A stretch of 64,000 nt of DNA. It comes from Ostreococcus lucimarinus (Eukaryota). Shown piece after piece: positions 1 to 64,000 of the stretch. How positions within the stretch are numbered: position 1 is the first letter of the stretch; each line of letters starts with the position of its first letter. The notes under the pieces are model-generated. The model had not been told where the DNA came from, ran no database searches, and saw nothing but the letters and a program-made list of their open reading frames with translations. Location of the stretch: NCBI GenBank assembly GCA_000092065.1, contig CP000589.1. One strand, given 5' to 3'. A program made the translations under genes and the position numbers.

Positions 1-299
1 TTCTCGTACCCTGGTTTGCGCCATTTTGAAATCAGCGCCTGATCAGCGATTTTCTCGCGGCACAAGTAATCGTACAGCTCGCGCTTCAACGCTTTGCGCT
101 TGTACATCAAATCGAATACGAAGCGATTCTTCTCCCAGTGAATCCTGTGAATTCGCCACGACAACTCATTCTTCCTCTTCCCCTCGTGCTCCTCGTTCAC
201 CGCGTCCTTCATCTGATTCTCGAAATCCTCGATCGCGTGTTCGATCATATCGAACCCCTCGGGCGGCTGTTTCCCTTTCAATCGTCGTCGAAACGACAT
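1..299 (-). CDS. BUD31: BUD31/G10 splicing factor, 5' part only (C-terminus lies beyond the window start)
   Basis: Reverse-complement of 1-299 translates from an ATG at 299 to MSFRRRLKGKQPPEGFDMIEHAIEDFENQMKDAVNEEHEGKRKNELSWRIHRIHWEKNRFVFDLMYKRKALKRELYDYLCREKIADQALISKWRKPGYE. This matches the BUD31 N-terminal two-thirds nearly residue for residue from memory of human BUD31. Not in the ORF track because there is no stop inside the window. Confidence 0.8.
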   Translation of the reverse strand, partial: MSFRRRLKGKQPPEGFDMIEHAIEDFENQMKDAVNEEHEGKRKNELSWRIHRIHWEKNRFVFDLMYKRKALKRELYDYLCREKIADQALISKWRKPGYE

Positions 300-549
300 C
301 GCGCCTCGCGTTGGCTTAGGGATTCACCGGGACGATTGGCGTCGAAATATCACCCGTCGCCGCGCGAGGAGACTGTGATGCGCGCCGCGCACCGCTTAGG
401 GACGTGGACGTTGGATCACGCACTGTCGTGCGAACGCGCGCGCGCGTGATTCGGACGACGACGATTTGAAGACGCGCTGAGGAATGAGAACAAAGTCTAC
501 GCGCGCGAGCGCCGACGCCTCGCGGCGGATGGTTTCAAAATCTAAATGT

Positions 550-1938
550 CTAGTTGTCGACCGAAATTACGCGTCCCGTGGCGTCGCGCGTGAGCTTAGA
601 GTCGTCGCCGCCGTCCGCGGCGCGCCAAGCGACGTCGAGCTCGGGGCGGATGGCTCGCAGATTGTTGACGAGTCGCTCCCACTCGTCGTCTTGGGCGCCG
701 GGATTGCCACCGACGACGAGCGTTCGTAAATCAGAGAAAGTCTGAGGGTTTTCGAACGCTTTGACGACCGCGCGGAGGCCTTCGACGGTTAAACCCACGG
801 CACCGAGGTCGAGGAGCGTGAGAGAAGATCCTTGGCCGGCGCCGAAAATTTTTGCGACTCCGGCGTCGCCGAGTCCGGCGTTGTCGAAGAGCGCGAGAGA
901 CTTTGAAGCCTTCAGCACAAACCCCAATGAGTCGGCCGCGTCGACGGTGATCGCGCACGCTCCGAGATCAAGTGATTCTGGCACTCGAGTCCCGAACGCA
1001 CCCTTCGCGAGCGTGGCTAATCCAGCGTCACCGAACGCGTTGCCTCGTAAATTCGCACTCACCAAATTTGGACACGCGGCGAGGAAGCTGTCGAGCGCCT
1101 CGACGTCTTTCGCGTCCTCGATCTCGCACTGCACGAACTCAACCGCGGTGATGCTTAATTTTTGCGTTCCAATCGTGAACAGGCCATCGCCGAAGCACGC
1201 GTGAGCGCCCCCTTTACCGAGCTTCACGCCGTTCATCTCTAGCGCCTCCACGCTCGCTCGCGACGCCAAACCCGCGCCCACGGCGCGCAACCCTTCCGCT
1301 CCGATGGCGCATCTCGTCAAACCCAGTCGCTTCAACGGGCACGGTGACTTCAAGAACTCCCCCAGTGCGCTCGCGCTGGCGGTATCGAGCGCGTTATCCG
1401 TCAAATCGAGCGTCTCGAGCGTCGCTCCCTCGCTCGCTCCGTTAAACGTCGCCGCGTATCCCACCGCGCCCAATTTCTCATTCCTCCCCAACCGCAGCTC
1501 GCGCATCGCGCACTGCGCCATGCACTTCCCCAACGCCCGTCCGTGCTCGTCTCGCACGCCTTTATACTCTAAATCGAGCCTCTCCAGCGCCGCTCCGTGC
1601 GCCGCGCCCCGCAGCGTCGTCTCCAGCGCGCTCTCCGTCCCGTCGTCCCCATCGTCCCCGAACGTTTCGTCTCCCACGCACATCGACTTGATGGACGTAT
1701 TTATCGCCAAGCACGCCGCCCACGCGCGCGCCGCGGGCGCGCTCACGCGATGCCCCGAGGCGTAAAACTCTCGCACGTGTTCATTCTCCTCGAGCGCCTT
1801 CGCCGTGGCGATTTGCGTCGCTTCGTCGAACGCGCGCACGCGCAGCACGTGCACCGATCGAAGCGCGGCGTCGTTCGCTTCGATGCGCGCGAGCCAGGAC
1901 GGTCGATCGCCCTCGGGCGCGCTTTTACCCCACGCCAT
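550..1938 (-). CDS. Leucine-rich-repeat protein of the RNI/RanGAP-like class (LRR_RI)
   Basis: 462 aa ORF with repeated LxxLxLxxNxLgdxGaxxLaxaL units (LDLTDNALDTASASALGEFL, LGLTRCAIGAEGLRAVGAGL, ANLRGNAFGDAGLATLAKG, LDLGAVGLTVEGLRAV). Confidence 0.6.
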   Translation of the reverse strand: MAWGKSAPEGDRPSWLARIEANDAALRSVHVLRVRAFDEATQIATAKALEENEHVREFYASGHRVSAPAARAWAACLAINTSIKSMCVGDETFGDDGDDGTESALETTLRGAAHGAALERLDLEYKGVRDEHGRALGKCMAQCAMRELRLGRNEKLGAVGYAATFNGASEGATLETLDLTDNALDTASASALGEFLKSPCPLKRLGLTRCAIGAEGLRAVGAGLASRASVEALEMNGVKLGKGGAHACFGDGLFTIGTQKLSITAVEFVQCEIEDAKDVEALDSFLAACPNLVSANLRGNAFGDAGLATLAKGAFGTRVPESLDLGACAITVDAADSLGFVLKASKSLALFDNAGLGDAGVAKIFGAGQGSSLTLLDLGAVGLTVEGLRAVVKAFENPQTFSDLRTLVVGGNPGAQDDEWERLVNNLRAIRPELDVAWRAADGGDDSKLTRDATGRVISVDN

Positions 1939-1981
1939 CGGCGCGCGCGCGCGACGCGCGGGACGAACGGCGCGGCACTCA

Positions 1982-2872
1982 ATGACGCTTCGACGCCTCG
2001 TGGCGCGATGCGCGACGACCGCGAGAGCGTCGACGAGCGCCGCGGCGATCGATGCGTCGCGCGCGACGCGAGTGCGACGTCACGAGACGTCGGCGGTGAA
2101 GGATGACGCGGGAAAGTTGCCGGGACAAGTGGACGCGAGGGAAAAGGCAAAGTTTGAAGCGGACGCCGCGCTGTGGTGGAACGAAGGCGAGGGCCCGTTC
2201 GCGGCGCTGCACGCGATGAATCCGGTGCGGGTGCGGTTCATACGGGACGGCCTGGTCGGACAGTACGGCGATGTGCTGGGCGGGAACGGGCCGGGGGCGG
2301 CGCTGCGCGGGTTGAAAATTTTAGACGTCGGCTGCGGGGGGGGGATATTGGCGGAGAGTTTGGCTCGATTGGGAGCGCAAGTGACGGCTATTGATGCGGG
2401 TGCGGCTAACATAGCGATCGCGCGCGCGCACGCGGAGTTGGATCCGGATTTAGTGAAGAATTTGAAGTACGAGGCGGTGACGGCGGAGGAACTCGTCGAA
2501 CGCGGCGAAACGTTTGACTGCGTGACGAGTTTGGAGGTCATCGAGCACGTCACCGATCCGTTGGAGTTCACGAAATCGATTGCGAAATTAGTGAAACCGA
2601 AAGGCGCGTTGTTCGTGAGCACGATCAATCGTACGGCGAGATCGTTCGCGTTCGCCATCTTGGCGGCGGAACGCGTGCTCGGCCTCGTGCCGCCGGGAAC
2701 ACATCAGTTCTCAAAGTTTCTCACCCCTGGAGAGATTGCGATGATGGCGGGTCACGCGAATTGTGAGATGGTCGAGCTCGCGGGGATGGTCTACGACCCG
2801 TTGCGAAACAAATGGTCGTTATCTTCCGACACGCAAATCAACTTCATCGCGCACTGCGTCAAGTCGTCGTGA
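1982..2872 (+). CDS. COQ3: Ubiquinone biosynthesis O-methyltransferase (COQ3/UbiG family), mitochondrial presequence
   Basis: The ORF reads DAALWWNEGEGPFAALHAMNPVRVRF...ILDVGCGGGILAESLARLGAQVTAIDAGAANIAIA...FDCVTSLEVIEHVTDPLEF...KPKGALFVSTINRT. These are the UbiG SAM-binding and C-terminal motifs. The first ATG after the divergent LRR gene is at 1982 (MTLRRLVARCATTARAS, presequence-like). Confidence 0.8.
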   Translation: MTLRRLVARCATTARASTSAAAIDASRATRVRRHETSAVKDDAGKLPGQVDAREKAKFEADAALWWNEGEGPFAALHAMNPVRVRFIRDGLVGQYGDVLGGNGPGAALRGLKILDVGCGGGILAESLARLGAQVTAIDAGAANIAIARAHAELDPDLVKNLKYEAVTAEELVERGETFDCVTSLEVIEHVTDPLEFTKSIAKLVKPKGALFVSTINRTARSFAFAILAAERVLGLVPPGTHQFSKFLTPGEIAMMAGHANCEMVELAGMVYDPLRNKWSLSSDTQINFIAHCVKSS

Positions 2873-2954
2873 GTAAGCGCAGACGAATCGTTAGTTTTAG
2901 AGATTTATTTTATCATACACCGAAGCACGCGTCACGCATATTTCATCACGCGCG

Positions 2955-3491
2955 CTACGCCACGTCCCTGATCGCTATACGGCTCAGCACGGCGTCCGCT
3001 AAACTACCGATCTCGAGCTCATTCTCGTGCACCTTGTACCACTTCTTCAACGCCGCCTCGTCCACCGCCGGCCGCGCGTCGAACGCCACGAGCTCTCCCT
3101 TCACCACGCTTCGCACGCGCTCTAAATCTTCGTCGTTCGCGTCGAACTTACACACGATCAACGCCCTCGTGTTCTCGTCGCCGCCGAAGCGTCGAAACGC
3201 CTCGCTGATGTGCCGCGTCGGCGACAGACAAAACACCAGCTCGCTGTGCACCGCGCGCGTCACCATCGCCCCTCGCTCGCACGCGAGCGCCGCCTTGTAC
3301 GCCGCCAACTCCACGCACGCCAGGCTCGCGATCGCGCGCGCGTCCATCACCGCGCACTCGAGCGTCCCGTCGCGCACCGCCGCGCGCACCTCCTCGGCGT
3401 TCGCGACGTCCGCGAACGTCCACACCGCGAGCTCGCGCGCGGCGCCGCGAGCGGACGTCTTCGGCAGGCGCAGCGCGCGCGACGGCGTCAT
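2955..3491 (-). CDS. CGI121: KEOPS/EKC complex subunit Cgi121 (TPRKB)
   Basis: 178 aa. It aligns along its length with the human TPRKB sequence from memory (FADVANAEEVRAAV..G.L..AV.DA..I.S...A..KA...M.TR..HSELVF.LSP...ISEAFRRFG...L.V ... LKKWYKV..E.EIGSLADAVLSRIAIRDVA). Confidence 0.75.
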   Translation of the reverse strand: MTPSRALRLPKTSARGAARELAVWTFADVANAEEVRAAVRDGTLECAVMDARAIASLACVELAAYKAALACERGAMVTRAVHSELVFCLSPTRHISEAFRRFGGDENTRALIVCKFDANDEDLERVRSVVKGELVAFDARPAVDEAALKKWYKVHENELEIGSLADAVLSRIAIRDVA

Positions 3492-4270
3492 CCGCGCCGC
3501 TCGCGCGCGCGCTCGCGGTCGTCGTCCCGAATCGTCACTCGCGCGCGCGGCGATGACGACGACGTCCGACGCGCGCGCGAGCGCGAGCGCGAGCGCGAGC
3601 GCGCGTCGCCGCGCGAGCGAATCCCTGCGCGTGCTTCGCGACGGCGCCTACGCGCTCGCGCCGATCGCGTCGCCCGAGGACGACGCCGCGCTCGCGCTCG
3701 ACGGCGACGCCGCGCTCGACGGCGACGCGCGGCGACGCGACGACGCGACGACGCGCGTCGCCGTCCCGGTCGCGCTCGGCGCGAGCGAGCGGCGCGCGTT
3801 CGCGGACGCCGTCGCGGCGTCCGCGCGGGCGTCGAGGCGCGGATCGAGCGGCGCGCGGCGCGCGACGACGCCGCGCGCGACGCTCGAGCGCACCGAGAGC
3901 GAGCGCGCGCTCGAGGCGCTCGCGGCGACGGCGACGGCGACGTAGGCCGGTAGCCGCAGGCGTTAGGCGCGCGTGTATTTTACTCACCTCGATCGCGCGA
4001 CGACGCGTCGGATCGCCGCGCGCTCTGAGCGCGCGGCGATCGCATCGGTCGACGACGCGCGCGGTCGACCGCGCGACGCGACACATCCAGCCTCGCCTCG
4101 CTCGCGAGCGCCGCGGACGCGGACGCGCGGTCGAGCGCGGAACGACGTCGACGTCGACGCGGAATCGACCGCGCGAACGAGACCGTCGTCGTCGACGCGC
4201 GACGCGCGACGCGCGAATCGCGAATCCGAAATCGCGACGGAAACCTCGCGCTCGAACGCGCGCGGTGACG

Positions 4271-4591
4271 ATGAGCGATGAAGAGGCGCGCGCGAGCGCC
4301 GTGCCGGCGTCGGCGATGCTGTTCGCGGTGCACAAACACCTGCAAACGCGATGCGCGGAGAAGACGAGCGCGTTCTTGAAGTGCAAGAAGGGCGATCAAG
4401 ACCCGGAAAAGTGCCTGCGACAGGGCGCGGCGATGACGGGGTGTCTGGTGGAGGTGCTCAGGGACTTGAAGGCGACGTGTGGGGATGAATTGAACGCGTA
4501 CGCGGAGTGCTTAGATTACAGGAGCAATAACTTTGAAAAGTGTCGGCGGGAACAAGAGGCGTTTGAGACGAAGTGCTCGCTCGGGAAGTAA
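4271..4591 (+). CDS. NDUFA8: NADH dehydrogenase (complex I) subunit NDUFA8/PGIV, double CHCH (twin Cx9C) protein
   Basis: Four Cx9C pairs (CAEKTSAFLKC, CLRQGAAMTGC, CGDELNAYAEC, CRREQEAFETKC). Spacing and flanking residues match NDUFA8 (DP..CL..G; F.EY..CLDY; CR..Q..F..KC). Confidence 0.75.
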   Translation: MSDEEARASAVPASAMLFAVHKHLQTRCAEKTSAFLKCKKGDQDPEKCLRQGAAMTGCLVEVLRDLKATCGDELNAYAECLDYRSNNFEKCRREQEAFETKCSLGK

Positions 4592-4641
4592 GCGTTTGGA
4601 ACGCATTTTTTTTATCGCATCGTAGCAAAGTAGAAACATCC

Positions 4642-6948
4642 TTAATCTCCCTTCACCACGCGCGCGCCGCCGGATTCAACCTTGACTGAACGTAAAGGGC
4701 GGCGAACGAGCGATACGCACTGAATGACGTCCCCCATTCGGATGTCGACGACGTCTGCGAGAGCGATACCGCAGTCGCTACCTTTGCCGACGGCGTCGAC
4801 TTCGAGCCGGTGGCGGCGCATGGAAGAACAGTCGAGTAGCTCTTCGTGGATGCACACTCCGTCGCGAATCAACCTAAATTTCTCACCCGCTTTCATCGCT
4901 CCTTGGCCGACGACGCAGCCGGCGACGATGGTCGCGTTGTTGCCTTTCGCGCCGGACATGTCGAATATCTGCACGACGTTCGCCTCACCCTCGATTTGTT
5001 CGTGCTCCTCCATGGGCGCTAAGCCGGTGAGCATCTCTCCCACTTCGTCGAGTAAGTGGTAAATAACTCGGTGTCGAACGATGCGCACACCTTTCTGCTT
5101 GGCTAATTTCGCGAGCGAGTTGGGCGGCTCGCGCACGTTGAATCCCAGGACCGGAGCGCCGATGGCAGCGCTCAAGCTTATATCGCTTTCCGTGATGGCG
5201 CCAACGCCCATGAACACGACCTTCAATCCAACGGCTTCAGATGCGAGCCCTAAAAGAGCGTCGCGCACAGCTTCTGCCGTTCCTTGAACGTCAGCCTTGA
5301 TGATGACGTTTAAATGTCCTCGCTCTTCGGGATCAATTTCAGACTGATTCGCTGGCGCCGCCTCCTCGTCTTCACCTTTCATCCGCGCTTCGCGTTCTTC
5401 TCGTGCTTCGCTTATTCTCTTCGCTCTAGACTCGGATTCAACCATCGTGATGCTATCACCGGCCGAAGGAACCCCTTTCAAACCGACGAGCTCGAAAGGT
5501 TCAGCCGGACCAACGTGCGAGATTTGCTCGGCTTTGGCGTTGCGCAAGCTTCGAACTTTGCCATACTGATTACCCACGACCACATACGAACCGACTTTGA
5601 GCGTACCAGAGCGCAGTAATCCAGTAGCTGTCGGACCTTGCCCTTTATCTAACTTTGCCTCTAAAACAACACCATTAACTTTGCCCGAGAGAGACGCCTT
5701 TAACTCGAGCGCATCCGCCTCGAGGACGAGACACTCTTCCAATTCTGCCAATCCCTCACCTGTGATGGCTGAAATGGGAACACACTGCACTTTACCCCCG
5801 AATTCTTCTAATTCTATGCCCATGCTCCCGATCTCACTCTTCACTCGTCGTGGATCGGCATTTTCTCTATCAATCTTCGTAAGCGCGACGACCATCGGCA
5901 CCCCCGCCGCCTGTATGTGCGCCGCTGCCTCTCGCGTTTGTGGCATTACCCCATCATCCGCGGCGACAACAAGTACGGCAACATCCGTTGCCGTCGCTCC
6001 ACGCTGTCGCATCGCACTAAACGCGGCGTGACCGGGAGTATCGAGAAATGTCAGCGATCCGTGTCCGCCTGGAAGCTCGACGACGAAGGCGCCTATGTGT
6101 TGCGTGATTCCTCCCGCCTCGCCCGCGGCCACGGATGTCTTGCGCAACGAATCCAGCAGCGTCGTTTTCCCATGATCGACGTGTCCCATGACCGCCACTA
6201 CGCCTCGTCGCCGCACAACCTCTGTCGCGTCCGCGTTCGGATCCGGAGAGACGGAGATGTCCACGTTCAGTTCCAACCCGACCAACTCCATCACGTCCGT
6301 CGGCACCGCATCCTCGCTCGACGCCAAGGACTCACCCAAGTTCGCTAGCACAGTTTCTAAATCCCGAGTTTCCATCTCCAATACCCTCGCCAACTCTACC
6401 AAAGTCGTTCCCTCCGCGATCTCCGCGGCGCCGCCCGCGCGCGGACTCTCGAGCGACCGAGCCTCCCTCGCGTTCTCCCCGGCGGCGTCCTTCCTCTTCG
6501 CCCGCACCGTCCCTTTCCCAGCCACGCTAAATTTCCTATATTTAGAAATCTTTTCCTTCGTCTTCTTCGATCGCTTCCCGTCGCCGTCGTCCTCCTCCTC
6601 GTCAGCGGTGAGTTTCTTTCCCTTGTACCCGACGCGCGGCTTCTCTCTCGCCGTCGCGCTCGTCGCGCCCGTCCCGTCCCGACCCTTCGCCATCGTCATC
6701 ATCGACGACGTCCCGAACGATCTGCGCGCGCGCGACGACGGACGATCGCCGTCCGCGCGCGACGTCGTCGTCGTCCGCGCGCGAGCCGCCGCGAGCGCAC
6801 CAATCGCGCGCGCGTTCGCGGAATGCGGCGCGTCTCGCGCGTCCGAGCGCGCGCGCGCGCGATCGTCGACGCTCGGGGTCATCGTCGACAGCGCGCGCGT
6901 CGCGGCGCGGGCGCTCGTCGACGCGCGCGACGCCGCGCGACGAATCAT
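4642..6948 (-). CDS. infB: Bacterial-type translation initiation factor IF-2 (organellar), with N-terminal Arg/Ala-rich extension
   Basis: GTPase domain (VVAVMGHVDHGKTTLLD, LDTPGH, TKID) followed by IF-2 domains (GKVRSL.., VIIKADVQGTAEAV, GAITESDISLS, KGVRIV.HRVIYHLLDE). The ORF extends to 7143, but the ATG at 6948 (MIRRAASRAS...) gives a plausible presequence and avoids overlap with the divergent gene. Confidence 0.85.
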   Translation of the reverse strand: MIRRAASRASTSARAATRALSTMTPSVDDRARARSDARDAPHSANARAIGALAAARARTTTTSRADGDRPSSRARRSFGTSSMMTMAKGRDGTGATSATAREKPRVGYKGKKLTADEEEDDGDGKRSKKTKEKISKYRKFSVAGKGTVRAKRKDAAGENAREARSLESPRAGGAAEIAEGTTLVELARVLEMETRDLETVLANLGESLASSEDAVPTDVMELVGLELNVDISVSPDPNADATEVVRRRGVVAVMGHVDHGKTTLLDSLRKTSVAAGEAGGITQHIGAFVVELPGGHGSLTFLDTPGHAAFSAMRQRGATATDVAVLVVAADDGVMPQTREAAAHIQAAGVPMVVALTKIDRENADPRRVKSEIGSMGIELEEFGGKVQCVPISAITGEGLAELEECLVLEADALELKASLSGKVNGVVLEAKLDKGQGPTATGLLRSGTLKVGSYVVVGNQYGKVRSLRNAKAEQISHVGPAEPFELVGLKGVPSAGDSITMVESESRAKRISEAREEREARMKGEDEEAAPANQSEIDPEERGHLNVIIKADVQGTAEAVRDALLGLASEAVGLKVVFMGVGAITESDISLSAAIGAPVLGFNVREPPNSLAKLAKQKGVRIVRHRVIYHLLDEVGEMLTGLAPMEEHEQIEGEANVVQIFDMSGAKGNNATIVAGCVVGQGAMKAGEKFRLIRDGVCIHEELLDCSSMRRHRLEVDAVGKGSDCGIALADVVDIRMGDVIQCVSLVRRPLRSVKVESGGARVVKGD

Positions 6949-6978
6949 CGTCGACGGCGCGCGCGACACACCGCGGCG

Positions 6979-8256
6979 ATGACGGCGCGCGCGCTCGCGA
7001 CGACGTCGAGCGCGAGCGCGTCGACGAGCGCGCGCGCGCGTCGATGGAGCGCGCGCGCGACGCCGGACGCGAGGCGTCGACGAGTGTCGGCGGCGGCGAT
7101 GCGGCGCGGGCGTTCGGTGTCGACACCGCGCGAAGGCCGACACCGAAGACGCGTCGACGCGCGCTCGAGGGCGAGCGAGGACGATCCGGACGGCGAGGAC
7201 GATACCTCGGACGCGCGCGGGAGCGACGACGGCGTTCGGGCGGTGAAGGCGTGGTTGCGAGAGAACTTTTTCTTCGCGGGCGTGGGGGCGGCGGCGTGCG
7301 CGAGCGCGTCGCCAGAGTTTCGCGACGTCGTGGAGTCGTTCGGTGGTGCGGCGGGAGGGTCGTGGGGGTCGGGAGGGTTGGAAAAGTATGCCATCGCAGC
7401 CTTATTCTTCATCGCGGGCGTTGGATTACCGGTGAGAGCGTTGAAGGAAGCCGCGAGCGACGTGTCGCTCAACGCGTTTACGCAGGCGTTCATCTTCGTC
7501 TTTCCGACGATCGTCATAGCCGCAGCCGCGCCGGTTTTGATTGAATCGGGGTGGTTGAGCGAGAACGTGGTCGATGGTTTATTCGTGTTGGCGTGCTTGC
7601 CCACGACAGTAGGTTCCGGCGTGGCGTTCACGCGGTCGGCGAACGGGAACGTCGAAGCCGCCTTGCTGAATTCCATGGCGGCGAACCTCGCGGGTATTTT
7701 CTTGACCCCTGCGTTGATACATTTCTATCTCGGCGCCGACAGCTCGGTGGATCCGATCGCATCGAGTTCGAAGCTGCTCGTTCAAGCATTTTTACCCGTC
7801 GCTCTCGGTATGAGCTTGCGTTTGATCCCGGGCGTGGCGTCCGCCGCCGAGGGCGGCTTGAAGGAGCCGAGCAAACTGCTCGGCGATGCCATTTTGCTCG
7901 CCATCATCGCCAAAACCTTCGTCACAGCGGAACAAAGCGAGGCGGGGATGTTAGATTTCAACTCAAGCGCACACTTAGTGAGCGTCTTGTTGGTGTTCAT
8001 GCTCTTGCACAAGGGATCGATTTTTTTGGCGGCGTCTCGCGTCGGCGCCTTCTCGCGCGAGGACGTCGTCTGCGCCCTATACATGGGTTCGCACAAAACC
8101 TTAGCGTTCGGCTTGCCTTTGATATCGACCACGTTCGAGGGCGATCCCAATCTCGCGTCTTATGTGCTTCCCTTGGTGATTTACCACCCCCTTCAAATAT
8201 TCGCGAGCTCGCTCCTCGCGCGCCCTCTGGCGCGGTACGAGAAGCGGCGCGAATGA
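6979..8256 (+). CDS. Sodium/bile-acid symporter family (BASS/SBF-like) membrane transporter, probable plastid envelope
   Basis: C-terminal about 330 aa is polytopic membrane with SBF-like segments (FFIAGVGLPVRALKEA, LACLPTTVGSGVAFT, AANLAGIFLTPALI, ALYMGSHKTLAFGLPL). N-terminus is a Thr/Ser/Ala-rich presequence. The start is ambiguous (6979 or 7099). Confidence 0.65.
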   Translation: MTARALATTSSASASTSARARRWSARATPDARRRRVSAAAMRRGRSVSTPREGRHRRRVDARSRASEDDPDGEDDTSDARGSDDGVRAVKAWLRENFFFAGVGAAACASASPEFRDVVESFGGAAGGSWGSGGLEKYAIAALFFIAGVGLPVRALKEAASDVSLNAFTQAFIFVFPTIVIAAAAPVLIESGWLSENVVDGLFVLACLPTTVGSGVAFTRSANGNVEAALLNSMAANLAGIFLTPALIHFYLGADSSVDPIASSSKLLVQAFLPVALGMSLRLIPGVASAAEGGLKEPSKLLGDAILLAIIAKTFVTAEQSEAGMLDFNSSAHLVSVLLVFMLLHKGSIFLAASRVGAFSREDVVCALYMGSHKTLAFGLPLISTTFEGDPNLASYVLPLVIYHPLQIFASSLLARPLARYEKRRE

Positions 8257-9172
8257 ATCTTCCTAGCGACTTAGCGAGTCAAATAGCGAGCGATTAGCGA
8301 TTAGTGCGTGCATCGCGACGCGACGCGCGTTCGACGCGCGTCGACGTCGTCGATAAATTAAAAGCGAGCCCATCGTATTGACAAGCCGCCGAGCGCGCGC
8401 GCGCCCGGCGACGAAACCCTACGTCGTCCCTCGCGAAGAATCACAACCTACTAATTCGTCCGCCTCCGCGCTCGAACCGCCGTCGAGCGCTCCCCGCGCC
8501 TCGCGCGCGTCCCTCTTCTTCGGTGCGTTCACTTGGACACGACCGTCATCACCGCCGGCGCCGTCGCCGGATCCACCGTCGGGTACTCCACCGCCTTGCG
8601 GTTTCGGTCGCTCGGTCGATGCTTCTTCGGTCGCGTGTCGGTGTGTCCCTTCGTCGCCTTCTTCCGCACGTGTCGCGCCGCCTTCACGGTGAACGTCATC
8701 GGAGCCCCGATCGTGATCGCCATCGCGTCTCGCCGAGCGCGCGCGCGTGTGCGTGCGCCGCGGTGGCGGCGTGGCGCGCACGCATGCGTGCTCATTCATT
8801 CGCGTCGACGCCGCGTCGACGCCGCGCCCGACGTCGCCTTCTTCCGCACGATCGCCCTCGCGAGCGCCATCACCGCGCCGTCGCGTGCGCGCGCGCTAAA
8901 AAAATAAAAAAAAACCACCCCCCCCCGATCGAAGGGTCAGGACTCGTCGATCGCCGCCCCCGGACGAACGTAAAACCTAGCCCATCGCCGCGCGCGCGCG
9001 CTTCGATCGTCGTCCGCCGCGTCGCGTCGTTTTGTCGTTTTATCCAAAAGGGAGGCGCGCGCGCGTGTGCGTGCGCCGCGGCGACGCGCGCGGGATCGCC
9101 GCGCGGCACTCGCGGGCGGACGATCCGAGCCGTCGCGCGCGAAGGCGAAGCTCTCGCGCGCGTCGATCGACG

Positions 9173-11362
9173 ATGCGGGCGATGGACGCGTCGAGCGCGC
9201 TGGCGCCGCGGCGACGCGCGATCGGGACGCGCGGCGCCACGCGCGGGGCGAAGACCTCGAGGGCGATCGCGCGGGGGGCGGTGCGCGTCGCCGCGGGCGC
9301 GGTGTCGCAGGAGTACGCGATGGACGAACGAGGCGTGCTGATGCCGACGGGGAAGTACTGCGTGAATCACGCGGAGACGGTGCGAAGGAAGACGCGCACG
9401 GTGCACGTGGGCAACGTGAAGATTGGCTCGGAGCACCCAATCGTGAAGCAGACGATGACGACGAGCGACACGAGAGACGTCGAGAAGACGGTGGCGGAGG
9501 TGATTCGATGCGCCGATGCCGGTGCGGAGATGGTGCGGATCACGGTTCAGGGGATGCAAGAGGCGAAGGCGTGCAAGATCATCAAGGAGACGCTCGTGGC
9601 GAAGGGATACGATACGCCGCTCATCGCGGATATCCACTTCGCGCCGAAGGTGGCGATGATGGTGGCTGAATGCTTCGATAAGATTCGCGTGAACCCCGGT
9701 AACTTTGCGGATGGTCGTAAGACGTTTGAAAACATCCTGTACGAAACGGATGAAGAGTACAACGCCGAACTCGCGGAGATTGAAGAAATCTTCACGCCGC
9801 TCGTGTTGAAGTGCAAGGAGCGAGGCGTGGCGATGCGCATCGGTACGAACCACGGTTCTTTGTCCGCGCGCACGTTGTCGCGCTTTGGTGACACGCCGAT
9901 GGGGATGGTGGAATCTGCGTTCGAATTCGCGCGCATTTGCCGCAAGCACGATTACCACAACTTTGTCTTCTCCATGAAGGCGTCTAACCCTCTCGTCATG
10001 GTGCAAGCGTATCGCCTGTTGTCCCACGAGATGTACAAGCTCGGCTGGGACTACCCGCTTCACCTCGGCGTCACCGAAGCCGGCGAAGGCGAAGACGGTC
10101 GCATGAAGTCTTCCATCGGTATCGGTGCTCTCTTACTTGACGGTCTCGGAGACACCATTCGCGTGTCTCTCACCGAAGCATCCGAGCTCGAAATCGAGCC
10201 GTGCACGCGCTTGGCCAACCTCGGTATGAAGGCGTGCGCCGAAAACATCGGTGTCGAGCAATTCGAGGACTCTGTCCGTGACTTCAAGACCTTCACGCGC
10301 AGAACTGGTGATTTGCCCGAACAAAAGGACTCTGATGCGATTGATTTCCGGAACATTCTCCACCGCGACGGCTCTGTGCTCGCCGCCGTCACCACGGCGC
10401 AACTCGCGTCGGAAGATGGCTTCTACCGCGAATTGGGCGCCAAGCTTGCGGTCGGTATGCCGCTTCGTGATATCGCCACCTGTGATTCCATCTTGCTCAG
10501 CGAAGTTCCCGCCGCGTCCGAAGAGAAGGCGCTCCGATCTATCCGTCGCCTCCAAGAAATCGGCTGCGGCGTTGTCGTGCCGGCTGACCTTCTCCGAGCG
10601 ACGCCGTTGGAGAACGCCATCGCCCTCGTCAGCGCCGACGAAGTCGGTGCTCCGTTGCCGGCCGGTGCCGCGCGAAAGGCTGTCACGTTGAACGGCTTCG
10701 AGACCGTCGAACAACTCAAGGCTGTCGCAGCGTCTGACGCCGTCATGGTGCTCATCAAGACGAAGGATGGCGAGTCTCGTCTCCACTCTTCTCGCCGCAT
10801 CGCCGAAGTGATGGCGCAAGTCGGTGCGAAGATGCCGGTCATTCATCACATGTACATGCCGACCGGCGACAAGTCGGACATCGTCATTCAATCCGGCTCC
10901 CAAGTCGGTGGTTTGCTCGTCGACGGCTTTGGCGACGGCGTGTTGATCCAATACGCCGGCTCCGACAAGGATGTCTCATTGGACTTCCTTCGTACGACCT
11001 CGTTCGGTTTGCTCCAAGGCTCTCGTATGCGTAACACGAAGACGGAGTACGTCTCTTGCCCGTCGTGCGGACGCACCCTCTTCGACTTGCAAGAAGTCAC
11101 GGCGCAAATCCAAGAGAAGACTGGACACTTGCCTGGCGTCGCCATCGCCGTTATGGGTTGCATCGTCAACGGTCCGGGTGAGATGGCGGATGCGGATTTC
11201 GGTTATGTTGGTGGTGCTCCGGGTAAGATTGACTTGTACGTCGGTAAGGAAGTCGTCAAGCGAGGTATCGCGATGGAAACTGCGTGTGATGAACTCATTC
11301 AACTCATCAAGGACAACGACCGCTGGATCGAAAAAGAAGTCGAGGAAGCCGTCGCCGCGTGA
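9173..11362 (+). CDS. ispG: 4-hydroxy-3-methylbut-2-enyl diphosphate synthase IspG/GcpE, plant/plastid type with insertion domain (MEP pathway)
   Basis: TIM-barrel N-domain (VHVGNVKIGSEHPIVKQTMTT, MVRITVQG, IADIHF, IRVNPGNF), long plant-type insertion, and C-terminal 4Fe-4S domain (YVSCPSCGRTLFDL...GVAIAVMGCIVNGPGEMADADFGYVGG). About 730 aa mature length is typical of plant/apicomplexan GcpE. Confidence 0.9.
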   Translation: MRAMDASSALAPRRRAIGTRGATRGAKTSRAIARGAVRVAAGAVSQEYAMDERGVLMPTGKYCVNHAETVRRKTRTVHVGNVKIGSEHPIVKQTMTTSDTRDVEKTVAEVIRCADAGAEMVRITVQGMQEAKACKIIKETLVAKGYDTPLIADIHFAPKVAMMVAECFDKIRVNPGNFADGRKTFENILYETDEEYNAELAEIEEIFTPLVLKCKERGVAMRIGTNHGSLSARTLSRFGDTPMGMVESAFEFARICRKHDYHNFVFSMKASNPLVMVQAYRLLSHEMYKLGWDYPLHLGVTEAGEGEDGRMKSSIGIGALLLDGLGDTIRVSLTEASELEIEPCTRLANLGMKACAENIGVEQFEDSVRDFKTFTRRTGDLPEQKDSDAIDFRNILHRDGSVLAAVTTAQLASEDGFYRELGAKLAVGMPLRDIATCDSILLSEVPAASEEKALRSIRRLQEIGCGVVVPADLLRATPLENAIALVSADEVGAPLPAGAARKAVTLNGFETVEQLKAVAASDAVMVLIKTKDGESRLHSSRRIAEVMAQVGAKMPVIHHMYMPTGDKSDIVIQSGSQVGGLLVDGFGDGVLIQYAGSDKDVSLDFLRTTSFGLLQGSRMRNTKTEYVSCPSCGRTLFDLQEVTAQIQEKTGHLPGVAIAVMGCIVNGPGEMADADFGYVGGAPGKIDLYVGKEVVKRGIAMETACDELIQLIKDNDRWIEKEVEEAVAA

Positions 11363-11528
11363 TGTCGCACTCGTAGCTCGCATGATGTTTAATACTAAGT
11401 CGATTGATTCTTCAGATTCTTTTCTCTAATTCTTTCTGATTTTCTTAGTTACAATACGTGGGACGGGAGTTTAATTGAGCTTCGTCGCTCATTCTTTCGA
11501 AAACGACATGCAATGCACCGCACGCTTA

Positions 11529-12743
11529 TTAAATTTTCTCCAGGGCTTGAGCAATATCCGCTTCGATGTCGACGTAATCCTCAATCCCAGTCGAAAATCG
11601 AACGAGGTTATCCTTAATGCCAATCTCAGCGCGCTTTTCAGGACCCTGATCCCAATAAGAAACGACAGTCGGTTGTTCAATCAGCGACTCCACGCCACCG
11701 AGAGACGGCGCGATGTACGGAAGCTCGCAACTATCGATAAACTTTGCAGTCGCCCAAAGATCACCCTTGACCTCGAAAGATACCACCCCACCGAAACCTT
11801 TCATGTATTTTTTCGCAACTTCGTGGTCGCAGTGGCTCGGTAATCCCGGATAGTGCACTTTGTCAATCTTTGGATGCTTCTCGAGGTATTGAGCCAGTCT
11901 CATCGCGCTGTCGTTGTGGCGCTCGACTCGAAGCGACAAGGTCTTCAAACCTCGAAGAACCAAGTAAGCAGCGTGAGGATCGATGACACCACCCAAAATA
12001 TTATGAAATTGTCTGCACGCGGCGACTGCTTCCTTCTTACCGACGATGACACCGGCGAGAACGTCGTTGTGCCCGCCCATGAATTTCGACGCGCTGTGAA
12101 TCACCAAGTCGGCGCCAAAGTCGAGCGCGCGAGAGTTGCACGGCGTGGCAAAAGTACCATCGATGCACACGAGGCAACCCGTGGGCTTGCACAGGTTCAC
12201 GATTCGTTCGATATCGACGCAACGAAGGTACGGGTTCGTTGGTGATTCGGAAAAGTACAGCGAGCACTTGTTCTCCTTGAGCGCCTTTTCCAAGCCGTCG
12301 TAATCGGACGGATCGAGCACCGTGGACGTGATGCCCATCTTCGGCAAGAAAGTTTGAATGAATTGTCGAGTGCGTCTGTAGCAGTCCGTGGTGGTGACAA
12401 TGTGTCCACCGGCTGGGACGAGCGCGAGCAGCATAGTCGTCGCCGTGCACATGCCGGACGCGCTCAACAGAGCGTCTTCTCCGCCCTCGAGTTGGCGAAT
12501 CTTCTCTTCGCACGCCTTGGTCGTCGGATTCCCGTATCGACCGTACTCAAAGCTCCCATATCGTCCCTCTTGATACGCGATCAACTCTTCCGTGTCCTTG
12601 AAGTGGTACGTCGACGTGCACACGATCGGGGTCGTCAACGAGTCGGATACCCTCGGTCGCCCCTCCTTGCGTTCGCCTGCGTCAAAGTAACAACCGCGAT
12701 CATCACCGTCAGTCCGCGCGTCTCCCCCCTCGCGTCTCCTCAC
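11529..12743 (-). CDS. PLP-dependent Cys/Met-metabolism enzyme (cystathionine gamma-synthase/beta-lyase family)
   Basis: 404 aa with CGS/CBL family motifs: YGRYGNPT, SESPTNP, HSASKFMGGHNDVLAGV (PLP lysine), VESLIEQP, LVRFSTGIED. Confidence 0.8.
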   Translation of the reverse strand: MRRREGGDARTDGDDRGCYFDAGERKEGRPRVSDSLTTPIVCTSTYHFKDTEELIAYQEGRYGSFEYGRYGNPTTKACEEKIRQLEGGEDALLSASGMCTATTMLLALVPAGGHIVTTTDCYRRTRQFIQTFLPKMGITSTVLDPSDYDGLEKALKENKCSLYFSESPTNPYLRCVDIERIVNLCKPTGCLVCIDGTFATPCNSRALDFGADLVIHSASKFMGGHNDVLAGVIVGKKEAVAACRQFHNILGGVIDPHAAYLVLRGLKTLSLRVERHNDSAMRLAQYLEKHPKIDKVHYPGLPSHCDHEVAKKYMKGFGGVVSFEVKGDLWATAKFIDSCELPYIAPSLGGVESLIEQPTVVSYWDQGPEKRAEIGIKDNLVRFSTGIEDYVDIEADIAQALEKI

Positions 12744-13320
12744 TCGCGCATCACATTTTTATGCACCATCGCGCGTCCATCGCGCGTCGCTCCTCGTCGT
12801 TCGACGCACCGTTTTGCACGCACTGCGTCGAGTCGCCCCAAGGTTTCTCGCCGTTCGCCGCGCGCGTCGTCGCGCCTCGTCGTCCCGTCCCTCCTCGGCT
12901 CTTCCGCGTCGTCGCGCTCAGCTTCACCACCGTTCGCGCCTTCGCGCTCATCGCCGCGCTCATCCTACGCTCGAATCCCGTCGTCGTCGTCGTCGTCGTC
13001 AGTCCTCGCTCGGCTCGATCGCGTCGAACCTCTCGCGCCTCGGCTGGCCCTCGCGCGTCGTCGCGTCGTCGCGTCGTCTCGCGCGCCCGCGACGCGTCGG
13101 CGTCGTCCCGCGCGCGTCGCGCGTCGCGCGTCGCGTCGCGTCGCGTCGCTCGACGGACGCACCGCGCGCGTCGTCCCGGACTCGACCTCGATGTGCGGGC
13201 GCGACGCGACGCGGCGGGCGGCCGAGGATCGAGGATCGAGGATAAAAAAAAATCCGCGCGCGACGCGCATAAAGCGCGAACGATTCGCCATGAAGGCCGA
13301 AACGCGTGACGCGCGGTCGA

Positions 13321-13390
13321 TCTCGAACGACCGATCGATCGATCGATCGATCGATCGAACGAACGAACGATCGAACGATCGATCGACGGA
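13321..13390. repeat. Compound microsatellite (CGAT)n/(CGAA)n in intergenic GC-rich spacer
   Basis: cgatcgatcgatcgatcgatcgaacgaacgaacgatcgaacgatcgatcg read directly. Confidence 0.8.
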
Positions 13391-13465
13391 CGAACGATTC
13401 GAGGGCGCGGCGAAGCCGAACGCGCGGCGGTGAGGGTCGAAGGAACTACGGGTCTATGAATGTGA

Positions 13466-14206
13466 TCACACGATGATGCTCTCGCACGTGCAGCAGTCGT
13501 ATCCGGGAACGGTGCACTCGGTCGTCGCGTTGGCGGCGACGTGGGCGCATCGACACGCGTCGGCGCCGCGCGCGCCGGGAACGCACGAGAGGGAGACGCC
13601 GGCGTCGGACGCCGCTCGACACGACGCGTCGCAGTCCGTGGTGCCCGCACCGCAGCTCTGCGCGCACAGGGCGTTGTAAATACCGGCGTGTGCGGGATCG
13701 GTGCACACTCCGGTGTCTAAAGTGGTGACTTCGGGCATGTGGGACGCCGGACACCCGCTCGGCGCTTTCAGCGCGCATCCCTCGTCGCACGAACCGTAGA
13801 CGTACGTGAACGTCTTCCCATCGAATACGCGGTTGTAAAAGATGTCATCGCCCTCCTCGATGACAGAGGTACAAACCTCCATGCCTTCGAGAGCCGATGG
13901 AGTCGCAAATTTCGGACATCGCCCGCCCCCCCTGTGCAAGCAACCGATGTCGGACACCGTCGCCTCGTCGCTCGTGTTGTCGAGCGGGTACAAATAAAAT
14001 CCAAACTGCTCCCCTGCACCGAGCATGACGTCCACTTCAAACGTTCCACACCTTGTTTGCGTCATTTCCTGCGCTTGGGAGAATAAAAAGTCGTTCGACA
14101 TCGACTTTGTCGTCACCCGAGCGCCGACGACGTCCTCCCACGCTCCCGGCGCAAACGTCAACGACCCGAGTTGCGCGCACGCCGTGAGCAACGTCAAGTG
14201 CACCAT
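13466..14206 (-). CDS. Hypothetical secreted cysteine-rich protein (signal peptide MVHLTLLTACAQLGSLTFA; Cys-rich C-terminal half)
   Basis: ORF 13466..14650. An internal ATG at 14206 begins a canonical signal peptide. The C-terminal 150 aa have about 25 Cys (CDEGCALKAPSGCPASH, CAQSCGAGTTDCDASCRAASDAG, CTVPGYDCCTCE). No family recognised. Confidence 0.4.
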   Translation of the reverse strand: MVHLTLLTACAQLGSLTFAPGAWEDVVGARVTTKSMSNDFLFSQAQEMTQTRCGTFEVDVMLGAGEQFGFYLYPLDNTSDEATVSDIGCLHRGGGRCPKFATPSALEGMEVCTSVIEEGDDIFYNRVFDGKTFTYVYGSCDEGCALKAPSGCPASHMPEVTTLDTGVCTDPAHAGIYNALCAQSCGAGTTDCDASCRAASDAGVSLSCVPGARGADACRCAHVAANATTECTVPGYDCCTCESIIV

Positions 14207-14757
14207 CGTCGCCGCCGCGCGTGGTATCATCTCGACATCTTCTCTGTGATTCACCTCTATGTCTCCACTCGACGACATTTGCGATTTCCGCACTAAAGAA
14301 TACTCCTCGCTCGCTCCGTCGTCGTCGCCGCCGCCCGTGACGAACGGGTCGCTCACCACCGCGAACGGCGTCGTCCCGTCTCCGCTCGTCGCCAACGCGG
14401 CCGCGCTCCCGAACGCGCTCATTTTCCCTCGTTCATTCGCGCTCGCGCGTTCGCGCGCGTCGTCTCCAGACATCCAGTCGCGCGCGATCGTTCGTCCAAC
14501 ACCATTCGTCTTCGCCAGCGCGCACGCGCACGCGAGCGTCACGCCCAGCGCGAACGTCGGTCGAAACACCGACGTGGACGCGCGCGCGCGCGACGAGCGG
14601 TGTCGTCGATCCCCGTCGCCGTCGCGCGTCAACAGCGGGGCGTCCTCCATCGCCGTCGTCGTCGCGTCGTCGTCGCGATGTGACGCGCCGCGTCGCCGCC
14701 GCCCGCACTGCGCGACGCGCGCGACGACGACGACGCGCGACGACGACGACGGGGGCG

Positions 14758-14897
14758 ATGCGCGCGATGACGACGACGCGCGGGCGCGGGCGCGCTCGCG
14801 CGGCGAACGCGACGACGACGACGACGACGCGACACCGGCGACGTCACCGCGCGGTGCGGGCGCGAGCGAGCGAGGACGCGAACGAGGCCAGCGAGCG

Positions 14898-14929
<32 letters not shown>

Positions 14930-16131
14930 AAGTGGTCGTCCTCGGCGGCACCGGACGCGTCGGGAGCGCGACGGCGGCGGCGCTGGTGCGAGGCGCGAAC
15001 GGCGGGGTGGAGGTGACGCTCGGCGGACGGTCGAGAGAGCGAGACGCGGAGGCCAAGGCGCGACATCGAGGGTTGGCGAACGCGTCGTTCGTTGAGGTGG
15101 ACGTGTGCGATAAGGCGAGCGTGACGCGAGCGATTCAAGGCGCTGACTTGGTGATCAACACCGCGGGACCGTTTCAGAGACGAAAGAGTTGCGCCGCGCT
15201 CGAGGCGGCGCTGGAGAGCGGGGTCAAGTATTTAGACGTCTGTGACGACGCGTCGTACGGCGCCGAGGCAAAGAAATTGAGCGAAAAGGCGAAAGCCGCG
15301 GGTGTGGCCGCGATCACGTGCGCGGGCATCTATCCCGGGGTGTCAAACCTTATGGCGCGAGACATCGTGGAGTCGATGAAGGCGGAGTTTCGCGCGACTG
15401 AAGAAAACGAAGGCAAAGAACCCGAGGTGGAGTACGTGCTTTACAACTACTTCACTGCGGGGTCGGGTGGGGTCGGGACGACGATTTTAGCCACGAGCTA
15501 TTTGCTCTGTGGCGAAGATGTCGTGTGTTGGGAAGACGGTCAGCGCATCGTCGAGAAACCAGCTTCGCAACGCAAAGTCGTCGATTTCGGCAAGGGCGTG
15601 GGCCGACGCGAGGTGTTCCTGTACAACTTGCCCGAAGTTGCATCGACACGTGAAATTTTCGGTGCGCGCACCGTGAAGGCTCGATTCGGTACGTCGCCAG
15701 GGATTTGGAACGGGGCCATGGTGGCAATAGCGAATTTAGTTCCAAAGTCGCTCTTGGAAAATCAAGACGCAATGAAAGGATTGGCGAACTTCTCCGCCCC
15801 GATCGTGCGCTCGGTGGATGCGATCGTTGGAGAAACTACATCCATCCGCGTGGACGTCAAACTGAAGGACGGCAAGCAGTCTGTGGGTTTGTATACGCAT
15901 CCGCGTTTAAGCGAGTGCGTCGGCACGTGCACGGCGTCTTTTGCAACGGCGATGTTGAATGGTGAATGTGCTCCTGGGGTTTGGTATCCTGAAGAAGTGG
16001 AAGCCATCAGCGATCGGGATGCGTTGTTCGAACGTGCCAAAGAAGGAACGTCGTTGTTTGCTTTGAATCAAGCGCCGTGGATGGTGGAATCAAAGCCAGT
16101 GAATTTGGGTTTCGGATTGTATTGGACGTAG
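14758..16131 (+). CDS. Saccharopine-dehydrogenase-like NAD(P)-binding oxidoreductase
   Basis: Rossmann start KVVVLGGTGRVGSATAAAL, DLVINTAGPF, YLDVCDD, and Sacchrp_dh-like C-terminal region. The N-terminus contains a poly-Thr run encoded by (ACG)n. Confidence 0.6.
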
Positions 16132-16283
16132 CTCGTGATAGGAAGCATGAATGTTATGAAAACGAAAGCGCGCGCCATGATTTCTTTATTTTCTTTATGT
16201 GTGCAGTATTTGCATCGAATTCGCTTGCATAATCGTTTACTAATATCTTTACTAATATTCAAACCGCCGAGCTCTCGAGTCTA

Positions 16284-17330
16284 TTACGCCGCGGACGCCA
16301 TCTTTGCCAGCGCCTTGATGGACGTGCTCACCAACGTGGCCAACTGCATTCCCTCATCCGCTCCTTGTGCCAAAAACCTGTCTACTTCACCGAGTTTGAT
16401 GAAGATCTCCGCCTTGACCTCGTCCGAGCAATCTGCCTCCAGGACGTAGTCAGAGTACTGATCGAGAATTTTGAGTCCTGAAAAACCGTCGCGCAAAATG
16501 TCCTCCATGTGCGCCTGCGCCTCTTCAAACTTGCCTTCACGGCACAGATCATACATCTTTTTGATTTTTTCATCTGGAATGTGCCCCGCCACTTCAACGA
16601 TGCTCGCACCACTAATCTTCCCCGCGAACAAACGCGCTGCGCTTTGCAACAACGTAATCGCCTTGCGCATGTCTCCTCCCGAGTGCTTTGAACACATCGC
16701 GAACACGTCGTCACTCATCTCCAAACCTTCTTGTTCGCCGATGAACTTCAATCGCGCACCCATAGTTTCCTGAGCGAGCGGTGAGAATCTAAACTTTGCG
16801 CATCGACTCGCGATCGGATCGATGATTTTCGTCACGTAGTTGCACAACAGAAAGAACCGAGTGACTTTTGAATACGTCTCCATCATCCTTCGCAGCGCCG
16901 ATTGCGCGTCGCCCGTCATGGCGTCCGCTTCGTCCAAGATTAATATCTTATACGGCGGAGACGGGTATCCCGGCGCGGGCGCACCGACGGCTTGCGAGGC
17001 AAAGGTTTTGATCTTGTTGCGGACCACGCTGATGCCTCTCTCGTCCGACGCGTTCAACTCCTTCACCCTTTGCTTATACAGCTCCGGTCCGTACAACTCC
17101 TTCGCGATCGCCAGCGCGGTGGTGGTTTTCCCAGTTCCCGGCGGTCCGTAGAACAGGCAGTGGGGCATGTTCCCCGTCTTCAGCGCGTTTTCCAGCACCC
17201 CCACGATTTGCTCCTGGCTCGCCACATCCTTGACGACGCGAGGGCGGTATTTCTCCACCCACGGCGCGTGCGCCTCGGCGCGCTGCGGACGCGTCGCTTC
17301 CGCGTCGACCATGGTCGTATCCGCAACCAT
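16284..17330 (-). CDS. Replication factor C small subunit (clamp loader AAA+ ATPase)
   Basis: WVEKYRP, Walker A FYGPPGTGKTTTALAIAKEL, DEAD-like ILILDEADAMT, SRC motif ASRCAKFRF, and C-terminal RFC helical domain. Confidence 0.9.
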   Translation of the reverse strand: MVADTTMVDAEATRPQRAEAHAPWVEKYRPRVVKDVASQEQIVGVLENALKTGNMPHCLFYGPPGTGKTTTALAIAKELYGPELYKQRVKELNASDERGISVVRNKIKTFASQAVGAPAPGYPSPPYKILILDEADAMTGDAQSALRRMMETYSKVTRFFLLCNYVTKIIDPIASRCAKFRFSPLAQETMGARLKFIGEQEGLEMSDDVFAMCSKHSGGDMRKAITLLQSAARLFAGKISGASIVEVAGHIPDEKIKKMYDLCREGKFEEAQAHMEDILRDGFSGLKILDQYSDYVLEADCSDEVKAEIFIKLGEVDRFLAQGADEGMQLATLVSTSIKALAKMASAA

Positions 17331-17635
17331 CGCGTCCGTGCGTCCGTCCGTCCGTCAGTCGTCGGCGTCGTGTGACGCGCGCGCACCCGCGAACGCCCGC
17401 CGCGCATCTCGCGCGCGGCGTCGCGGAATTTGAAATCGCGCCCGCGGCGAGGGCGTTCGGGCGTAGGGTTCGGTGAATGATAAACGATAGAGATAGCGTT
17501 AAGAACGCACTGAATGCGTCGAATGTGGACGTGTTTTGTATTTTCAACGGCGCGACGACGCGCGCGACGCGGTCGGTCGGTCGCTCCGTCGCCGTCTCGC
17601 ACTGCGCGGCGACGGCGACGGCGACGGCGACGGCG

Positions 17636-19012
17636 ATGTCGGACGCCGCGCGCGCGTCGACGCGGACGTCGTCGACATCGCGCCTCGCGCGTCGCGCGGT
17701 GGATCGAAGCGTCCGCGCGAACGACGCGACGACGCGACGGCGACGACGACCGCCGCCGGCGCGCGCTCGAGGCGAAGTGGACACGTGGACAGACGTCACG
17801 CTGCCGCTGAGCGAGGACGCGCGCGAGGCGTTCATGCGAGAGTATTGGCAGAAAAAGCCTCTGCTGATGCGGCAGGCGATACCGAACTTTCGACCGCCGC
17901 TGGATGGGAACGAAATCGCTGGTTTGGCGTGCGAGGAGGACGCGAGCGCGCGCATCTTCGTGCGCGAGGGGGACGACGAGCAGTCGTGGAGGAAGAAGAT
18001 TGGACCGTTCGAAGAAAGTGATTTGACATCCTTACCCGAAGACAAGCCGTGGAGCCTGATCGTTAACGATTTGGACGTGCAGGCGCAACCGTTTGGGGAC
18101 ATGTTGGAACTCTTCAACTGTTTTCCGCGTTGGCGAATTTCTGATATTCAAGCGAGCGTATCACCGGACGGCGGGGGCGTAGGACCGCACTCCGATCACT
18201 TTGATGTATTTCTTCTTCAAGCCGAAGGCGAAAAAGTTTGGGCCGTGGCGGATAACGAGGAGTACTGGCCAGATAATGATGCGGCATTTGTCCCAGAATG
18301 TGAAATTCGCGTGCTCAAAAGCTTTGTCGAGGACGATTCCTTCACGTTGGTTCCGGGTGATATGCTTTACTTGCCCCCCAAAATCGCTCACAACGGCGTG
18401 GCGACGAACTCAAAACCAGGCGTGAGCGTAACGTTGAGTATAGGCTTTCTAGCGCCGACGACGGATGAACTCGTCTTGTCTTACACGCAACGAGCATCTG
18501 AAAAATTGAAGGGCTCGCGTTGGTCCGATCCTTGGCTCAAACCGGTCGAAGACGTCGGTGCAATATCCGCTGAATCTATCACGTATGCATCGGAGATAAT
18601 TAAGCGCACGTATCCGAAGAATGATGCCGAAGTGGCGCGTTGGTTTGGTTGTCACACGACGGCGCGCACCGGCGAGGACGACGACGCGGACGAGAACGAA
18701 GTGAGCATCGAAGAACTATTAGCGGCTTGGGAACACCAAGGTCTAGTCGCGAGAGAAGATTTACGCTTCGCTTTCGTGGAAAAGGTTGCGGATGATAGTT
18801 TGAAGAACGCGCTGTTTTTCGCAAACGGAGAATGTTGGGATGTCGTCAGCCCGGCCGCTGTGAAAACAGCCACCGTCATCGCAAATAGAGGCGAGCTTTA
18901 CGAAGAAGACACGCAGACGGAGGAGTGTGATTTCGATGATGAAGCCTTAAAGCTCGCACTAACGCTATTTGAGCGTGGTTATCTCTATTTCCCCGAGGAT
19001 GAAGACGATTAA
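17636..19012 (+). CDS. Cupin/JmjC-type 2-oxoglutarate oxygenase, RoxA/YcfD-like (ribosomal protein hydroxylase family)
   Basis: N-terminal region follows E. coli YcfD (F.REYWQKKPLLMRQAIPNF..P..GNEIAGLA.EEDASARIF). Includes an HxD...H-type metal-site context (GPHSDHFDVFLLQAEGEKVW...IAHNG). The ORF begins at 17477, and the ATG at 17636 precedes a presequence-like stretch. Confidence 0.65.
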   Translation: MSDAARASTRTSSTSRLARRAVDRSVRANDATTRRRRRPPPARARGEVDTWTDVTLPLSEDAREAFMREYWQKKPLLMRQAIPNFRPPLDGNEIAGLACEEDASARIFVREGDDEQSWRKKIGPFEESDLTSLPEDKPWSLIVNDLDVQAQPFGDMLELFNCFPRWRISDIQASVSPDGGGVGPHSDHFDVFLLQAEGEKVWAVADNEEYWPDNDAAFVPECEIRVLKSFVEDDSFTLVPGDMLYLPPKIAHNGVATNSKPGVSVTLSIGFLAPTTDELVLSYTQRASEKLKGSRWSDPWLKPVEDVGAISAESITYASEIIKRTYPKNDAEVARWFGCHTTARTGEDDDADENEVSIEELLAAWEHQGLVAREDLRFAFVEKVADDSLKNALFFANGECWDVVSPAAVKTATVIANRGELYEEDTQTEECDFDDEALKLALTLFERGYLYFPEDEDD

Positions 19013-19028
19013 TGCTATTCCTAGTGTC

Positions 19029-19743
19029 CTATTGCGCCTCTCGGCTCTTGTCAATCCCCGTTCCCCAAGTACCTCGCGGCGCGTCGCTATATGAAGCTGG
19101 ATCCATTGGATCGAGCGGCTCAGATTCTTTCCTCGCCGGCGCGCGCGCAGCGATAGCTTTCCTTTTCGGTGCACGTTCATGATTCGAGTTGCCCTGCGCG
19201 CCCGACGGACCGATGTCTCGCCGCACGCTCGCCGGTTTGCTCACGGCGGAAGCCTTCGTCTCGACTCGCGCCGTGCCCGTCGCGGTCGATGCTTTCGCTC
19301 GCTGTTGTTTCGTCATGAATGGGTTATCGACGACGTCCAATGAACTCACGCCCGGAGGATACCGACCCAAAATTCGCGAGCAGTGTAAACAGTAACCGTG
19401 CGCCTTCACGAGTCCGCGCCCGAATCCGCCGCACCCCGAGCACCTTCGCATCCCCACCGCCGTCGCACCGTCGCGCGGTCGCTCCCAAGACGTTCTCTGC
19501 GTGTGTGGATTAAAGAAATATTCTCTTCCACTCGCCGGATCCGTCGTCGCTCGCCATCCCGGCGGCAACGGCGTCGCCGCCGGCGGCGGCGGCGGCGGCG
19601 GTCTCGTCTTCTCCGCCTCCACAGGTCGTTCCCACTGCGTCTTATTCAGCGCTTTGTTGTAGTAATACGTCTGTCCGTACGTCGGATCGACTTTCGCTCT
19701 CCACCCTCGCGGCAGCTTCGCGTCGACGTCCGTTCCCGTCCCA

Positions 19744-19774
<31 letters not shown>

Positions 19775-19792
19775 GTCGTCGCTTCGTCGTCG

Positions 19793-19832
<40 letters not shown>

Positions 19833-19892
19833 CGGCACCGCGATCCCTCGCTTCGCCAGTCGCGCCAGCAGCGCTTCCGGGAGCGCGCCCAT
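19029..19892 (-). CDS. PQBP1: Polyglutamine-binding protein 1 homolog (PQBP1), two WW domains
   Basis: N-terminus [11 protein letters not shown] and C-terminus [25 protein letters not shown] match PQBP1 almost exactly. Two WW domains ([31 protein letters not shown]; [31 protein letters not shown]) and acidic DG/ED repeats encoded by (GTCGCC)n/(GTCCTC)n. Confidence 0.8.
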
Positions 19893-20102
19893 CGCGTCGC
19901 GCGGTGCCGACCGGCCGGGACGCCCGACGGGGAGTCAAAACACCCGGTCGCGCGGTCGCGCCGAAACACGAACGCGAAAACGGTCGCGACGCGGCGGGAA
20001 ACGCACGCGACCGACGCGTTCGAACGAGCGAGCGAACGCGCGCACACGCGAGCGCGCGAGCGACCGCGCTCGCGAACGAAAGGCGTCGACGGCGTCGGGT
20101 CG

Positions 20103-20175
20103 GGTCGCGCCGACGGCGAACGGCGAACGGCGAACGGCGAACGGCGAACGGCGAACGGCGAACGGCGAACGGCGA
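20103..20175. repeat. Heptanucleotide microsatellite (GAACGGC)n, about 10 units, in the 5' leader of the TPR gene
   Basis: gaacggcgaacggcgaacggcg... read directly. It lies 55 nt upstream of the ATG at 20229. Confidence 0.85.
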
Positions 20176-20228
20176 ACGACGGTTCGAGCGGGCGCGCGCG
20201 CGCGGAATCGAGTCGACCCGCGCGAGCG

Positions 20229-21530
20229 ATGGAAGAGAGCGATGGATGCGCGACGTCGCGAGACTTTGCGAGCGTGAAGATGGAATATTTTAAGACGCGC
20301 GCGCGCGAGGCGCTGGGGAACGGGAACTATAAGGAGGCGTACGCGACGTACACGAAGTGTCTGGAGGAACTCGCGCCGAGGGACGCGGGCGAACGCGCGA
20401 AACTGCTGTGTAACCGTTCGATGGCGTACGCCAAGTCTGCAAACTTTAAAGCGGCGCTGGAGGACGCGTCTGCGGCGGTGTCGTTGATGCCGACGTTCGC
20501 CAAGGGGTGGTGGCGCAAGGCGACCGCGCACGTGGGGCTGCGACAGTTCCCGGACGCGCTCGCCGCGTACAGGCAATCGTTCGAATGTCAGGACGAAGGC
20601 GACGCCGGCGTGATCGACGAGCACGTGAAAGCGATGAATAAAACGATCACTTCATTTACGCGCGAGCAACTTGCGAACTGGATTCTTGAAACTCTGCAAG
20701 ACATGGAGAATCGCGAGCTCATCGAGCACGCGCACCTCGAAAACGTCACGTCGTTGGAGATGGCAGAGGGAATGTTTTGTCAAATCAAAGGCATAAATGA
20801 AGGAAGCAAGCCGCGCGGCGACTACTATCGGTTCGTACAACATTGGAACGTACACGGTATGAGCGTGCCGATGGCTTACACCCAGCGTGCGAGCATGTAC
20901 CGCCACGCGTTGTGCTTTATGCAAGCTCGCGCCGACGCGGCGGCGGCGTTGACCTTGTTACAAGACGACGCATCGCTTTCTGACAAGGAAACGGAGATGA
21001 CCTTCACGTACAAAGTCGATGACTTCTCGCCTTTCAAGGAAGATACAGTCATCACCAAAGCTTGGGCGTGGTACGAGATGGGCAAGGCTTTTGAAGGGCG
21101 CGAAAATGGTGACACGCAAGCGGCGGCGAAGTGCTTCTCGGCGATAACGCACTTGGACACCAAGTATCCGATGTTCACGAACGCCTTCAAGAATGTGTGC
21201 AGTCGTATGACTGATGTCGAGGCTGGGAAAATATTGAGCGACATCAACGATCAGTACGGCGTGGCGGAGTATGGCGTGCGCACCGTTCCCGACGCTTTGG
21301 CAACTTACGTGGTCACCGTCAGCCTTCTCTTCAAAACTGGCAAGCTCGTCGGCTTCAACTCTAAAGTGCGAGACTCGTTTCGAGAAAACGTCGCGAAGGG
21401 TGCGAATGTCATCAAAGAAAAGGTACTCATAGAAAGCGTGCGCTCAAGGTTTCGTGGAGCGCCTGGTGTCGCGCTTTCGTATCGAATTCTCGCCGGCGAA
21501 GATAAATTAAACTCCGAGGTACGTGTTTGA
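20229..21530 (+). CDS. TPR-repeat protein (three N-terminal TPRs, Hop/Sti1-like) with uncharacterised C-terminal domain
   Basis: From the ATG at 20229: MEESDGCATSRDFASVKMEYFKTRAREALGNGNYKEAYATYTKCLEL...AKSANFKAALEDASAAVSLMPTFAKGWWRKATAHVGLRQFPDALAAYRQSFE. Upstream ORF sequence (19398-20228) is repeat/GC artefact. The 3' end carries a consensus donor (GAG|GTACGT) two codons before the stop. See findings. Confidence 0.6.
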   Translation: MEESDGCATSRDFASVKMEYFKTRAREALGNGNYKEAYATYTKCLEELAPRDAGERAKLLCNRSMAYAKSANFKAALEDASAAVSLMPTFAKGWWRKATAHVGLRQFPDALAAYRQSFECQDEGDAGVIDEHVKAMNKTITSFTREQLANWILETLQDMENRELIEHAHLENVTSLEMAEGMFCQIKGINEGSKPRGDYYRFVQHWNVHGMSVPMAYTQRASMYRHALCFMQARADAAAALTLLQDDASLSDKETEMTFTYKVDDFSPFKEDTVITKAWAWYEMGKAFEGRENGDTQAAAKCFSAITHLDTKYPMFTNAFKNVCSRMTDVEAGKILSDINDQYGVAEYGVRTVPDALATYVVTVSLLFKTGKLVGFNSKVRDSFRENVAKGANVIKEKVLIESVRSRFRGAPGVALSYRILAGEDKLNSEVRV

Positions 21531-21559
21531 TATCCGTCGTTCGGCGGCTGGTATTCACG

Positions 21560-22828
21560 ATGTTAGCGCAGAAAATGCTCGAGAAAATTCAAGCACACGA
21601 TTTGATGTTACTGGGTGGCGCAGAAACGGAGGCTGCGATGGGTACGGCGAGCGACGTGCAAGGTGAGTTAATTAAATGGAATAAATTGATGAGGAATTAA
21701 ATAATTCATCACGTAGGCGAGCTCAAGGAACTGAAGTCGGAGGACTTGGTAGATCGCATCAACAACTTACAAGGAATTATCTTATCGACATTAAAAAGTG
21801 GCAAGGAGATCGTAGTCGCGAAGCGACCACCAACCGACATGGAGCTTCCTTACAGAACGTACAAATTAGTTTACAACGACGGCACCCCGGTCGAACGAGT
21901 GAACAAAACGGGCTATCAAATGTCACAAGTGCACTACTCGGCGCAAGGAATGCACAAACGCGAAGTATGGGCTGAGATGATGGTGCGAACGACCGCAATT
22001 AATTATTTACAATTAAATTAAATTTGACACAGGACAAGTCTTGCCGATGGCACCAGAGCTCATCTGAGATAGCCGTTCAAGCGTTACAAGTGCCGAAGGA
22101 CGCCAAGAAGCAAGATTTGGATGTCTGCATCACGCCGTCGACCGTCAGAGTGTCATGTCGAAACACTGGACGCACGTACCTAGAGGTGATTTAAATTAAT
22201 TATTTCTCGACACGCAATTATTTACAATTCATTCGCTATCAGGGAGAGTTATTTCGACAAATCATACCAGAAGAGTCTGCGTGGGTTCACCTTGGTACGT
22301 GACAAATTAAATCAATCTTCACTATCGTTTCGCGATCGAAATTAATTATTTTGCTTCAGGCGGAGAGGATGACGACGGTTTCGTGTTGTACCTGAAGAAG
22401 ATGAACCTGGAGCTTTTCAAAGATAAGAACGCCGCGCCCAGTGATAGCTGGTGGGAACGGCTGTTTAATTCTCATGGAGATATTGCATTCGATGACTACG
22501 ATAAGGATTTCACGGATCTACCCACTCCTATCGCTGAGGTGAGTGTGCTTGTTTGTTTGTATCTCCTGTTTGAGCACCGCACTGACCAACTGCATTGCGC
22601 CCGACATAGTCCATCGCAGCCGCCGAAGATGCGTCAAGTGTACTGCAGGCGAGAGAAGAGGAAGAATATAAGGAGCGCGAAGCCGCACGCGAACGTGATG
22701 ACCTCCGAAAGCGCGAGAGACAAGTGCGCCTGGCTGAACTTCGCGGGGGCAAGTATTTGTCGTGGGTTGAGCTCGACAGACGCAATCCCGCGCCGAATCC
22801 TCTGGCACAACGCAGCGAGCCTGCGTAA
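21560..22828 (+). CDS. CS (p23/HSP20-like) domain protein, six exons with five short AT-rich introns
   Basis: Exons placed by eye: 21560-21662, 21717-21982, 22033-22185, 22243-22294, 22360-22538, 22610-22828. Introns are 54, 50, 57, 65 and 71 nt with GTGAGT/GTGCGA/GTGATT/GTACGT/GTGAGT donors and YAG acceptors, and phases are consistent. The spliced product contains a CS-domain signature (CRWHQSSSEIAVQALQVPKDAKKQDLDVCITPSTVRVS...YLEGELFRQIIPEESAWVHLGGEDDDGFVLYLKKMNLELFKDKNAAPSDSWWERLF) and a charged coiled-coil tail. Confidence 0.6.
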
Positions 22829-22983
22829 TTCCAGTATGTTTTCCACGATTTTGCCTCAAAATGACCATAACCAGCGCTTGTCGTGAAAGTTACTAATTTG
22901 TGCTTGAATTCTCGCCCGGTTGAACGAGCCGTCTAGACGTCCACGCGTTTGTCCCGTCGACACACGTCGAACTGTGCGCGAAC

Positions 22984-24128
22984 TCACGCCTTTTTCACTG
23001 TCCATAGCCAACTCCAGTATGTTTTGCTCGGATTTACTCCGTATCTTGCCCGTGGATCCGCCATGATCCGGAGCAATACTTCAACGACCCCCATGTCCTG
23101 TGTCACGAACTTGGGCACCTCAGCCGTGTGCATGAATGTGTGTTCGCGGATGAACACGACGGCCGTCGCGAGCAAAGACAGTAGCATGCATACCGTAGAA
23201 ATTGAGAAAAACATCGAAAGACAAAGCAACATGCTTTTCAAGTCGAAAAGAAGCACCTCTTCACCGAATAGATGACTGCACAACATCGTGTTGAAGCCCA
23301 AAATAGTGGATTGCCAAACCATGCGGTACCCCACAGTCCAGCACCACGCCTTCATGTAGCACCCCTTACAAGACGGACTGATCGTGGCAAATAGAAAATT
23401 ACCGCGATATTTGATGAAATTGTCGAGTTGAACTCGTGCGAGCCTTGGTTTATCGTCTATTTCGCTGGCTTGCATCGCAAGTCTGTGTTCGAGAATCGAG
23501 TCGCCAACGACGGTGTGTAGTATGGGTGGATCTCCCTGCGCGATAGGTGTGAGCGAACGTGTTCAGGGTGAAAAGCGAAAAGTCTTACGTGATAATAACC
23601 ATTATGAGACACGATAGAATGACAGATCGGACACGTTCCAGAGCCCTCTTGTCCTGTGAAAGGACACATCAATTTTGACTCTGCTTTCGTCAGCTCGTCG
23701 GAGTCTTCCAGTAGTGGAGCGGCGTTTTGCCATGGCTTTGTGTCGAAAACGGCACGAATTCCCTCGTATCGACCGGTTTCTAGCAAAACGAAACACGTAA
23801 CGCTAAAAAACATCATAAACGACGACACCAAGAGCGTCCACCATTCTGCAAAGTGTCGTGAGTGTCTCGAGTTTGACTGCGACATGGTCAACTCACCACA
23901 AAAGCTGTACAAGGCCGTGCTCTTTGGAGCCGTTAGGGCCGCCGCTAGGGCTGCAGTTGCGCTGATCGGGACTGAAATCTTGCCTCTCAAGGCATTCATG
24001 ATGCCAAAAGGCTGCATCATCACTTGCATAACGGTCATGGTTGGAGGCAAACTGTGACGTTCTCCCCTCGTTTCCAAAATTGAGACTTGATTAGACTCGT
24101 CTTGAGCGCGTGCGTCATGGGGCGACAA
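22984..24128 (-). CDS. Probable multi-exon gene for a small polytopic membrane protein (exon structure unresolved)
   Basis: Two adjacent minus-strand ORFs (23457..24128 and 22984..23475) in the low-GC island encode hydrophobic helices (WWTLLVSSFMMFFSVTCFVLL; LLCLSMFFSISTVCMLLSLLATAVVF) separated by segments that look intronic. No family recognised. Confidence 0.3.
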
Positions 24129-24241
24129 TTTCGCGCGTGCATCGATTTATCGATTTGTGAGTGAAGTAAATTATTACGGTGTAAGGAGTTGCGATGAAAG
24201 TTCGGGATGATTCTCATCTCACATTCAAACGATCTAAAGTT

Positions 24242-27141
24242 CTACTTTTCCATTTCCTCGACCCACTCCGGGTTCTTCTTTAAGATGACAACTCCCTCTA
24301 AAACAGGAGTCAAAGGAATGTATTTCTCGCTCGCCAGCTCCGCTCGATCGCCAACTGACAGAAGTACGGGAGTGTTATGTGTTTGGAAGCCAGTGATAGT
24401 CTTTGGTCGCCCAGCCTGTCCCACGACGTCAACAGCTTGACCGACTCGAACAGACACTTGCAACGGTTCCCCTTGTTCATCCACAGTCATGAGCATGCGC
24501 GGTTGGGCAGCGACAAACAAATAGTACAGCATGTAGTGATGCTTACCCAAAATCGTATGCTTCATGTCGAGTCCCGCAAAGGCGGTGATGATCAAACCAG
24601 CAAGTGCGACGTTTGACACCAGCGCTCGGTCCGAGTGCGCCGGAGAAAGCGTGAGCAAGCCCTTACCCATATGCACAAGACCCTGTGAGACACGCACGAG
24701 GAACAAACACGACGGCTCCTTGTAGTAGTAACTACTAAGTTGTCGTAGCTGCGAGGCCAAGCGCGCGTTGTTGGTTCCCGCTCCAACAATACCGAGGGCA
24801 AGGCACGCGGACTGCGCGACCTCTTCATTGCTATCGTGACTGAGTCTACCAAGTAAATCCGTGACATCAAGCTTCGGGTTGGAGGTGTGTAACAGCGCAA
24901 ATGCGAGAGGAACGGCTTTCTTTACTGCCGCGTCACCATACTGAATAAGGTGATCGTACGCACGGACCGCCATGTCTGCTCCAAGTTCTTCGCCCATGGC
25001 AACGAGAGCGATGCCCAACACAGCGACACTCTGGGGATCTGCAATCCATTCATCGCCTTCGTCAGCCTCCGGGTGCTCGCCGCACTTCGCCAAAAGAGAC
25101 TGAATTTTCAACACATTACCACTACCGGCGTACGCGCACACGTCCAGCACAGTTTGTAAATATCCGCTGATTCGCGCCGGGAGAGTTTTCGCAACTTCCA
25201 ATGTCGCTTCCACTTCCGCTTGACGCTGTAAGAAAAGTAAACCTAAACCTAGGCACAAAAAGTGCACAAACGTATTGTCGAGTTCTTTCTCAGGCCGCAT
25301 CATCAGCGTTTGGACGATGGTCGACACAGACTCTTCGTGGCACGTGCCGCAGAAGACGAGGCCAAGCGACAGCGCTGCGAAAGCAACGACTTCCAACGGA
25401 GCACTGTCATCGTGAATCACCTCCGTGAGAAGCTCGGAAACTTCTTCTTTTTGAGTACCAGCATATGCCAAACCAAGTCCCATTATCGCACCGATTCTTA
25501 CTGCGGAGTTTTCCTTGGTCACGCTCTCGTACAACAAACCGTAAGCGGGATCGCAATCGTTCCGCACATTAGTGTTGATGAGACCAACGGCAAGCAAGCC
25601 ACCCGCAACGATGTTCGGTTCCTCGCTATAGAGATAAGCATCGACTTGCGGTAGACCGCCTTCAACGTCCCAAAGCAAGATGCTCCCAAGGCTAGCAGCT
25701 GCTGACATTTTACCGTGATCTTTGTTTTTGAAAATCCAGCTCACATTAGATGTGGAACCATCCGCGGCTTCTGAAGAAGTTAAAAGCTTATCTTGTCCGA
25801 AACCGGCGTTCACGAACGCGTTCACGAATGTCGCTGCGAGGTTAGCACGAGCACTATCCACTGCGGCGCCCGAAGGAGCGCGAACTTCCATTAAATGCGA
25901 TTTGTAAATGTCCTCGGGTAACTTCGCCTCCATGACATCCAAGTCACGCGCCAGCATCAAGTAGTTCTTTGTCAAGTCTGAGTGACTCATGATGTTCTGC
26001 AGCATATCCAGGTTATCTTCTTCAACCTCACACGGGCCTTCATCGAGCTTCAACGGATGGCCGTGACGGGCCAACATGTAGCAAAGTTGCTTCTTGATGG
26101 CCAAGTTGGTGCACGCGTTGAACGTCTCTTCGATGATGCTCTGCTCGCAGAGCTTGAGCGCAACTCGCATAGCGTCTGGCATCTTCCCAACCTTCATGAA
26201 AATCGCATGCGCCGTCTTCAACACGATTGCATCTTCTGGCTCAGGAAGATAGTTGGCACAGCTGAACAGGTACAAGCATGTCCTCGAATAGTTGGCGTCG
26301 TTCACGTTGTCGAGCAAAATGTCGAGCTTCTCAACTTCCAATAGTAAATCGACAGCCTCTGGCTCGGCGTTGTGTTGCATGTGAAAAGGAACGATTTCGT
26401 GCACCAAACCCATGAGATCTTCCATCGAAGCCTTGTCCCCATCTTGCTCTATGCGACGATGGTATTCAGTGCCGATCTCTGCGGCGAGATTACGCACATA
26501 CTCGTGTCCCCAGTTCCCGATGTCCTCCTTTGACCCTAATAATCTGTACTTCAACGACTCTGGAATTTCCCCAGCCACCGGAGCGTTGGTCATGGACAAC
26601 AAGGAAATGATATCCGCCAGCAGTAACTTGTTTTCTCCATTCTTCGTTTTGTCGTACACCTCCTTCAAGGTTTGCAAGTGCGGTCTCAAAAACTTTAAAG
26701 GCTTTGGGACCGAAGTCATCGAACTGTTCGCATCGCCGTAAAGTACCGTATCATTTCGTCAGTATCGCGCATATCACTCACTCAATCGTCGCGTGATCCA
26801 CGATCGCGTCGTAATCGTTCATGCGACCTCGTCGCTCTCGCACTCGCGCACCTCGTCGCCGTTCGGATCTCGCGTCTCATCGTTTCAAGCGCCAATTTCG
26901 CCACCCCCGCCTTCGGATCGCTCGCTCGCATCACCATCAGTTCCAAGTTCTCCTTCAGCGCCGCGTCTTCTTCGCTCAACTCCACCTCGTTCTTCTTATC
27001 CTTTCTATTCTTCGTCGTCGATGACTTTCCATCGCCAACGACCCCATCGCCGTTTTTGTCGTCTTTGTCGTCGCCCGCGGCGTTCTTTCCTTTCTTCGCG
27101 CTCGCCGCGGCGACGGCGTCGTTGGGTTTCTTCGTCACCAT
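24242..27141 (-). CDS. RPN1: 26S proteasome regulatory subunit RPN1 (PSMD2), two exons
   Basis: Exon 1 is 26852-27141 (MVTKK...LSEEDAALKENLELMVMRASDPKAGVAKLALETMRREIRTAT), matching the RPN1 N-terminus. A 128-nt intron at 26724-26851 has a GTGCGC donor and AACAG acceptor. Exon 2 is 24242-26723, beginning S-MTSVPKPLKFLRPH as in human PSMD2, followed by PC repeats and a conserved C-terminus. The two ORFs in the track are in different frames, as the intron length predicts. Confidence 0.9.
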
Positions 27142-27395
27142 CGCGTGAGTCGGTTAAAGCGTCGCGTCGGGTGACGACGCGTCGACGAGAGCGGCGATCA
27201 TTTGCTCGCCGATCTTCATAGGCATCCTCAGCTCACCGTCTGCGCTCGTGCCCTGGGCGAGCGCTCGACGACGCGACCTCGCGAGCGCGAAGGGACGCGC
27301 GGATGGCTTTAGAAAACGAAAATCGCGAGCAATAATGTAAAAGAAAACCGACAGATGCTAAGATATCACTAAAAAATGCGTCGCGTTTCGTTCGT

Positions 27396-29444
27396 CTACT
27401 CTACGGAAGCCGCCGCTCGCGCGTCGAGCGTCTTGCGCTTGTGCGAGCTCACCGAGGTGTTCGCCTTCATCAACTCCCGAAGAACCATGGTGGCGTAAGA
27501 AGACGGGGGCAGAGTGAACTTCACCGTTACGGCACGTAAAGGGCCGTCTTCGATGGTGCGTTCGGTGATGCCATTGATGCGATCGAGATCGGTCAAAACC
27601 AAATCCGCCGCCGCGTCCGCGTACGAAATGACGGTGTGCGATACGTTTGTGGGTTTGAGAAAGCATCTACGGTAGTCACCGGTGAATGAGTTGATTGCGA
27701 ATTCACGAACCGAATGCGTCGTAGTATTCAAACTGATTCCATCCTCCGCGGCGAATCGATCGTAAACATCACCCAAATTTGTTGGGTACGTTATCGAGTT
27801 TCCAGGAAGCGGCAGCACCACGAGCGACGAGTCAATCGCACCCAAAGCGGCTTCCTCGGCTGTCACTACGCGAACCCTCGGCATACTCACCCGAGTATCG
27901 CCATTCATATCGTCTTCGCCTTCATCTCCGGCACAGTTTCCCTCTTCGAGCACTAAGTCACCTTCGACGACCGTGTTGACTCCGTACTTACGAATGCGCT
28001 CCGACACGACACGATTAAACAAGTATGCCTGGTAGGCGTGAATGTACATCAGTCTAATCTGCTTCGGCACGGCCAACAGCGATCCGACCAAGTCCGTGGA
28101 GCGAACTTTTGACATGCGCTCGAGCACACAGCGCTCTGCCGCGCACCAGCGTGGCATCAACTTCAAAGTCTCATTGGGATCCTTTGTTTCCATCCATTTC
28201 AAGCGCGCCTTCATGACATCGTCGCGCTCGCCTTCGCGCGGCAGCAGCAAAGCGTCGATCGCAGCTTGCCATTCGCCACGTAAAAGTTCAATTCCAATTT
28301 TATGCGTTGCGTGTTTGCCCCCAGCGCTACCAAATCTCTGCAAACCGTAGTAGTTGATGGTCCCTGAAGACTTGAGTGCGCGCACTGCCTCCTCCACGTT
28401 CCCGACGACGTCTGGGTCGATGCCTCGGAGCGTTATCTCAAACTCGTTCCCGCAATGGTCTCCGAAACCAAGTTGTCTGTCGACATACGTATAGTTACCA
28501 ATTTTACACCCATAAAGTACCAGCTTGGCCAACCTTTTCGCCCGAACTCTGTGCACGGTGACGTGTTGCGTTGTCACTCCGCGCTTGTCCTTCGTTCCGG
28601 CGACGCCAATAGACTTGAAGTTCACCTTCAAGGCCCGGGCTATGACGTTGAGCATCTCGTAAGACTCTTTGTTTTCTTTGCAAAACGCAAATCGCACATG
28701 TTCTGGAACGCCTTCGGGCCAAAAGTTTCCCACCGCTCGATGATCCATTGCCTCCACGCGCGTTCGCTTCTTGCCTTGCTTGACGGCGGCATGCACGCGC
28801 ACGCTCGAAGACGGCTTTTTCAAGTTCTTGAGAGCTTCCTTCTCTTCCTCGTTCGACTCCACGACGTTGTCCGTAGGTAATAAAAAGTGTTTCTTGAAAA
28901 ATTGATGAATTTGCGTCCGTTTCGCTTTATCCGTCGTCGGCTCGAGCACGAGCGGTTGGGGCGTTTCCGCCTTTCCATCGTGCGTCTTCTGACTTCGACG
29001 CGTCACCCCGGGAGTGGCTAAAAATTCTCTCAGTCGCCGCGCGTCCTCTGCACCGCACAGCGCTTCGAATTCTTTCATTGCCTCCTCAATACTCTCTTCT
29101 TTATCCCCCTCCACGTCATCCTTCGCCGCGTCCTCGTCCTCCGCTTCGTCGTCCGGCCCGCGCTCGCGTTCCATGGCTTGCACTTTCGCCTTCATCGCCT
29201 CAAACTTCTTCCGCTCTCGCGCGTCGATCTCTACATCGCACGTCGCGCTCAGTTCATTCAAAACCACCGCCTCACCGCTCTCGATGTCGATCTCCCGCAC
29301 GATGAAATCGCTGTAGCGTTCTTTCAGCACACCATCGAATCCGGCGGCGGCGTTGGCGTAGAGCTCGAGGCCGACGAGTCGCTCCTCCACGTGCTCGATC
29401 GCGTCGTTCTCGCGCCACGATGCCGACGACGGCGCGTGCGACAT
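27396..29444 (-). CDS. PUS7: tRNA pseudouridine synthase, TruD/Pus7 family
   Basis: TruD motifs: YSDFIVREID, catalytic-Asp region GVAGTKDKRGVTTQHVTV, FEITLRG, NYYGLQRFG. 682 aa, typical of eukaryotic Pus7. Confidence 0.8.
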   Translation of the reverse strand: MSHAPSSASWRENDAIEHVEERLVGLELYANAAAGFDGVLKERYSDFIVREIDIESGEAVVLNELSATCDVEIDARERKKFEAMKAKVQAMERERGPDDEAEDEDAAKDDVEGDKEESIEEAMKEFEALCGAEDARRLREFLATPGVTRRSQKTHDGKAETPQPLVLEPTTDKAKRTQIHQFFKKHFLLPTDNVVESNEEEKEALKNLKKPSSSVRVHAAVKQGKKRTRVEAMDHRAVGNFWPEGVPEHVRFAFCKENKESYEMLNVIARALKVNFKSIGVAGTKDKRGVTTQHVTVHRVRAKRLAKLVLYGCKIGNYTYVDRQLGFGDHCGNEFEITLRGIDPDVVGNVEEAVRALKSSGTINYYGLQRFGSAGGKHATHKIGIELLRGEWQAAIDALLLPREGERDDVMKARLKWMETKDPNETLKLMPRWCAAERCVLERMSKVRSTDLVGSLLAVPKQIRLMYIHAYQAYLFNRVVSERIRKYGVNTVVEGDLVLEEGNCAGDEGEDDMNGDTRVSMPRVRVVTAEEAALGAIDSSLVVLPLPGNSITYPTNLGDVYDRFAAEDGISLNTTTHSVREFAINSFTGDYRRCFLKPTNVSHTVISYADAAADLVLTDLDRINGITERTIEDGPLRAVTVKFTLPPSSYATMVLRELMKANTSVSSHKRKTLDARAAASVE

Positions 29445-29578
29445 CGTTCACGACCGCTCGACGCGACGAAAGGTGACGCCGAACGCGCTCGCGCTCGTCG
29501 CGACGCCGCGCGCGCGAGTGTGACCGCCCAACAAACTCGTTCGAGACTGTTCGCCGCATTGTTCGCCGCGCGCGCGCG

Positions 29579-30295
29579 ATGGGCGCTTCGATCGAGGGCG
29601 AGGTCGATGAAATAATCGCTCGTCATCGCGCGTGCGTGTTACGCGGACGCGCGTTCTTCGTCGCGTGGCACGGGACGCTGACGCTCGCGTTTCAAGCTTG
29701 GAGCGAAGATTTCGCGAGACTCAAGCGCGCGCTGAACGAGATCGACGCGATGCAAGCCGAGGCGTTCGGATCGAAGTGGCCGAAAATTTCATTGGGGTGC
29801 TTGAAATCAGACGACGCGGGGGGGAGGTTGACGATGGAGGAGTACGAAGCGTTGCGCGACGTCTGCGATGGCTTTCGCGGTCGAGCGGAGCGCGACGCTC
29901 GAGTTCGAGCGAGCGAGCTGAAAGTCGTGGTTTTTGGTTCGAGATGCTGCGAGCGACGCGTGAGCGTAAAGCGCGTGAAACTGCGCCCAGAGGAATGCGG
30001 TGAGGAGGCATCGAGGGAAAGTGTAGCGCTCGTTGAGTCTGTGCTAAGTGAGGGACGGCGTGACGAAGAATACTTAAATCGCGTCAACGCGCCGGGGCAT
30101 CGAGCGTGTCATTACGAACAAGGAAGCGGTGTCACGCTCGTGGCCGACGCTCTCGAAGGAAACACCTCCGACGTTTCTGATTTGACAGCGTTGCTGCTCG
30201 AGTTTCGGAGCGCGGTTGAGAAAATATTACCGGGACGCTTCCGTTGGTTTCGAGACGATTCTCTGCACGTCACCGTGCGCGGTCTCGTAAACTAG
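29579..30295 (+). CDS. Hypothetical protein, possible 2H phosphoesterase (LigT/CPDase-like) fold
   Basis: Two H-x-T-x motifs about 200 aa apart (WHGTLTLAF near the N-terminus; LHVTVRGL near the C-terminus) are the hallmark of the 2H family. No other support. Confidence 0.35.
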   Translation: MGASIEGEVDEIIARHRACVLRGRAFFVAWHGTLTLAFQAWSEDFARLKRALNEIDAMQAEAFGSKWPKISLGCLKSDDAGGRLTMEEYEALRDVCDGFRGRAERDARVRASELKVVVFGSRCCERRVSVKRVKLRPEECGEEASRESVALVESVLSEGRRDEEYLNRVNAPGHRACHYEQGSGVTLVADALEGNTSDVSDLTALLLEFRSAVEKILPGRFRWFRDDSLHVTVRGLVN

Positions 30296-30333
30296 ACAAA
30301 TAGAGTTAGAAAAAATAGGGCATTGTTTTAGAC

Positions 30334-32147
30334 TTACATTCGATCAACATAGAAATCATTTTCTTCGTCATACGCGATGACGTTATCAGCAACGCGCGCG
30401 GGATCAACAATCATGGGCCCGCGAGTCATTCCTCGCGCGGTCGCGGACGATCCGGCGTAATCGGCCACGCTGAGTGCCACGCGTTGCAAAATATCCCATT
30501 GCCACGACGACGCATTAGCGCCCGCACCACCAAATAATGTCGCCGCCGGCGACGGTTGCTTAAGCTGGACGCTAAAAATTTCGGCGCCAGCGCTGAGGAG
30601 GTCGAGAAGGACATCGTCAGACGTTTTGAGTTTGTCCACCAAATTTCTCGACAGCGCATCTTTGCCAAACCACGTCTCGCCCGTCGCGACGTTGTCAATG
30701 TCCAAAGTCGGTCTATTTTCGGCGACAAAACCCTTGAAGAGCACCAAAACGTCTTCGATGTCCTTCTTTGACTTTTCCAAGTCTTCCTCGGTGACCTTCT
30801 TCGTGGGCGTCAAGGTTCGCTTGAACTTGCCAGCGGTGACAGTTTGAAATTCGATACCTTCCCGTTGAAGCCGCTCGTAGACATTAGGTTGCTCGCTAAT
30901 GACACCGATAGAACCGAGAACCGCGAACGGAGACGCAACGATTTCGTCGGCCACGCAAGCCATCATGTACCCACCAGAGGCGGCGACTTGCTCGACACAG
31001 ATGGTCAGCTTGAGACCGGCGTCTTTGATTCGCATCAGCTGCGCAGCGGCAAGCCCGTAGCCAGTGACCGTACCGCCACCCGTATTCAACCGCAAAACAA
31101 CTTCATCACCTCGTTCCTTTTTCGCCGAACGTAACAAACCAGTGACTTCTTCACGGAGCTGTTCCGCTTGAGATGCGCGCACGTCGCCAAAAAAGTTCAA
31201 CACAAAGACATGCTTCTTCTTTATCTTCGAGTTTTGGTCCGTTTCCGGGTTCAAAGCGAGCACGTCCGCGTTCATTTGCCAACCAGCAATTTCGCGTGGG
31301 TCAGACAGCAATTTCATGAGACTCTCGCGGCGAGCTTTCGGCAACGCCGCGCCGACGGTTTGCAAGTACGCGTCTTCAGCGGCGGCGCGGTCGGCGGTCA
31401 ATTTGCTGAGCTTCTTGGTCAAACCCGCGAGCTTATCGCCACCAAACGGATTCTTGAATCCACTACTTTTCGTTTCACCGTCCGGCTCGGACTTCTCGGA
31501 ATCTTCGCTCTCGGTGTCGCTCTTTGCGCGCTTTCCGCCAGATTCCAACGACGTCGCCCGCATTTGAGCCAAAAGCTCGTTCATCTGGTCCATCAAACGC
31601 TTGTCCGTCATCGTCCACTTCTTGTTCGCTTCGAGAATGGCATTGCACTCGTCTTCGCTGAGCGATCCGAGGGCGGCGCCGAACTTTTTGCTGAATTCCA
31701 TATTCTTGCGGCGTCGTTCGGCTTGCATTTCGCTCACCGTCGCCGCTTCAAACGACAGCGAATATCCGTCGAGTTTATCATTCATGCGCTTGATCTCCAA
31801 GTAAGGCTCCGTGCGCGGTTTCGCACCCGCGCCCCCTTTGATGAAACCGAAAGGTCCGCTACCCTTCTCGCGGTCCCGTCTCCCTCCGCGTCTCGAAGAA
31901 GCAATCAGAAAAAACGCGCCCGCCGCGACCGTCGCGCTCGGCACCCCCCACGAGATGAGCGTCTTCAGCGTGTACAATCCCAACTCCTTCGCCTCGGGCG
32001 TGCTCAACGCGTTCGGAATCCACGCGAACAACCCCGCGACGAACGCCGTCGCGCCGTGCGCGTCCGCCGCCGCCAGCGCCGGTTCCGCCGCCGCCGCGCT
32101 CAGGAACATCGCCGCGCTCAGGAACATCGCCTTCGACACCGCTCGCG

Positions 32148-32184
<37 letters not shown>

Positions 32185-32469
32185 TGTCGCGACTTCGCCC
32201 TTTTTCGCCCCGATCGCGTCGACGACGACCGCCCGCCGCGTCGTCGCTCGTCCCGTCGTCGTCGTCGTCGTCTTCATCTTCATCTTCATCTTCATCGTCT
32301 TCGTCATCGCGCGCGTCGTCGTCGCGCGTCGTCGCGCGAGCGCGCCCGCGAGCGCCGTCGAGTTCCGCGTCGTCATCGCCGTCGTCGTCGTCATCGCGCG
32401 CGTCTTCGCCCCGACGCGATGTGGCGTCGAGCGCGTCTCGTCGATGCGCGTGACGTCGCGCCCACACAC
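30334..32469 (-). CDS. Peptidase S49 family (SppA/SohB-like signal-peptide peptidase) with long low-complexity N-terminal region
   Basis: C-terminal 300 aa: LRLNTGGGTVTGYGLAAAQLMRIK, ICVEQVAASGGYMMACVADEIVASPFAVLGSIGV, TAGKFKR. N-terminal region is poly-Thr/Asp-rich with TM-like stretches. The true start may be downstream of 32469. Confidence 0.65.
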
Positions 32470-32569
32470 CCGGGTGTGTGAATCCGGCGCGAATCTGGAC
32501 GCGCCCGGTCGTCGCCAGATCGCCGCGGCGCGTCGACGCGCGCGCGCCGTCGCGGCCGCGGTCCGCGCG

Positions 32570-33679
32570 ATGACGACGTCGGTGACGTCGGCGACGCGAT
32601 GCGCGCGCGCGGGCGACGCGATGCGCGCGCGAAGATCGCACCGCGCCGGAACGTCGTCCCGGTCGTCGACGCCGACGCGACGCGTCGTCGCGGCGCGGCG
32701 CGGGCGTCGACCGGCGCTCGCGTCCGACGACGCGACGACGACGACGGCGGGGACGGGGACGGGGACGGGGACGACGCGCGCGGCGACGACGGCGCCGCTG
32801 GCGCACGAGCTGGTGCAGGGCGCGCTGGTGCGTTGGAGCGTGGAAAAACCGGACGGACCGCACCCGCCGACGTGCGTGCTGGTGCACGGAATCCTGGGCT
32901 CGCGAAGAAACTTGCAATCGCTCGCGAAGCGCCTGGCTGAAAAGTTTCCGTCGTGGCAGTTTTTGTTGGTGGATTTGAGAAATCACGGGGAGTCGAACAC
33001 GGCGCTGGAGAAGAAACCAGAGGGCGCGAACACGGTGCAAAACGCGGCGAGAGACGTGCTGGGGGTGTTGAATCATTTAAAGATATATCCGTACACGCTG
33101 ATCGGGCACTCGTTCGGGGGGAAGGTGGCGATGTCGATGGTGCACCAGTTTGGACGCGCGTTGCCGCGGCCGGTGCAGGTGTGGGTGCTGGACACGGTGC
33201 CGGGAGACGTGTGGTGCGATGACGTCGGAGATCACCCGAGAGATACGATTCGGTTCTGTACCACGCTCGATAGACCGATCGAAAGTCGCAGATCGCTCGT
33301 GGAGTCGCTCACGGGGGCTGGATTCACCGTGGAAGGCGCGCAGTGGATGACGACGAATTTACGAGCGGATGGGAACGGGAAATTCGATTGGACGTTTGAT
33401 TTGGATGGCATCGCGGAGATGTACGCGTCGTACGAAGCGTGCGATTTGTGGCCGATGGTTGAGACGCAACCCGCGGGATTGAGCTTAGATTTCGTACAAG
33501 CAGAACGGTCGGCGTTCGTGTGGACGCCCGAGGACGTGGCGCGCATTCGCGGCACCGGCGCCAACGTGCACTTGCTGCGCAACTCCGCGCACTGGGTGCA
33601 CATCGATAACCCGAACGGGTTGCTAGACATTCTGGCCCCTTCTTTCGAGAACATGGAGCGCAACTCGAAGGCGCGATGA
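32570..33679 (+). CDS. Alpha/beta-hydrolase fold protein (ABHD11-like) with N-terminal presequence
   Basis: Oxyanion-hole motif HGILGS, nucleophile elbow GHSFGG, and C-terminal NSAHWVHID (catalytic His). Start chosen at the ATG at 32570, after the divergent S49 peptidase gene. Confidence 0.6.
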   Translation: MTTSVTSATRCARAGDAMRARRSHRAGTSSRSSTPTRRVVAARRGRRPALASDDATTTTAGTGTGTGTTRAATTAPLAHELVQGALVRWSVEKPDGPHPPTCVLVHGILGSRRNLQSLAKRLAEKFPSWQFLLVDLRNHGESNTALEKKPEGANTVQNAARDVLGVLNHLKIYPYTLIGHSFGGKVAMSMVHQFGRALPRPVQVWVLDTVPGDVWCDDVGDHPRDTIRFCTTLDRPIESRRSLVESLTGAGFTVEGAQWMTTNLRADGNGKFDWTFDLDGIAEMYASYEACDLWPMVETQPAGLSLDFVQAERSAFVWTPEDVARIRGTGANVHLLRNSAHWVHIDNPNGLLDILAPSFENMERNSKAR

Positions 33680-33771
33680 GGAAATTGTAATATATATTTT
33701 GCGCGCCGCTCGCCGCGCCGACGCCCGCTTTCATAACAACGATTCCATAAGCTCCCGATGGCTCTATTACG

Positions 33772-34281
33772 TTAACCTCCCATGCGAATGCCGTGTTGAG
33801 ACGAATCTTTCAGGTCCAGATCACCCGTATCGCTCACCAACGGTTCTCCCGCGCCTTCGCACTCGATGCTCTCGCCGTCAAACGTCACCGCGCACGCCTC
33901 GTCGAGATCCGCGACGTTGACCACGACGTACGTGCCGCTTTCGATGCCTTCGCACACGAGTTCACCCTCTCCCGTGAGTTCGCACCGCACCTCGCATCCG
34001 CGCTGTCGCTCGCTGTCGCACCTCGGCGCGTTCCCTTTCCCGTCGTTTCGCGCGCCCGCCCACCACGCCGATACCTGGTACGTCCCGCTCGGAATGTCCC
34101 CCTCCGCCACCATCACGCCGTCCTCGCGCACGACGCAGTTGTACCCCTCATCGAGCGATGATTTCGACACCCCACCGCTCGCCGCTCGCGCGCGCGTCGC
34201 CCCCCCCCCCCGTCGCGCGCGTCGTCCCATTCGCGTCGTCGCCCTCGTCGTCCCCGTCGTCGTCCGCGTCGCCGTCTTCAT
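33772..34281 (-). CDS. Hypothetical small acidic Cys-containing protein
   Basis: ORF only. Moderately complex sequence (GTYQVSAWWAGARNDGKGNAPRCDSERQRGCEVRCELTGEGELVCEGIESGTYVVVNVADLDEACAVTFDGESIECEGAG) with no family recognised. Confidence 0.25.
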   Translation of the reverse strand: MKTATRTTTGTTRATTRMGRRARRGGGATRARAASGGVSKSSLDEGYNCVVREDGVMVAEGDIPSGTYQVSAWWAGARNDGKGNAPRCDSERQRGCEVRCELTGEGELVCEGIESGTYVVVNVADLDEACAVTFDGESIECEGAGEPLVSDTGDLDLKDSSQHGIRMGG

Positions 34282-34467
34282 CGCGCGCGACGCGCCGGTC
34301 CACCGTCGTTTCGCGCGTTCGCGTCCTCCGAAAAGCGCCTCGACGCGCGCGCGTTCGTCGCGTCGGTCGCGTCGCCGAGTCCCGCGCCGCGCCGCTCGAC
34401 GCGTCGCGCGATCGGCATCCGCGTCGAGCGATCCGACGCGGATCGCGCGACGCGCGAACGAATCGGG

Positions 34468-34488
34468 CTTAGGGTTTAGGGTTTAGGC
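34468..34488. promoter_or_regulatory. Interstitial plant-type telomere repeat (TTTAGGG)x3, telo-box-like element in the RABL3 upstream region
   Basis: cttagggtttagggtttagg read directly. It lies about 90 nt upstream of the RABL3 ATG at 34579. Confidence 0.5.
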
Positions 34489-34578
34489 GACATCGTTCGC
34501 GTTCGTCGTTCGTCGTCGTCGTCGTCGTCGTCGGCCCGGCACCGCGCGACGTCGGGACGTCGGGACGTCGGGCGCGGT

Positions 34579-35502
34579 ATGAGCGACCGCGCGCGCGCGC
34601 GCGCGGCGTCGGTGACGCGGACGAACGCGACGGAGACGACGACGCATCGCAAGGTGCGCGTGCTCGTGATCGGCGACTCGGGGGCTGGGAAGACGACGCT
34701 GACGCGCGCGCTGGTCGGCGGCGGACGACGCGGGAGGGAAGAGCACGGACGAACGAGCGGGTGCAGCGCGGAGGTGATGCGAGCGAGCGAAGAGGGCGCG
34801 GAGGGGACGACGGGGACGCGCGACGCGGCGACGTACTTCGTCGAACTGTGGGACGTGGGGGGACATCGACAGTATAAACGAGAGCGAGGGATATTCTACG
34901 ATCAGATAAACGGGGTGATAATCGTGCACGATGCGTCGATGCGAGCGAGCGGGGCGCGGTGCGAGGCGTGGGCGCGAGAGGTGGCGACGAGAGGGACGTT
35001 TTCGGCGCCGACGCCGACGGCGGAGAGTTTCGCGAGCGGCGAACAGCCGTGCGTGATGTACGGTTTCGGCGGTTTACCGGTGCCGTGCTTGATCGTGGCG
35101 AATAAGGTAGATTTAGAAAGCGCCGCAAACGATGGGTTCGGTCGAGGAGATGGACTTTTACGGCGTGCGCTAGACTTTTTTGGCGATAAAAGCCGGCGCC
35201 GGCGGTCGATTCTTCCGGAAACCATCGGCGAAGCCGCGCGCGCGAGCGCGTCGGCGGCGCACAGACGCCAACCCTCGTTCGGGGCGACCGCGCTCGCGAA
35301 ACTTCCACCGGGTGGCGGTTTGCGCACGTCCGCGACGCTCGGTCGTATAGACGTGGACGTCATGCATGGGTTCTTTCGCGAGCTCGTCCGCCGTCGATAC
35401 GACGCCGCCGTGATCGACGCCGGCGCTTCGCGCACGTCCGAGCGGCTTTTACACGCCAAGCCCGCCGCGCTCGTGGATGATGATCTCGACGACTTAACCT
35501 AG
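34579..35502 (+). CDS. RABL3: Rab-like small GTPase, RABL3-type
   Basis: G1 VLVIGDSGAGKTT, G3 ELWDVGG, G4 IVANKVDL. The insertions and FF..K..RR.. C-terminal region resemble human RABL3 recalled from memory. Confidence 0.65.
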   Translation: MSDRARARAASVTRTNATETTTHRKVRVLVIGDSGAGKTTLTRALVGGGRRGREEHGRTSGCSAEVMRASEEGAEGTTGTRDAATYFVELWDVGGHRQYKRERGIFYDQINGVIIVHDASMRASGARCEAWAREVATRGTFSAPTPTAESFASGEQPCVMYGFGGLPVPCLIVANKVDLESAANDGFGRGDGLLRRALDFFGDKSRRRRSILPETIGEAARASASAAHRRQPSFGATALAKLPPGGGLRTSATLGRIDVDVMHGFFRELVRRRYDAAVIDAGASRTSERLLHAKPAALVDDDLDDLT

Positions 35503-35631
35503 CCCTCGCCGCCCGGCGTACCTTAGCAAATTAGCCGTGCCATAAGCACTAAGCACTCTTTGACGCGCGCGCGCTCGCCCTCGCGACGCGGATAAAGATG
35601 ACTTGGACGCCATTCATCGACGCGTCGGACC

Positions 35632-36639
35632 ATGTCATCGCGCGCCGCCACGCAGTTGACGGCAACGTCACGCGCATCGTCAGCGTCCTCGCGCAGCGGC
35701 AGACGCTCGCTCGCGCGCGCGTCGGCGTCGCGTCGCGTCGCCGCATCGTCGTCGACGTCGACCGCGACCGACGGCGTCGGTTTCAGCGCCGCTGGTTTCT
35801 TCTTTCCGTACCACGTCGGCGTGTGGGAGGAGCTCGTGGCTCTAAAAGTCATGCGCAGCGACGAGACGCCGTGCGCGGGCGCATCCGCGGGATCGCTCGT
35901 CGCCGCGATGCACTGCTGCGGCTTAACGCCGGCGGATGGGAAAAGAATTTTAATGGACGTCCTGGCGGATTGTCGAGCGAACGGGGTCGTCGGACGCGTC
36001 GGTGCGGTGCTAGAAAATGCGCTGAGGAAAGAACTTCCGAGCGATGCGCACGAGCGGTGCTCGCGTGGGAATTTATTCATCAGCGTATCGTCGCCGATGA
36101 TGCGCGATGGGAAATTTGCGTTGGACGGCGAACTCGTGTCAGCCTTCGAGAGTTTCGACGATTTGGTCGGGGCGCTCCTGGCGTCGTGTCATATTCCGTT
36201 GTATTGTGGGTGGCCGGCGCGAAGGTACCGAGGTAAGTGGTGCGTGGATGGGGGATGGCATAATTTAACGCCGACGCCTCCGGGCTCCGAGCGAAGCGTT
36301 CGCGTGTGTGCTTTTCCGCTTCTCGACGCGTGGCGCAAAGCTGAACCTGGAGATGGCAAAGAGTCTGGTGATGTCTTCGCGCAACAGGCTTCATTCTGGG
36401 CGGGATGGGGCGATGATGACGCGCGAAACTTGCTCGTGGCCCCGGACGCCGCAGGCGGGAAGCCAGAGTGGGATTACTCGGAGGCGATTCGCTTTGCTCT
36501 ACTGCCGGGTTCGAATGACGTCTTGGAGGAGATGATCGTCATGGGTCGCATGGACGCCAGGCGTTGGGCGAAGAGCGTCGGGTTCGATGTCAAACTAGCG
36601 ATGAGAGGTGCGGTAGGCGAGTCTAAAATCACTATGTAA
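35632..36639 (+). CDS. Patatin-like phospholipase domain protein
   Basis: Oxyanion/Gly-rich loop (FSAAGFFFPYHVGV), lipase serine in a G-x-S-x-G motif (GASAGS) and catalytic DGG (CVDGGWHN). N-terminal Ser/Ala/Arg presequence. Confidence 0.6.
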   Translation: MSSRAATQLTATSRASSASSRSGRRSLARASASRRVAASSSTSTATDGVGFSAAGFFFPYHVGVWEELVALKVMRSDETPCAGASAGSLVAAMHCCGLTPADGKRILMDVLADCRANGVVGRVGAVLENALRKELPSDAHERCSRGNLFISVSSPMMRDGKFALDGELVSAFESFDDLVGALLASCHIPLYCGWPARRYRGKWCVDGGWHNLTPTPPGSERSVRVCAFPLLDAWRKAEPGDGKESGDVFAQQASFWAGWGDDDARNLLVAPDAAGGKPEWDYSEAIRFALLPGSNDVLEEMIVMGRMDARRWAKSVGFDVKLAMRGAVGESKITM

Positions 36640-36651
36640 TACTAAGTAGTG

Positions 36652-39600
36652 CTAGTGCGTTGAATCGACGATTTGCGACCAAAGCGCAAGCGTCACGTCG
36701 TCGCGTAATTCTAATAATGTATCCGTCGCTACTTTCGAATACTTACCGTTCAAATTTCTGAGCAGACACGACACCAGTGTTTCCATCATGCCGGATAACT
36801 CGCCTCGCAGGAGATGCGACAAAGTATATGGAAGTGCGAGAATGCACTGCTCTATGGATGTCATCGACAGGAGCGCCGACGTCGGTCCCCACGCTGCGGC
36901 AAGTATAGCGATGCATGGGATCGCATCGACATCGGTGAGATTGGCGGCTTCGTGTATCATTTGTGCTCGAAGTGAGTTTGATGATGTGGTGAGATGACCT
37001 ACCATCGCTCTCAAAGTGACCGTCCTCGTCGCCTTTGGCCAAGTCGCCAGTGATGTGAGCGTTTCAGACGCAACTTGTCCAGCATTGTATAAGCGAGCGC
37101 AGACGATGGGTTTGACGTCGAGCGCGAGCTTCTTCACGACTTGTTCTCGTAATACCGATGAAGTAAATTGACTAACGCACGTGGAGACTGCATCAAGCGT
37201 TCGTGTATCCGTCAAACTTAAACGAGACACGAGTTCGCAAACTGCCGCTGTAGCTGTTTCGCTTTCAGAGACATCAATCAAACCATTCCAAAGCGACTCC
37301 ACGCAACCGTCGGACGCGTGCGGTGAAAACGCCATTTGAGTGAATCGTTTTATCGCACTAGCACCGGTCTCAGACCGTAAAGCGCACGCGTATGGAGCGC
37401 TCAACATCGCCAAGCGCTGTGTCTCCGGCGCCAGATTGAAGAAGTCTGCATCAGAGAGTGCTACGAGCAATTCCAAGACGTCTCGACCTATTGAAGCTTC
37501 CGGGTGCGCACGACACATTCGAAGGCAAGCACACTGAAGCGCATTCTTTTCAACTTTATCCGCATCGCCACTGGAAGTCGCGACTCGCCACCAACGATGC
37601 AAGGCATTTGACCAGCCAGCATTCGGTAAGCGAGCGAGCTCTCGCAGTACATCCAACGCCAACGTCGCGCCGTTCAGTTGCTCTCGGGACGGACAACTCA
37701 CGACATTATCCAAAAGTGCATGCATAATAAATCCAATGATGGTGTCTTTTGGAACAGACGACTTCGAATCAGTTGATCTCGGGCCAATCGTAACGGCAAT
37801 TTGTGCCGCTCTGTCTGACACCCCAGCGAGCGTCCAAATGGTTAAATCTCGCAACGCTTTCGAAACAATATCGCCTGGCGCGTACGCGATACTTTCTAGC
37901 GTCTTCAGAACACGTTTTGCCTCGATCTTTGATTTATCACCGCCCCAGAGCAACGGCGCTGAAAATACCGCACCTTCATCGAATGTTCCGGCGACGCTCA
38001 CATCGTGGCCGTCCCAAGCGCTGCCCAACACCCCAGACAGGGACAGGACACCAATCGAACGGTCGAACGATGTCGCCATGTCGTCTCGGACCGTTGACGT
38101 GACTCTCGCAATAATTTCCTGAACGGTTTGTATCGGAATCGCGCAGCCATGGTCGAGCGTTACACCAAGAATGATGCCGGCGACGGCGCGAATAGCGGGC
38201 TGTTCCGAATCATGCGTCGTCCTTAGCGCCTTCAACGCGAGGACCTCACTCTCGGTATTGTGCCTATGATTGAGTAATGACTTCACGGCAACTGGTAGAG
38301 CAATACTTCCAGGAAATCTTCCGCACGACGTTGCGCCGATGAGCCAGTTTATGATCGCTAAGGTGTTTGTCATGGCTTTGTCATCTTCGAAGACATCCAA
38401 AGCGCACGCTGCCCTCGACAATCCAGTGTAAACTCCACAGACTGCATCGGACAAGTCCCCTTTCGGAGGTGAAATAATGTCATTCGCTGGCTGAACTTTC
38501 AAGACATCTATAAACGGTTCACCGAGCGCGACCAAGGTAGCGCCCAGGAAGCTGTAAATTCTCCTGACGAGATCCAATCGCCATGACGAAGACGAGCCGC
38601 CGGGCAAAACGTTCGACGACAACTCGCGGCACATTAAACCAAGAGCTTCCGCGGTAACACCCATCGTCAATGCGCCATCGATACGGCAATCGCTGATTTG
38701 CTTCATCATAATTTCAGCAACCTTGTTCGGGCGCTGTGCGTCACCTCTATCCTCGAGAGTACCCGCAGCGAGACCGAGGGCGACGTACAACCCACGCTCG
38801 GCGCCCACGATGGATGACTTTTCCTCCAACAGTGAGAGCAATAAATCCACCAATGCTGCACCGAGTCCACCGTTTCCAACCAAAACTGGTGTCGCGAGAA
38901 GTAAAGCTATATTTTGTAATTCATCAGGCATGGAAACATCTTGGAGTGCTTCCATGGCCGTGGCGTTAATGCTCGCTCGAACTTCGGCGTACAGCTCATC
39001 CAATCCGTTCTCGGCGGTTCTCGCCGAAACTTCGGCGTCGAACCAGCGACGAGCAAAACGAGTCCACGCGCGCGTGACGAGATTGACGTGCCATGAACCA
39101 CTCCAAAACACTTGCCTTATCGCGCGCTTAAACTCAGTTCGATACGCCTCCGCACGACTTCGCCTCTGGGAATTCTCATCGACTGAACGCGTCGCTTCCG
39201 ATTTCCCCTTGTGCGGGCGGAACAAAAGTAAGCGAGCGCACGAACACAGCTGACTGTCAAGCAACTTTTTCGGAAGTGTTTGCGTTACTCGATATATGAG
39301 CGGATCCGACGGAGGTGGATGCGAGACTTGTTGAGACTCTCGAGCCACTAAGGCAGTGCGAGATAACAAGCTCGCCTCGTGTTTCGTCATCGTCCGAAGC
39401 ATTCGCGTGGCGCCGACGAACGATTCTTCTCCAAAACTTTCAGACAGCGCGCTCGCCGCAATTTCTGCCGGAGTCGGCGAATCATTTTCAATTATGAACT
39501 CTGGATCGTATTCACTCAACGAATTCCAGGCTTCGTGACGAACACGAGCGTCCTTGGACGTTTTGATTGCATTCCATACTGTGTCAATGAGCGTCGCCGT

Positions 39601-41544
39601 CGCTTCGGGGAACGAAGCGCCGTCGCGACCACCGTGTCGAATCAGTCTGATCCATTTTCGTGCCACAAGTGGGTGCTGCGGAAGGCTAGGTATATGTCTA
39701 GTAACTACCTTGAACGCGGGTAAAAAGTCAAGCGCGTCGTGCGCGCACATGCTGTCAATCGCTTCGAGGGCGAGCGCTTGCGCCTCGGGCCAATCTGATT
39801 TCAAACAGCCTTGCATGGGTATCACCAACTCCGCCGCTCGAAAGGGATGGGCTTTTGCTGCAGCTGCGACTGCGGCGGCGCACCCAACCGTCACTTCGCG
39901 TTCGTGAGAATGCGATGCTTCTTCTAAAGCTCCTCGTAAACGAGGTCCAAGCTCACGATTGTGGATCCACATTTCAGCCAATAGTCGCAGCGCCAATGCG
40001 TGTAGACGAGCGTCGGGTGACTTTTCCCCAGGATTTGTGCTCATGAGCGGAGATATCGCGCGCAACACGGCCGGCGCAGCCATAAAATTAGAAGCACCAG
40101 CGGCTAATGCGTTCAAAGACGCGAGCGTGGACTTCGCGTGACGTGCGTTGGACGATTTCTCGCAAGCCGCTCGCAGGTGCAAGAGCGTCGCCGTGATGTT
40201 CGACAAGCCTTGCGGCCGTTTGCCTCCGAGCTTTCTTCCGAGTGTTTCTGCTGCGCACTCACGAATCGAGGGAACCGGGTGAGACAAGCATGCGAGTTCA
40301 AGCGATGGAGACCTGACGTCGACGTCGTTTCGAATGCATGCGGCGAGCGTCTCCGTGGCGTCTCCGTCGTCCCAATTCGCCGCAAGTGCGGCGCTCACGA
40401 ACCCATCTCGAGTGGCGTATCCCATTAGTCTGCTATTTTCGACATTGCGTACCGAATCATCGTTTCGCAGCGTGGCGAGCGAGAGCGCCAAGCGCGCACC
40501 CGATTCTCCTGGAAGCATGAACGCTGCCGACGCGTGCATCGCGCCGAGCGCGCGCGCGGGGCCGCTCGTTGGAAAGTACGGCGCCAGAAGTGCCAGTAAA
40601 GCAGACGTCTCCTCAGCGCTATGTACAAGCGATAAACATGGTAACAACTCACCACATACACTTACGTCTCCAAGCTCGCTCAATCGCGTCAGCGCGCCGA
40701 CAAAGGGGACGACGCTGTCGCCGGAGCGCGCCGCCGCGCGCGTCTGTCGCACCAATCCCTCCGCCAGCAACGGTACAACTTCGCGCGCAGACGCGTCTTC
40801 GACGTCGAAGAGTCTACACTCGATGGCATCTATGATTTCCGCCGCCGCACACGCAATCCACGACCTTGACTCACTCGTGGGCGCTCGATACGCCCCGAGC
40901 GCCTCGACGCACACCCCTAAAACCGCGCGCGCGTTTTCCCCGCGCCCGCTCGCGATGCCCATCAATCGCGCGTGCAATAACATCGCGAACGAACTTCGCG
41001 GCGCCGGTGCGGGATGTTCCAACAGCGCGCGAAACACAAACTGCCGCAGGGCGTTGAAATCCGAAATCGACCCCCTCGCCAGCTTACTCGCCGTCGCCTC
41101 CAACAACCCGGCGCCCGCGTCCGAGTGCGCCTTCAGCGCGCGCACGAGCGGATGCCCACTCCCCCGCGCGCACTCCCCAGCCAACTCCCCATCCCCGAAC
41201 GCGCAACACAACTCCACCAGCGCTCGCGTCAACGCTCGAACGTTCGCCCTCGTCCTCGCGCTCGCCGCGCCGCTCGCGAGCTCCGTCGCCAACGCGCTCG
41301 CGCTCGCGTTCCCCGACCGCGCGATCGCCACGATCCCTCGCGCCAGCTCATCTTGCGCTCGCGCGTGCGTCGTCGCCTCGCACAGCGTCCGCACCGCGCG
41401 CGCGACGTCCTCCCGTCCCGTCGTCGTCGCCTCGGCGAGCTCCCGCGCGAGTCCTCTCGCCGCCACGCGCGCCGTCGCGCCGTCGTCGTCGTCGCCGTCG
41501 CCGTCCGCGCGCGCGACGTGCGCCAGCAGCGGCGACGGCGCCAT
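36652..41544 (-). CDS. Large (1630 aa) alpha-helical ARM/HEAT-like repeat protein of unknown function
   Basis: Uninterrupted 4.9 kb ORF with normal codon bias and helical Leu/Ala-rich repeat character throughout. No catalytic motif recognised. Confidence 0.5.
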   Translation of the reverse strand: MAPSPLLAHVARADGDGDDDDGATARVAARGLARELAEATTTGREDVARAVRTLCEATTHARAQDELARGIVAIARSGNASASALATELASGAASARTRANVRALTRALVELCCAFGDGELAGECARGSGHPLVRALKAHSDAGAGLLEATASKLARGSISDFNALRQFVFRALLEHPAPAPRSSFAMLLHARLMGIASGRGENARAVLGVCVEALGAYRAPTSESRSWIACAAAEIIDAIECRLFDVEDASAREVVPLLAEGLVRQTRAAARSGDSVVPFVGALTRLSELGDVSVCGELLPCLSLVHSAEETSALLALLAPYFPTSGPARALGAMHASAAFMLPGESGARLALSLATLRNDDSVRNVENSRLMGYATRDGFVSAALAANWDDGDATETLAACIRNDVDVRSPSLELACLSHPVPSIRECAAETLGRKLGGKRPQGLSNITATLLHLRAACEKSSNARHAKSTLASLNALAAGASNFMAAPAVLRAISPLMSTNPGEKSPDARLHALALRLLAEMWIHNRELGPRLRGALEEASHSHEREVTVGCAAAVAAAAKAHPFRAAELVIPMQGCLKSDWPEAQALALEAIDSMCAHDALDFLPAFKVVTRHIPSLPQHPLVARKWIRLIRHGGRDGASFPEATATLIDTVWNAIKTSKDARVRHEAWNSLSEYDPEFIIENDSPTPAEIAASALSESFGEESFVGATRMLRTMTKHEASLLSRTALVARESQQVSHPPPSDPLIYRVTQTLPKKLLDSQLCSCARLLLFRPHKGKSEATRSVDENSQRRSRAEAYRTEFKRAIRQVFWSGSWHVNLVTRAWTRFARRWFDAEVSARTAENGLDELYAEVRASINATAMEALQDVSMPDELQNIALLLATPVLVGNGGLGAALVDLLLSLLEEKSSIVGAERGLYVALGLAAGTLEDRGDAQRPNKVAEIMMKQISDCRIDGALTMGVTAEALGLMCRELSSNVLPGGSSSSWRLDLVRRIYSFLGATLVALGEPFIDVLKVQPANDIISPPKGDLSDAVCGVYTGLSRAACALDVFEDDKAMTNTLAIINWLIGATSCGRFPGSIALPVAVKSLLNHRHNTESEVLALKALRTTHDSEQPAIRAVAGIILGVTLDHGCAIPIQTVQEIIARVTSTVRDDMATSFDRSIGVLSLSGVLGSAWDGHDVSVAGTFDEGAVFSAPLLWGGDKSKIEAKRVLKTLESIAYAPGDIVSKALRDLTIWTLAGVSDRAAQIAVTIGPRSTDSKSSVPKDTIIGFIMHALLDNVVSCPSREQLNGATLALDVLRELARLPNAGWSNALHRWWRVATSSGDADKVEKNALQCACLRMCRAHPEASIGRDVLELLVALSDADFFNLAPETQRLAMLSAPYACALRSETGASAIKRFTQMAFSPHASDGCVESLWNGLIDVSESETATAAVCELVSRLSLTDTRTLDAVSTCVSQFTSSVLREQVVKKLALDVKPIVCARLYNAGQVASETLTSLATWPKATRTVTLRAMVGHLTTSSNSLRAQMIHEAANLTDVDAIPCIAILAAAWGPTSALLSMTSIEQCILALPYTLSHLLRGELSGMMETLVSCLLRNLNGKYSKVATDTLLELRDDVTLALWSQIVDSTH

Positions 41545-41685
41545 GCGCTCGATCGTCCCGCGGCGACCGCGTCGCGTCGCGTCGCGTCGCGAAATCGCGT
41601 CCCGTCGCGCGACAGCTCGCGCGGAGGATTTGAATCGACGGCGTCGAATCGACTCGCGCGCGCGTCGCGCACTCGCGCGCGCGGC

Positions 41686-43870
41686 GATGACGACGGCGAG
41701 CGATGCGCCGGGAACGCCGATGCGCGCCGTCGCGGCGTCGACGCCCGTCGACGCCGACGCGACGTCGCCGGGCGTCGTGCGAGAGACGCCGACGAAGACG
41801 ACGCGGGCGCGCGTCGCGTCGGCGCACGACGCGGAGGCGCGAGACGCGCTGGTGTTCGCGACGGAGACGGAGTGCGAGCGGTACGCGGAAGCGACGAACG
41901 GGACGGCGCGCGCGGCGAGCGTGACGTGCGATCCGTTCGTGTCGGGGAAGCTGCGCGAGCATCAACGCGCGGGGGCGAGGTGGATGTATCGAGCGCTGCA
42001 CGGGATCGGAGAAGACGCGGCGAGCGAGGGCGGGACGCGAGGGGTGCTGTTGGCGGATGAGATGGGATTGGGGAAGTCGTTGCAAGTGCTGGCGGTGCTG
42101 TGGACGATGCTGAGGCAAGGACCGTGCGGGAAGCCGACGGCGCGAAGAGCGGTTTTCGTGTGCCCGGCGTCGCTCATCGGAAACTGGGGCGCCGAGTTCA
42201 CGAAGTGGTTGGGAGGCGTGCGCGTGCAGGCGTCGTTGGCGGAAGGGAACGCCGAAGCCGTGGATGCGGCGTGCGATCGATGGTGCGCAGAACCGGCGAA
42301 GGGATCGAAGAGTTCGTTCGATCGGTGGCCGGTGCTCGTGATGTCGTACGAGACGGCGAGGCGCCTGGCGCCGCGCGTGCGGGCGATGAAGCCCGAGCTC
42401 ATGGTGTGCGACGAGGCGCACAGATTGCGCAACGCCATGGGCTCGCAAACCATGACCGCTCTGCGAGAAATCAACGCGCCCATGCGAGTGCTGCTCACGG
42501 GGACGCCGATTCAGAATAATTTGAACGAGTACGCGGCGGTTTTAGACTTTGCGCAACCGGGTATCCTCGGGCCGCTGGAGGATTTTCAGCGCGATTTCAC
42601 GCAACCTATTCAGAGGCAATACGAGCGAGGCGCGAGCAAGGAACAAATCGCACAAGGTCGCAAGGTTGCGGACGAACTCAATCGACGAACGAAAGGGAAG
42701 ATTTTGAGTCGGAAATCTTCGACGAATGCGGCGTACTTGCCAAAAAAGACTGAGCTCGTGGTGCTCTGTCGCTTGACGTCCGCGCAGAGGCAAGCTTATG
42801 AGGCTGGGGCAAAATTAGTGGAGTCGTGGACGAGTAGCGATACGAGTGCGTCCTCTGGCGCGGCGGCGCTTTGTGCGATTGGAATCTTGCGACAGACAGC
42901 GAATGAGGTTGATCAAATCCTCGCGAGTGCCGATTCGCATTCGCAGACTATGACGGATGCGGAAAAGGAGCTCGATGATGAGATGGAGATGGACGCCATC
43001 GCGCGCGCAGGGACGTCCGGAAAGTCAGTGGATGATTTAAAAGCTGCTATGGCCAAAGCTTTGCCTCGAGATTACGCGGGAGGAATCGATGGCTCGGGGA
43101 AATTTACCATTTTGCGGCGCATGCTCGAGGCGCTCAAAGAGCGCGGTGACCCAACAGAGCGCGTCGTTGTCGTCTCCGGTTACTCTGCATCACTCGCGAC
43201 TGCGGAAGATATCTGCAAAAAATTAAACGTAACCACTTCGCGTCTCGATGGCACAGTGGCAGTCGATTTGCGTACATCCATCGTCAAGAATTTCAACTCT
43301 GGTCAAGGCGGTCAAGTCATGCTGCTCTCCGTCGTCGCTGGCGGCGCCGGGTTGAATCTTGTCGGTGCCAATCGGTTGATTCTCATGGACGTATCTTGGA
43401 ATCCTGCGCACGATCGACAAGCGATGGGCCGAATTTGGCGCGATGGTCAGACGAAACCGGTCACAATTTATCGCCTTGTCTCTGCTGGCACTGTAGAGCA
43501 AAAAGTTTTCGAGCGACAGCTCGGCAAAGAAGTGCTAAAGAATACGGTCGAGAGCGGGTACACGGGTTATGAAGGCGATGGATTCACCACGAAAGACTCG
43601 CTCGTGGGTATCGTAAAATTCACAGGTGATGAATTGAGCGAAATCGTCGATTGGGGCCGCCCTTTGGACGTCCACGATGCGTGTCCATTGCTCGGCGCGG
43701 CACGTTCACACGGTGCGGCGTTTCAAGTCATCGACGTCGACGATGGTACCGCCGCCGACGAAGCGCGAGCGAACATTCCGAAAAAGGAACCAATCGAAGT
43801 TCGCGCTAAAAAGTTGGCCCCAAAGCGCACTGCTTTCGAAGATTTATTTTCCGCAAAACGCGCGAGGTAG
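41686..43870 (+). CDS. SNF2-family DNA-dependent ATPase, Rad54-like
   Basis: LREHQRAGARWMY (Rad54 motif I context), GLGKSLQ, DEAH box VCDEAHRLRN, LLTGTPIQNNLNEY, helicase-C region (LDGTVAVDLRTSIVKNFNS, LLSVVAGGAGLNLVGANRLILMDVSWNPAHDRQAMGRIWRDGQTKPVTIYRL). The ORF begins at 40334, but its first 450 codons are antisense to the preceding gene, so the ATG at 41686 was taken as the start. Confidence 0.8.
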
Positions 43871-43972
43871 TTGGAATAGATAAACTTAGACTTTTCACCC
43901 GTACTCACGTTCACCGCACTTGCTGACGCGTCGCGTCGCGCGGCGACGCGACGCGACGTGACGTCACGCGCA

Positions 43973-44785
43973 ATGTCCGAAGCCACCGACGCGACTCGTT
44001 CTTCGAGCGGTCTCGCCGCCACGTGCTCGAGAGAACGATCGAGAGCTGCACGAACGGTGCTGAATGAATTCTTTTATCCCGTCGCCGACGGCGCGCGATA
44101 CGCGCTTGATTTGGGCTGCCCGTTTAGCCACGCGCGTGATTTGTTCTACGAGCACGAGACCCACAAGGAACCGGTGCGACATTCCAAGCTTTACTGGCGC
44201 TCGCTGTACAGTGGGAAGGTGTTTAAGAGCGAGTATTACGTCGATAAACACATGGAGCGACGACACGGCGATAAGATTCCATCGACCGCGGACGTGTGTC
44301 TGGCTGATTATTGTGACGTGCTGCAGTGCGATAAGCACGCGGAGTACGTGAAGAATGGGCGTGGGAGCAAACCGACGCGGTGCGATGAAGAACAAATGTC
44401 CCTCGTGCGAGACAAATGTCATGAAATGTTGACGCAATGCTTTCCAAACGAGAACGGGAGTACGCGGGATAACGCGGGAAAGTTGAATGTATATTTCACC
44501 AAGTACTACTGCGATCAAATGACGTGCGCAGACGTCGATGGGGTTTTCGAACTGATGAGCGCTCATCACGATTCGCCGGGAGTCGGCTATTACATCGCTC
44601 TGGCTTTTCTCTTCTTCATCGTCGCCATGTATTACTTAACGGTGTACTCCTGGACCAATGGTCGACGCGTGAGCTCGGATATCAAACGCGCGCGCGTTCG
44701 AGCACGAGCTTCGTGGTCGGATTATCTCCCGCGACCCGTTGCACGGCGCTTCAACCTTGAGCGCCGAAAACGCAAGACGTATTAG
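43973..44785 (+). CDS. Hypothetical Cys-rich protein with single C-terminal transmembrane anchor
   Basis: About 270 aa with conserved-looking Cys/His pattern (YVDKHMERRHGDKIP, CLADYCDVLQCDKHAEY, CDEEQMSLVRDKCHEMLTQCF, YYCDQMTCADVDG) and a C-terminal TM helix (VGYYIALAFLFFIVAMYYLTVY) followed by a basic tail. Confidence 0.4.
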   Translation: MSEATDATRSSSGLAATCSRERSRAARTVLNEFFYPVADGARYALDLGCPFSHARDLFYEHETHKEPVRHSKLYWRSLYSGKVFKSEYYVDKHMERRHGDKIPSTADVCLADYCDVLQCDKHAEYVKNGRGSKPTRCDEEQMSLVRDKCHEMLTQCFPNENGSTRDNAGKLNVYFTKYYCDQMTCADVDGVFELMSAHHDSPGVGYYIALAFLFFIVAMYYLTVYSWTNGRRVSSDIKRARVRARASWSDYLPRPVARRFNLERRKRKTY

Positions 44786-44880
44786 TTAATAGTAAATCGT
44801 CGTGAAGGACGAGGAGTAGTGGCGCACACAGTCAACGGACGCATGTGTACCAATCGCAGCTTTTGAACGTGTGAACGCGT

Positions 44881-45564
44881 GTGTCATCACATTCTCATCA
44901 ACCCGTCCACGTCTCTCCAGGCTCCTGGTTCACGGCGTGTGCGATAGACGACGCGCTGCGCGAGCTCGAGGACGAGTCGCTGGGGGGAGGCTCGAGGACG
45001 AGTCGCTGGGGGGAGTCGCTGGGGCGAGTCGCTGGGGGGAGGCTGGGGGGTCGCTGGGCGTGCGTGACGGCGTGCGCGGCGTTTCTGGGAGACTTGGAAC
45101 TCGTGCGGTTGGCGCGCGATTGCGGGCACGAGTGGGACGCGTACACGTGCGCGTTTGCCGCCTATAGTGGAAACTTGGAGTGTTTGAAGTATGCGCACGA
45201 GCACGGGTGTCCTTGGAACAAGTCGACGTGCGCATGTACCGCCTATACTGGACATTTGGGGTGTTTGAAGTACGGGAGGATGGTCCACGGCGTCGACGTC
45301 GAGTCCCACGCCTCGACGTCGGGTCCCACTCGCTCCGCGAGCGCTCGAACGCACGCCCTCCGATCGCGCACTGGACTGCCCTTTTCGCAGTGCAGCGCCA
45401 CGCACGCGCATCCTCTGTCGTCAACGTACGCCTCGAGGTGTACGCCATCCATCGATTCGTCTCCCCACGCGGGTTTGCTCACGTGGATATACGCCCCCGG
45501 TGGGGTCAAGAAACGAGTCTCCCACCCTCGCGCGCGGTCCGCGAACGCGTCGCCGAGACGTTGA
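44881..45564 (+). CDS. Hypothetical protein with degenerate ankyrin-like repeats
   Basis: Repeats of the type CAFAAYSGNLECLKYAHEHGCPWNKSTCACTAYTGHLGCLKY (the AA..GHLE.LK.A.E.GCPW ankyrin variant). The N-terminus overlaps a GC-rich minisatellite and no in-frame ATG is evident, so the gene model is unreliable. Confidence 0.25.
   Translation: MSSHSHQPVHVSPGSWFTACAIDDALRELEDESLGGGSRTSRWGESLGRVAGGRLGGRWACVTACAAFLGDLELVRLARDCGHEWDAYTCAFAAYSGNLECLKYAHEHGCPWNKSTCACTAYTGHLGCLKYGRMVHGVDVESHASTSGPTRSASARTHALRSRTGLPFSQCSATHAHPLSSTYASRCTPSIDSSPHAGLLTWIYAPGGVKKRVSHPRARSANASPRR
44955..45060. repeat. GC-rich minisatellite (GACGAGTCGCTGGGGGGAGGCTCGAG / GTCGCTGGGG units)
   Basis: Direct tandem copies read in sequence at the 5' end of the ankyrin-like ORF. 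Confidence 0.7.
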
Positions 45565-46297
45565 AACTCACGATCGAGCGCGGCGCGGTCGGACATGCCA
45601 GCGGCGCGCGGGGCAGGCGTCGAGTGAGGTGATTAAATGTCAAACAAATCGTAATAAAATAAAGAAGCGCCGCCGCCTCACGGCGCGCGCGGGGGAAGCG
45701 ACCCGAATGGACGCGCGGGCACGGCGCGCAGCGGTCGGTGGTGCTCGAAGCGCGCGGGCGCGCGCGGGGCGCACGCGAAGCGCACACATCGTCCCAGGGC
45801 GACGCACACGGCACACATGACGTCGGCGGGGGGCTCACGACGCGACGCGGTGTGACCCGACGACACGGGGGGGGCACACGCAGGTTGAGAATCGTGACGA
45901 CATGATGACGACATTGTGCCGGTTCATGTCGTCGTTTGGTTGTACCGAGTGAAGGGATTGGTCCGTCCAGAACGCGACGCGGCGCGCGACGGGGATCGCG
46001 TCGACGGACGACGATGGCTCTCGTCGGGACGCGATGCCCCGAATTCCACGTGATCCAGCTCGCGGCGGACGGCACGCGGATGGAACGGGTCAGTCTCACC
46101 GAAGCCGTCCGAGGGGGGCCCGCTGTGATTCACTTTTACAACTCTGGGTGAGGAGGATGCCGCAGGACGACTCTCACGTCGACGTAGTCCCCTAAACGTT
46201 TCAACACGTTGTAATTCATTCGAGGTTTTGGTATTCTTCTATGGCGATAAGTAATACAATCAAATCAATGCGTAACTGCTAACTGCCGCGGCGGCGT

Positions 46298-46816
46298 CTA
46301 TTCCGTCCAGCGGACGTGTTGACGGTGTGGTCTCGAGCCATCCTGAATCAGTTCAATCTTCCGAATGAAGACTTGCTCTGTGTAGCAGCACGAGCACGAG
46401 TGCGTGAGCAAGTGCGTGCATCCGTGTCTCGCGACGAGATCCGCGATGTCCGCGAGCGTGGAGCGCTCGATGCTACTGCACGCCCAGTTCACACGCGCGG
46501 GACACGTGGACTCTGGGTCGTCCAACGTGTCGACGACTTGGAGAATCTTATTTTGGAATTGTCGCACGGCGTAATCGGTTCTATTCCACGTCACTCGGTG
46601 TTCGTCAAAGTAAATTTTAACGACTTTCGCGTCGGACACGTCGAGCGGATCCGATTTCCCACTCAACGCTTCGACGACATCCTTGTAATCCTTGTCCTTG
46701 AAGCGATGCTTCTCGTGCAGATCATCGACGAGGGCGAGCACGCGGTGCCGATCAACGTTCGGGCACACCATGTCCGCGGCTTCGCGGCGGCACGCAATGG
46801 CGCGCGCGTCGCGCAC
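46298..46816 (-). CDS. Hypothetical protein (172 aa) with C-terminal Cys/His cluster
   Basis: Non-repetitive ORF with good codon usage (HGCTHLLTHSCSCCYTEQVF). No family recognised. Confidence 0.35.
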   Translation of the reverse strand: MRDARAIACRREAADMVCPNVDRHRVLALVDDLHEKHRFKDKDYKDVVEALSGKSDPLDVSDAKVVKIYFDEHRVTWNRTDYAVRQFQNKILQVVDTLDDPESTCPARVNWACSSIERSTLADIADLVARHGCTHLLTHSCSCCYTEQVFIRKIELIQDGSRPHRQHVRWTE

Positions 46817-46871
46817 GGTGACCGCGTGGGTCCCGTCGCGTCGACCGGTCGCGTCTTGTATGGGAAAATGG

Positions 46872-46934
46872 CGGGTCCGCTTTAGTGGTATTTGGATCCG
46901 TTATAGTGCTATCTTGGGTCCGCCCTCAGTGGTC
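46872..46934. promoter_or_regulatory. Three tandem imperfect copies of a ~20 nt element (GGGTCCGC-N-TAGTGGTA type) in the leader/bidirectional promoter between the 46298..46816(-) gene and the RRM gene
   Basis: gggtccgctttagtggta / ttggatccgttatagtgcta / ttgggtccgccctcagtggtc read directly. It lies between divergent genes. Confidence 0.4.
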
Positions 46935-46995
46935 GTCCGGAAAAAAAGGAGACTATGTCGACACATCTGGACGCGACGGCACGACGACGAAGACG

Positions 46996-47808
46996 ATGAC
47001 GCGAGCGGCGACGGAAGCGACGACGGAAGCGACGACGACGCCGGACGACTGCGAGGCGAAGAAAGTCGTCGCGGATGCTGCGGAGGTGGATACGAAAATG
47101 GACGCCGAGGCGAACGCGTACGACGACGATGCGCGCGGTGCGGGTGGGAAGATGAGAAAGGACGGTGCCGCGCGCGCCCGAACGGGCGCTCGGATGACGC
47201 CGTACGCGCGACAGCGGCCGGTGATGACGTCTCGGGTGGGAAATCCCGCGGTAAACGCGGACACAAAAGTGTACGTCGGCAATCTTCCGTACGGGTGCTC
47301 GTGGCAGGACTTGAAGGATCACTTCTCGAACGCCATGGGCGGCGAGAGCGTGCGATTCGCCGATATTCTGACTTCGCGCGATGGACGATCGAAAGGATGC
47401 GGCATCGTGACGTTCAATTCGAGCGAAGACGCGAAGAAAGCTATAGAAACGATGCATGACACGGAGATTGGTGAACGAAAAATCTTCGTTCGGGAGGATC
47501 GTGAAGGAGAAAGAGGAAACGACCTTCGAAATCGGATCGGCCCCTCGGCGACGTCCCCGGACGCGTCAGTCTACGTCGGGAACCTTCCTTGGAGCACTCG
47601 ATGGCAGGAGTTGAAAGATATTTTCCGCAAAGTCGGCAATGTCGCGCACGCTGACGTGACGATGGGCTTTGACGGACGATCCAGAGGTTGGGGCGTGGTG
47701 ACGTTTATGGACCCCCAGTGCGCCCAAGTCGCCATCGAAAGGTTGAACGGTACAATGTTGAACGATCGTGCTCTCATCGTCCGCAGGGATGAACGAGCTC
47801 GAAGCTAA
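46996..47808 (+). CDS. RNA-binding protein with two RRM domains
   Basis: RNP-2/RNP-1 motifs twice: KVYVGNLPY ... KGCGIVTF, and SVYVGNLPW ... RGWGVVTF. The upstream part of the ORF (from 46885) is probably 5' leader. Confidence 0.75.
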   Translation: MTRAATEATTEATTTPDDCEAKKVVADAAEVDTKMDAEANAYDDDARGAGGKMRKDGAARARTGARMTPYARQRPVMTSRVGNPAVNADTKVYVGNLPYGCSWQDLKDHFSNAMGGESVRFADILTSRDGRSKGCGIVTFNSSEDAKKAIETMHDTEIGERKIFVREDREGERGNDLRNRIGPSATSPDASVYVGNLPWSTRWQELKDIFRKVGNVAHADVTMGFDGRSRGWGVVTFMDPQCAQVAIERLNGTMLNDRALIVRRDERARS

Positions 47809-47957
47809 AAATGTAAGCATCAATAGTAAAGCCTGTAAGGCTAGTAAGTCTTTAAGAGAAGTGTACCGCACTACCACTCTTACCGCACTCTCTCTCTTGG
47901 CCAGGCTTCACATCACGTCGCGCAATTGTCCCGCGTCGCGCGCGCGTGCGCGCGCGC

Positions 47958-50900
47958 GATGGAGTCACGAAGCGACAACGACGACATCGATGCCTTTGTC
48001 GATCGTTTCGAGCGCTCGTTGTGTCTAATAAACGACGACATCGACGGCGCGTACGAAGAAGCAACGACGTCAAAGTTGCTTTCGGAGACGCAACGAACGA
48101 TTGAGTCTTGCGGATGGACTCCGCGTTCTATGCGCCTCGACGATGGCGACGGGTGGCGAACCATGACGACCGATGCGTTTGATCGCGCACTCGCGGCTCT
48201 TTTACGCGCGCGCGCGCGGACGAAGAGCGAGTCGACGTTGAGATTGTGGTGGTTATCTGTGCTTGAAATTACGAGCGCGAGAGGAGTGAAGAGTGCGAAT
48301 GATAGTTCTAAGAAAAGTGACGCGTTGGAAGAATTGTGTAGAACGCTCGTGGATGATGTCGCGAGATTAGCGGCTTCGAAACAAGCGCCGGATCGAGAGC
48401 GATGGGGAGAAATTATGGAAGAGCTCGCGCTGACGACCCCTGACGTGGCGACGCGAGAAGAGACGCTTGCGTTGGCGATGCGCGCGTTATACGCGATTGC
48501 GCCTGATGTGGTGCTAAACTGTGCGAGAGAAGCGCTGAAATCTAGACAATCTCAGGCTACTCGCGAAGCGGTGTATTGGTTGCTTTTTGCTTTGAGCGCG
48601 GTGGATCCCGTCGCGGATGACGCATGCACGCAGTTGCTGCGATTAGTGGTGGAGTTTTCTCCAATGAAATGGGCACCTTCGTACAGAAAGAGTGATTTCA
48701 GGCACTCTCTGTCGACAACATTAACGGTGGTGACCACTCGATATCTCTCGCGTGGTAGACCGTCGCCAGGAAGTGTGGACGTGGCCGTTGTGAACAAGGT
48801 ACTCGCTGAAGTCGTGAAGTGGTCGAACGAAAATGAGAAAAAGCACAACACAGCGGGATTACCTCTTCGTGCAATTCTTATAGGATTGGGATTGACACAA
48901 GAAGTAATCTCAGCTGATGCGATACCGATATGGCGACTCCTCCTCGAGAGTAGGGTCAAGGCTGGCATTGAGCAAAAAATGAAGATTTCGAGTTTGCTCG
49001 CGGCGATTCGAGGCGTCGTCATGGGCATCTCAGACCAGCATATCACTGTCATGGAATGCGCAAAGCAGAGTTTGAGTGCGTGTATTTCAGCGATCAAATA
49101 TGGCAGCGGCTCGGAGGATATCGAGCGTCCGCTTGCTCTAGCTAATTGTGTCATGGCAATTCACGGCGTCAATCCGGTGGAGGGCTCAAACGTTCTCAAA
49201 ATGTTCCTTGACGAAACGGACGAGTCTATACGTGCTGCTTCCTGTATCTCGTGCGCCAAAATGACTCAAGAAATGAGCGCCGACGAAGTACGCTCAAGTT
49301 CTTTTCTTTGCGAGTACGTTGACGGAGTGTTGCCAAAATACCTGACCGGCTTGTCGGCTTCGGCTTCAGCTGCGACGATAGCGGGGGCACTGCAGTGCTC
49401 GAAGTTCACCAGCCCAAAATATATTGCGCCGTCATCGGTGGAATTCGCGTGCTCTTGGGTTAAAAGTGACTCTGTCGCGGTTCGTAATGCCGTAGAAGAA
49501 TATTTGCTGCACGTCATAAGGTCCAATGTCAGCCTGCGCAACGCAACGCTTCAGGCGGTTGCGTCGGCTGTGTTGAACATGAGAGACTTTGCGCCCGCTG
49601 CTCGGTTATCGGCGATCAACGTTCTCGTGGGTGTTTGCAAAATTTGGCAAGATTGTTTACAAAACGGCGCAAATAGTAAATGTGAGTGTAGCGACGAGCG
49701 CGCAGAGGCGGCAGCTCTTCTACTGGTTTGCGATGCAGACTTTTCAGTGCGCACTGGCGCTGTTCAAGCACTGCGAGAAATTTCCAACCTGCGCGAACGC
49801 GTAGACTCGATGAATGGAGACAATGCCACGTCGCGTGCGGCCCTCTATCCAGTACTACAAAAGTATTTAAACATCACTGATATTCCGACTCTCATCAGGG
49901 AAATCAGCCGAACGACAGCGCTTGAGTGTGCCGCCGTCCATACGACAACGCACGCGCAAGCGTATCAACGAATTCAAGCGATGATGGTCGCCGAGGGAGA
50001 CGGCAAACTCTTGGTCGTCCCAGTCAAGCCGTCCGAGTATAGGTACAACTTATGGCAAAACTATATGCTGTTCGTTTGTTCCACCGATGGCGCGGCTGGC
50101 GGCGGCGGCGGGCTTGATGCACGACAAGTCGTCACGATCGGCCAACGGGGTTCTCTTGCGGGATTGTTGCAAACTGTGATTCCGCGATTGGGTCAATCCA
50201 ATGTTGAAGTCGACGCTATCATGCGACTTTTCCAGCTCGTGCCTGCACAATCAAAAGCGACAATTTTGAGTGCACTGCTTCCGTTACAAAGCGGATTGAT
50301 GAGATACACGCTCATGAGGCGAAAGCGTCGAGAAGACTTGAACATGGTCATCCGCTTCGGGGAACTGTACCAAGACTACGCGTTGCATGGTGTCTTCGCG
50401 TCCACCGCTGATGCGACAAAGAATTTAAATGCAGCTATCGATTTCGTGTTGATGGTTTGTTCCTACTTGAAAACGAATGCAAAAGCAGAGTGTTCGCCTA
50501 CTGAGATAATTCAGCTCAGGTTTTCGGCAGCCGCAATTATCGGTGCAGTGCTCACAGATGCGGAGAAGGTGCGGGCACTACCCGTGGTGACGCATGCTGA
50601 ATTATGGGACAACTTTTACGCGTGGCAAGAGTCGCCAAATCCGAAGGCATTGGATGAGAGTGGCGATTCAACTTCACGTATGCATGTGCAAACGCTCATC
50701 GATGACCTCGCACGCGATCACACGCGAAAACCCACCGAGAGAGACGTTGGTTTTGCATCAAGGGAAGCGCTGGCGGCGCTGAGTCTCAGCGAGCACTTTA
50801 CGCGAGAATCGGCGAAGAAGATTTTCGATTGGGTGAACCGTCTCGCTGAGCTTGGTGACAGTAAGAGTCTAGAACTCTCCAAAAGAGTAGTCGTTGAAAT

Positions 50901-53163
50901 GCTGCGTTCGACTACGTCGGTATTCGAAGCATCTTTGGACTTTTGCTACTCCGCGTCGGCGACGGTGTCTCGCATGTACGTTGTTATTCTCGCCGAAATG
51001 AGCGATGCAGTTGTGGACAATCTTTCCTGTCCTCAACTAATTTCGTTGGTGCTTTACATGACGATGCACGAAGACGACGCAATTCGATCCGCAGCAGGAG
51101 TTTTGTTGCGCGCCGTGAATCGAGAGTGCGGATTGATCGATGGCCATCTCCCCTTGCAAATAGATAACAAAGCGCAGCTTATTGAAGAATGCGAGCGTCT
51201 CGTCAAGACGGATACACAGCAAATTGAAGACGTTCTTCTCGAGGTTTGGAAACGACAACTTAACAAAGCCAAGCAAATGAAGAGTGACTCCAATCCAAGT
51301 CACCTTTCTGCATGCTTAGTTCCGTGGATATCGGCTCTACACCTACCGCATTTAGTCGCCGCTGGCAAAGCCGATGAAGTCTTGCTTGGTTTGTACAACG
51401 TGATGACGCACTCAGATGAGAGCACTTGGGCAGAGTTGGGAGAGCTTTGGTCGGCGATCGGTGTTCAAGCGAGAAACATAGCACCCACACTACGATTTCT
51501 TCAAGAGAGAACGATCACATCGACTGATCGAGACGCGATATCTTTCCGCGCGGCGAAAGCTGCGTGTGGTTGGATCGCGCGGACGTCACCACAACAAGTC
51601 ATCGATCAGTTGGTTTACACAATTTCTTTCCGCGCATTGGAGTCGGACGATAGCGATGCCACGAAGCCACTTCCACAAGATTCTGCGACGTCGAAAATCT
51701 CTTCGGCTGATGTCGGAATCATACTTCTATCTGAGCTCGCGTTGGACCACCGCGAGGACTTCAGGTTTCATTTACCCGTGCTCGCGCACGCCGTCGTGGT
51801 GACTCTCATAGTCACACATGAGCAAACAGTGCGAGAGCATTGCGGTGAGTTGCTCTGTAACCTGGCGATGGGTCAAACGAGTGAGATACGTGCGCTTAAG
51901 AAAAAGAGCCCGGCCTATCGTTTGGGGAAACTGTTTGTGGACGACAGCTCGCAAGCATGGACATCGGGTAAAATCAGAACTCTCATCAACACGTTGCCGC
52001 ATGCGATTGATTTGGATGAAAATTTGCCTCAACGTTGGGCAAACGAAGCTCGAAGATGGATCTTGCGATCACCGTCGTTTTCGTTGGCGTGCGCTTCGGC
52101 CGAAACGCTGATGTCGCTCAACGTTCCTCTTGACGACGAAGCGTTTGAGGCGCTTTTAGCGGCAACGTGCATGTGTGCCTCGATGTCTGGTGAAGTCGAA
52201 GATCAGAGGAATAATGAAATGTCGAAAAAACTCACGCAACACTTGTTGAAAACGCTCGGTGCGTCTTTGTGTGACATGAGTGCGCATGCGACGTTGATGT
52301 ACACGCAAGTTTTCTGGTGCGGGGCAATGTGCTTGAGGACGATGGACGTCTCGCTGTACTCTTCCGCTCTTGATTTATCGTATTTGTTCCTTTACAAGAC
52401 TTTAGATCACTCTACGATGGCGTTTGACGTCATCACTTCGTGTGCGCCTCTACCTCGAGGTTCTTTTTATCCCGACATCCCCATGGTGGAAACGTACGAG
52501 GAATTGCTCTCCATTGTTCCTGCAAAAATGCCCAGCCCGGAGATCTCCTGGGCCGATTTCGTCTTGCTCGTGATCAAAGGGTTGTTCCAAAGGGAAACGT
52601 TCGTGCGTGCCATACGTGTACTGGCTATGCTTGTGCCTTACTTACCTGATCACGACCGATGGAATGGCCTTCAATTGAACGTTTTGATCTCGTATGCCTT
52701 GATTCCGCTCGCCCTCGTTGCGGTTGAAGTTGAATCGTCCGCGGTGATCGGGGATTCAGAGGCGCGAGCGATCGCCCATCGGTTAGCGCAAGGGTTACAT
52801 GGTGATGAACCAGACCTTGCAAAGGCGCTGGCGAAGTTTGCGTCTATTAAACACGATCCTCGAGGAGAGTTTTTGGCGAGCGAGTTTGCGGCGACGATGG
52901 CTCGCCGGCAGTCCAACGCGGCGCACTTGCCGGCACACTGCTTACGCGAATTTTCGCTGTGTTCGGACTCAGCGACGGCAAAGAAGATCCTTCAAATCTT
53001 ATCCAAGGCTCCCAAAGCTTCAAAGTCATTCAATAGAGACTTTTCTGGCTCATGGTCGGCAGATTCGGCTTCAACCATCGCCGCCGCGTCGTACGGCGTG
53101 CTCCTGAGCGCTCGATTGGAGACCGACAACAAGGGTGCCGTTCCATCGTGTCTAGAGTACTAG
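47958..53163 (+). CDS. Very large (about 1735 aa) alpha-solenoid protein of unknown function
   Basis: Continuous 5.2 kb ORF, helical-repeat character, moderate GC. Start taken at the ATG at 47958 (MESRSDNDDIDAF...). Confidence 0.5.
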
Positions 53164-53256
53164 CGCATCAACGACGACGACGTCGATGATATATTTTAGT
53201 CATTAGCAGTCAACATCTACCGTTGTTACAATAGCACGAGCTAGAATAGTCTAAAA

Positions 53257-53514
53257 TCAATCGTCTAAATTCGCGGGTGAATTTCCCAGATACGGCGGCG
53301 GCCACATCGGCGGATCGTACCCTTTATCGCCAAACGGATTACATCGCATGATTCGCCACGCCGTCAGCACGAATCCCTTACTCGTACCATATTTCCTATA
53401 CGCCTGACGCGCGTACTCCGAGCACGTCGGCACGAAACGACAACTCTTCGGCAATATCGGCGACACCTCGCGCTTGTAAAAGTCTAACAACCCCATCGCG
53501 ATTTTCATCGACAT
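53257..53514 (-). CDS. yidD: YidD homolog (membrane protein insertion efficiency factor, UPF0161/haemolytic domain)
   Basis: C-terminal 85 aa of ORF 53257..54030: MSMKIAMGLLDFYKREVSPILPKSCRFVPTCSEYARQAYRKYGTSKGFVLTAWRIMRCNPFGDKGYDPP. The CRF.PTCS.Y, G...G, RI.RC.P motif series matches E. coli YidD. A longer acidic N-terminal extension (start at 53592) is possible. Confidence 0.7.
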   Translation of the reverse strand: MSMKIAMGLLDFYKREVSPILPKSCRFVPTCSEYARQAYRKYGTSKGFVLTAWRIMRCNPFGDKGYDPPMWPPPYLGNSPANLDD

Positions 53515-53890
53515 CGTGTCTTCCTCCTCCTCGTCGCCTTCGCTCGCCCGCGCCGCGCGCGTCGACTCGCGCGTCGACTCTTCGTCCCTCATCGCTCCCT
53601 TCGCGGCGACGCCCTCGCGCGCGCGCGCGACGACGACGACCGTCCGCGCGCAGTTTCGACACGCGCGCACGCGCAACGGCGCTCCGCGCGCGCGTCGCGC
53701 GGTGCGACGACGACCGTCCCCGACGTTCGAGCGCGCGCGCATCGTCGTCGTCGTCGTCGCCATCGCGCGTCGTCGTCGTCGTCGTCGTCGGCGGCGGCGG
53801 CGAGTGACGCCGCACGCGCGCCACAGTGCGACGCGTTTTCGTGGCGACGCGTTCCCGCTTCGCGCGAGGCCCGTTCGATGCGCGCGCGCG

Positions 53891-55132
53891 ATGTCGCGCG
53901 ACGACGGCGCGAAAGACAAACGCCCGATCGTCGTCATCAAGGTCGGCACGAGCTCGCTGCTGAAGACGAACGACGGGTGCGTGCACCTGTCCCAGCTCTG
54001 CGCGCTGTGCGAGACGGTGGCCAACCTCAAGCGTCACGGATACCACGTCGTGCTCGTGAGCTCGGGCGCGGTGGGGGCGGGCATGGTGAAAATGGGGATA
54101 AAACCCTCGGCGACGAAGCCGTCGCTGGCGCGTAAACAAGCGCTGGCGGCGATCGGGCAACCGTACTTGATGAGGTATTACACCGACGTGTTTTCGTCTC
54201 TCGGCGCGAGCTGCGCGCAGGTGTTGCTGACGCTGGAGAATCTGTCCAATCGCACGCAATACCAAAAGGCGAAACAGACGTTTGAGCAGCTATTTGAACT
54301 CGGGGCGATTCCGGTGGTGAACGAAAACGATACGGTGGCGGTGGAGGAGTTGAGGTTCGGGGACAACGATACGTTGAGCGCGCAGGTGGCGGCGCTCGTC
54401 GAGGCGCAGTATTTATTCTTATTGACGGATGTCGACGGATTGTACACGTCGAATCCAGCGAGCGATCCCGCGGCGAAGAAGATCGAAACGGTGGAAGATA
54501 TAAACGCCTTAGACGTAGACGTGAACTCGGGCGCAGGCTCAAACGTCGGTACCGGCGGGATGGTGACCAAGCTCACAGCGGCGCGCATCGCGAGCGCGGC
54601 GGGGTGTCAGACAGTCATCTGTCTTGCATCCGTGCAAGGCACAGCCATCATGGACGTGTTGGCTGGTAAATCGGGGATAGGTACCCGATTTTTAGCGGCC
54701 AAGAAAAGCGCGAGAGGGAAGAAGCGTTGGTTATTATCGGTGCCCATCAAGGGCGAGGTGCGAGTCGACGAAGACGGCGCCAAGGCTGTGCTAAACGGCA
54801 TGGCGCTCATGGTTTCGAAATGCGTAGCCGTGGAGGGCACGTTTGGCTTGCAAGAAAGTGTGCGCATTTTAGACGAAAACGGCGCCGAGCTCGGGCGTGG
54901 TCTCTCCAATTACATCATCGGCGCAATGCGCGATTTTCTCCAACGCGGCCCGGCGACGAGCGACGACGAATGGGAAGACGATCTCGACGGGCCGCCCGAG
55001 TTGATTCACTCCAACAACGTGTGCATCACCAACGCCGAGACGCTCGCCAAGTCTTTCGTTCTACGAAATATAGGCACGTATGGGTCGATGATGATGGACG
55101 GAGGCGCCTCGAGCGGCGACGACGAACGATGA
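53891..55132 (+). CDS. proB: Glutamate 5-kinase (ProB) with C-terminal PUA domain
   Basis: IVVIKVGTSSL, VVLVSSGAVGAG, NENDTVAVEELRFGDNDTLSAQVAALV, TDVDGLYTSNP, GTGGMVTKLTAARIA, then PUA-like VRVDEDGAKAVLNGMALMVSKCVAVEGTF. No fused gamma-glutamyl-phosphate reductase domain. Confidence 0.85.
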   Translation: MSRDDGAKDKRPIVVIKVGTSSLLKTNDGCVHLSQLCALCETVANLKRHGYHVVLVSSGAVGAGMVKMGIKPSATKPSLARKQALAAIGQPYLMRYYTDVFSSLGASCAQVLLTLENLSNRTQYQKAKQTFEQLFELGAIPVVNENDTVAVEELRFGDNDTLSAQVAALVEAQYLFLLTDVDGLYTSNPASDPAAKKIETVEDINALDVDVNSGAGSNVGTGGMVTKLTAARIASAAGCQTVICLASVQGTAIMDVLAGKSGIGTRFLAAKKSARGKKRWLLSVPIKGEVRVDEDGAKAVLNGMALMVSKCVAVEGTFGLQESVRILDENGAELGRGLSNYIIGAMRDFLQRGPATSDDEWEDDLDGPPELIHSNNVCITNAETLAKSFVLRNIGTYGSMMMDGGASSGDDER

Positions 55133-55545
55133 GAGGAATAATATTTCAAACGAGTAGACACACAAAGCGAGCGAGATGTAGTACAAACAAACCAGCAGTC
55201 CTTGGAAGCGCGCGCGATGTGGCTGCCGCAAAAAAATCGCGGTCGCAAACGCGAAGGTGATGGGCTTAAAAAAATTGTTGTATATCGAACAGAAGTTTCG
55301 ATCTTCTGACCTTTGGGTTATGGGCCCAACGCGCTTCCACTGCGCCAGTTCGATTTCTTCGTCGCCGTATTGCGGGCTACAATATATCCTCGTACAGCCT
55401 AAATTTCAAACAGTACCCACCCCGTCGCCTTCATCGCGTAAAGTTACGGGTTTCTTCCCGAAGTCAACGGCGGGCGACGGACGCGCGTCGTCGTCCGCAC
55501 TCGCCCCCCCGACGTCGCTCGGATCGCGACCGCGCGCGCGCGCCG

Positions 55546-55995
55546 ATGACGGTGACGGGCAAGACGTCGCCCGCGACCGCGCCGACCGCGTCGCCGACCG
55601 CGCCCGCGTTCAAGACGGAGCGCGACGTGTTAAACTACTGGGAGACTCTGAGTCAAGAGGTGAACCTGGCGCGAGGGAAGATTGGCGAGCTCGCGGTGAG
55701 CCTGCGCGAGCACGTCAACGTGCTCGAAAACGTCAAGAACCTGGACCCCAGTCGACGATGCTTTCGCTCGGTGGGCGGCGTGCTCGTCGAACGGACGGTG
55801 AAGGAGGTGATCCCGGCGGTGGAGTCGAACGCGGCGAATCTGCGTCGAGCGATCGAGGCGATCAAGGAGCAGTGCGCGGTGAAGGAGGCCGAATTGGAGG
55901 CGCTGCGAAAGAAGTATAAAATTCGCGTCCAGGGCGAGGACGCGATGCCGACCGACGCGCGCGAGTCATCGAGCGGCGGCGGTGTTTTAGCGTAG
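55546..55995 (+). CDS. PFDN2: Prefoldin subunit 2
   Basis: RRCFRSVGGVLVERTVKEVIPAVESNAANLRRAIEAI......EALRKKYKIRVQGED matches human PFDN2 (RKCYRMVGGVLVERTVKEVLPALENNKEQIQKII...HNIRLMGED). Confidence 0.8.
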   Translation: MTVTGKTSPATAPTASPTAPAFKTERDVLNYWETLSQEVNLARGKIGELAVSLREHVNVLENVKNLDPSRRCFRSVGGVLVERTVKEVIPAVESNAANLRRAIEAIKEQCAVKEAELEALRKKYKIRVQGEDAMPTDARESSSGGGVLA

Positions 55996-56072
55996 AAGCG
56001 TAGACGTGTCGACGAGCGAGAGACGGAAAAACCAACGAGTCAACGACGTCATCTTCGCGCGCGCGCCGCCGC

Positions 56073-56591
56073 ATGGACGACCCGATCGTGTTCTTAGACA
56101 TAGCCATCGGCGCTCGACCGATCGGACGCATCGAGATCGCGCTCGACGTCGCGGCGGCGCCGAAGACGTGCGAAAACTTTCGCGCGCTGTGCGTGGGCGA
56201 ACGCGCGTCGCCGTCGACGCGAAAACCGCTGCACTACGCGTCGAGCGTCGTGCACAGAGTCATCCCGGGATTCATGATTCAGGGCGGGGACTTCACGAAT
56301 CACAACGGCACGGGAGGCGAGTCCATCTACGGGCGAACGTTTCGGGATGAGAACTTCACGCTGAAACACGACGCGCGCGGCGTCGTCTCCATGGCGAACG
56401 CCGGTGCGAACACGAATTCGTCGCAGTTCTTCATCACGCTCGCGGCGACGCCGCATCTCGACGGTAAGCACTGCGCGTTCGGGCGCGTGCTTCGCGGGAT
56501 GGACGTCGTCGACGCCGTCGAAGCCGTCGGTTCGCAGTCGGGCGCGACGTCGGAAGCCGTCGCGGTGACGGACTCGGGACAGCTCAGCTGA
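56073..56591 (+). CDS. Cyclophilin-type peptidyl-prolyl cis-trans isomerase
   Basis: [84 protein letters not shown]. Confidence 0.9.
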
Positions 56592-56721
56592 CGGAATGTT
56601 TGTTTGTATTATACGCGGTAGAGTCATAGAATCACGGCGTCTCGGGACCGATCGAGGACCGATCGTTCGCCTCGCCGTCGTCGCGCGCGCCGCGTCTCGT
56701 CGCGTCACACCCCGGCGGTTC

Positions 56722-57447
56722 ATGCTCGGTGGTGCCCGCGCGTTCGCCCGCTCTCCCGCTCGCGTCGTCGCTCTCACCGCGTCCATCGCCGCGTGCGCCA
56801 CCGTCACCGCGCCTCGCGGTTCGATGACGGCCGCGCGCGCGACGTATTCGGACAAACACACGCGCGTGAGCGCGTCGTTCGGTGACGTCAAGGACATTCG
56901 TTTGAGGCCGCTGCCGAAGCGCGACGACGAAGAATCGTTCGCGGCGTCGGGTTTGTGGAGAGAAAAACCGTGCGTCATCGTGGTGATGCGCAGGCCGGGA
57001 TGAGTGCTGTGCCGTGGGGAAGCCGTGAAGGTGTACGAGAGGAAGCGCGAGTTCGACGCGCTCGGGTGCACGCTGGCGTGCGTCCTCAAGGAAGGCTTAC
57101 CCGCGGAGGTGGAGGAGTTTAAGCGAGACTTTTGGCCGGAACACTTATACTTGGACGAAGATAAGGCGTTCTTTAAGGCTGTGGGGGGTGGGAAACTGAA
57201 GAAAGGGTCGCTGAGTGCGTTTTTGAATCCGTTTTCTCGCATTTGGAAACACGCGGGCGACGCGAAGAAAGCCGGCGTCAAGGAACACAATCTGAACGGC
57301 GAAGGGCTGATCATGGGTGGGATGTTCGTGATGAAGCCCGGTTCACAAGGCGTGCAGTATCAGTTTCAAGAGCGAAATTTCGGCGATCACGCGCCCATCG
57401 AAGACGTGTTGGCGGCGGCCAAGGCGGCGTCTGAGGCGTCGAAGTAA
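56722..57447 (+). CDS. SELENOU: Selenoprotein U (SelU; PRXL2/FAM213 peroxiredoxin-like family) with in-frame TGA (Sec) at 57001-57003
   Basis: ORFs 56596..57003 and 57004..57447 are in the same frame, separated only by TGA. Joined, they read ...LWREKPCVIVVMRRPG-[TGA]-VLCRGEAVKVYE...NLNGEGLIMGGMFVMKPGSQGVQYQFQERNFGDHAPIEDVLAAAK. This aligns with human PRXL2A (...LWEKNGAVIMAVRRPGCFLCREEA......GNLEGEGFILGGVFVVGSGKQGILLEHREKEFGDKVNLLSVLEAAK), with the TGA at the first Cys of the CxxC redox motif. The ATG at 56722 precedes a presequence-like N-terminus. Confidence 0.85.
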
Positions 57448-57657
57448 CGTCGCAACGACGTCACGATTCAACGAGCAAGTGCGCCACCGATTGCGATCGC
57501 GTTTCATCAGGCGTGTGTACGTGACGTGATAAACGTAAAGTCTTTGTGTTTCATCGCAAGGATCGTTTCTTCACCGATTTTCATCGCCGCGCGATCGATT
57601 CGGACGTCGCTTCTCTTTTGTCTCATCATCAATTTGTAAATCTGTGCGTTCATGCAA

Positions 57658-58575
57658 TCACTTGTCTTTTGCCTTCTCCTTGTCATCCGACGACGCGGCT
57701 TTTTGTGTCGTCTGCACGCGCTCTTCCTCCGCCTTTTCGTCCGCTTCCGAAGGCTTGTACACGATGACGGGCTTTTTGCATCGATGCAAACAATAGTTGC
57801 ACACGCTCCCGATGAAAAATTCACGAATGCGGCCTTTTGACGATGAAGCGAGAACGACGGCGACGGCGTCGTCGATGAGCGTGGACTTTTCCACCATGAT
57901 CTCTCCCACGGATGACACATTCGTGTCGTACGGGACGATGTCGATTTTGTACGCGATCGAGGCTTCGTCGAGCAGTGGGACGACGTGTTCGTCCATCCAT
58001 CTGAGCGCTTCGTTTCGCCACGCCGTTTCCTGCGCATCAAATACAACAGTACGTCAATCCTCGGTTCTCATCTCGTCCGATCGACGTAGATGCGAAACAA
58101 CCTGCTCTCGCGCGTGGAACACTTCTCGGCGAAGCATCGGCGATGACTGATAGAGGTATCGCATTGCGGCTCTGCGGACGAACGAACGAACGAAAAAACG
58201 ATGATTAATCACTCGCCTGTTCTTCATCTGGCACGGTGACTGGGTAGAAATCGCCCATCAACGCGCTCACGCTGTCCGAAGCCGGAAAAGTTCTGCGCCA
58301 CACGTCAACGAAACGAACGACGCGAGCGCGAGCGCGCGCGCGACGCCTCGAAACGAAACGCACCCCGGAATCACGTGCACCACCCGGCACTCGTCTCGTT
58401 CGCTCGTCGCGAGATTTTCGATGAACCATCGAACCATTGGAACCGTGGTCTTCGCGCAGTCGACGCCCAAGATCCAAATCTTCCGCGCGCGTCCCGCTCG
58501 ACACGCGCACGCCGCGCCGCACGAGCAATTTTCATCGCAGTCCCCTCCGCACGCGCACGTCGCGCAGTCGCACAT
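57658..58575 (-). CDS. Universal stress protein (UspA) family gene, at least two exons, with metallothionein-like Cys-rich N-terminus
   Basis: 5' exon (ATG at 58575): MCDCATCACGGDCDENCSCGAACACRAGRARKIWILGVDCAKTTVPMVRWFIENLATSERDECRVVHVIPG, where the Usp N-terminal beta-strand/ATP-loop context follows a Cys-rich leader. 3' exon (ends 57658): EALRWMDEHVVPLLDEASIAYKIDIVPYDTNVSSVGEIMVEKSTLIDDAVAVVLASSSKGRIREFFIGSVCNYCLHRCKKPVIVYKP, the Usp C-terminal half with the G-x2-G-x9-G-S motif. Intron boundaries between 57997 and 58340 are not resolved. Confidence 0.55.
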
Positions 58576-58815
58576 CGGCGTCGGTGGCGTCGTCGTCTTC
58601 GTCGTCTTCGTCGTCTTCGTTTCGCTCGTCTTCGCGTCGCGCGTCGTTTCGCTCGCGTCCTCGCGCGCGCCGTTTTACCGGTCGCCGCGCCGTCCCTCGA
58701 CTTTCGCCGTTTTCGCCGTTTCGCGTCGCGGCGCCCGAGACGCGGCGCGCGCGCCCGCGCGCGCCAGGCGGCGACGCGTCCGCGCGCGACGACGACGACG
58801 GCGACGGCGACGGCG

Positions 58816-59526
58816 ATGGCGGACGACGCCGGCGACGCCGTCGCGAACCCCGCGAGCGCGATGCGCGCGCTCGGCGTCGACGACGCCGCGCGCGCGCTGT
58901 CGCAGGGCGCCGAAGCGCGCGTCTTCGCGCTCGAATTCTGCGGGCGGGACGCGATTTGTAAGCAGCGATTCGCGAAAAAGTACCGCTTGCCGGCGCTGGA
59001 CGAACGGCTGACGCGAGCGAGATTGGTGGGAGAGGCGAGGGCGATCGTGCGGGCGCGAAAACTGGGCGTGCGAGCGCCGATGGTGCTGCACGTGGACGCG
59101 AACGAGGCGTGCGTGTACATGGAACGCGTGGCGGGCGTGGCGCTGAAGGAGGCGCTGCGGCGAGAGACGTGCACGAGGGAAGACATCGCGAGGTACGGAA
59201 GAGAGATCGGAGAGGCGATAAGTAAATTGCACGACGGCGGTCTCGTGCACGGGGACTTGACGACGAGTAATTTCATGGTGAGAGACGACGACGGCGCCGT
59301 CGTCGTCATCGATTTCGGTTTGAGCTACCCTAGCGCGGTGCCCGAAGACAAGGGCGTGGATTTATACGTTCTCGAGCGCGCCATCAACGCCGCGCACCCA
59401 TCGCAAACCGAGCTGTTCGATGAAATCATAGCGACGTACAAAAAAACGTCAAAGATGTGGTGCGCGACGCTGAATAGATTCGCCGAGGTTCGCGCGAGAG
59501 GACGCAAACGCTCGATGGTGGGTTAA
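58816..59526 (+). CDS. BUD32: KEOPS/EKC complex kinase Bud32 (PRPK/TP53RK)
   Basis: SQGAEARVF..., KQRFAKKYRLPALDERLTRARLVGEARAIVRARKLGVRAP, LHDGGLVHGDLTTSNFMV, VVIDFGLSYPSAVPEDKGVDLYVLERA, and C-terminus EVRARGRKRSMVG. All are near-identical to human PRPK segments recalled from memory. Confidence 0.85.
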   Translation: MADDAGDAVANPASAMRALGVDDAARALSQGAEARVFALEFCGRDAICKQRFAKKYRLPALDERLTRARLVGEARAIVRARKLGVRAPMVLHVDANEACVYMERVAGVALKEALRRETCTREDIARYGREIGEAISKLHDGGLVHGDLTTSNFMVRDDDGAVVVIDFGLSYPSAVPEDKGVDLYVLERAINAAHPSQTELFDEIIATYKKTSKMWCATLNRFAEVRARGRKRSMVG

Positions 59527-59769
59527 AAAATCCCTCGCGCCTCGTTTTCAGCGCGCGCGTGTCACACTCATAGTCTTAGGCATCACTCTTCCCATCATTT
59601 TCCGTTTTCGCGCGTTCGAGCGATGCGAGTGTCGATGTGACGCCGATTCGCCAAACGCGGCCTCGCGCCAGCTTTGGCTATCCACACATCCTATCCAACC
59701 GCGCGCCATCGCGCCACTTCCATTCGCGTCTTCGCGTTTCCGCGCCCGAGCGCTCGCGCGCATCGAACG

Positions 59770-60813
59770 ATGGAAGCCATGTCGTGCGTCACGCGCGCCC
59801 GCATCGCGTGCGTCGCACCCACGGCGTCGAAACCGCGCGCATCGTGCGCCGCCGCCCGACGATCGATGACGACACCCATCGCGCAGCCGCGATCGTCCAC
59901 GAAACGCACCGCCGTGACGTCGAACGCGACGAACGAAGCGACGGAGAGCGAGATAAAAAAGCTCACCACGGATTGGCAGATCGATTTCTGCTCTCGACCG
60001 CTTCGTGACGATCGAGGGAAGAAGGTTTGGGAACTCTTGGTGACGGACGACGCGAGAACCTTTGAGCACGCGGAGTACTTTCCGAATAATCGAATCAATA
60101 GCGTTGAACTGGCGCGAGCGCTCGAACGAGTGATGGCGGAAAAGAAGGAAAAACCGAGACGATTCAAGTTCTTTCGGGCGCAGATGCAGACGATCATCTC
60201 TAGGGCGTGCAATGAGGTTGACGTCCAACCGTTGGCGAGCCGTCGATGCCAGACGATGACCAAGTGGCTGAACGAACGAGTGGAGAATGTGTACAAGAAA
60301 CATCCCGGGTACGATGCCAGTGCGCCTCCGTTGATGGCGTTCGAAGCAACGGCACCGAAGCGATTGCCCGATGCGTTGAGAGGGGAGTCGTGGGCGTTCG
60401 TCGCGTTGCCTTTGGTCGGGGTGCGGGAAGAGATGGAACAAGTCAAGCGAGGACGCGTCTTTGGCGCGACGTTGGAAATTGATGAAAACTTACCGGACGA
60501 TACGTTAATTCCCGGAATCGCGGTGTACACGTCTCGTGCTGCCGCGCTCGCGGGATGGACAAAGGGTTTAGAGCTCGCGTGCATCTCTTCCGACACGCAA
60601 ACGAGCTCAATCGTGTTGGAAACTGGGGTGAATGATTCGTGGTCGTACGCGTTTTTCCGCAAGTCGCCCGAGTTGACCAAAGAGGCCAAGGAGTGGGAGG
60701 AAGTAAAGCGCGCGTGCAATGGGTTACATTTCCTCGCCATTCAAACCGACGAGGAAGCGGAGGCGACGGATGGGTTTTGGATATTGCAAGACTCTGACCC
60801 CGCGAAATTTTAG
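59770..60813 (+). CDS. TAB2: Tab2/ATAB2-like RNA-binding protein (DUF1092; photosystem I PsaB translation factor), chloroplast presequence
   Basis: WQIDFCSRPLRDDRGKKVWELLVTD, FFRAQMQTIISRA, PDALRGESWAFVALPL, FGATLEID. These are conserved Tab2 blocks as recalled from the Chlamydomonas/Arabidopsis proteins. N-terminal MEAMSCVTRARIACVAPTASKPRAS looks like a transit peptide. Confidence 0.7.
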   Translation: MEAMSCVTRARIACVAPTASKPRASCAAARRSMTTPIAQPRSSTKRTAVTSNATNEATESEIKKLTTDWQIDFCSRPLRDDRGKKVWELLVTDDARTFEHAEYFPNNRINSVELARALERVMAEKKEKPRRFKFFRAQMQTIISRACNEVDVQPLASRRCQTMTKWLNERVENVYKKHPGYDASAPPLMAFEATAPKRLPDALRGESWAFVALPLVGVREEMEQVKRGRVFGATLEIDENLPDDTLIPGIAVYTSRAAALAGWTKGLELACISSDTQTSSIVLETGVNDSWSYAFFRKSPELTKEAKEWEEVKRACNGLHFLAIQTDEEAEATDGFWILQDSDPAKF

Positions 60814-60868
60814 CCACGAACGACGCTTGACTTATGATATTACCTTACACCTTAGACGTCACAACGAG

Positions 60869-62725
60869 ATGTCCGCATCACCACGCGAGAAGATCAAGCG
60901 CCTCGCCGTGGCATGCGTGCGACGCGGCTCGTTCATCTCGCTCTGTCTCTACGTCCTCGGCCTCGTCGTCGCCTCGCTCGCGCCGTCGCTCGCGAGAGAC
61001 GTCTACGTGGATGAGAATGCATTCCTCGTAGGCTCCACGCACGCGACGTTTGACGACCTCGACGGCGCGCGCGCGGATGATTACGTCGAGACATTGACTA
61101 AAATCACGTTCGACGCCCGATCGCGGGCGCGAACGACGCGTGAGCGCTTGGAATGGGTTTTAAACGCCCTCGATGAGCGCGGCTTTGAGAGTTACAAATC
61201 ATGGCTCGACGGCGCTGGTGACTTGTTCAACGTCCACGGCGTCGCTCGCGCGGCGCGAGGGAACGGACGAGAATCGATGGCGTTGGTCACGGTCCTGGGT
61301 GACGGTGACGCTGACGCTGAGGCGGCGACGGTCGGATTGGCGTTGCGCGCGTTTGAGAAGATTGGTCGCGCTCCGTGGTTGGCGAAGGATTTAATGTGGG
61401 TCTGCGTCGATGGCTCGCGAGGAGAGATCGATGGGACGATGGCTTGGTTAAAGACGTATTATTCATCTAGCGTTGGGGACTTGGGTGGGGGATTTGAGCG
61501 CGCGGGGGCGATACAGCAGGCGTTTGTGTTTCGCGCGGCGAACCGTGGCGCCGCGGCGTCGGCGGTGCGCGTCAAGTTGGAGGGTTGGAATGGGGCATAT
61601 CCGAATCAAGACATATTTACGATGTTTCGTAGCATCGTGGAGACGTACCCTGTGAGCATGAGAGTAAGCTTGGAGTCGGATGTCGAGGTGCGAGAAGATG
61701 ATCTTTCGCGCTGGAGTTTGATGAAATCGACGGCGCGCTTCATGTGGCGCGCCGCCACGGGAATTCCTTCGGGTGCGCACGCCGCGTTCAAGGCGCACTC
61801 AATCGATGCGATTAGTTTCGAAGCGATCGAACGTCAACAAGACGCTTACGTGCGAAGCGGTTTGCGAGCGTACGTCACTTTGGGACAGATGCTTGAACTT
61901 ACGTTTCGAGCGTGCAACAACTTGCTCGAGCTCTTGCATCACAGTTGCTTTTATTATATCTTGCTCGGTCCAAACAAGTTTCTTGGCATAGCAGAGTACA
62001 TCGCGCCGCAAGCAATTCTTCTCGTCAGTCTTTTACTCACCGCGTTGAAAATGACGACGTTCGGGATGGAAGATACGTCGTCAACAAGCGATGGCGAAAC
62101 GCGAATGTCACATGATTGGTTTGCGGCAATATCGAAACTTTCCTTGGCACTCGTGTTCGGTGCCATCGTAGGTACGAGTTGCGTTTCATTGCATTTGAGG
62201 GAGCTAAATCACGTGACGGTGACTTTGGGTACAGTCGCCGTCGCATTCATCGCTTTCATTACCTTTTTACGCTTGACACTCGACGGCGAGGCGTCTCCGG
62301 TTCGCTCGACGACAAAGGTTTGCGACGTTACCATCGTCCGACAAGAGCAGTGGGTCGGTGTGAAAGTGATCAACATCGCGTGGTTGCTATTTACGATGAG
62401 TGCGTGTACGTTTTTCAACTTCGCTCTCGCGTTTTTAACCACCGTGGCGTTAGCGCCCGCGTGCTTGCTCTGCGCGCCGAGCGGCGACGCCGCGAAACGA
62501 AACCGCGCAGTTGCGGTTCTCGGCGCGCTTCCGCCGACATGGATGTTCGTTCTCAGCCGTTTTGCTGGATCACCGGTGTACGAGTCTTTCGGTCTGCTCG
62601 CCGAACACCACGTACGTTGGAAAACGTTCGCGTTGCCAGTCGTCTTTGGCATCGCGTTCCCGGTGCTGTTAATTTGTTTTGATGTTGCGCGTTCTCCAGT
62701 GAAATCGAAAACAAAAAAGGCTTAG
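60869..62725 (+). CDS. GAA1: GPI transamidase component GAA1 (GPAA1)
   Basis: N-terminal signal-anchor, a large lumenal domain, then about 7 C-terminal TM helices. LLHHSCFYYILLGPNKFLGIAEYIAPQAILLVSLLL aligns with human GPAA1 [33 protein letters not shown]. Overall length (618 aa) and topology fit. Confidence 0.65.
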   Translation: MSASPREKIKRLAVACVRRGSFISLCLYVLGLVVASLAPSLARDVYVDENAFLVGSTHATFDDLDGARADDYVETLTKITFDARSRARTTRERLEWVLNALDERGFESYKSWLDGAGDLFNVHGVARAARGNGRESMALVTVLGDGDADAEAATVGLALRAFEKIGRAPWLAKDLMWVCVDGSRGEIDGTMAWLKTYYSSSVGDLGGGFERAGAIQQAFVFRAANRGAAASAVRVKLEGWNGAYPNQDIFTMFRSIVETYPVSMRVSLESDVEVREDDLSRWSLMKSTARFMWRAATGIPSGAHAAFKAHSIDAISFEAIERQQDAYVRSGLRAYVTLGQMLELTFRACNNLLELLHHSCFYYILLGPNKFLGIAEYIAPQAILLVSLLLTALKMTTFGMEDTSSTSDGETRMSHDWFAAISKLSLALVFGAIVGTSCVSLHLRELNHVTVTLGTVAVAFIAFITFLRLTLDGEASPVRSTTKVCDVTIVRQEQWVGVKVINIAWLLFTMSACTFFNFALAFLTTVALAPACLLCAPSGDAAKRNRAVAVLGALPPTWMFVLSRFAGSPVYESFGLLAEHHVRWKTFALPVVFGIAFPVLLICFDVARSPVKSKTKKA

Positions 62726-62800
62726 TATTAGTAGCCGCTCAGTAGAGATAGCTTAGAATTGGCATATGAATATAGAAAGAGTGAATGAGTTCTCTAATTG

Positions 62801-63982
62801 TCAACGCGCGGGCACAGGGTCTACTTTCGTGTCCGTTTCGACTTTCGCGTTCGGCGATTTTTTCAATTCGAGCAACGCCTCGAAAAATTGCATCACCACG
62901 GCGTCCGGCCAAGGCGCGCCGAACGGCGCTTCTGGACCCGCCTCCCATCCCAAATGACCGCCGCTTTCAGTTTCAAGCAAAATCACATTTGGATTTTCCT
63001 CGATGATCGCGCGAGGGATTGAATCGGCGATGGCGATTGGGTCGTCGCGCGCCTGCACCGTCATCAACGGGACGCGAACGTCGCCAATCTTATTCTTGCT
63101 CCCAGAATATTCGTAATACGCATCCACGGACGGAAATCCGAAAGTAACTCGCGTGATTGCTTCGTCGAAATCCCTCACCGTCTTCGCCGCCTTGACGAGC
63201 TCGGGATTGTACTTCGGTAACCCCGCGAAGAGGTTCTCGTGCGGCGCGAAGAGCTTGCGCATGTTCTTCGCCATGGCTTGACTGTACACTTTACCGAAAA
63301 ACCCACTCTCGAGCGCAGTGTCGCACGCGTTCAAGTCGAACGGATTGCACAGCGCCGCAGCACCGGTGACTTTCGCGTTTTCTCCCTCTTCTCCGAGGAA
63401 ATTCGTCAAAATGTTTGCCCCGAGCGACCAACCGATGGCGAAGAGCGGCGCGTCTGGGTATCGTTCGCGAAGCGTGTTCACGACGTGCCTGATATCGCCC
63501 GTGTACGATGCGCTGTAAAATTGCGGCGTCGTCAGCGGCGATTCCGAGGTGCCGCGGCAGTTGAACGCGACGCATCGAAATCCGCGCGCCCTGGCGCGCT
63601 TTAAAAAATGCTTCAAGTACTTGTCGTGCGACCCGCCGGCGATGCCCGACATCAGCACCAACACCGGCGCGTCGGCGGCGATTCGAGCGTGATGCACCGC
63701 CAACCTTCGACGCACGAGCGCGCTCTGATCGAACACCCGACGCACGAACGGCGGTCCGCGCCGCTCAATCTCGCACGCTTCCTCCCCCGAGTCCTCGTAT
63801 TCGCTCAAATCCGCGTCCCCGTCCACGCTCATCGGCCAGTCCAGGGTCGCGTGTCCGCCGTCCGGCATCGCCAACACCTCCCGCTGATACGCCACGTTCA
63901 AATCCCGCCTGAGCAACGAACTCAAAATCGTGCTCGCGTGCCTATTTTTCAACCACGCGACCGCGTCGTACCCTCGCTCCAA
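62801..63982 (-). CDS. Alpha/beta-hydrolase, ABHD1/ABHD3 (EMB8-like) family
   Basis: PVLVLMSGIAGGSHDKYLKHF, nucleophile elbow GWSLGANIL, catalytic Asp/His context (DDPIAI...GGHLGW). Topology is typical of the ABHD3/yeast Eht1 class. Confidence 0.6.
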   Translation of the reverse strand: MERGYDAVAWLKNRHASTILSSLLRRDLNVAYQREVLAMPDGGHATLDWPMSVDGDADLSEYEDSGEEACEIERRGPPFVRRVFDQSALVRRRLAVHHARIAADAPVLVLMSGIAGGSHDKYLKHFLKRARARGFRCVAFNCRGTSESPLTTPQFYSASYTGDIRHVVNTLRERYPDAPLFAIGWSLGANILTNFLGEEGENAKVTGAAALCNPFDLNACDTALESGFFGKVYSQAMAKNMRKLFAPHENLFAGLPKYNPELVKAAKTVRDFDEAITRVTFGFPSVDAYYEYSGSKNKIGDVRVPLMTVQARDDPIAIADSIPRAIIEENPNVILLETESGGHLGWEAGPEAPFGAPWPDAVVMQFFEALLELKKSPNAKVETDTKVDPVPAR

Positions 63983-64000
63983 GATGGCCCCGCACTTGTC

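What the first reader, a model, noticed from the sequence alone, without database searches (positions are those of the whole stretch)
20600..26850. Lower-GC island that contains all the clearly intron-bearing genes of the window
From about 20.6 kb to 26.8 kb the sequence is visibly more AT-rich (about 50% GC by eye versus above 60% elsewhere). It holds the 3' half of the TPR gene, a 6-exon CS-domain gene, a multi-exon membrane-protein gene and two-exon RPN1. Outside this island essentially every gene is a single uninterrupted ORF. In Mamiellophyceae, atypical low-GC outlier chromosome regions with altered intron content are known. This may be a small example, or simply a local isochore boundary.
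Basis: seen in the sequence. Interest (0 to 1): 0.6.

Follow-up and report, generated by a model that had tools for sequence, protein, structure and literature searches.

The report
Conserved low-GC pocket, AT-rich introns
A real, genus-conserved dip in GC content on an ordinary Ostreococcus chromosome is centred on two neighbouring genes that carry short, partly very AT-rich introns like those of the alga's "outlier" chromosome; it is a small local oddity, not part of an outlier region, and it does not hold all the intron-bearing genes of the window.

Summary
The window is Ostreococcus (lucimarinus-like) DNA from a standard chromosome. The GC dip is real. Window 20600-26850 is 50.4% GC against 59.5% for the rest, and it is the lowest 6.25-kb stretch. 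Other long stretches reach 52-53%, because GC3 falls from 0.82 at gene starts to about 0.55 in gene bodies.

After correcting for that gradient, the TPR gene and RPN1 are ordinary. The anomaly is a 2.7-kb core (21531-24241, 48.5% GC) made of two convergent genes. One is a six-exon CS-domain gene and the other a three-exon membrane-protein gene.

All proposed introns are supported by homology, and a spliced transcript-like contig from a sister lineage supports the five CS introns. Four CS introns are 50-65 nt and 26-32% GC. They lack the ACTGAC branch motif and carry an AATTAAT/AATTAAAT motif found nowhere else in the window.

Gene order, introns, motif and GC dip recur in six other Ostreococcus-type lineages. 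They do not recur in Bathycoccus- or Micromonas-type loci.

Two genes outside the island also have introns (12.7 kb and 58 kb), so the "all intron-bearing genes" claim fails. The locus resembles the big outlier chromosome's low-GC region (BOC1) in composition and intron type. It fails BOC1 membership on chromosome, size and collinearity.

The parts
20600..26850 (.).
21531..24241 (.). Anomalous core, 48.5% GC. It holds two convergent genes and their short spacers, and has the lowest gradient-corrected residual in the window.
20229..21530 (+). TPR-repeat gene, a single ORF of 433 aa. Its 3' part lies in the island. GC3 is normal for position (dGC3 -0.015).
21560..22828 (+). CS-domain gene, 323 aa. 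Exons: 21560-21662, 21717-21982, 22033-22185, 22243-22294, 22360-22538, 22610-22828. The ATG lies 29 bp after the TPR stop codon. GC3 is 0.58.
   Evidence: One search gives the model. I corrected the intron 5 acceptor to 22609 by reading frame. Pfam CS domain. Gap-free alignment across junctions 2-5. Spliced contig L010 against genomic L015-L017.
21663..21716 (+). CS intron 1: 54 nt, 26% GC, GTGAGT..TAG, no ACTGAC, two copies of AATTAAAT
21983..22032 (+). CS intron 2: 50 nt, 30% GC, carries AATTAATTATTT and AATTAAAT, no ACTGAC
22186..22242 (+). CS intron 3: 57 nt, 28% GC. Its 5' block AAATTAATTATTTC is conserved across lineages. No ACTGAC.
22295..22359 (+). CS intron 4: 65 nt, 32% GC, carries AATTAAAT and AATTAATTATTT, no ACTGAC
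22539..22609 (+). CS intron 5: 71 nt, 51% GC, GTGAGTG, ACTGAC 24 nt before the 3' splice site. A short intron of canonical type.
22984..24038 (-). Membrane-protein gene of unknown family, 316 aa. Exons: 24038-23897, 23845-23589, 23535-22984. GC3 is 0.57.
   Evidence: It is not TMEM135 and has no Pfam hit.
23846..23896 (-). Membrane-gene intron 1: 51 nt, 51% GC, GTGAGT..CAG, no ACTGAC. An intron at this position is also present in Bathycoccus-type loci.
23536..23588 (-). Membrane-gene intron 2: 53 nt, 51% GC, GTAAGA..CAG, no ACTGAC. The junction GYYH|GDPP is bridged by an uninterrupted Bathycoccus-type ORF.
24242..27141 (-). RPN1 (26S proteasome subunit). Exon 1 is 27141-26852 and exon 2 is 26723-24242. 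GC3 is normal for a long gene (dGC3 -0.035).
26724..26851 (-). RPN1 intron: 128 nt, 55% GC, GTGCGCG, ACTGAC 35 nt before the 3' splice site. Canonical Mamiellophyceae type.
12677..12809 (-). Counter-example outside the island. Canonical 133-nt intron (GTGCGTC, GACTGACG, 62% GC) in the Cys/Met-metabolism PLP-enzyme gene. Exons are 12963-12810 and 12676-11529.
57658..58575 (-). Counter-example outside the island. Universal-stress-protein gene with introns at 58363-58293 (71 nt, GT-AG) and 58216-58030 (187 nt, apparent GC-AG donor GCGAGT). The spliced product extends the Usp domain match from model positions 103-141 to 7-141.

Best explanation
SHOWN.
- The trough has two layers.
- Layer 1 is the genome-wide pattern of this alga. 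GC peaks of 62-74% sit at every divergent promoter, and GC3 falls from about 0.82 in the first 100 codons to a plateau of 0.52-0.60.
- Between the divergent promoters at about 20.0 kb and 29.5 kb there are 9 kb of genes oriented -> -> <- <- <-. The 3' part of the TPR gene and the long RPN1 body are therefore at the ordinary gene-body level.
- Layer 2 is a 2.7-kb core of two convergent genes, the CS gene and the membrane-protein gene.
- These two genes lack the usual 5' GC enrichment altogether. Their GC3 is 0.57-0.58 from the first exon on.
- They are separated from their neighbours by AT-rich spacers.
- They are interrupted by seven short introns. Six lack the canonical ACTGAC branch motif and four are 26-32% GC.
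- This state has been held in at least seven Ostreococcus-type lineages, even though synonymous sites between them are saturated.
- It is absent from Bathycoccus- and Micromonas-type orthologous loci that share the local gene order.

INFERRED.
- The core is a small pocket where the force that keeps Ostreococcus DNA far above its AT-biased mutational equilibrium is locally weak.
- That force is most likely GC-biased gene conversion tied to recombination initiation near promoters.
- Synonymous sites therefore sit at the gene-body baseline, and unconstrained intron and spacer sequence drifts towards or below the equilibrium GC of about 36%.
- The AT-rich, branch-motif-less introns are probably recognised by intron definition through their sharp drop in GC and AU-rich elements, as proposed for BOC1 introns.
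- On this reading the locus shows the BOC1 syndrome at kilobase scale, arisen in place, without being BOC1.
For: - GC profile, with peaks at promoters and troughs at 3' ends.
- GC3 gradient over 34 non-island genes: 0.82, 0.72, 0.68, 0.64, 0.60, then plateau.
- After correction, CS and the membrane gene are the two lowest of 38 genes (dGC3 -0.164 each). TPR is -0.015 and RPN1 -0.035.
- Their GC3 of 0.58 and 0.57 equals the plateau of the 1735-aa and 1631-aa genes.
- Exon 1 of both genes is already low, at 0.59 and 0.64 against 0.84 in intronless genes.
- The island has the lowest model residual in the window.
- Gene models.
- Intron classes.
- Collinearity and the same GC dip (minimum 0.42-0.45 at the CS gene) in L056, L057/L061, L014, L016/L013, L021, L067, L040.
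- CS and the membrane gene have the lowest GC3 of ten syntenic genes in all seven Ostreococcus-type loci, but not in Bathycoccus-type loci.
- 4-fold sites are only 36% identical between lineages, so composition is maintained and not merely inherited.
- Bathycoccus- and Micromonas-type CS genes are uninterrupted and show no dip.
- Literature, PMC8557840: mutation in Ostreococcus is GC->AT biased with an equilibrium GC of 0.36 against 0.60 observed. gBGC is invoked to explain this, and low GC is used there as a marker of suppressed recombination.
- Literature, PMC3879977: the drop in GC across the splice site is proposed to aid recognition of BOC1 introns.
Against: - No recombination, gene-conversion or expression data exist for this locus.
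- Population diversity among the near-identical metagenome copies is too low to test a cold spot. Pi is 0-0.002 almost everywhere.
- Three of the seven core introns are about 51% GC. Drift to AT is therefore not uniform, although these may be constrained by splice signals.
- The AATTAAT/AATTAAAT motif is kept in four introns across lineages. Passive drift does not predict this.
- The window has only about 43 genes, so the gradient model is rough.
- g43973 (-0.118) and g29579 (-0.111) are also fairly low outside the core.
Confidence: 0.5

Rival explanations
1. Weak selection on codon usage. The CS gene and the membrane gene are lowly expressed, so GC-ending preferred codons are not maintained. 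The intron features would be unrelated.
For: The deficit is clear at third codon positions and is gene-specific and conserved. Neighbouring housekeeping genes such as RFC and RPN1 exon 1 have higher GC3.
Against: - It does not explain the AT-rich spacers (island intergenic 47.8% against 62.5% elsewhere) or the 26-32% GC introns.
- A transcript-like contig of the CS gene was assembled from a public run, so the gene is expressed in a sister lineage.
- In O. lucimarinus, intron-containing genes tend to be more highly expressed, not less (PMC2367439).
Confidence: 0.15
2. Nothing special. The trough is the chance juxtaposition of a gene 3' end, a long conserved gene body and two small genes that happen to be AT-richer, within a genome whose GC oscillates strongly anyway.
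For: - The raw GC of the island (50.4%) is only slightly below that of another 6.25-kb stretch (52.2%).
- TPR and RPN1 are normal after correction.
- The chance that the two lowest genes are adjacent is about 2/38 (my arithmetic).
- The chance of a run of three intron genes is about 0.03, and the region was picked post hoc.
Against: - The same dip, the same rank order of GC3, the same intron positions and the same intron motif persist in seven lineages with saturated synonymous sites.
- Low GC3, AT-rich spacers and non-canonical introns coincide in the same 2.7 kb.
Confidence: 0.15
3. A fragment of the BOC1 or mating-type region that was translocated to a standard chromosome and has kept its composition and introns.
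For: GC is 48.5% against 47% for BOC1. Four introns meet the BOC1 sequence criteria (PMC3879977). Translocations into and out of the mating-type region are discussed in PMC8557840.
Against: - TPR-CS adjacency is shared with Bathycoccus- and Micromonas-type loci, and membrane gene-RPN1 adjacency with Bathycoccus-type loci. In those loci the genes sit in normal-GC context and the CS gene is uninterrupted.
- The gene order therefore predates the low-GC state.
- No transposable elements or rearrangement scars were seen, and collinearity is perfect over ten genes.
Confidence: 0.06
4. Intron barrier effect, as described for rice and Arabidopsis. GC enrichment is confined to the part of a gene upstream of its first intron, so genes with early introns stay GC-poor.
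For: PMC4684703 reports step changes in GC at introns. RPN1 GC3 drops from 0.76 in exon 1 to 0.64 in the next 100 codons.
Against: - Exon 1 of the CS gene and the membrane gene is already low, at 0.59 and 0.64 against 0.84.
- The Cys/Met gene downstream of its intron is normal (0.75 against 0.78), and Usp is only slightly low.
Confidence: 0.05
5. A chromosomal element such as a centromere or replication origin that requires AT-rich DNA.
For: One conserved AT-rich trough on a small chromosome. Centromeres of Ostreococcus are not described in the papers searched.
Against: The trough is fully occupied by conserved, spliced genes. There is no gene-free AT-rich block, the minimum 1-kb GC is 45%, and there are no repeats.
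Confidence: 0.03

Closest known systems
BOC1, the low-GC region of the big outlier chromosome of Mamiellales (chr 2 in Ostreococcus; candidate mating-type locus)
   Same: GC of about 47-50%, depressed GC3, several introns per gene, short AT-rich introns without a branch-point motif, and conservation of the low-GC state across species.
   Different: - It lies on a standard chromosome.
- It is 2.7-6 kb rather than 320-575 kb.
- It holds two to four genes rather than hundreds.
- It is strictly collinear across lineages, whereas BOC1 is shuffled.
- No transposable elements were seen.
- The state is absent in sister genera, whereas BOC1 is shared by all Mamiellales.
- Expression, methylation and 3D insulation are unknown.
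BOC1-type introns (PMC3879977, PMC3491373, PMC2483917)
   Same: CS introns 1-4 are under 75 nt, under 43% GC, GT-AG, have GTRNGT-like donors and no ACTGAC. Several sit in one gene and their positions are conserved between species.
   Different: They lie outside BOC1, which is part of the published definition. They share an AATTAAT/AATTAAAT motif, whereas BOC1 introns are reported to have no conserved motif. Whether BOC1 introns carry this motif was not testable here.
Canonical Mamiellophyceae introns (donor GTGCGT(G), (G)ACTGAC(G) branch site, usually one near the 5' end of a gene)
   Same: The RPN1 intron, the Cys/Met-gene intron and CS intron 5 carry ACTGAC 24-35 nt before the 3' splice site. 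The first two have GTGCG donors (CS intron 5 has GTGAGTG) and sit near the 5' end of their genes.
   Different: CS introns 1-4, both membrane-gene introns and both Usp introns lack ACTGAC. About 13% of EST-confirmed introns outside chr 2 in O. lucimarinus also lack it (PMC2483917).
5'-3' GC gradients of GC-rich plant genomes, attributed to GC-biased gene conversion
   Same: There is a steep fall of GC3 from gene start to gene body, and GC peaks sit at promoters.
   Different: This pattern was measured here on a single 64-kb window of an alga. My searches found no paper describing it for Ostreococcus. The intron-barrier component was not supported.
Introner elements of Micromonas (repeated, mobile introns)
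   Same: Four introns in one gene share a sequence motif. They are absent from orthologues in sister genera. Introns in the three other green-algal orthologues compared sit at other positions.
   Different: - They are very short and AT-rich, whereas introners favour high-GC regions and are longer.
- Similarity is limited to an 8-12 nt AT-only motif that could arise by slippage.
- Only one gene was seen, and no genome-wide family has been demonstrated.

Membership tests
BOC1 low-GC outlier region | Lies in the low-GC sub-region of the big outlier chromosome (O. lucimarinus chr 2:345,000-709,200) | tested here: not met
   The window's Pus7 protein clusters at 90% identity or more with XP_001419728 of O. 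lucimarinus, which lies on a 670,853-bp record. That record is shorter than the BOC1 end coordinate on chr 2. This assumes collinearity with strain CCE9901.
BOC1 low-GC outlier region | Hundreds of kilobases and hundreds of genes (320-575 kb in Ostreococcus) | tested here: not met
   The core is 2.7 kb with 2 genes. The whole trough is 6.3 kb with 4 genes.
BOC1 low-GC outlier region | GC about 9-17 points below the rest of the genome (46-50% in Ostreococcus) | tested here: met
   50.4% for the island and 48.5% for the core, against 59.5% for the rest of the window.
BOC1 low-GC outlier region | Loss of collinearity between species | tested here: not met
   Ten genes are in identical order and orientation in seven Ostreococcus-type lineages.
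BOC1 low-GC outlier region | Present in all Mamiellales genera | tested here: not met
   There is no dip at the orthologous CS loci of Bathycoccus-type (L022, L032, L062) or Micromonas-type (L011, L046) contigs.
BOC1 low-GC outlier region | Elevated expression, hypomethylation and TAD-like insulation | not testable with these tools
   Needs RNA-seq, methylation and Hi-C data (10.1101/2025.04.21.649811).
BOC1-type intron | Short (under 75 nt; 40-65 nt typical) | tested here: met
   CS introns 1-5 are 54, 50, 57, 65 and 71 nt. The membrane-gene introns are 51 and 53 nt.
BOC1-type intron | AT-rich (under 43% GC) | tested here: inconclusive
   Met by CS introns 1-4 (26-32%). Not met by CS intron 5 or the two membrane-gene introns (51%).
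BOC1-type intron | No discernible branch-point motif and a weak GTRNGT donor | tested here: met
   There is no NCTRAY or ACTGAC in CS introns 1-4 or the membrane-gene introns 1-2. Donors are GTGAGT, GTGCGA, GTGATT, GTACGT, GTGAGT and GTAAGA.
BOC1-type intron | Located inside the BOC1 region (part of the published definition) | tested here: not met
   See the chromosome assignment above.
Canonical Mamiellophyceae intron | Donor GTGCGT(G) and an ACTGAC branch motif 20-50 nt upstream of the acceptor | tested here: met
   - RPN1: GTGCGCG, ACTGAC at -35.
- Cys/Met gene: GTGCGTC, GACTGACG at -32.
- CS intron 5: ACTGAC at -24, with a GTGAGTG donor.
- Not met by the other eight introns.
Introner element (mobile repeated intron) | Many copies with extended sequence similarity at novel positions across the genome | not testable with these tools
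   Only an 8-12 nt AT motif is shared by four introns of one gene. No Ostreococcus genome could be scanned.

The most novel reading that the evidence does not exclude
The BOC1 syndrome consists of low GC3 plus several short, AT-rich, branch-motif-less introns per gene. On this reading it is not tied to the outlier or mating-type chromosome. It arose in place, in the Ostreococcus stem lineage, in a 2.7-kb pocket of a standard chromosome.

The four AT-rich CS introns are absent from Bathycoccus- and Micromonas-type orthologues and are not shared in position with three other green algae. They would be related gains carrying a dedicated AATTAAT/AATTAAAT element. That element could be a cis-signal for splicing such introns or the relic of a small inserted element.

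The locus would then be a natural, minimal experiment on what causes BOC1's features.
Probability: 0.15. Interest if true: 0.6.

Novelty: new variant of a known kind. Interest (0 to 1): 0.35.

Why it matters
BOC1's low GC and odd introns are usually explained by suppressed recombination over a large sex-related region. A kilobase-scale, collinear pocket on an ordinary chromosome with the same composition and intron type shows two things. These features can exist without the large-scale context. The two intron classes of Ostreococcus are also not strictly partitioned by chromosome.

This gives a compact locus at which the gBGC or recombination explanation, and the splicing of branch-motif-less AT-rich introns, could be tested.

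There is also a practical point. Prokaryote-style gene calls on metagenome contigs break these genes into fragments. No named Ostreococcus protein was returned for the CS gene, so such loci are easy to mis-annotate.

Tried and rejected
- An automatic GT..AG spliced-ORF scan of the whole window gave 143 candidates, mostly false, and was unusable. I replaced it with gene-by-gene checks of ORF tiling and Pfam domain coverage.
- The ORF break in the AhpC-TSA_2 gene at 57001-57003 looked like an intron. It is an in-frame TGA in the motif RRPG-U-VLCR, most likely selenocysteine.
- I first called the membrane gene TMEM135-like, because a Micromonas-type neighbour of the CS gene has that domain. The two proteins are unrelated.
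- A conserved RNA fold in the AT-rich introns is rejected. Z-scores range from -3.2 to +1.4 with no common structure.
- The intron-barrier explanation is not supported.
- I compared intron positions in three other green-algal orthologues (L072-L074). None coincides exactly with an Ostreococcus intron, so neither gain nor retention is proven.
- Population diversity across 22 kb in six metagenome copies is too low to test for a recombination cold spot. Those copies were also selected for an identical Pus7 protein.
- A look-up of the O. lucimarinus reference locus through P0006 failed because the gene is not on record.
- Derelle et al. 2006 is not held in the library.
- The centromere idea found no supporting literature.
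- I did not attempt to fetch BOC1 contigs. No BOC1 protein sequence was available from the window, and the chance of success was low.

Full report
**Source of the window.**
- The 682-aa TruD/Pus7 ORF (27396-29444, minus strand) is found unchanged on many marine-metagenome contigs.
- It belongs to a 90%-identity cluster that includes XP_001419728 of Ostreococcus lucimarinus CCE9901, which lies on a 670,853-bp record.
- BOC1 of that species is chr 2:345,000-709,200 at 47% GC, and the small outlier chromosome is 149 kb (PMC3491373 and its supplement).
- The window therefore comes from a standard chromosome of a lucimarinus-like Ostreococcus. This is an inference that assumes collinearity with the reference strain.

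**Is the GC dip real?**
- Window 20600-26850 is 50.4% GC against 59.5% for the rest, and it is the lowest 6.25-kb stretch.
- GC in this window oscillates between 0.50 and 0.74. Two other long stretches are nearly as low: 47251-53501 at 52.2% and 36.3-39.8 kb at 53.4%. 'Above 60% elsewhere' is therefore an overstatement.
- An ORF tiling backed by Pfam matches and metagenome gene calls gives about 43 genes.
- A GC peak sits at every head-to-head gene pair and a trough at every tail-to-tail pair.
- In 34 genes outside the island, GC3 is 0.82 in the first 100 codons, then 0.72, 0.68, 0.64 and 0.60, and then settles at 0.52-0.60.

**What remains after allowing for the gradient?**
- A distance-from-ATG model fitted outside the island predicts 58.0% for it, so 7.6 points remain unexplained.
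- The island has the lowest residual in the window. It is -0.077 at 6.25 kb (sd 0.029) and -0.119 at 2.5 kb (sd 0.036), centred on 21.6-24.1 kb.
- At third codon positions, TPR (-0.015) and RPN1 (-0.035) are ordinary.
- The CS gene and the membrane gene are the two lowest of 38 genes, at -0.164 each.
- Their GC3 of 0.58 and 0.57 equals the body plateau of the two giant genes.
- The real anomaly is therefore a 2.7-kb core, 21531-24241, at 48.5% GC.

**Gene models.**
- *CS gene.* It has six exons (with the last acceptor corrected to 22609 by reading frame). The product has a CS domain.
  - It aligns without gaps across junctions 2-5 with uninterrupted homologues.
  - The 1,022-bp contig L010 comes from a public sequencing run. 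It matches genomic loci of a sister lineage (L015-L017) at 98-100% identity.
  - The match is in six blocks, and the five gaps are the GT..AG introns. This is transcript-level evidence in a congener.
- *Membrane gene.* It has three exons.
  - Junction 2 (GYYH|GDPP) is bridged by an uninterrupted Bathycoccus-type ORF.
  - Intron 1 is shared in position with Bathycoccus-type loci.
  - The protein has no Pfam match and is not TMEM135.
- *RPN1.* It has one 128-nt intron. The spliced N-terminus aligns gap-free with a plant RPN1 structure (8amz_Z) through ...EIRTATSSMTSVPKPLKF....

**Introns outside the island.**
- The Cys/Met-metabolism PLP-enzyme gene has a 133-nt intron at 12677-12809. The spliced product extends the Pfam match to model position 1.
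- The Usp gene has two introns. The spliced product extends the domain match from positions 103-141 to 7-141.
- The island therefore holds 8 of at least 11 introns and 3 of at least 5 intron-bearing genes.
- This is a clear enrichment. A run of three or more adjacent intron genes has P about 0.03, and a Fisher-type count of 3/4 against 2/39 gives about 0.003 by my own arithmetic. Both tests are post hoc. It is not 'all' the intron genes.
- An Ank-like ORF at 44881-45564 has no ATG upstream of its repeat region and may be a further split gene or a pseudogene.

**Two kinds of intron.**
- Published work describes canonical Mamiellophyceae introns with a GTGCGT(G) donor and a (G)ACTGAC(G) branch site. 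These are seen in 87% of confirmed O. lucimarinus introns outside chr 2.
- Chr 2/BOC1 introns are described as 40-65 nt, AT-rich, with a weak GTRNGT donor and no branch motif. They are defined as under 75 nt, under 43% GC and located in BOC1 (PMC2483917, PMC3879977, PMC3491373).
- In the window, the RPN1 intron, the Cys/Met-gene intron and CS intron 5 carry ACTGAC 24-35 nt before the acceptor.
- CS introns 1-4 (50-65 nt, 26-32% GC) and both membrane-gene introns (51-53 nt, 51% GC) do not.
- Genes with canonical introns outside the island have normal GC3. Exon 1 of the CS gene and the membrane gene is already low. An intron-barrier effect of the kind reported in rice and Arabidopsis (PMC4684703) therefore does not explain the core.
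- Low GC goes with the non-canonical intron type, not with introns as such.

**An unexpected motif.**
- AATTAATTA occurs three times and AATTAAAT five times in the 64-kb window. All occurrences are in CS introns 1-4.
- AATTAA with its complement occurs 12 times in these introns, against 0.86 in shuffles.
- AT-rich 3' spacers elsewhere in the window lack the motif.
- In six further lineages its density is about 10 per kb inside the CS gene against about 0.1 per kb in 16 kb of flanks.
- This holds although 4-fold sites are only 36% identical and the inner part of intron 5 is only 27% identical.
- No common RNA fold is predicted.
- The motif could be an AU-rich splicing element, (AATT)n-type slippage, or a trace of common origin. 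I could not test whether BOC1 introns carry it.

**Comparative evidence.**
- A scan of metagenome contigs with the CS alignment returned 64 loci.
- Seven Ostreococcus-type lineages keep the order RFC-JmjC-WW-TPR-CS-membrane gene-RPN1-Pus7-g29579-S49. In these, RPN1 is 90-100% identical to the window and the CS-domain protein 61-100%.
- All seven show the same GC profile, with a minimum of 0.42-0.45 at the CS gene.
- All five CS introns sit at the same positions in every lineage.
- The CS gene and the membrane gene have the lowest GC3 of the ten genes in each lineage.
- Bathycoccus-type loci (41-46% GC) and Micromonas-type loci (67% GC) keep TPR-CS adjacency. Bathycoccus-type loci also keep membrane gene-RPN1 adjacency.
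- In those loci the CS gene is a single ORF over the region holding introns 2-5, and there is no local dip.
- The taxon labels for these loci are my inference from GC content and similarity.
- The gene order therefore predates the low-GC state, which argues against import from BOC1.
- Introns in three other green-algal orthologues lie at different codons. Gain in the Ostreococcus stem is plausible. Loss of all introns at once in the sister genera, by reverse-transcript replacement, is not excluded.

**Mechanism.**
- *Shown:* the composite anatomy of the trough, the intron classes, conservation within the genus and absence outside it.
- *Inferred:* Ostreococcus DNA is held at about 60% GC against an AT-biased mutational equilibrium of about 36%, a gap attributed to GC-biased gene conversion. 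Low GC is taken as a sign of reduced recombination in BOC1 (PMC8557840).
- The promoter-centred GC peaks fit conversion tracts that start near promoters.
- The CS ATG is 29 bp from the TPR stop codon. The membrane gene starts about 200 bp from the RPN1 stop codon.
- Neither gene has a 5' GC peak, and unconstrained intron sequence has fallen to 26-32% GC.
- I therefore favour a small, conserved pocket with a weak GC-enriching force (confidence 0.5). Its AT-rich introns would be recognised by their drop in GC, as proposed for BOC1 introns (PMC3879977).
- Rivals: weak codon selection in lowly expressed genes (0.15), ordinary heterogeneity (0.15), a translocated BOC1 fragment (0.06), an intron barrier (0.05), and a centromere or origin (0.03).

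**Verdict.**
- The claim of exclusivity for intron-bearing genes is wrong.
- The outlier-region interpretation is right in kind and wrong in membership.
- The finding is a modest new variant of a known phenomenon. It would interest specialists in Mamiellophyceae genomes and intron evolution.

Noticed in passing
window 56824-57447 (+), TGA at 57001-57003: An AhpC-TSA_2 (SelU/PRXL2-like) gene is interrupted by an in-frame TGA in the redox motif RRPG-U-VLCR. This is most likely selenocysteine and not an intron. Rfam at gathering threshold found no SECIS element.
   Followed up: partly
window 46014-46151 (+), TGA at 46149-46151: A short ORF MALVGTRCPEF...AVIHFYNSG is followed by TGA and then GGC (a U-x-x-C-like context). 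It lies in an otherwise unassigned 730-bp gap. It may be a second selenoprotein exon.
   Followed up: no
whole window: GC is strikingly regular. Peaks of 62-74% sit at every divergent promoter and troughs of about 50-55% at every convergent 3' end. GC3 falls from 0.82 to about 0.55 along genes. My searches found no paper describing this for Ostreococcus.
   Followed up: partly
window 58030-58216 (-): The second Usp intron appears to use a GC-AG pair (donor GCGAGT). An alternative model with a 70-nt middle exon could not be put in frame.
   Followed up: partly
window 44881-45564 (+) and 45243-45596 (-): An ankyrin-like repeat ORF has no ATG before its repeats. It overlaps a plausible 117-aa ORF on the other strand. 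It may be a split gene, a pseudogene or a mis-called strand.
   Followed up: partly
window 55283-55354 (-): A tRNA gene (Rfam RF00005, 57.5 bits) lies in the gap between the glutamate-5-kinase-like gene and the prefoldin gene.
   Followed up: no
window 20090-20180 and 13330-13400: There are simple repeats in GC-rich promoter or 5' regions: about ten copies of GGCGAAC upstream of the TPR gene, and GATC/GTTC repeats upstream of the Cys/Met gene.
   Followed up: no
window 19.4-20.4 kb and 33.4-35.4 kb; L001-L006: Among near-identical metagenome copies, almost all SNPs and indels fall in GC-rich promoter or 5' regions. Pi is 0.005-0.025 there against 0.002 or less elsewhere.
   Followed up: partly
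L001-L006, loci corresponding to window 30.3-33.7 kb: Gene calls for the S49 peptidase and alpha/beta-hydrolase pair differ between contigs (612 + 483 aa against 411 + 686 aa). This suggests indel or frame differences in the GC-rich divergent promoter region.
   Followed up: no
L062 1911-1975; L063 1441-1516: Bathycoccus-type and Micromonas-type CS orthologues each have one short gap near residue 225-231. These may be introns, and they sit at positions not used in Ostreococcus. The Bathycoccus-type gap is T-rich (28% GC) without the AATTAA motif.
   Followed up: partly
results: No protein named as Ostreococcus, Micromonas or Bathycoccus was returned for the CS-domain protein. The gene may be missing or mis-modelled in reference annotations.
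   Followed up: no
L067 2836-3888 against window 22984-24038: The membrane protein is only 86% identical between two close lineages in which RPN1 is 99% and TPR 97% identical. It is a fast-evolving gene.
   Followed up: no

What the first reader, a model, noticed from the sequence alone, without database searches (positions are those of the whole stretch)
21519..22609. Family of very short (50-71 nt) AT-rich introns sharing an AATTAATTATTT(ACAATT) core
Four of the five introns of the CS-domain gene contain near-identical AT-rich cores: aattaaataatt (21663-21716), gcaattaattatttacaatt (21983-22032), aattaattatttctcgacacgcaattatttacaatt (22186-22242) and cgaaattaattattttgc (22295-22359). The surrounding exons are GC-rich. 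A shared sequence core among introns of one gene suggests recent intron gain from a common source (introner-like propagation) or a conserved intronic regulatory motif. Phase-consistent exon joins reconstruct a CS-domain protein, which supports the intron calls.
Basis: seen in the sequence. Interest (0 to 1): 0.65.

Follow-up and report, generated by a model that had tools for sequence, protein, structure and literature searches.

The report
Conserved AT-rich mini-introns in Ostreococcus
Four tiny AT-rich introns in one gene of the marine picoalga Ostreococcus share a short AATTAATT(ATTT) core that is real, old and kept by selection, so it is probably a splicing signal of a known odd intron class and not a sign of recently copied mobile introns.

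Summary
AATTAATTATTT occurs three times in the window, only in introns 3, 4 and 5 of one gene (0.1 expected).

The same six introns sit at the same positions, with almost the same lengths, in about ten deeply diverged Ostreococcus lineages. A spliced transcript contig from a sister lineage confirms the junctions of introns 2-6 exactly. Recent introner-like gain is therefore rejected.

Introns 2-5 are short (50-65 nt) and AT-rich (GC 0.26-0.32), and lack the canonical GACTGACG branch site. Each carries one or two AATTAATT(ATTT) blocks at fixed distances from the splice sites. These blocks persist although synonymous sites are saturated, and they change less than half as often as the rest of the intron between close relatives. 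Intron 6 of the same gene is a normal canonical intron.

The introns match the known small AT-rich "BOC1" introns of Mamiellales. They differ in two ways: they lie outside that region, and they carry a motif that the literature says this class lacks. Bathycoccus-like and other relatives have none of these introns. Best reading: a cis-acting splicing element, shown here in one gene only.

The parts
20229..22828 (+). TPR + CS-domain gene (749 aa, 7 exons); host of the introns
   Evidence: Conceptual splicing gives an open 749-aa protein. Pfam finds CS at aa 553-615 and TPR at the N-terminus. It is 72% identical over 738 aa to O. tauri XP_022839573.1, with only 2 gaps, none at an exon junction.
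21519..21571 (+). Intron 1 (53 nt, GC 0.53, phase 0); intermediate type, no core in this lineage
   Evidence: The position is shared by all Ostreococcus lineages. It carries AATTAAT(T) just after the 5' splice site in lineages B, E and F, and ACTGAC in lineage G.
21663..21716 (+). Intron 2 (54 nt, GC 0.26, phase 1); AT-rich mini-intron with blocks TTAATTAA (21668-21675) and AATTAAATAATTC (21695-21707)
   Evidence: The junction is confirmed in lineage C by transcript L045.
21983..22032 (+). Intron 3 (50 nt, GC 0.30, phase 0); core AATTAATTATTT at 21997-22008, followed by AATTATTTACAATT (22001-22014)
   Evidence: It is 10 nt shorter than in all other lineages (60-61 nt) and looks like a patchwork of intron 5 and intron 4 segments.
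22186..22242 (+). Intron 4 (57 nt, GC 0.28, phase 0); 5'-proximal core AATTAATTATTTC at 22194-22206 and second block AATTATTTACAATT at 22216-22229
   Evidence: AATTAATTATTTC sits at intron position +9 in lineages A, B (O. tauri), F and G, with one mismatch in C.
22295..22359 (+). Intron 5 (65 nt, GC 0.32, phase 1); 3'-proximal core AATTAATTATTT at 22340-22351, 8 nt before the 3' splice site; weak block AAATTAAAT at 22304-22312
   Evidence: The core sits at the same place in lineages A, D, F and G.
22539..22609 (+). Intron 6 (71 nt, GC 0.51, phase 0); canonical Ostreococcus intron with GCACTGACC branch site and no AATTAATT block; serves as the internal control
   Evidence: ACTGAC or ACTAAC is kept in lineages A, B, C, D and G.
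21000..31000 (.). Low-GC islet (about 0.43-0.58, against more than 0.6 on both sides) holding the 3' part of the gene and its neighbours
   Evidence: O. tauri has an equivalent islet (L001 about 10-18 kb). Gene order is kept across Ostreococcus lineages.

Best explanation
Introns 2-5 are genuine, constitutively spliced U2-type mini-introns of the small, AT-rich class known in Mamiellales as 'BOC1 introns'. Here they sit in a gene on a standard chromosome of an Ostreococcus species.

They are at least as old as the genus. Their shared core, consensus AATTAATT(A)TTT(C), is not a relic of recent copying. It is a short linear element kept by purifying selection at fixed places: about +8 to +21 from the 5' splice site (introns 2 and 4; also intron 1 in some lineages), and about -9 to -25 from the 3' splice site (introns 3 and 5; second blocks of introns 2 and 4).

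Inferred mechanism. On the pre-mRNA, AAUUAAUU(A)UUU replaces the strong canonical signals (GUGCGUG donor, GACUGACG branch site) that these introns lack.
- The 3'-proximal block would supply the branch site plus a U-tract. AUUAAU is ACUGAC with every C changed to U and G to A, and it can still pair with the U2 GUAGUA box through G.U wobbles.
- The 5'-proximal block would act as an AU/U-rich intron-definition or enhancer element, as in plant introns.
- As a side effect, AATT repeats place TAA in all three frames, so retained introns lead to premature stops.

Shown: the introns are real, old and position-conserved; the motif is enriched, positionally fixed and under constraint; the canonical branch site is absent. 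Inferred: that the constraint acts through splicing, and the specific roles of the two blocks.

The extra-long identities seen in this window (19-mer between introns 3 and 5, 14-mer between introns 3 and 4) are special to this lineage. Intron 3 was remodelled here, possibly by short-patch conversion from its neighbours.
For: Gene model and splicing
- 72% identity to the annotated O. tauri protein, with 2 gaps in 738 columns and none at an exon junction; CS domain found.
- Transcript contig L045 holds the exact 24-nt exon junctions of introns 2-6 of lineage C and none of the intron sequence.

Age
- All six introns have the same positions and nearly fixed lengths in about ten lineages.
- 4-fold-site identity between major lineages is 0.24-0.49, which is saturated. 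A gene tree shows deep clades.

Motif
- AATTAATT occurs 20 times in 25 introns against 0.62 expected.
- There are 30 sites within 3 mismatches of AATTAATTATTTC in 35 introns, against 5.1 +/- 2.1 in shuffles (maximum 13), and none in intron 6.
- Positions are fixed for each intron.
- Between close relatives, 7.0% of block positions differ against 16.3% elsewhere in the intron (Fisher p = 2e-4).
- The motif is absent from the rest of the window and occurs once outside this gene in the 11 related loci scanned.

Class
- Length 50-65 nt and GC 0.26-0.32. No ACTGAC in introns 2-5 of the window, whereas intron 6 has it.
- This fits the published descriptions of BOC1 introns (PMC3491373, PMC3879977, PMC2483917, PMC13298755).

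Other points
- The introns are unstructured as RNA (z-scores -1.2 to +1.1), which fits a linear single-strand signal.
- Retention gives an in-frame stop in 30 of 30 cases for introns 2-4, but only 4 of 10 for intron 6.
- The sense strand is T-rich on both sides of the palindromic core.
Against: - All evidence comes from one gene and its orthologues. I could not sample BOC1 introns or a whole genome.
- Published surveys of BOC1 introns report no conserved motif and no branch point (PMC3491373, PMC3879977).
- The core is a DNA palindrome, and near-matches are as frequent on the antisense strand (28 against 30). A double-strand DNA reading is therefore not excluded.
- The 5'-proximal block lies only 9-22 nt from the donor, too close to be a branch site by usual standards, so two different roles must be assumed.
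- yUnAy-like branch sites arise by chance in any AT-rich sequence.
- The block-versus-rest substitution test defines blocks by similarity to the consensus, which carries some ascertainment bias.
- There is no transcript evidence for the window's own lineage, and none for intron 1.
Confidence: 0.6

Rival explanations
1. Recent introner-like propagation. A short mobile AT-rich element recently copied itself into several positions of this gene and elsewhere in the genome.
For: Three introns share an exact 12-mer and two share a 14-mer, more than composition allows. Introner elements exist in the related genus Micromonas (PMC3879977).
Against: - All six introns are at orthologous positions in about ten lineages with saturated synonymous divergence.
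- Identity is confined to 12-20 nt. There are no terminal inverted repeats or target duplications.
- There is no other copy in 64 kb, and one intergenic AATTAATT in 11 related loci.
- No paper in the held library reports introners in Ostreococcus.
Confidence: 0.03
2. Ancient burst of gain from one AT-rich source. The introns were inserted in the Ostreococcus stem lineage from a common element or filler sequence. The core is what remains of that source, later kept because it is needed for splicing. This is compatible with the best explanation for present-day function.
For: - A Bathycoccus-like orthologue in conserved synteny is one uninterrupted ORF across all six positions.
- Three further relatives (L043, L044, L046) also lack the introns at these positions, and two of them (L043, L044) have introns elsewhere.
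- The introns have similar lengths (50-66 nt) and cluster in the last third of the gene.
- Massive intron gain was inferred for the Mamiellales stem (PMC3488318).
Against: - cDNA-mediated loss of several adjacent 3' introns at once is common, so a few loss events in intron-poor relatives explain the pattern equally well.
- No Micromonas or land-plant orthologue was examined.
- Intron 1 shows the motif coming and going within Ostreococcus (present in B, absent in its sisters D and D2). The core can therefore arise or vanish without a shared source.
Confidence: 0.2
3. DNA-level element. The palindromic AATTAATT blocks are binding sites for a dimeric DNA-binding protein (homeodomain-type TAATTA) or nucleosome-excluding AT tracts. 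They would form an intragenic regulatory or chromatin cluster, tolerated only in introns.
For: The core is a perfect palindrome, and near-matches are equally frequent on both strands. There are 7-9 blocks within 700 bp. Chromatin differences have been proposed to shape splicing of AT-rich Mamiellales introns (PMC13298755).
Against: Blocks keep fixed distances to splice sites, not to each other or to the promoter. The sense strand is T-rich on both flanks, which is asymmetric. Intron 6 and the neighbouring genes' introns have none.
Confidence: 0.1
4. Neutral by-product. Strong AT mutation bias plus slippage of an (AATT)n microsatellite regenerates similar strings in any unconstrained short intron.
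For: The number of AATT units varies between lineages in intron 2, from (AATT)2 to (AATT)4. The region is a low-GC islet.
Against: - Intron 6 (180 nt away), the neighbour gene's introns and 4-fold sites are not AT-rich.
- Tandem Repeats Finder finds no array.
- Block positions are conserved while spacers are randomised.
- Blocks change less than half as often as the rest of the intron.
- Enrichment is about 30-fold over dinucleotide shuffles.
Confidence: 0.05

Closest known systems
BOC1 introns of Mamiellales: small AT-rich introns of the low-GC region of the big outlier chromosome (Derelle 2006; Moreau 2012, PMC3491373; Verhelst 2013, PMC3879977; Irimia and Roy 2008, PMC2483917; Condon 2026, PMC13298755)
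   Same: Length 50-65 nt and GC 0.26-0.32. Several introns per gene. GT-AG with weak GTRNGT-type donors. No ACTGAC branch site. A sharp GC drop at the splice sites. Spliced according to transcript data.
   Different: They lie outside BOC1. The O. tauri orthologue is on contig CAID01000009.2, the low-GC patch is only about 8-10 kb, and gene order is conserved, unlike in BOC1. They also carry a conserved, positionally fixed AATTAATT(ATTT) core, whereas the class is described as lacking any conserved motif.
Introner elements of Micromonas (IE-A to IE-D; the 67-nt IE-C of RCC299 is the closest in size)
   Same: Short introns in a Mamiellales alga that share sequence with one another.
   Different: Introners are similar over their whole length, present in hundreds to thousands of genes, avoid low-GC regions, carry the canonical GACTGACG branch site, and differ between strains. 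Here only a 12-20 nt AT-only core is shared, within one gene, at positions fixed across the genus.
AU/U-rich intron definition in plants (UA-rich intronic elements; U-rich binding proteins such as UBP1 and RBP45/47). Cited from general knowledge, not tested here.
   Same: Intron recognition by AU-richness against GC-richer exons, with short U/A-rich elements near both splice sites that act without secondary structure.
   Different: Plant elements are loosely defined U-rich runs. Here a specific near-palindromic 8-13-mer recurs. No binding protein is known in Ostreococcus.
Branch-site recognition by SF1/BBP and U2 (UACUAAC / ACUGAC), and bipartite U(U/A)AA sites of STAR-family proteins. Cited from general knowledge, as a lead only.
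   Same: AUUAAU is the transition-shifted form of the canonical Ostreococcus ACUGAC. It lies 9-15 nt before the 3' splice site in introns 3 and 5. There are two blocks per intron, about 20-25 nt apart.
   Different: Branch points were not mapped. The 5'-proximal blocks are too close to the donor to be branch sites.
Stop-codon surveillance of tiny introns (Jaillon 2008, cited in PMC3879977)
   Same: Retention of introns 2-4 always gives an in-frame stop, usually in all three frames.
   Different: Any AT-rich sequence would do this. It does not explain a specific, positionally fixed core.

Membership tests
BOC1-type small AT-rich introns (Mamiellales) | Short: 40-65 nt (Moreau 2012), or under 75 nt (Verhelst 2013) | tested here: met
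   Introns 2-5 are 54, 50, 57 and 65 nt in the window, and 50-68 nt in all lineages.
BOC1-type small AT-rich introns (Mamiellales) | AT-rich: under 43% GC, with a GC drop relative to flanking exons | tested here: met
   GC is 0.26-0.32 against 0.51 for the exons in the window. It is 0.20-0.41 in the other lineages, with one exception (L005 intron 5, 0.46).
BOC1-type small AT-rich introns (Mamiellales) | Located in the contiguous low-GC BOC1 region of the big outlier chromosome (chromosome 2 in O. tauri) | tested here: not met
   The O. tauri orthologue is on contig CAID01000009.2 (713 kb). Reading that name as chromosome 9 is my inference. The low-GC patch is only about 8-10 kb, with GC above 0.6 on both sides. 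Gene order is kept across Ostreococcus and partly in Bathycoccus, whereas BOC1 lacks collinearity (PMC3491373). The window itself was not mapped to an assembly.
BOC1-type small AT-rich introns (Mamiellales) | No canonical branch-point motif; weak donor (GTRNGT, not GTGCGTG) | tested here: met
   There is no ACTGAC or ACTAAC in introns 2-5 of the window. The donors are GTGAGT, GTGCGA, GTGATT and GTACGT. One exception elsewhere: L005 intron 5 contains ACTGAC.
BOC1-type small AT-rich introns (Mamiellales) | No conserved sequence motif (as described in the literature) | tested here: not met
   A conserved AATTAATT(ATTT) core is present.
BOC1-type small AT-rich introns (Mamiellales) | Removed from transcripts | tested here: met
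   Exact junctions of introns 2-6 are found in transcript contig L045 of lineage C. The annotated O. tauri protein agrees. This was not shown for the window's own lineage.
Introner / introner-like elements | Many near-identical copies in unrelated genes of one genome | tested here: inconclusive
   There is no copy elsewhere in the 64-kb window, and one intergenic AATTAATT in 11 related loci. A whole genome could not be searched with these tools.
Introner / introner-like elements | Recent gain: presence/absence differences between close relatives | tested here: not met
   The introns are present at the same positions in all of the roughly ten Ostreococcus lineages sampled.
Introner / introner-like elements | Similarity over most of the intron length; terminal repeats or target-site duplications for transposon-derived introners | tested here: not met
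   Shared stretches are 12-19 nt. No inverted repeats lie at the intron ends and there are no duplications.
Canonical Ostreococcus spliceosomal introns | GTGCGTG donor, (G)ACTGAC(G) branch site 20-35 nt before a CGCAG acceptor (PMC2483917) | tested here: not met
   Introns 2-5 lack all three features. Intron 6 of the same gene has ACTGAC 26 nt before its acceptor, with GTGCGT and CGCAG in most lineages.
Known structured or non-coding RNAs hosted in introns (Rfam) | Match to a covariance model, or significant folding | tested here: not met
   No Rfam match at E <= 1 in 20000-24500. Folding z-scores range from -1.2 to +1.1.

The most novel reading that the evidence does not exclude
AAUUAAUU(A)UUU is a dedicated recognition code for the enigmatic small AT-rich intron class of Ostreococcus. 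It would serve as an AT-shifted branch site plus a donor-proximal enhancer, read by U2/SF1 or by a specific AU-binding protein. The so-called signal-less BOC1-type introns would then have a sequence code after all.

At this locus, a block of such introns was added in the Ostreococcus stem lineage, outside the outlier chromosome. A variant of this reading is a gene-specific element that coordinates retention of the four introns of this co-chaperone-like gene.
Probability: 0.3. Interest if true: 0.65.

Novelty: new variant of a known kind. Interest (0 to 1): 0.48.

Why it matters
How the splicing machinery of Mamiellales recognises its small AT-rich introns is an open question. Published surveys find no branch point and no motif, and the introns are tied to one chromosomal region (BOC1, a putative mating-type region) where splicing is error-prone.

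This gene offers a clean natural experiment. AT-rich and canonical introns sit side by side in one transcript on a standard chromosome. Each intron has kept its type across a genus-wide radiation, and the AT-rich ones carry a short element under measurable constraint.

If the element is general, it gives a concrete sequence to mutate in O. tauri, which can be transformed, and to look for in lariat data. It would also show that the AT-rich intron type is a property of the intron and not only of its chromosomal compartment. If it is confined to this gene, it is a small curiosity.

Tried and rejected
- Rfam scans of 20000-24500 at E <= 1, and of the whole window at gathering thresholds: nothing in the gene; only one tRNA-Met, at 55283-55354.
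- RNA folding of introns 2-6: no structure beyond shuffles.
- Tandem Repeats Finder on 21400-22700: no array, so this is not a microsatellite.
- Repeat search for terminal inverted repeats or target duplications: none at intron ends.
- Exact look-up of the 749-aa model in the protein collection: not present, so there is no independent annotation for this species.
- Literature searches for AATTAATT with Ostreococcus, for BOC1 intron motifs and for introners in Ostreococcus: no description of the motif or of introners in this genus. The only AATTAATT hit was a Hi-C ligation site.
- Derelle 2006 (PMC1544224) is not held in the library.
- I considered scanning metagenomes for the motif itself. I rejected this because an AT-only 14-mer would mostly hit AT-rich marine bacteria.
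- I could not fetch any BOC1 sequence, because look-ups are limited to proteins of this window and their homologues. Whether the core is general in BOC1 introns remains untested.
- U12-type introns were excluded by eye: no ATATCC donor and no TCCTTAAC branch site.
- A polyadenylation-signal reading (ATTAAA occurs in several blocks) was considered, but only as a possible side effect.
Full report
**1. What is in the sequence**

The region 21519-22609 lies inside a gene that starts at 20229 and ends at 22828. Joining seven exons across six GT-AG introns gives an open 749-aa protein. The introns are at 21519-21571, 21663-21716, 21983-22032, 22186-22242, 22295-22359 and 22539-22609. The protein has TPR repeats at the N-terminus and a CS domain at residues 553-615.

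The protein is 72% identical to the annotated Ostreococcus tauri protein XP_022839573.1 ('Tetratricopeptide repeat', named a HOP-like co-chaperone in another strain). The alignment covers 738 residues with only 2 gaps, none at an exon junction. The window therefore comes from another Ostreococcus species. Its first exon is 100% identical to several marine metagenome contigs.

AATTAATTATTT occurs three times, only in introns 3, 4 and 5, against 0.1 expected. ATTATTTACAATT occurs twice. AATTAATT occurs nowhere else in 64 kb. Shuffling the four AT-rich introns while keeping their dinucleotides never gave a 12-mer shared by three introns (0 of 5000).

Introns 2-5 are 50-65 nt long with GC 0.26-0.32, against 0.51 for the exons. 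Intron 6 has GC 0.51 and carries the canonical ACTGAC branch site. Intron 1 has GC 0.53 and lacks both ACTGAC and the core.

**2. Age of the introns**

I compared four sets of orthologous sequence:
- the O. tauri locus (L001);
- three long metagenomic loci found through the first-exon protein (L003, L005, L007);
- 32 further loci from a metagenome scan (L009-L040);
- L048 and L049.

Together they represent about ten distinct Ostreococcus lineages in conserved gene order: NmrA, RFC, JmjC, WW, this gene, a small gene, then RPN1.

All lineages have all six introns at identical positions, with almost unchanged lengths. Identity at 4-fold degenerate sites between the major lineages is 0.24-0.49, which is saturated. 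A gene tree shows five deep clades. The introns therefore predate the radiation of the genus, which rules out recent introner-like gain.

There is direct evidence of splicing. A 1022-nt contig from an SRA run (L045) is a spliced transcript of lineage C. It contains the exact 24-nt exon-exon junctions predicted for introns 2-6 and none of the intron sequence.

**3. The motif**

Across the interiors of 25 introns (introns 1-5 of five lineages), AATTAATT occurs 20 times against 0.62 expected from dinucleotide shuffles.

In seven independent lineages there are 30 sites within three mismatches of AATTAATTATTTC in 35 introns. Shuffles give 5.1 +/- 2.1, with a maximum of 13. Intron 6 has none in any lineage.

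The blocks keep their place:
- In intron 4 the 13-mer starts at position +9 in lineages A, B, F and G, with one mismatch in C. A second AATTATTT-like block lies 17-27 nt before the acceptor.
- In introns 3 and 5 the block ends 4-12 nt before the acceptor.
- Intron 2 has one block right after the donor and one in its 3' half.
- The spacers between blocks are randomised.

Between closely related pairs, 7.0% of block positions differ against 16.3% of other intron positions (Fisher p = 2e-4). This test carries some ascertainment bias.

The introns do not fold, match no Rfam family and are not tandem arrays.

The core is a palindrome, and near-matches are equally common on the antisense strand. The flanks, however, are T-rich on the sense strand on both sides.

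**4. What is special to this window**

In the window's lineage only, intron 3 is 50 nt long instead of 60-61. It reads like a patchwork of two pieces:
- CGACCGCAATTAATTATTT resembles intron 5's CGATCGAAATTAATTATTT (17 of 19 positions).
- The following AATTATTTACAATT is identical to the second block of intron 4. That block is ancestral in intron 4, because O. tauri has AATTATTTAC there.

Short-patch conversion between neighbouring introns is a possible cause, but I did not test it.

**5. Relatives outside the genus**

A Bathycoccus-like orthologue (L041/L042) was identified by three features: GC 0.46, neighbours WW-JmjC-RFC, and a GT29 sialyltransferase, a family reported as typical of Bathycoccus (PMC3491373). 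It is a single uninterrupted reading frame over residues 308-742 of the query. One member of its protein cluster is a 960-aa ORF on a 3.3-kb contig.

Three more relatives also lack introns at the Ostreococcus positions:
- L046, which shares neighbours Cys/Met-metabolism and NmrA genes; it lacks all six, though its frame shifts once near residue 630.
- L044, which lacks introns 3-6.
- L043, which lacks introns 3-6 (the position of intron 2 lies in a weakly aligned stretch).

L043 and L044 have introns of their own elsewhere in the gene.

The six introns are therefore specific to Ostreococcus among the sequences sampled. Either they were gained in its stem lineage, or each relative lost the 3' introns in one cDNA-type event. 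I cannot decide between these. I did not obtain Micromonas or streptophyte orthologues.

**6. Comparison with what is known**

Small (40-65 nt), AT-rich, multi-copy introns without a recognisable branch point are a described peculiarity of Mamiellales. They are called BOC1 introns and are reported as restricted to the low-GC part of the big outlier chromosome, which is chromosome 2 in O. tauri. They are also reported as lacking any conserved motif (PMC3491373, PMC3879977, PMC2483917, PMC13298755, bioRxiv 10.1101/2025.04.21.649811).

Introns 2-5 meet the criteria of size, composition, donor type and missing branch point. They differ in two respects.

First, they are not in BOC1:
- The O. tauri orthologue is on contig CAID01000009.2. 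Reading that name as chromosome 9 is my inference.
- The low-GC patch is only about 8-10 kb, between stretches with GC above 0.6.
- Gene order is conserved, unlike in BOC1.

Second, they carry a conserved core.

In the same islet, canonical introns (intron 6 here; the first intron of RPN1) and short non-AT introns of the neighbouring gene lie next to the AT-rich ones. The AT-rich type is therefore a property of the individual intron, not of the region. I found no paper that names this motif.

**7. Mechanism**

- **Shown:** the blocks are constrained and positioned relative to the splice sites, in introns that lack the canonical signals.
- **Inferred:** they are splicing signals on the RNA.

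AUUAAU equals the canonical ACUGAC with all C/G replaced by U/A. It can still pair with the invariant U2 GUAGUA box through G.U wobbles (established knowledge of U2-branch-site pairing; not tested here). In introns 3 and 5 it lies 9-15 nt before the acceptor and is followed by Ts, which suits a branch site plus pyrimidine tract.

The donor-proximal blocks are too close to the donor for that role. They resemble the AU/U-rich intron-definition elements of plants instead.

AATT repeats also give TAA in all frames. Retention of introns 2-4 always creates an in-frame stop, against 4 of 10 cases for intron 6. I regard this as a side benefit.

The rival explanations are a DNA-level palindromic site, neutral AT bias with slippage, and an ancient common source. 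They are weighed in their own sections.

**8. Verdict**

The introner reading is rejected for recent times. The 'conserved intronic motif' reading is supported.

The introns are a new variant of a known kind: BOC1-like mini-introns outside BOC1, with a conserved AATTAATT(ATTT) element.

The main limitation is that everything rests on one gene family. The generality of the element in other AT-rich introns could not be tested here.

Noticed in passing
window 20113-20178: A perfect 7-nt tandem repeat, (ACGGCGA) x 9.4, lies about 50 nt upstream of the start codon of the TPR-CS gene. Translated, it gives the GERRTAN repeats seen.
   Followed up: no
window 22984-24128 (minus strand): The neighbouring small gene has two 51-53 nt introns (about 23846-23896 and 23535-23587). 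Their GC is about 0.5, and they have neither the canonical ACTGAC branch site nor the AATTAATT core. This is a third flavour of short intron in the same low-GC islet.
   Followed up: partly
window 26724-26781 (minus strand): A likely canonical 58-nt intron (GTGAGTG...ATACTGACG...ACAG) lies just upstream of the long RPN1 ORF (24242-26719). It suggests a very short first exon.
   Followed up: no
window about 21000-31000; L001 about 10000-18000: A low-GC islet (0.43-0.58) is flanked by GC above 0.6 and is conserved between this species and O. tauri. The GC3 of the host gene falls from about 0.8 at the N-terminus to about 0.5-0.6 in the intron-bearing part.
   Followed up: partly
L005 and L024, intron 2: Lineage D uses a GC-AG donor (GCAAGT, GCGAGT) for intron 2, where all other lineages have GTGAGT or GTGAC.
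   Followed up: no
L041 against L003 and the other Ostreococcus loci: The TPR-CS gene is inverted relative to its neighbours WW-JmjC-RFC between the Bathycoccus-like contig and Ostreococcus. In Ostreococcus its 3' half abuts the low-GC islet.
   Followed up: no
window 55283-55354 (minus strand): tRNA-Met (CAT) is the only Rfam or ARAGORN hit in the window. One of the few AT-rich spots of the window ends at its edge (55266-55285).
   Followed up: no
L007 and L025, intron 6: In lineages E and F the otherwise canonical intron 6 has lost ACTGAC. In E it has become AT-richer (GC 0.38). An intron can therefore drift between the two types.
   Followed up: no

What the first reader, a model, noticed from the sequence alone, without database searches (positions are those of the whole stretch)
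21504..21575. Possible splice-mediated fusion of the TPR gene with the downstream CS-domain gene
The TPR ORF ends ...NSE then GTACGTGTT TGA. That is a consensus 5' splice site (GAG|GTACGT) in phase 0, two codons before the stop. A YAG acceptor at 21570-21571 (gttagcgcag|AAAATGCTCGAG) joins in frame into the first exon of the CS-domain gene. The joined sequence reads ...LNSE-KMLEKIQAHDLMLLGG.... A TPR plus CS-domain architecture occurs in co-chaperones such as the SGT1 and DYX1C1 types. The alternative is two independent genes 30 nt apart.
Basis: inference. Interest (0 to 1): 0.5.

Follow-up and report, generated by a model that had tools for sequence, protein, structure and literature searches.

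The report
Ordinary intron joining two exons
The "TPR gene" and the "CS-domain gene" are two parts of one conserved green-algal gene, separated by a normal 53-base intron, and the same gene model is already annotated in Ostreococcus tauri, so the finding is correct but ordinary.

Summary
GAG|GTACGT lies at 21516-21524, the acceptor CAG ends at 21571, and removing 21519-21571 (53 nt) joins the two ORFs in frame.

Comparative evidence shows this is intron 1 of a single 7-exon gene (20229-22828, 749 aa):
- The O. tauri orthologue (CEF98972.1/XP_022839573.1, 750 aa) is 72% identical over 99% of the length and is annotated with exactly the homologous splice.
- In 6 further syntenic Mamiellales loci, AG|GT and GCAG| are invariant at the same codon boundaries. 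The spacer is 50-57 nt, with lengths of all three classes mod 3.
- The window's ATG at 21575 is a Leu codon in all six other lineages, and three lineages have no in-frame ATG at all.
- One relative (L008, P0070) carries the whole region as one uninterrupted genomic ORF.
- Full-length one-piece homologues of 680-830 aa exist in Trebouxiophyceae, Picochlorum and a haptophyte.
- In an AlphaFold model the junction falls inside a helix of a compact alpha/beta domain.

The product has an Hsp70/90-cochaperone-type TPR domain and a NudC-like CS domain. It is not SGT1 or DYX1C1.

No transcript spanning this exact junction was found.

Side observation: introns 2-5 of this gene carry a conserved AATTAATT-type motif, while introns 1 and 6 do not.

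The parts
20229..21518 (+). Exon 1 (aa 1-430). It encodes the N-terminal 3-repeat TPR domain, a helical region and the first three strands of an alpha/beta domain.
   Evidence: ORF translation. Pfam TPR_2 at aa 57-89. PDB sequence hits to HOP, SGTA, PP5 and RPAP3 TPR domains for aa 12-136. 58-72% identical orthologues. The start at 20229 is supported by conserved (F)ETS(R/S)DF upstream of Met18 in orthologues. An alternative start at 20280 is not excluded.
21519..21571 (+). Intron 1, the subject of the finding. It is 53 nt, phase 0, with donor GTACGT, acceptor GCGCAG and an in-frame TGA at 21528-21530.
   Evidence: AG|GT and GCAG| are invariant in 7 lineages. Length is 50-57 nt, with lengths mod 3 of 0, 1 and 2. 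Interior identity is 0.41, against 0.75 and 0.59 at codon positions 1+2 of the flanking exons. The O. tauri annotated protein uses the homologous splice.
21572..21662 (+). Exon 2 (aa 431-460 plus the first base of codon 461). It encodes the second half of helix 426-437 and helix 446-453 of the alpha/beta domain.
   Evidence: The peptide (E/K)L(V/L/M).(K/R)(I/L)...LLGG...MG.PS is conserved in 7 lineages with a coding-type substitution pattern.
21663..21716 (+). Intron 2 (54 nt, GC 0.26, AATTAA-rich).
   Evidence: The orthologous intron is removed in a spliced Logan contig of a sister lineage (L009 compared with L002).
21717..21982 (+). Exon 3.
   Evidence: It aligns without gaps to the O. tauri 750-aa protein.
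21983..22032 (+). Intron 3 (50 nt, GC 0.30, AATTAA-rich).
22033..22185 (+). Exon 4 (start of the CS domain).
22186..22242 (+). Intron 4 (57 nt, GC 0.28, AATTAA-rich).
22243..22294 (+). Exon 5 (CS domain).
22295..22359 (+). Intron 5 (65 nt, GC 0.32, AATTAA-rich).
22360..22538 (+). Exon 6 (end of the CS domain and the conserved WW.RLF...DDY(D/E)KD(F/Y)(S/T)DLP segment).
   Evidence: and the invariant columns.
22539..22609 (+). Intron 6 (71 nt, GC 0.51, CTGAC branch-like site, no AATTAA motif).
22610..22828 (+). Exon 7 (long C-terminal helix). The stop TAA is at 22826-22828.
   Evidence: the spliced CDS is 2250 nt, i.e. 749 codons plus the stop. The model shows helix 673-723.

Best explanation
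Positions 21519-21571 are a normal U2-type GT-AG spliceosomal intron (53 nt, phase 0). It is the first of six introns in one protein-coding gene spanning 20229-22828 on the + strand. The window comes from an Ostreococcus-like (Mamiellales) green alga.

The spliced mRNA encodes a 749-aa protein with these parts, in order:
- an N-terminal three-repeat TPR domain of the Hsp70/Hsp90-cochaperone type
- a further helical region
- a small alpha/beta domain, which the intron interrupts
- a NudC-like CS (p23/HSP20-like beta-sandwich) domain
- a long C-terminal helix

The upstream ORF looks like a separate 433-aa 'TPR gene' only because the unspliced intron contains an in-frame TGA.

What is shown: the splice-site geometry, its conservation, the one-piece orthologues and the domain content.

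What is inferred: that the intron is actually removed in this organism, and that the protein acts as a chaperone adaptor. In that role the TPR would dock on Hsp70/Hsp90 C-termini and the CS domain would bind Hsp90 or a client.
For: 1. Orthologue annotation.
- O. tauri CEF98972.1/XP_022839573.1 (750 aa) matches the spliced product at 72% identity over 99% of its length.
- It reads KLKSE|ELVIRAQSLEVNLLGG. This is exactly exon-1 end plus exon-2 start of the homologous GT(4294)...AG(4348) intron in L001.
- A second strain's annotation (OUS49016.1) is also 750 aa.
- That annotation was manually curated, and 89% of its introns were validated by RNA-seq (PMC4378021).

2. Splice-site conservation. This holds in seven lineages with identical gene neighbours (JmjC, WW, this gene, a ~160-aa gene, RPN1).
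- AG|GT directly follows the last conserved codon, and GCAG| directly precedes the first conserved codon of exon 2.
- The spacer is 50-57 nt, within the 50-71 nt range of the gene's other introns. Lengths mod 3 are 0, 1 and 2.
- Flanking exons show coding-type conservation: positions 1+2 at 0.75 and 0.59, against position 3 at 0.44 and 0.34. The intron interior is 0.41.

3. No conserved start for a stand-alone CS gene.
- ATG 21575 is a Leu codon in all six other lineages.
- L004, L005 and L006 have no in-frame ATG between the donor and exon 2.
- In L006 and L007 the exon-1 ORF runs 139 and 105 nt past the acceptor.
- In L002 the only candidate ATG overlaps the stop codon.

4. A relative without the intron. 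L008 is a genomic contig with WW/JmjC/RFC neighbours. It has one uninterrupted ORF aligned to fused aa 315-742 (E 3e-92). Its full-length form P0070 is a single 825-aa ORF.

5. One-piece homologues. Proteins of 680-830 aa cover query aa ~11-743 in a single stretch. They occur in Apatococcus, Picochlorum, Diacronema and many transcript contigs. All 18 aligned homologues carry CS, and 14 carry TPR_2.

6. Structure. In the AF2 model (pLDDT 78) the junction 430|431 sits inside helix 426-437 of the domain E359-368/H378-392/E399-406/E414-423/H426-437/H446-453/E458-466. Local pLDDT there is 82-89.
Against: - No RNA evidence exists for this junction in this organism.
- A search with a junction-spanning peptide found no transcript-derived ORF crossing it in close relatives.
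- The one spliced transcript contig found (L009) begins 22 nt downstream of the acceptor.
- Four Ostreococcus lineages, including the window (ATG 21560), have an ATG in frame with exon 2 at 12-24 nt upstream of the acceptor. An internal start therefore cannot be excluded on sequence alone in those species.
- Intron 1 is GC-richer (0.53) than introns 2-5 (0.26-0.32).
- Very short spacers between genes do occur in this genome, for example 16 nt between the convergent ORFs at 19012 and 19029. Spacer length alone is not an argument.
Confidence: 0.93

Rival explanations
1. There are two independent, tandem genes. A 433-aa TPR protein ends at TGA 21530. A separate CS-domain protein starts at ATG 21560 or 21575, with its own promoter in or upstream of the 29-44 nt spacer.
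For: - Both ORFs are formally complete in the window: there is a stop at 21528-21530, and in-frame ATGs at 21560 and 21575.
- Prokaryote-style gene callers report the 433-aa product on many metagenome contigs.
- The genome is very compact.
Against: - The ATG codons are not conserved. 21575 is Leu in 6 of 6 other lineages, and three lineages have no in-frame ATG. In two lineages the ORFs would overlap by more than 100 nt, and in one the ATG overlaps the stop.
- Coding-type conservation runs right up to both splice sites.
- An intron-less relative and distant homologues encode one polypeptide.
- The split would cut a predicted helix and separate the last strand from its domain.
- The TPR-only database entries are artefacts of callers that cannot splice. 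All of them end with read-through of the intron (...SE|V...).
Confidence: 0.02
2. It is one gene, but intron 1 is a regulated retention switch. The spliced mRNA gives the 749-aa TPR-CS protein. The intron-retaining mRNA gives a functional 433-aa TPR-only isoform that could compete for chaperone binding.
For: - In the window, retention terminates translation three codons after the donor and leaves the TPR and helical region intact.
- Intron retention is documented in Mamiellales, especially for short introns in the mating-type region (PMC13298755).
Against: - The retained product is not conserved. Retention gives a stop after 3 to 13 codons in five lineages (window, L001, L002, L004, L005), a 62-residue frame-shifted tail in L006, and an in-frame 17-aa insertion in L007.
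- The truncated protein would end inside the alpha/beta domain.
- The donor (GAG|GTACGT) is a strong consensus site.
- In O. tauri the orthologue lies on CAID01000009.2. From my own knowledge that is not chromosome 2, which carries the mating-type-like region where retention is high.
Confidence: 0.04
3. It is one gene but with different splice sites. The old ab initio models (P0013 in O. tauri, 763 aa; P0024 in a sister lineage, 749 aa) read into the intron and skip exon 2.
For: Two older database models join the halves in this way.
Against: - The exon-2 peptide is conserved in 7 lineages with a coding substitution pattern.
- It has counterparts in the intron-less P0070 and in distant homologues.
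- The old models also retain other introns as coding sequence, whereas the spliced transcript contig L009/P0064 removes them.
- The curated O. tauri v2 model replaced the old one.
Confidence: 0.01

Closest known systems
Ostreococcus tauri 'Tetratricopeptide repeat' protein CEF98972.1 / XP_022839573.1 (750 aa; also OUS49016.1, auto-named 'Hsc70/Hsp90-organizing protein HOP')
   Same: It is the orthologue. It is 72% identical over 99% of the length, has the same gene neighbours, has the same intron position at the TPR/CS junction, and shares the TPR...CS architecture.
   Different: It comes from a different species. Its intron 1 is 55 nt rather than 53 nt, and exon 2 begins EL... rather than KM.... 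No experimental characterisation was found.
SGT1 (TPR-CS-SGS co-chaperone of Hsp90)
   Same: It has an N-terminal three-repeat TPR domain followed by a CS domain. The SGT1 TPR is a weak sequence hit (9uib, E 1.5e-5).
   Different: - No SGS domain is present in any of the 18 homologues.
- About 430 residues separate the TPR and CS domains.
- The CS fold is closest to NudC.
- The protein is about twice the size of SGT1.
NudC family (NudC, NUDCD2/3) CS-domain proteins
   Same: - The CS beta-sandwich best matches the human NudC CS domain (3qor: TM 0.70 normalised to the target, 25% identity, E 5e-5).
- Weak sequence hits go to NUDCD2 and NudC (E 0.03-0.09).
- The WW.RL motif after the sandwich resembles NudC. 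This last point is from my own recollection and was not tested.
   Different: NudC proteins have no TPR domain, and NudC has an N-terminal coiled coil. The sequence similarity is below significance.
DYX1C1/DNAAF4
   Same: It contains both a CS domain and TPR repeats.
   Different: The order is reversed: CS is N-terminal and TPR is C-terminal in DNAAF4 (general knowledge). That protein serves dynein-arm assembly, and Ostreococcus has no flagella (general knowledge).
HOP/STI1, SGTA, PP5 and RPAP3/SPAG1 TPR domains (carboxylate-clamp TPRs that bind the EEVD tails of Hsp70/Hsp90)
   Same: - These are the best PDB sequence and fold hits for aa 12-136 (HOP 1.1e-18; SGTA TM 0.83).
- In the HOP TPR1 alignment, K22, N62, K92 and R96 align with clamp residues K8, N43, K73 and R77. 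The clamp residue identities are from my own knowledge of Scheufler et al. 2000.
- K92 and R96 are nearly invariant in the family.
   Different: - The fifth clamp position (HOP N12) is Arg here.
- There is only one such TPR domain.
- No DP/STI1 domains are present.

Membership tests
U2-type GT-AG spliceosomal intron | GT at the 5' end within a donor consensus, and AG at the 3' end. | tested here: met
   GAG|GTACGT is at 21516-21524 and GCGCAG| ends at 21571. AG|GT and GCAG| are invariant in 7 lineages.
U2-type GT-AG spliceosomal intron | Length and phase compatible with the organism's introns and with an open reading frame after removal. | tested here: met
   The intron is 53 nt, and the five other introns of the gene are 50-71 nt. 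It is phase 0, and the spliced CDS is 2250 nt with no internal stop.
U2-type GT-AG spliceosomal intron | Non-coding evolution of the interior, with coding evolution of the flanks. | tested here: met
   The interior has identity 0.41, indels that are not multiples of 3, and in-frame stops in 5 of 7 lineages. The flanks have positions 1+2 at 0.75 and 0.59, against position 3 at 0.44 and 0.34.
U2-type GT-AG spliceosomal intron | Branch-point sequence upstream of the acceptor. | tested here: inconclusive
   TGAC/TGAT/TTAC-like elements lie about 13-20 nt before the AG in most lineages. The window has only CACGAT. No organism-specific branch-site model was available.
U2-type GT-AG spliceosomal intron | Removal from the mature mRNA. 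| not testable with these tools
   No junction-spanning transcript was found. L009 starts 22 nt after the acceptor. The only support is indirect, through the curated O. tauri model.
Orthologue group of O. tauri CEF98972.1 (Mamiellales TPR-CS protein) | Full-length similarity and conserved gene neighbourhood. | tested here: met
   72% identity over 99% coverage. The JmjC / WW(-) / gene / ~160-aa(-) / RPN1(-) order is present in the window and in L001-L007.
SGT1 | C-terminal SGS domain after the CS domain. | tested here: not met
   There is no SGS hit in the window protein (E<=0.1) or in any of the 18 homologues (E<=0.01). The C-terminus is a single long helix.
SGT1 | TPR domain followed by a CS domain. 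| tested here: met
   TPR at aa 13-119 and CS at aa ~544-631, but they are separated by about 430 residues.
DYX1C1/DNAAF4 | CS domain N-terminal, TPR repeats C-terminal. | tested here: not met
   The order here is TPR first and CS last.
HOP/STI1 | Three TPR domains (TPR1, 2A, 2B) plus DP/STI1 domains. | tested here: not met
   Only one cochaperone-type TPR domain matches (aa 12-136). There are no STI1/DP Pfam hits. The name 'HOP' on OUS49016.1 is an automatic label.
NudC family | NudC-type CS domain. | tested here: inconclusive
   The fold match to 3qor has TM 0.66-0.71 and E 5e-5. Sequence E-values are only 0.03-0.09.

The most novel reading that the evidence does not exclude
The gene may contain two mechanistically different intron classes that have coexisted since before the Mamiellales lineages diverged.

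- Introns 1 and 6 look canonical: GC about 0.5 and CTGAC-type branch sites.
- Introns 2-5 are 50-65 nt, AT-rich, and packed with a conserved palindromic AATTAATT-type motif.
- This motif is otherwise almost absent from the window (7 copies in about 61 kb) and from the flanks of the orthologous loci.
- The nucleotide-invariant GATAAATTAAA at the end of exon 1, 8 nt before the donor (it ends at 21510), could be an exonic copy of the same element that helps define intron 1.

If the motif is a cis-acting splicing (or other RNA/DNA-binding) signal, it would be a specific recognition element for the small AT-rich introns of Mamiellales. No motif has been reported for those introns (PMC3491373).
Probability: 0.2. 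Interest if true: 0.45.

Novelty: already known. Interest (0 to 1): 0.1.

Why it matters
For annotation, it means the window has one 749-aa gene at 20229-22828, not a 433-aa TPR gene plus a ~320-aa CS gene. The many TPR-only entries in metagenome protein catalogues are truncation artefacts of gene callers that cannot splice.

Biologically, the gene belongs to an uncharacterised but widely conserved family. It combines a TPR domain, an alpha/beta domain and a NudC-like CS domain, and it occurs in green algae and at least one haptophyte. The domain content suggests an Hsp70/Hsp90 adaptor.

Nothing about the splice itself is unusual.

Tried and rejected
- A search with a 149-aa junction-spanning peptide for transcript-derived ORFs that cross the junction returned only exon-3 fragments.
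- The spliced Logan contig L009 (SRR28369142) proves removal of intron 2 in a sister lineage, but it starts 22 nt after the intron-1 acceptor. It says nothing about intron 1.
- A fold search against afdb50 was not available.
- PDB sequence search of the C-terminal half gave only sub-threshold NudC/NUDCD2 hits.
- A second site in the window with the same formal pattern (donor 59518, acceptor 59579) was inspected. It looks like chance because the downstream sequence does not look coding.
- Spacer length as an argument against two genes was dropped, because convergent genes in the window lie only 16 nt apart.
- SGT1, DYX1C1 and HOP membership were each tested and rejected.
- I did not determine the species. 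It is Ostreococcus-like, but no named genome in the searched collections carries the identical protein.
Full report
**1. What is in the sequence**

The window is eukaryotic, with GC 0.49-0.68 and short introns. An ORF starts at ATG 20229 and reads to ...LNSE, with the GAG codon at 21516-21518. It then continues GTA CGT GTT TGA, so the stop is at 21528-21530.

- GTACGT at 21519-21524 is a consensus donor in phase 0.
- GCGCAG ends at 21571.

There are two minor corrections. Three codons, not two, lie between the donor and the stop. The stop-to-ATG distance is 44 nt (ATG 21575), or 29 nt to an ATG at 21560 that lies inside the candidate intron.

Five further GT-AG introns of 50-71 nt lie downstream: 21663-21716, 21983-22032, 22186-22242, 22295-22359 and 22539-22609. 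With these the spliced CDS is 2250 nt, i.e. 749 codons plus TAA at 22826-22828. Pfam finds TPR_2 at aa 57-89 and CS at aa 553-615.

**2. Is it more than chance?**

The window has 141 ORFs of at least 150 codons. Two have a phase-0 GTRNGT in the last five codons followed 45-75 nt later by a YAG that opens at least 30 codons. One is this site. The other (59518/59579) does not look coding downstream. The pattern alone is suggestive only, and the decisive evidence is comparative.

**3. Orthologues**

A search of 5.8 billion proteins with the spliced product returned O. tauri CEF98972.1/XP_022839573.1. It is 750 aa and 72% identical over 99% of the query. A second O. tauri strain has the same 750-aa model (OUS49016.1).

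The O. tauri protein reads KLKSE|ELVIRAQSLEVNLLGG. In the genomic locus L001 this is precisely exon-1 end plus the sequence after a GTAAGT...GCGCAG interval of 55 nt, at the position homologous to the window's candidate intron. That annotation was manually curated, and 89% of its introns are reported as validated by RNA-seq (PMC4378021). I could not check this particular intron.

All other close hits are 433-496-aa 'TPR proteins' from metagenome gene callers. Every one ends with ...(S/A)(E/Q) followed by V..., which is read-through of the GT of the intron. They are artefacts of software that cannot splice.

**4. Seven lineages compared**

I fetched six further loci (L001, L002/L003, L004, L005, L006, L007). 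All have the same neighbours as the window: a JmjC gene, a WW gene on the minus strand, this gene, a ~160-aa gene on the minus strand, and RPN1 on the minus strand.

- In all seven lineages AG|GT follows the last conserved codon and GCAG| precedes the first conserved codon of exon 2.
- The interval is 53, 55, 53, 57, 50, 50 and 51 nt, so lengths mod 3 are 2, 1, 2, 0, 2, 2 and 0.
- Pairwise identity at codon positions 1+2 versus position 3 is 0.75 versus 0.44 in the last 60 nt of exon 1.
- It is 0.59 versus 0.34 in the first 60 nt of exon 2. The interior of the interval is 0.41.
- Coding constraint therefore extends to both boundaries and stops there.

**5. No conserved start for a separate CS gene**

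- The window's ATG 21575 corresponds to a Leu codon (TTA, CTT, TTG, CTA, TTG, CTT) in the six other lineages.
- L004, L005 and L006 have no in-frame ATG between the donor and exon 2.
- In L006 and L007 the exon-1 reading frame runs 139 and 105 nt beyond the acceptor.
- In L002 the only candidate ATG overlaps the stop (TGATG).
- Four Ostreococcus-like lineages do have an ATG 12-24 nt upstream of the acceptor, in frame with exon 2. This lies in the TGAT/TGAC region where a branch site is expected, and it is absent from the other three lineages.

**6. Relatives without the intron, and distant homologues**

L008 is a genomic metagenome contig with WW, JmjC and RFC neighbours. It carries one uninterrupted ORF, open to the contig end, that aligns to fused residues 315-742 (38% identity, E 3e-92). 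Its full-length form P0070 is a single 825-aa ORF found on contigs up to 755 kb.

An exhaustive HMMER search of 1.84 billion representatives found many proteins of 680-830 aa that match query residues ~11-743 in one stretch. They include:
- Apatococcus lobatus KAK9835735.1
- Picochlorum KAI8111066.1
- a Diacronema lutheri EukProt model
- numerous transcript-length contigs

A MAFFT alignment shows them running straight across the junction. The TPR-CS arrangement is thus the ancestral single gene, not a fusion.

**7. Structure**

An AlphaFold2 model was built from 18 full-length homologues (A1; mean pLDDT 78, pTM 0.62). It shows:
- TPR and further helices at 13-346
- a beta-alpha-beta-beta-alpha-alpha-beta domain at 359-466, with pLDDT mostly 74-89
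- a CS beta-sandwich at 544-631
- a long helix at 673-723

The junction 430|431 lies inside helix 426-437. The last strand of that domain (458-466) is encoded by exons 2 and 3. Two separate genes would cut this domain. This is a model-based inference.

**8. What the protein resembles**

PDB sequence hits are confined to aa 12-136 and go to the Hsp70/Hsp90-binding TPR domains of HOP (1e-18), SPAG1, PP5, SGTA, RPAP3 and SGT1. Fold search agrees (SGTA and Sgt2 TM 0.8+) and matches the CS domain best to human NudC (3qor, TM 0.70). Sequence similarity to NudC/NUDCD2 is sub-threshold.

Four of the five HOP-TPR1 clamp positions align with identical residues (K22, N62, K92, R96), and the fifth is Arg. 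The identity of the clamp residues is from my own knowledge.

- No SGS, DP/STI1 or other domain is detected in any homologue, so it is not SGT1 or HOP.
- The domain order excludes DYX1C1.
- The likely role as a chaperone adaptor is inferred from domain content only.

**9. Rivals**

- Two independent genes: contradicted by sections 3-7.
- A regulated retention isoform: not excluded, but the retained product differs completely between lineages.
- The old ab initio models that skip exon 2 (P0013, P0024): contradicted by conservation of exon 2 and by the spliced contig L009/P0064.

**10. Seen in passing**

- The hexamer AATTAA/TTAATT occurs 21 times in the window. Fourteen copies lie in this gene and twelve of those lie in introns 2-5.
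- In the orthologous loci, 14/14, 15/15, 14/14, 19/20, 14/18 and 15/15 copies lie within the gene span, in the same introns.
- Introns 1 and 6 lack the motif. Intron 6 carries a CTGAC-type (CTAAC in O. tauri) element and intron 1 a weaker TGAC/TGAT-like one (see section 5).
- The end of exon 1, GATAAATTAAA, is nucleotide-invariant in 6 of 7 lineages, synonymous sites included. The seventh lineage (L005) has GAATTAATTA just inside intron 1.
- These introns look like the small AT-rich introns described for the Mamiellales low-GC chromosome region, for which no motif was reported (PMC3491373). The O. tauri orthologue, however, is on CAID01000009.2.

**11. Verdict**

It is an ordinary intron in a gene whose orthologue is already annotated in this way. 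Interest is low. The remaining gap is direct RNA evidence in this organism.

Noticed in passing
window 21663-21716, 21983-22032, 22186-22242, 22295-22359 (introns 2-5), and the orthologous introns in L001, L002, L004-L007: These four short AT-rich introns are packed with a palindromic AATTAATT/AATTAAAT-type motif. Of 21 AATTAA/TTAATT hexamers in the 64-kb window, 14 are in this gene and 12 of those are in these introns. In six orthologous loci, 14/14, 15/15, 14/14, 19/20, 14/18 and 15/15 copies lie in the gene span. Introns 1 and 6 lack the motif and have CTGAC/TGAC-like branch sites, so two intron classes coexist in one gene across Mamiellales.
   Followed up: partly
window 21500-21510 (GATAAATTAAA, end of exon 1): This AT-rich stretch lies 8 nt upstream of the intron-1 donor. 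It is nucleotide-invariant in 6 of 7 lineages, including synonymous positions (TTA Leu, AAA Lys, GAT Asp). The one lineage lacking it (L005) has GAATTAATTA just inside intron 1. It may be an exonic copy of the intronic motif.
   Followed up: partly
window 20113-20178: A perfect heptanucleotide microsatellite (ACGGCGA) x 9.4 lies 51 nt upstream of the start codon. It sits in the 336-nt divergent spacer between the WW-domain gene (minus strand, ATG at 19892) and this gene.
   Followed up: no
window 19747-19830: An imperfect TCG trinucleotide array of about 29 copies lies inside the N-terminal coding part of the minus-strand WW-domain gene. It encodes an acidic low-complexity tract.
   Followed up: no
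L008 1-1425 and protein P0070 (825 aa): A more distant Mamiellales-like relative carries the whole gene as one uninterrupted ORF, with none of the six introns in the region compared. The introns were therefore either gained in the Ostreococcus-side lineages or lost in that relative.
   Followed up: partly
L006 about 4452-4495 (orthologous intron 2): This intron appears to begin with GC (GACAG|GCAAGT) rather than GT, which would make it a GC-AG intron in that lineage. The boundary was read by eye from a tblastn gap and was not verified.
   Followed up: no
window 21560-21562, L001, L002, L007 (12-24 nt upstream of the intron-1 acceptor): Four Ostreococcus-like lineages have an ATG inside intron 1 in frame with exon 2. 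It is absent in L004, L005 and L006. It is probably a by-product of a TGAT/TGAC branch-site-like element, but it would allow translation of the CS part from an unspliced or internally initiated RNA.
   Followed up: partly
window 59518-59579: This is the only other place in the window where a long ORF ends just after a phase-0 GTRNGT with a YAG 45-75 nt downstream. The downstream sequence does not look coding, so it is probably chance.
   Followed up: partly
window 19012-19029: The convergent ORFs at 17477-19012 (+) and 19029-19892 (-) lie at the positions of the JmjC and WW genes in the orthologous loci. They are separated by only 16 nt, so their 3' UTRs must overlap. This fits the overlapping UTRs reported for O. 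tauri (PMC4378021).
   Followed up: no

What the first reader, a model, noticed from the sequence alone, without database searches (positions are those of the whole stretch)
56722..57447. Selenoprotein U gene with in-frame UGA-Sec that the ORF track splits in two
ORFs 56596..57003 and 57004..57447 share one frame and are separated by a single TGA (57001-57003). Across the junction the protein reads MRRPG-U-VLCRGEA. Human PRXL2A/FAM213A has MAVRRPG-C-FLCREEA, so the stop sits exactly on the first Cys of the CxxC motif. The flanks on both sides align with PRXL2A. This is the Sec-for-Cys pattern described for the SelU family in fish, birds and algae. Annotation pipelines typically truncate such genes or call two genes.
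Basis: partly seen in the sequence, partly recalled or inferred. Interest (0 to 1): 0.65.

Follow-up and report, generated by a model that had tools for sequence, protein, structure and literature searches.

The report
Known Ostreococcus selenoprotein U gene

Summary
One TGA (57001-57003) interrupts a continuous reading frame that ends at TAA 57445-57447.

With the TGA read through, the protein matches Pfam AhpC-TSA_2. It also matches the solved PRXL2B structure 9us9, in one alignment that crosses the TGA. The TGA falls on the first, invariant Cys of RRPG-C-xx-C-R in 13 Cys-containing homologues.

Six other lineages, five of them in the same gene order, keep the same TGA. Neighbouring codons change synonymously on both sides of it.

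A SECIS element lies 73 nt after the stop codon (57509-57590). It has a GUGA/GA core, a 9-bp helix II interrupted by a small internal loop, a UAAA bulge and a 9-bp mini-stem. It is conserved with compensatory changes in an otherwise unalignable 3' UTR. It matches the published Ostreococcus SECIS type. Rfam's models do not detect it.

The window is Ostreococcus lucimarinus CCE9901. Lobanov et al. 2007 (PMC2375036) list one SelU for this species. Their supplementary alignment prints this sequence with U at this position.

Two points remain. Gene callers still split the gene into two "hypothetical proteins". An upstream conserved ATG (56722) may add a targeting peptide that the published model lacks.

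The parts
56722..57447 (+). SelU (PRXL2-like) coding sequence in its long form. It is 241 codons including Sec at codon 94, in a single exon, and ends at TAA 57445-57447.
   Evidence: Continuous frame. Pfam AhpC-TSA_2 and the PDB 9us9 alignment span the TGA. The ATG at this position is kept in all Ostreococcus-like orthologues.
56824..56826 (+). Second in-frame ATG, the start of the published O. lucimarinus SelU model (MTAARATYSDKH...).
   Evidence: Lobanov 2007 Additional file 2. A Met at this position is also kept in the orthologues.
57001..57003 (+). In-frame TGA read as selenocysteine, the first residue of the U-V-L-C redox motif.
   Evidence: It aligns with an invariant Cys in 13 homologues. 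It is invariant in 7 lineages while flanking codons change synonymously. It is printed as U in the published alignment.
57010..57012 (+). TGC, the second (resolving) Cys of the UxxC motif.
   Evidence: Invariant column C97 in alignment A6.
57509..57590 (+). SECIS element with a mini-stem (form 2), including helix I (57510-57517 pairs with 57582-57588).
   Evidence: The minimum-free-energy fold gives this shape in all 7 lineages. RNAalifold consensus. In the covariation count 85.8% of cells are paired against 43-53% when partners are slid, and 8 pairs show changes on both sides. A descriptor scan gives 2 hits in the window against 0.2 per shuffle.
57521..57525 (+). 5' side of the SECIS core: G preceding the quartet, then UGA and C (GUGAC).
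   Evidence: Invariant in the six Ostreococcus-like lineages; L009 has GUGAA. A G before the quartet is the published hallmark of Ostreococcus SECIS elements.
57526..57535 (+). Helix II, 5' strand (GUGAUAAACG). It pairs with 57564-57574.
   Evidence: There are compensatory U-A to C-G and G-C to A-U changes among the orthologues.
57536..57539 (+). Unpaired UAAA bulge, the position of the conserved SECIS adenosines. It starts 12 nt after the UGA.
   Evidence: The orthologues have GAGA, UAAG, CAAG or UAAAA at this place.
57540..57563 (+). Long mini-stem (GUCUUUGUG pairs with CGCAAGGAU) with the apical loop UUUCAU.
   Evidence: A long mini-stem is described as typical of Ostreococcus SECIS elements.
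57564..57574 (+). Helix II, 3' strand (CGUUUCUUCAC).
57575..57578 (+). 3' side of the SECIS core (C-GA-U). The GA faces the UGA to form the tandem G.A/A.G pairs.
   Evidence: G68 A69 T70 are invariant in A3. The motif is present as (C/U)GAU in all 7 lineages.

Best explanation
This is the single-exon nuclear gene for selenoprotein U (a PRXL2/AhpC-TSA_2 thioredoxin-fold protein) of Ostreococcus lucimarinus CCE9901.

How it works:
- The mRNA carries an in-frame UGA at 57001-57003.
- A SECIS element with a mini-stem (form 2) lies in the 3' UTR at 57509-57590. Its GUGA/GA kink-turn core begins about 520 nt downstream of the UGA.
- The SECIS recruits the eukaryotic Sec-insertion machinery (SBP2, eEFSec, Sec-tRNA[Ser]Sec). 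The ribosome then inserts selenocysteine instead of terminating.
- The product is a protein of about 207 aa (start at ATG 56824) or 241 aa (start at ATG 56722). Its active site is U-V-L-C at the start of the first helix of the fold.
- The Sec is the attacking redox residue and the Cys three residues later resolves it. The protein therefore most likely acts as a thiol/selenol oxidoreductase, like its Cys-containing relatives PRXL2A and PRXL2B.

Shown here: the frame, the homology across the TGA, conservation of the TGA, purifying selection on both sides, the conserved and covarying SECIS, and identity with the published gene.

Inferred: actual Sec insertion in this protein, the catalytic role, the substrate and the start codon used.
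For: - Frame and single TGA.
- Domain: Pfam AhpC-TSA_2, E = 1.2e-17. The phmmer alignment to PDB 9us9 (PRXL2B), E = 9.4e-17, covers residues 73-235, across position 94.
- Motif: the TGA column is an invariant Cys within RRPGCxxCRxE in 13 Cys homologues.
- Orthologues: five lineages in the same gene order (prefoldin, cyclophilin, this gene, Usp on the minus strand, then a kinase and a Tab2-like gene where the contig reaches that far), plus one more distant lineage, all keep the TGA.
- Selection: against the five Ostreococcus-like lineages, pS is 0.53-0.72 and pN 0.06-0.27 in the 22 codons upstream, and pS 0.46-0.74 and pN 0.06-0.20 in the 60 codons downstream.
- SECIS: a conserved block in an otherwise unalignable 3' UTR. 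All 7 lineages fold into the same shape. Consensus structure. Covariation: 85.8% of cells paired against 43-53% when slid, 8 pairs with double changes, and 0 of 500 shuffles reach the observed score.
- Chance: the descriptor gives 2 hits per 128 kb against 0.2 expected. It gives exactly one hit, in the right 3' UTR, in 5 of 6 orthologous loci, including the divergent L009.
- Organism: the neighbouring cyclophilin is identical to O. lucimarinus XP_001419515.1.
- Literature: SelU is listed for O. lucimarinus, and Ostreococcus SECIS elements have a G before the quartet and a long mini-stem. The published alignment shows this sequence with U. Mamiellophyceae encode the complete Sec machinery.
Against: - Rfam 15 covariance models report no SECIS, either in 1.8 kb or in the 111-nt stretch alone.
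- SECISearch3 could not be run.
- Helix II of the window's own SECIS has a 1x2 internal loop.
- No expression, ribosome-profiling, 75Se or mass-spectrometry evidence for this particular protein was available.
- The covariation rests on only 6 related sequences.
Confidence: 0.95

Rival explanations
1. There are two separate genes: an upstream 93-135-aa ORF ending at the TGA, and an independent downstream 147-aa AhpC-TSA_2 gene.
For: Mechanical ORF calling and public gene callers give exactly this split. Pfam's AhpC-TSA_2 model matches the C-terminal half alone.
Against: The downstream ORF starts with GTG. Its first in-frame ATG is 44 codons from the end, which does not fit a eukaryotic nuclear gene. 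The alignment to PRXL2B and to 13 full-length homologues crosses the junction, and the catalytic CxxC straddles it. The upstream half alone hits no family. Zero spacing and the same frame are kept in 7 lineages.
Confidence: 0.01
2. It is a pseudogene or a sequencing error: a Cys codon TGC/TGT mutated or misread to TGA.
For: TGA is one substitution away from TGC/TGT. No functional data for this protein were available here.
Against: The TGA is identical in 7 independently assembled lineages down to 47% protein identity. pN is well below pS on both sides. A dedicated conserved 3' UTR structure accompanies it.
Confidence: 0.01
3. The UGA is read through without selenocysteine, by near-cognate decoding as Trp, Cys or Arg. 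Alternatively it terminates most of the time, so that the full-length Sec protein is a minor product.
For: The efficiency of Sec insertion was not measured. Rfam does not recognise the SECIS. Under selenium limitation, termination at UGA is generally common (established knowledge of Sec decoding, not tested here).
Against: The conserved SECIS-type element sits at the expected place. The position is the redox-active Cys/Sec site in a family with known Sec forms in chicken and diatoms. The lineage has complete Sec machinery and 75Se-labelled proteins.
Confidence: 0.03

Closest known systems
O. lucimarinus SelU as published by Lobanov et al. 2007 (Genome Biol 8:R198, PMC2375036, Table 2 and Additional file 2)
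   Same: It is the same gene. The printed sequence MTAARATYSDKHTRVSASF.DVKDIRLRPLPKRDD...EESFAASGLWREKPCV.VVMRRPGUVLCRGEAVKVYERKREFDALGCTLACVLKEGLPAEVEEFKRDFWPEHLYLDEDKAFFKAVGGGKLKKGSLSAFLNPFS... matches the window apart from a few letters that look like misreads in the machine-read PDF. U is at the TGA. The SECIS type they describe (G before the quartet, long mini-stem, no type I elements in O. lucimarinus) fits 57509-57590.
   Different: Their model starts at ATG 56824. I could not see their SECIS figure, so I cannot confirm that the coordinates are identical.
Vertebrate SelU1 / PRXL2A (FAM213A): Sec in chicken, Cys in human and mouse
   Same: It has the same motif context, AVIMAVRRPG-[U/C]-FLCREEA against CVIVVMRRPG-U-VLCRGEA, with Sec/Cys exchange at the same column. 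UniRef names the Cys homologues found here 'Peroxiredoxin-like 2A'.
   Different: The vertebrate proteins have a different N-terminal region in the printed alignment. The vertebrate SECIS elements were not examined here; the algal one has a G before the UGA. Overall identity was not measured, because no vertebrate PRXL2A sequence was available to the tools.
PRXL2B, prostamide/prostaglandin F synthase (PDB 9us9)
   Same: It is the best solved-structure relative, with E = 9.4e-17 over 163 residues. The CxxC aligns with UxxC (LRRFGCVVCR against MRRPGUVLCR).
   Different: It is a Cys protein. Its prostaglandin-related activity is an animal function, and there is no evidence that the alga shares that substrate.
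Plant and green-algal Cys homologues (for example 'Thioredoxin-like protein AAED1, chloroplastic' of Quillaja and 'Peroxiredoxin-like 2A' of Edaphochlamys and Gonium)
   Same: They are 37-54% identical over the domain, and the motif RRPGCxxCRxE is invariant.
   Different: They have Cys in place of Sec and need no SECIS. Some have long N-terminal extensions.
Rfam SECIS families (metazoan-centred covariance models)
   Same: The general architecture is shared: helix I, a UGA/GA core, helix II, unpaired adenosines and an apical stem.
   Different: No hit up to E = 10, even on 111 nt. This element has a G instead of an A before the UGA and a 9-bp mini-stem.

Membership tests
SelU / PRXL2 family (Pfam PF13911 AhpC-TSA_2) | Match to the family profile above the curated cut-off | tested here: met
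   64.7 bits against a gathering score of 27, E = 1.2e-17, profile positions 3-114 of 114.
SelU / PRXL2 family (Pfam PF13911 AhpC-TSA_2) | Redox motif [C/U]xxC in the context RRPG-x-xxC-R, upstream of the Pfam-covered part | tested here: met
   R90, R91, P92, G93, C94 (the TGA), C97, R98 and E100 are invariant in 14 sequences. The published SelU alignment shows the same column.
SelU / PRXL2 family (Pfam PF13911 AhpC-TSA_2) | One thioredoxin-like domain that needs both halves of the gene | tested here: met
   A single phmmer stretch covers query residues 73-235 and residues 23-182 of the solved PRXL2B chain 9us9_A, E = 9.4e-17. This is by sequence only.
Eukaryotic selenoprotein gene (UGA recoded to Sec) | In-frame UGA aligned with Cys (or Sec) of homologues at a catalytic site | tested here: met
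Eukaryotic selenoprotein gene (UGA recoded to Sec) | UGA and the coding constraint on both sides conserved in orthologues | tested here: met
   7 lineages keep the TGA. Against the five Ostreococcus-like lineages, pS is 0.46-0.74 and pN 0.06-0.27 upstream and downstream.
Eukaryotic selenoprotein gene (UGA recoded to Sec) | SECIS element in the 3' UTR: (A/G)UGA...GA core, helix II of about 9-12 bp, unpaired adenosines 10-13 nt after the UGA, and an apical loop or mini-stem | tested here: met
   Element at 57509-57590, with covariation. The descriptor gives 2 hits against 0.2 expected in the window, and one hit in the right 3' UTR in 5 of 6 orthologous loci. It fits the published Ostreococcus SECIS type.
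Eukaryotic selenoprotein gene (UGA recoded to Sec) | Sec machinery in the genome (tRNA-Sec, SBP2, eEFSec, SecS, SPS, PSTK) | not testable with these tools
   None of it lies in the 64-kb window. The only tRNA is tRNA-Met. The literature reports complete machinery in Mamiellophyceae.
Eukaryotic selenoprotein gene (UGA recoded to Sec) | Selenium actually incorporated into this protein | not testable with these tools
   75Se labelling is reported for O. tauri as a whole, not for SelU specifically.
Rfam SECIS covariance models | Score at or above the gathering threshold | tested here: not met
   No SECIS family is listed up to E = 10 on 1.8 kb or on 111 nt, and none at gathering threshold on the whole window. 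Liang et al. 2019 likewise report that SECISearch3 misses SECIS elements in Mamiellophyceae.

The most novel reading that the evidence does not exclude
The gene may make two isoforms from two conserved in-frame AUGs. A long form would start at 56722 and carry a 34-residue Arg/Ala/Ser/Thr-rich presequence that targets it to the chloroplast or mitochondrion. A short, cytosolic form would start at 56824, as in the published model. One selenoprotein gene would then serve two compartments. Both ATGs are kept in all five Ostreococcus-like lineages although the residues between them diverge. Nothing here tests which start is used.
Probability: 0.25. Interest if true: 0.25.

Novelty: already known. 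Interest (0 to 1): 0.1.

Why it matters
The biology is established. Ostreococcus has one of the largest known eukaryotic selenoproteomes, and SelU was catalogued in it in 2007.

The practical value is for annotation. The gene is still split into two "hypothetical proteins" on hundreds of genome and metagenome contigs. The standard RNA family library does not recognise its SECIS. Selenoproteins of this abundant marine picoalga are therefore systematically mis-called in ocean metagenomes.

The seven aligned SelU SECIS elements collected here could help train a SECIS model for Mamiellophyceae.

Tried and rejected
- Rfam cmscan found no SECIS on 56500-58300, on the whole window or on 57495-57605. 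I treat this as a limit of the models, not as absence.
- The minimum-free-energy fold of the whole 213-nt UTR is not significant on its own (z = -1.07). The signal came from comparison between lineages.
- The first MAFFT alignment of the UTRs put L005 out of register, and a second misplaced L009. I dropped L009 and re-aligned the six Ostreococcus-like sequences to a covariance model.
- Model R1 is specific to SelU orthologues. It finds neither the L009 SECIS nor any other convincing element in the window (best other hit 17.5 bits, E = 0.09, at 47475-47502). It therefore says nothing about other selenoprotein genes.
- The first pN/pS run used wrong TGA coordinates for four loci and is void. It was redone.
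- The first descriptor script had a counting bug and missed the true element. It was fixed.
- Palenik et al. 2007 (PMC1863510) is not held.
- Start at ATG 56596: rejected. It lies 5 nt after the cyclophilin stop codon, and the orthologues have stop codons in that stretch.

Full report
**Observation.** The ORF list shows 56596..57003 (+) and 57004..57447 (+) in one frame. Translating 56596-57447 gives a single uninterrupted frame except for one stop. It reads ...FAASGLWREKPCVIVVMRRPG*VLCRGEAVKVYERK... and ends at TAA 57445-57447. The stop is TGA at 57001-57003, followed by GTG CTG TGC.

**What the protein is.** I read the TGA as Cys for the searches. The 241-aa product starting at ATG 56722 matches Pfam AhpC-TSA_2 (PF13911) at 64.7 bits against a cut-off of 27. 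The N-terminal piece alone matches nothing.

Against all solved structures, the best hit is prostamide/prostaglandin F synthase (PRXL2B, 9us9). The E-value is 9.4e-17, in one alignment from residue 73 to 235. That alignment runs straight across position 94, where LRRFGCVVCR pairs with MRRPG[U]VLCR.

In an alignment with 13 full-length Cys-containing homologues (green algae, a plant, a fungus and metagenomic sequences), the columns R90, R91, P92, G93, C94, C97, R98 and E100 are invariant. The TGA is column C94.

**Is the TGA real and translated?** The closest database proteins all begin at the codon after the stop ((M/V)LCRGEA..., LCRGEA..., VFCRAEI...). This suggests the same split in relatives. 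I fetched the DNA for six other lineages:
- L001-4: 74% identity to the window protein
- L005/6: 68%
- L007/8: 87%
- L010/11: 80%
- L012/13: 66%
- L009: 47%

The first five lie in the same gene order as the window, as far as each contig reaches: prefoldin, cyclophilin, this gene and Usp on the opposite strand in all five, an amino-acid kinase upstream in three, and a protein kinase and a Tab2-like gene downstream where the contig extends that far. Every one has an in-frame TGA at the same codon, with conserved protein sequence before and after it.

The neighbouring codons vary synonymously, for example CGC AGG CCG GGA TGA, CGT CGA CCC GGA TGA and AGA CGG CCT GGA TGA. Against the five Ostreococcus-like lineages, the proportions of differences per site are:

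| Region | pS (synonymous) | pN (non-synonymous) |
|---|---|---|
| 22 codons upstream of the TGA | 0.53-0.72 | 0.06-0.27 |
| 60 codons downstream of the TGA | 0.46-0.74 | 0.06-0.20 |

One search used wrong coordinates and is void. Purifying selection therefore acts in one frame on both sides of a stop codon that never changes. This excludes a sequencing error, a pseudogene and two unrelated genes. In addition, the downstream ORF has no ATG until 44 codons before its end.

**The SECIS element.** Rfam found nothing. However, aligning the four 3' UTRs then in hand showed one conserved block in otherwise unalignable sequence. In the window it reads:

5' GUGAC [GUGAUAAACG] UAAA [GUCUUUGUG UUUCAU CGCAAGGAU] [CGUUUCUUCAC] CGAU 3'

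This stretch is 57521-57578. Flanking helix I extends the element to 57509-57590. It has the anatomy of a form-2 SECIS:
- a UGA/GA core that can form the tandem G.A/A.G pairs
- a helix II of 9 bp, interrupted by a 1x2 internal loop
- an unpaired A-rich bulge starting 12 nt after the UGA
- a mini-stem

Each of the seven lineages folds into this shape on its own, and RNAalifold returns it as the consensus. After re-alignment to a covariance model, 85.8% of cells are paired, against 43-53% when partners are slid by 1-3 columns. Eight of 20 pairs show changes on both sides. Examples in helix II are U-A to C-G and G-C to A-U. None of 500 shuffles reaches the observed covariation score. With only six related sequences this is supportive rather than conclusive.

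I also wrote a sequence-independent descriptor: RUGA, at least 9 bp of helix II, a bulge with at least two A, a mini-stem of at least 5 bp, then NGA. It finds two sites in the 128 kb of both strands, against 0.2 per dinucleotide shuffle. One is this element. The other (2453-2536) lies inside a 355-aa ORF and is taken as chance. In the orthologous loci the descriptor gives exactly one hit each in five of six. Each hit is in the 3' UTR, 54-85 nt after the stop. This includes L009, whose element shares only the core with the others. The L010 element is missed by the descriptor but scores 80.7 bits with the model.

**Organism and prior knowledge.** The neighbouring cyclophilin (56073-56591) is identical to XP_001419515.1 of Ostreococcus lucimarinus CCE9901. 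Lobanov et al. 2007 (PMC2375036) report 29 selenoprotein genes in this species, including one SelU (Table 2). They state that Ostreococcus SECIS elements characteristically have an unpaired G before the quartet and a long mini-stem, and that no type I elements occur in O. lucimarinus. The element found here fits that description.

Their Additional file 2 prints the O. lucimarinus SelU as MTAARATYSDKHTRVSASF.DVKDIRLRPLPKRDD / EESFAASGLWREKPCV.VVMRRPGUVLCRGEAVKVYERKREFDALGCTLACVLKEG / LPAEVEEFKRDFWPEHLYLDEDKAFFKAVGGGKLKKGSLSAFLNPFS... This is the present gene with U at the TGA. It is aligned with chicken SelU (RRPGUFLCREEA) and human PRXL2A (RRPGCFLCREEA). Liang et al. 2019 (PMC6627142) report complete Sec machinery in Mamiellophyceae. 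They also note that SECISearch3 misses some SECIS elements in that group, which is in line with the Rfam miss.

**Mechanism.** Shown: the gene structure, the recoding signals and their conservation. Inferred from the established eukaryotic Sec pathway: the SECIS binds SBP2, which brings eEFSec and Sec-tRNA to the UGA about 520 nt upstream, so that Sec is inserted. Inferred from the family: the U-x-x-C pair forms a selenenylsulfide redox centre in a thioredoxin-like fold. The natural substrate in the alga is unknown.

**Open detail.** Both ATGs are kept in all five Ostreococcus-like lineages. The 34 residues between them (MLGGARAFARSPARVVALTASIAACATVTAPRGS) lack acidic residues and look like a transit peptide. 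A plant homologue is named 'chloroplastic' by its source. Which start is used, or whether both are, was not testable here. The ATG at 56596 is rejected, because it lies 5 nt after the cyclophilin stop and the orthologues have stops in that stretch.

**Verdict.** The finding is a correct rediscovery of a published selenoprotein gene, so novelty is 'already known' and interest is low. What remains useful is practical. Both halves circulate as separate 'hypothetical proteins' on hundreds of contigs, and the standard RNA library does not see this lineage's SECIS type.

Noticed in passing
window 56722-56826: Two in-frame ATGs (56722 and 56824) are both conserved in all Ostreococcus-like orthologues, while the 34 residues between them diverge. 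Those residues are Arg/Ala/Ser/Thr-rich with no acidic residue, like a transit peptide. The published model uses the second ATG. Alternative starts giving two isoforms are possible.
   Followed up: partly
window 55283-55354 (-): A tRNA-Met gene (anticodon CAT) lies between the glutamate-5-kinase-like gene and the prefoldin gene. It is the only tRNA in the 64 kb, and no tRNA-Sec is present.
   Followed up: no
window 2453-2536 (+): This is the second match to my SECIS descriptor (GTGAAGAATTTGAAG...GAG). It lies inside a 355-aa ORF (1805-2872) and is most likely a chance match.
   Followed up: partly
window 22001-28000: G+C drops to 0.49-0.54 here, against 0.62-0.68 in several other parts of the window (for example 2-4 kb, 32-36 kb and 40-42 kb). 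The cause was not examined.
   Followed up: no
window 57448-57657, with the Usp-like ORF 57658-57996 (-): The SelU gene and a universal-stress-protein-like gene converge, with only 210 nt between their stop codons. The SECIS occupies 82 nt of that space, so the two 3' UTRs probably overlap. The SelU/Usp pairing is kept in all the orthologous loci, including the distant L009.
   Followed up: partly
public protein collections (clusters of P0010 and P0001/P0055): The two halves of this selenoprotein are stored as separate 'hypothetical proteins'. The clusters have 15 and 108 members, and single members are seen on up to 361 contigs. This is a systematic mis-annotation in marine metagenomes.
   Followed up: partly
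window 57495-57605: Rfam release 15 reports no SECIS family for this element, even when only 111 nt are searched with permissive filters. The GUGA, long-mini-stem SECIS type of Mamiellophyceae appears not to be covered.
   Followed up: yes
P0004 (ENA contig of 1031 bp): This 159-aa protein has its last 113 residues identical to the window's SelU C-terminus, but its N-terminus is unrelated. It is probably an assembly or frame artefact.
   Followed up: no
P0011, P0012, P0016 (Cys homologues from metagenomes): These Cys-containing relatives carry an extra Arg/Ser/His-rich insert of about 25 residues after ...NPFSRIW that the other homologues lack. It may be an unspliced intron translated by the gene caller.
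   Followed up: no
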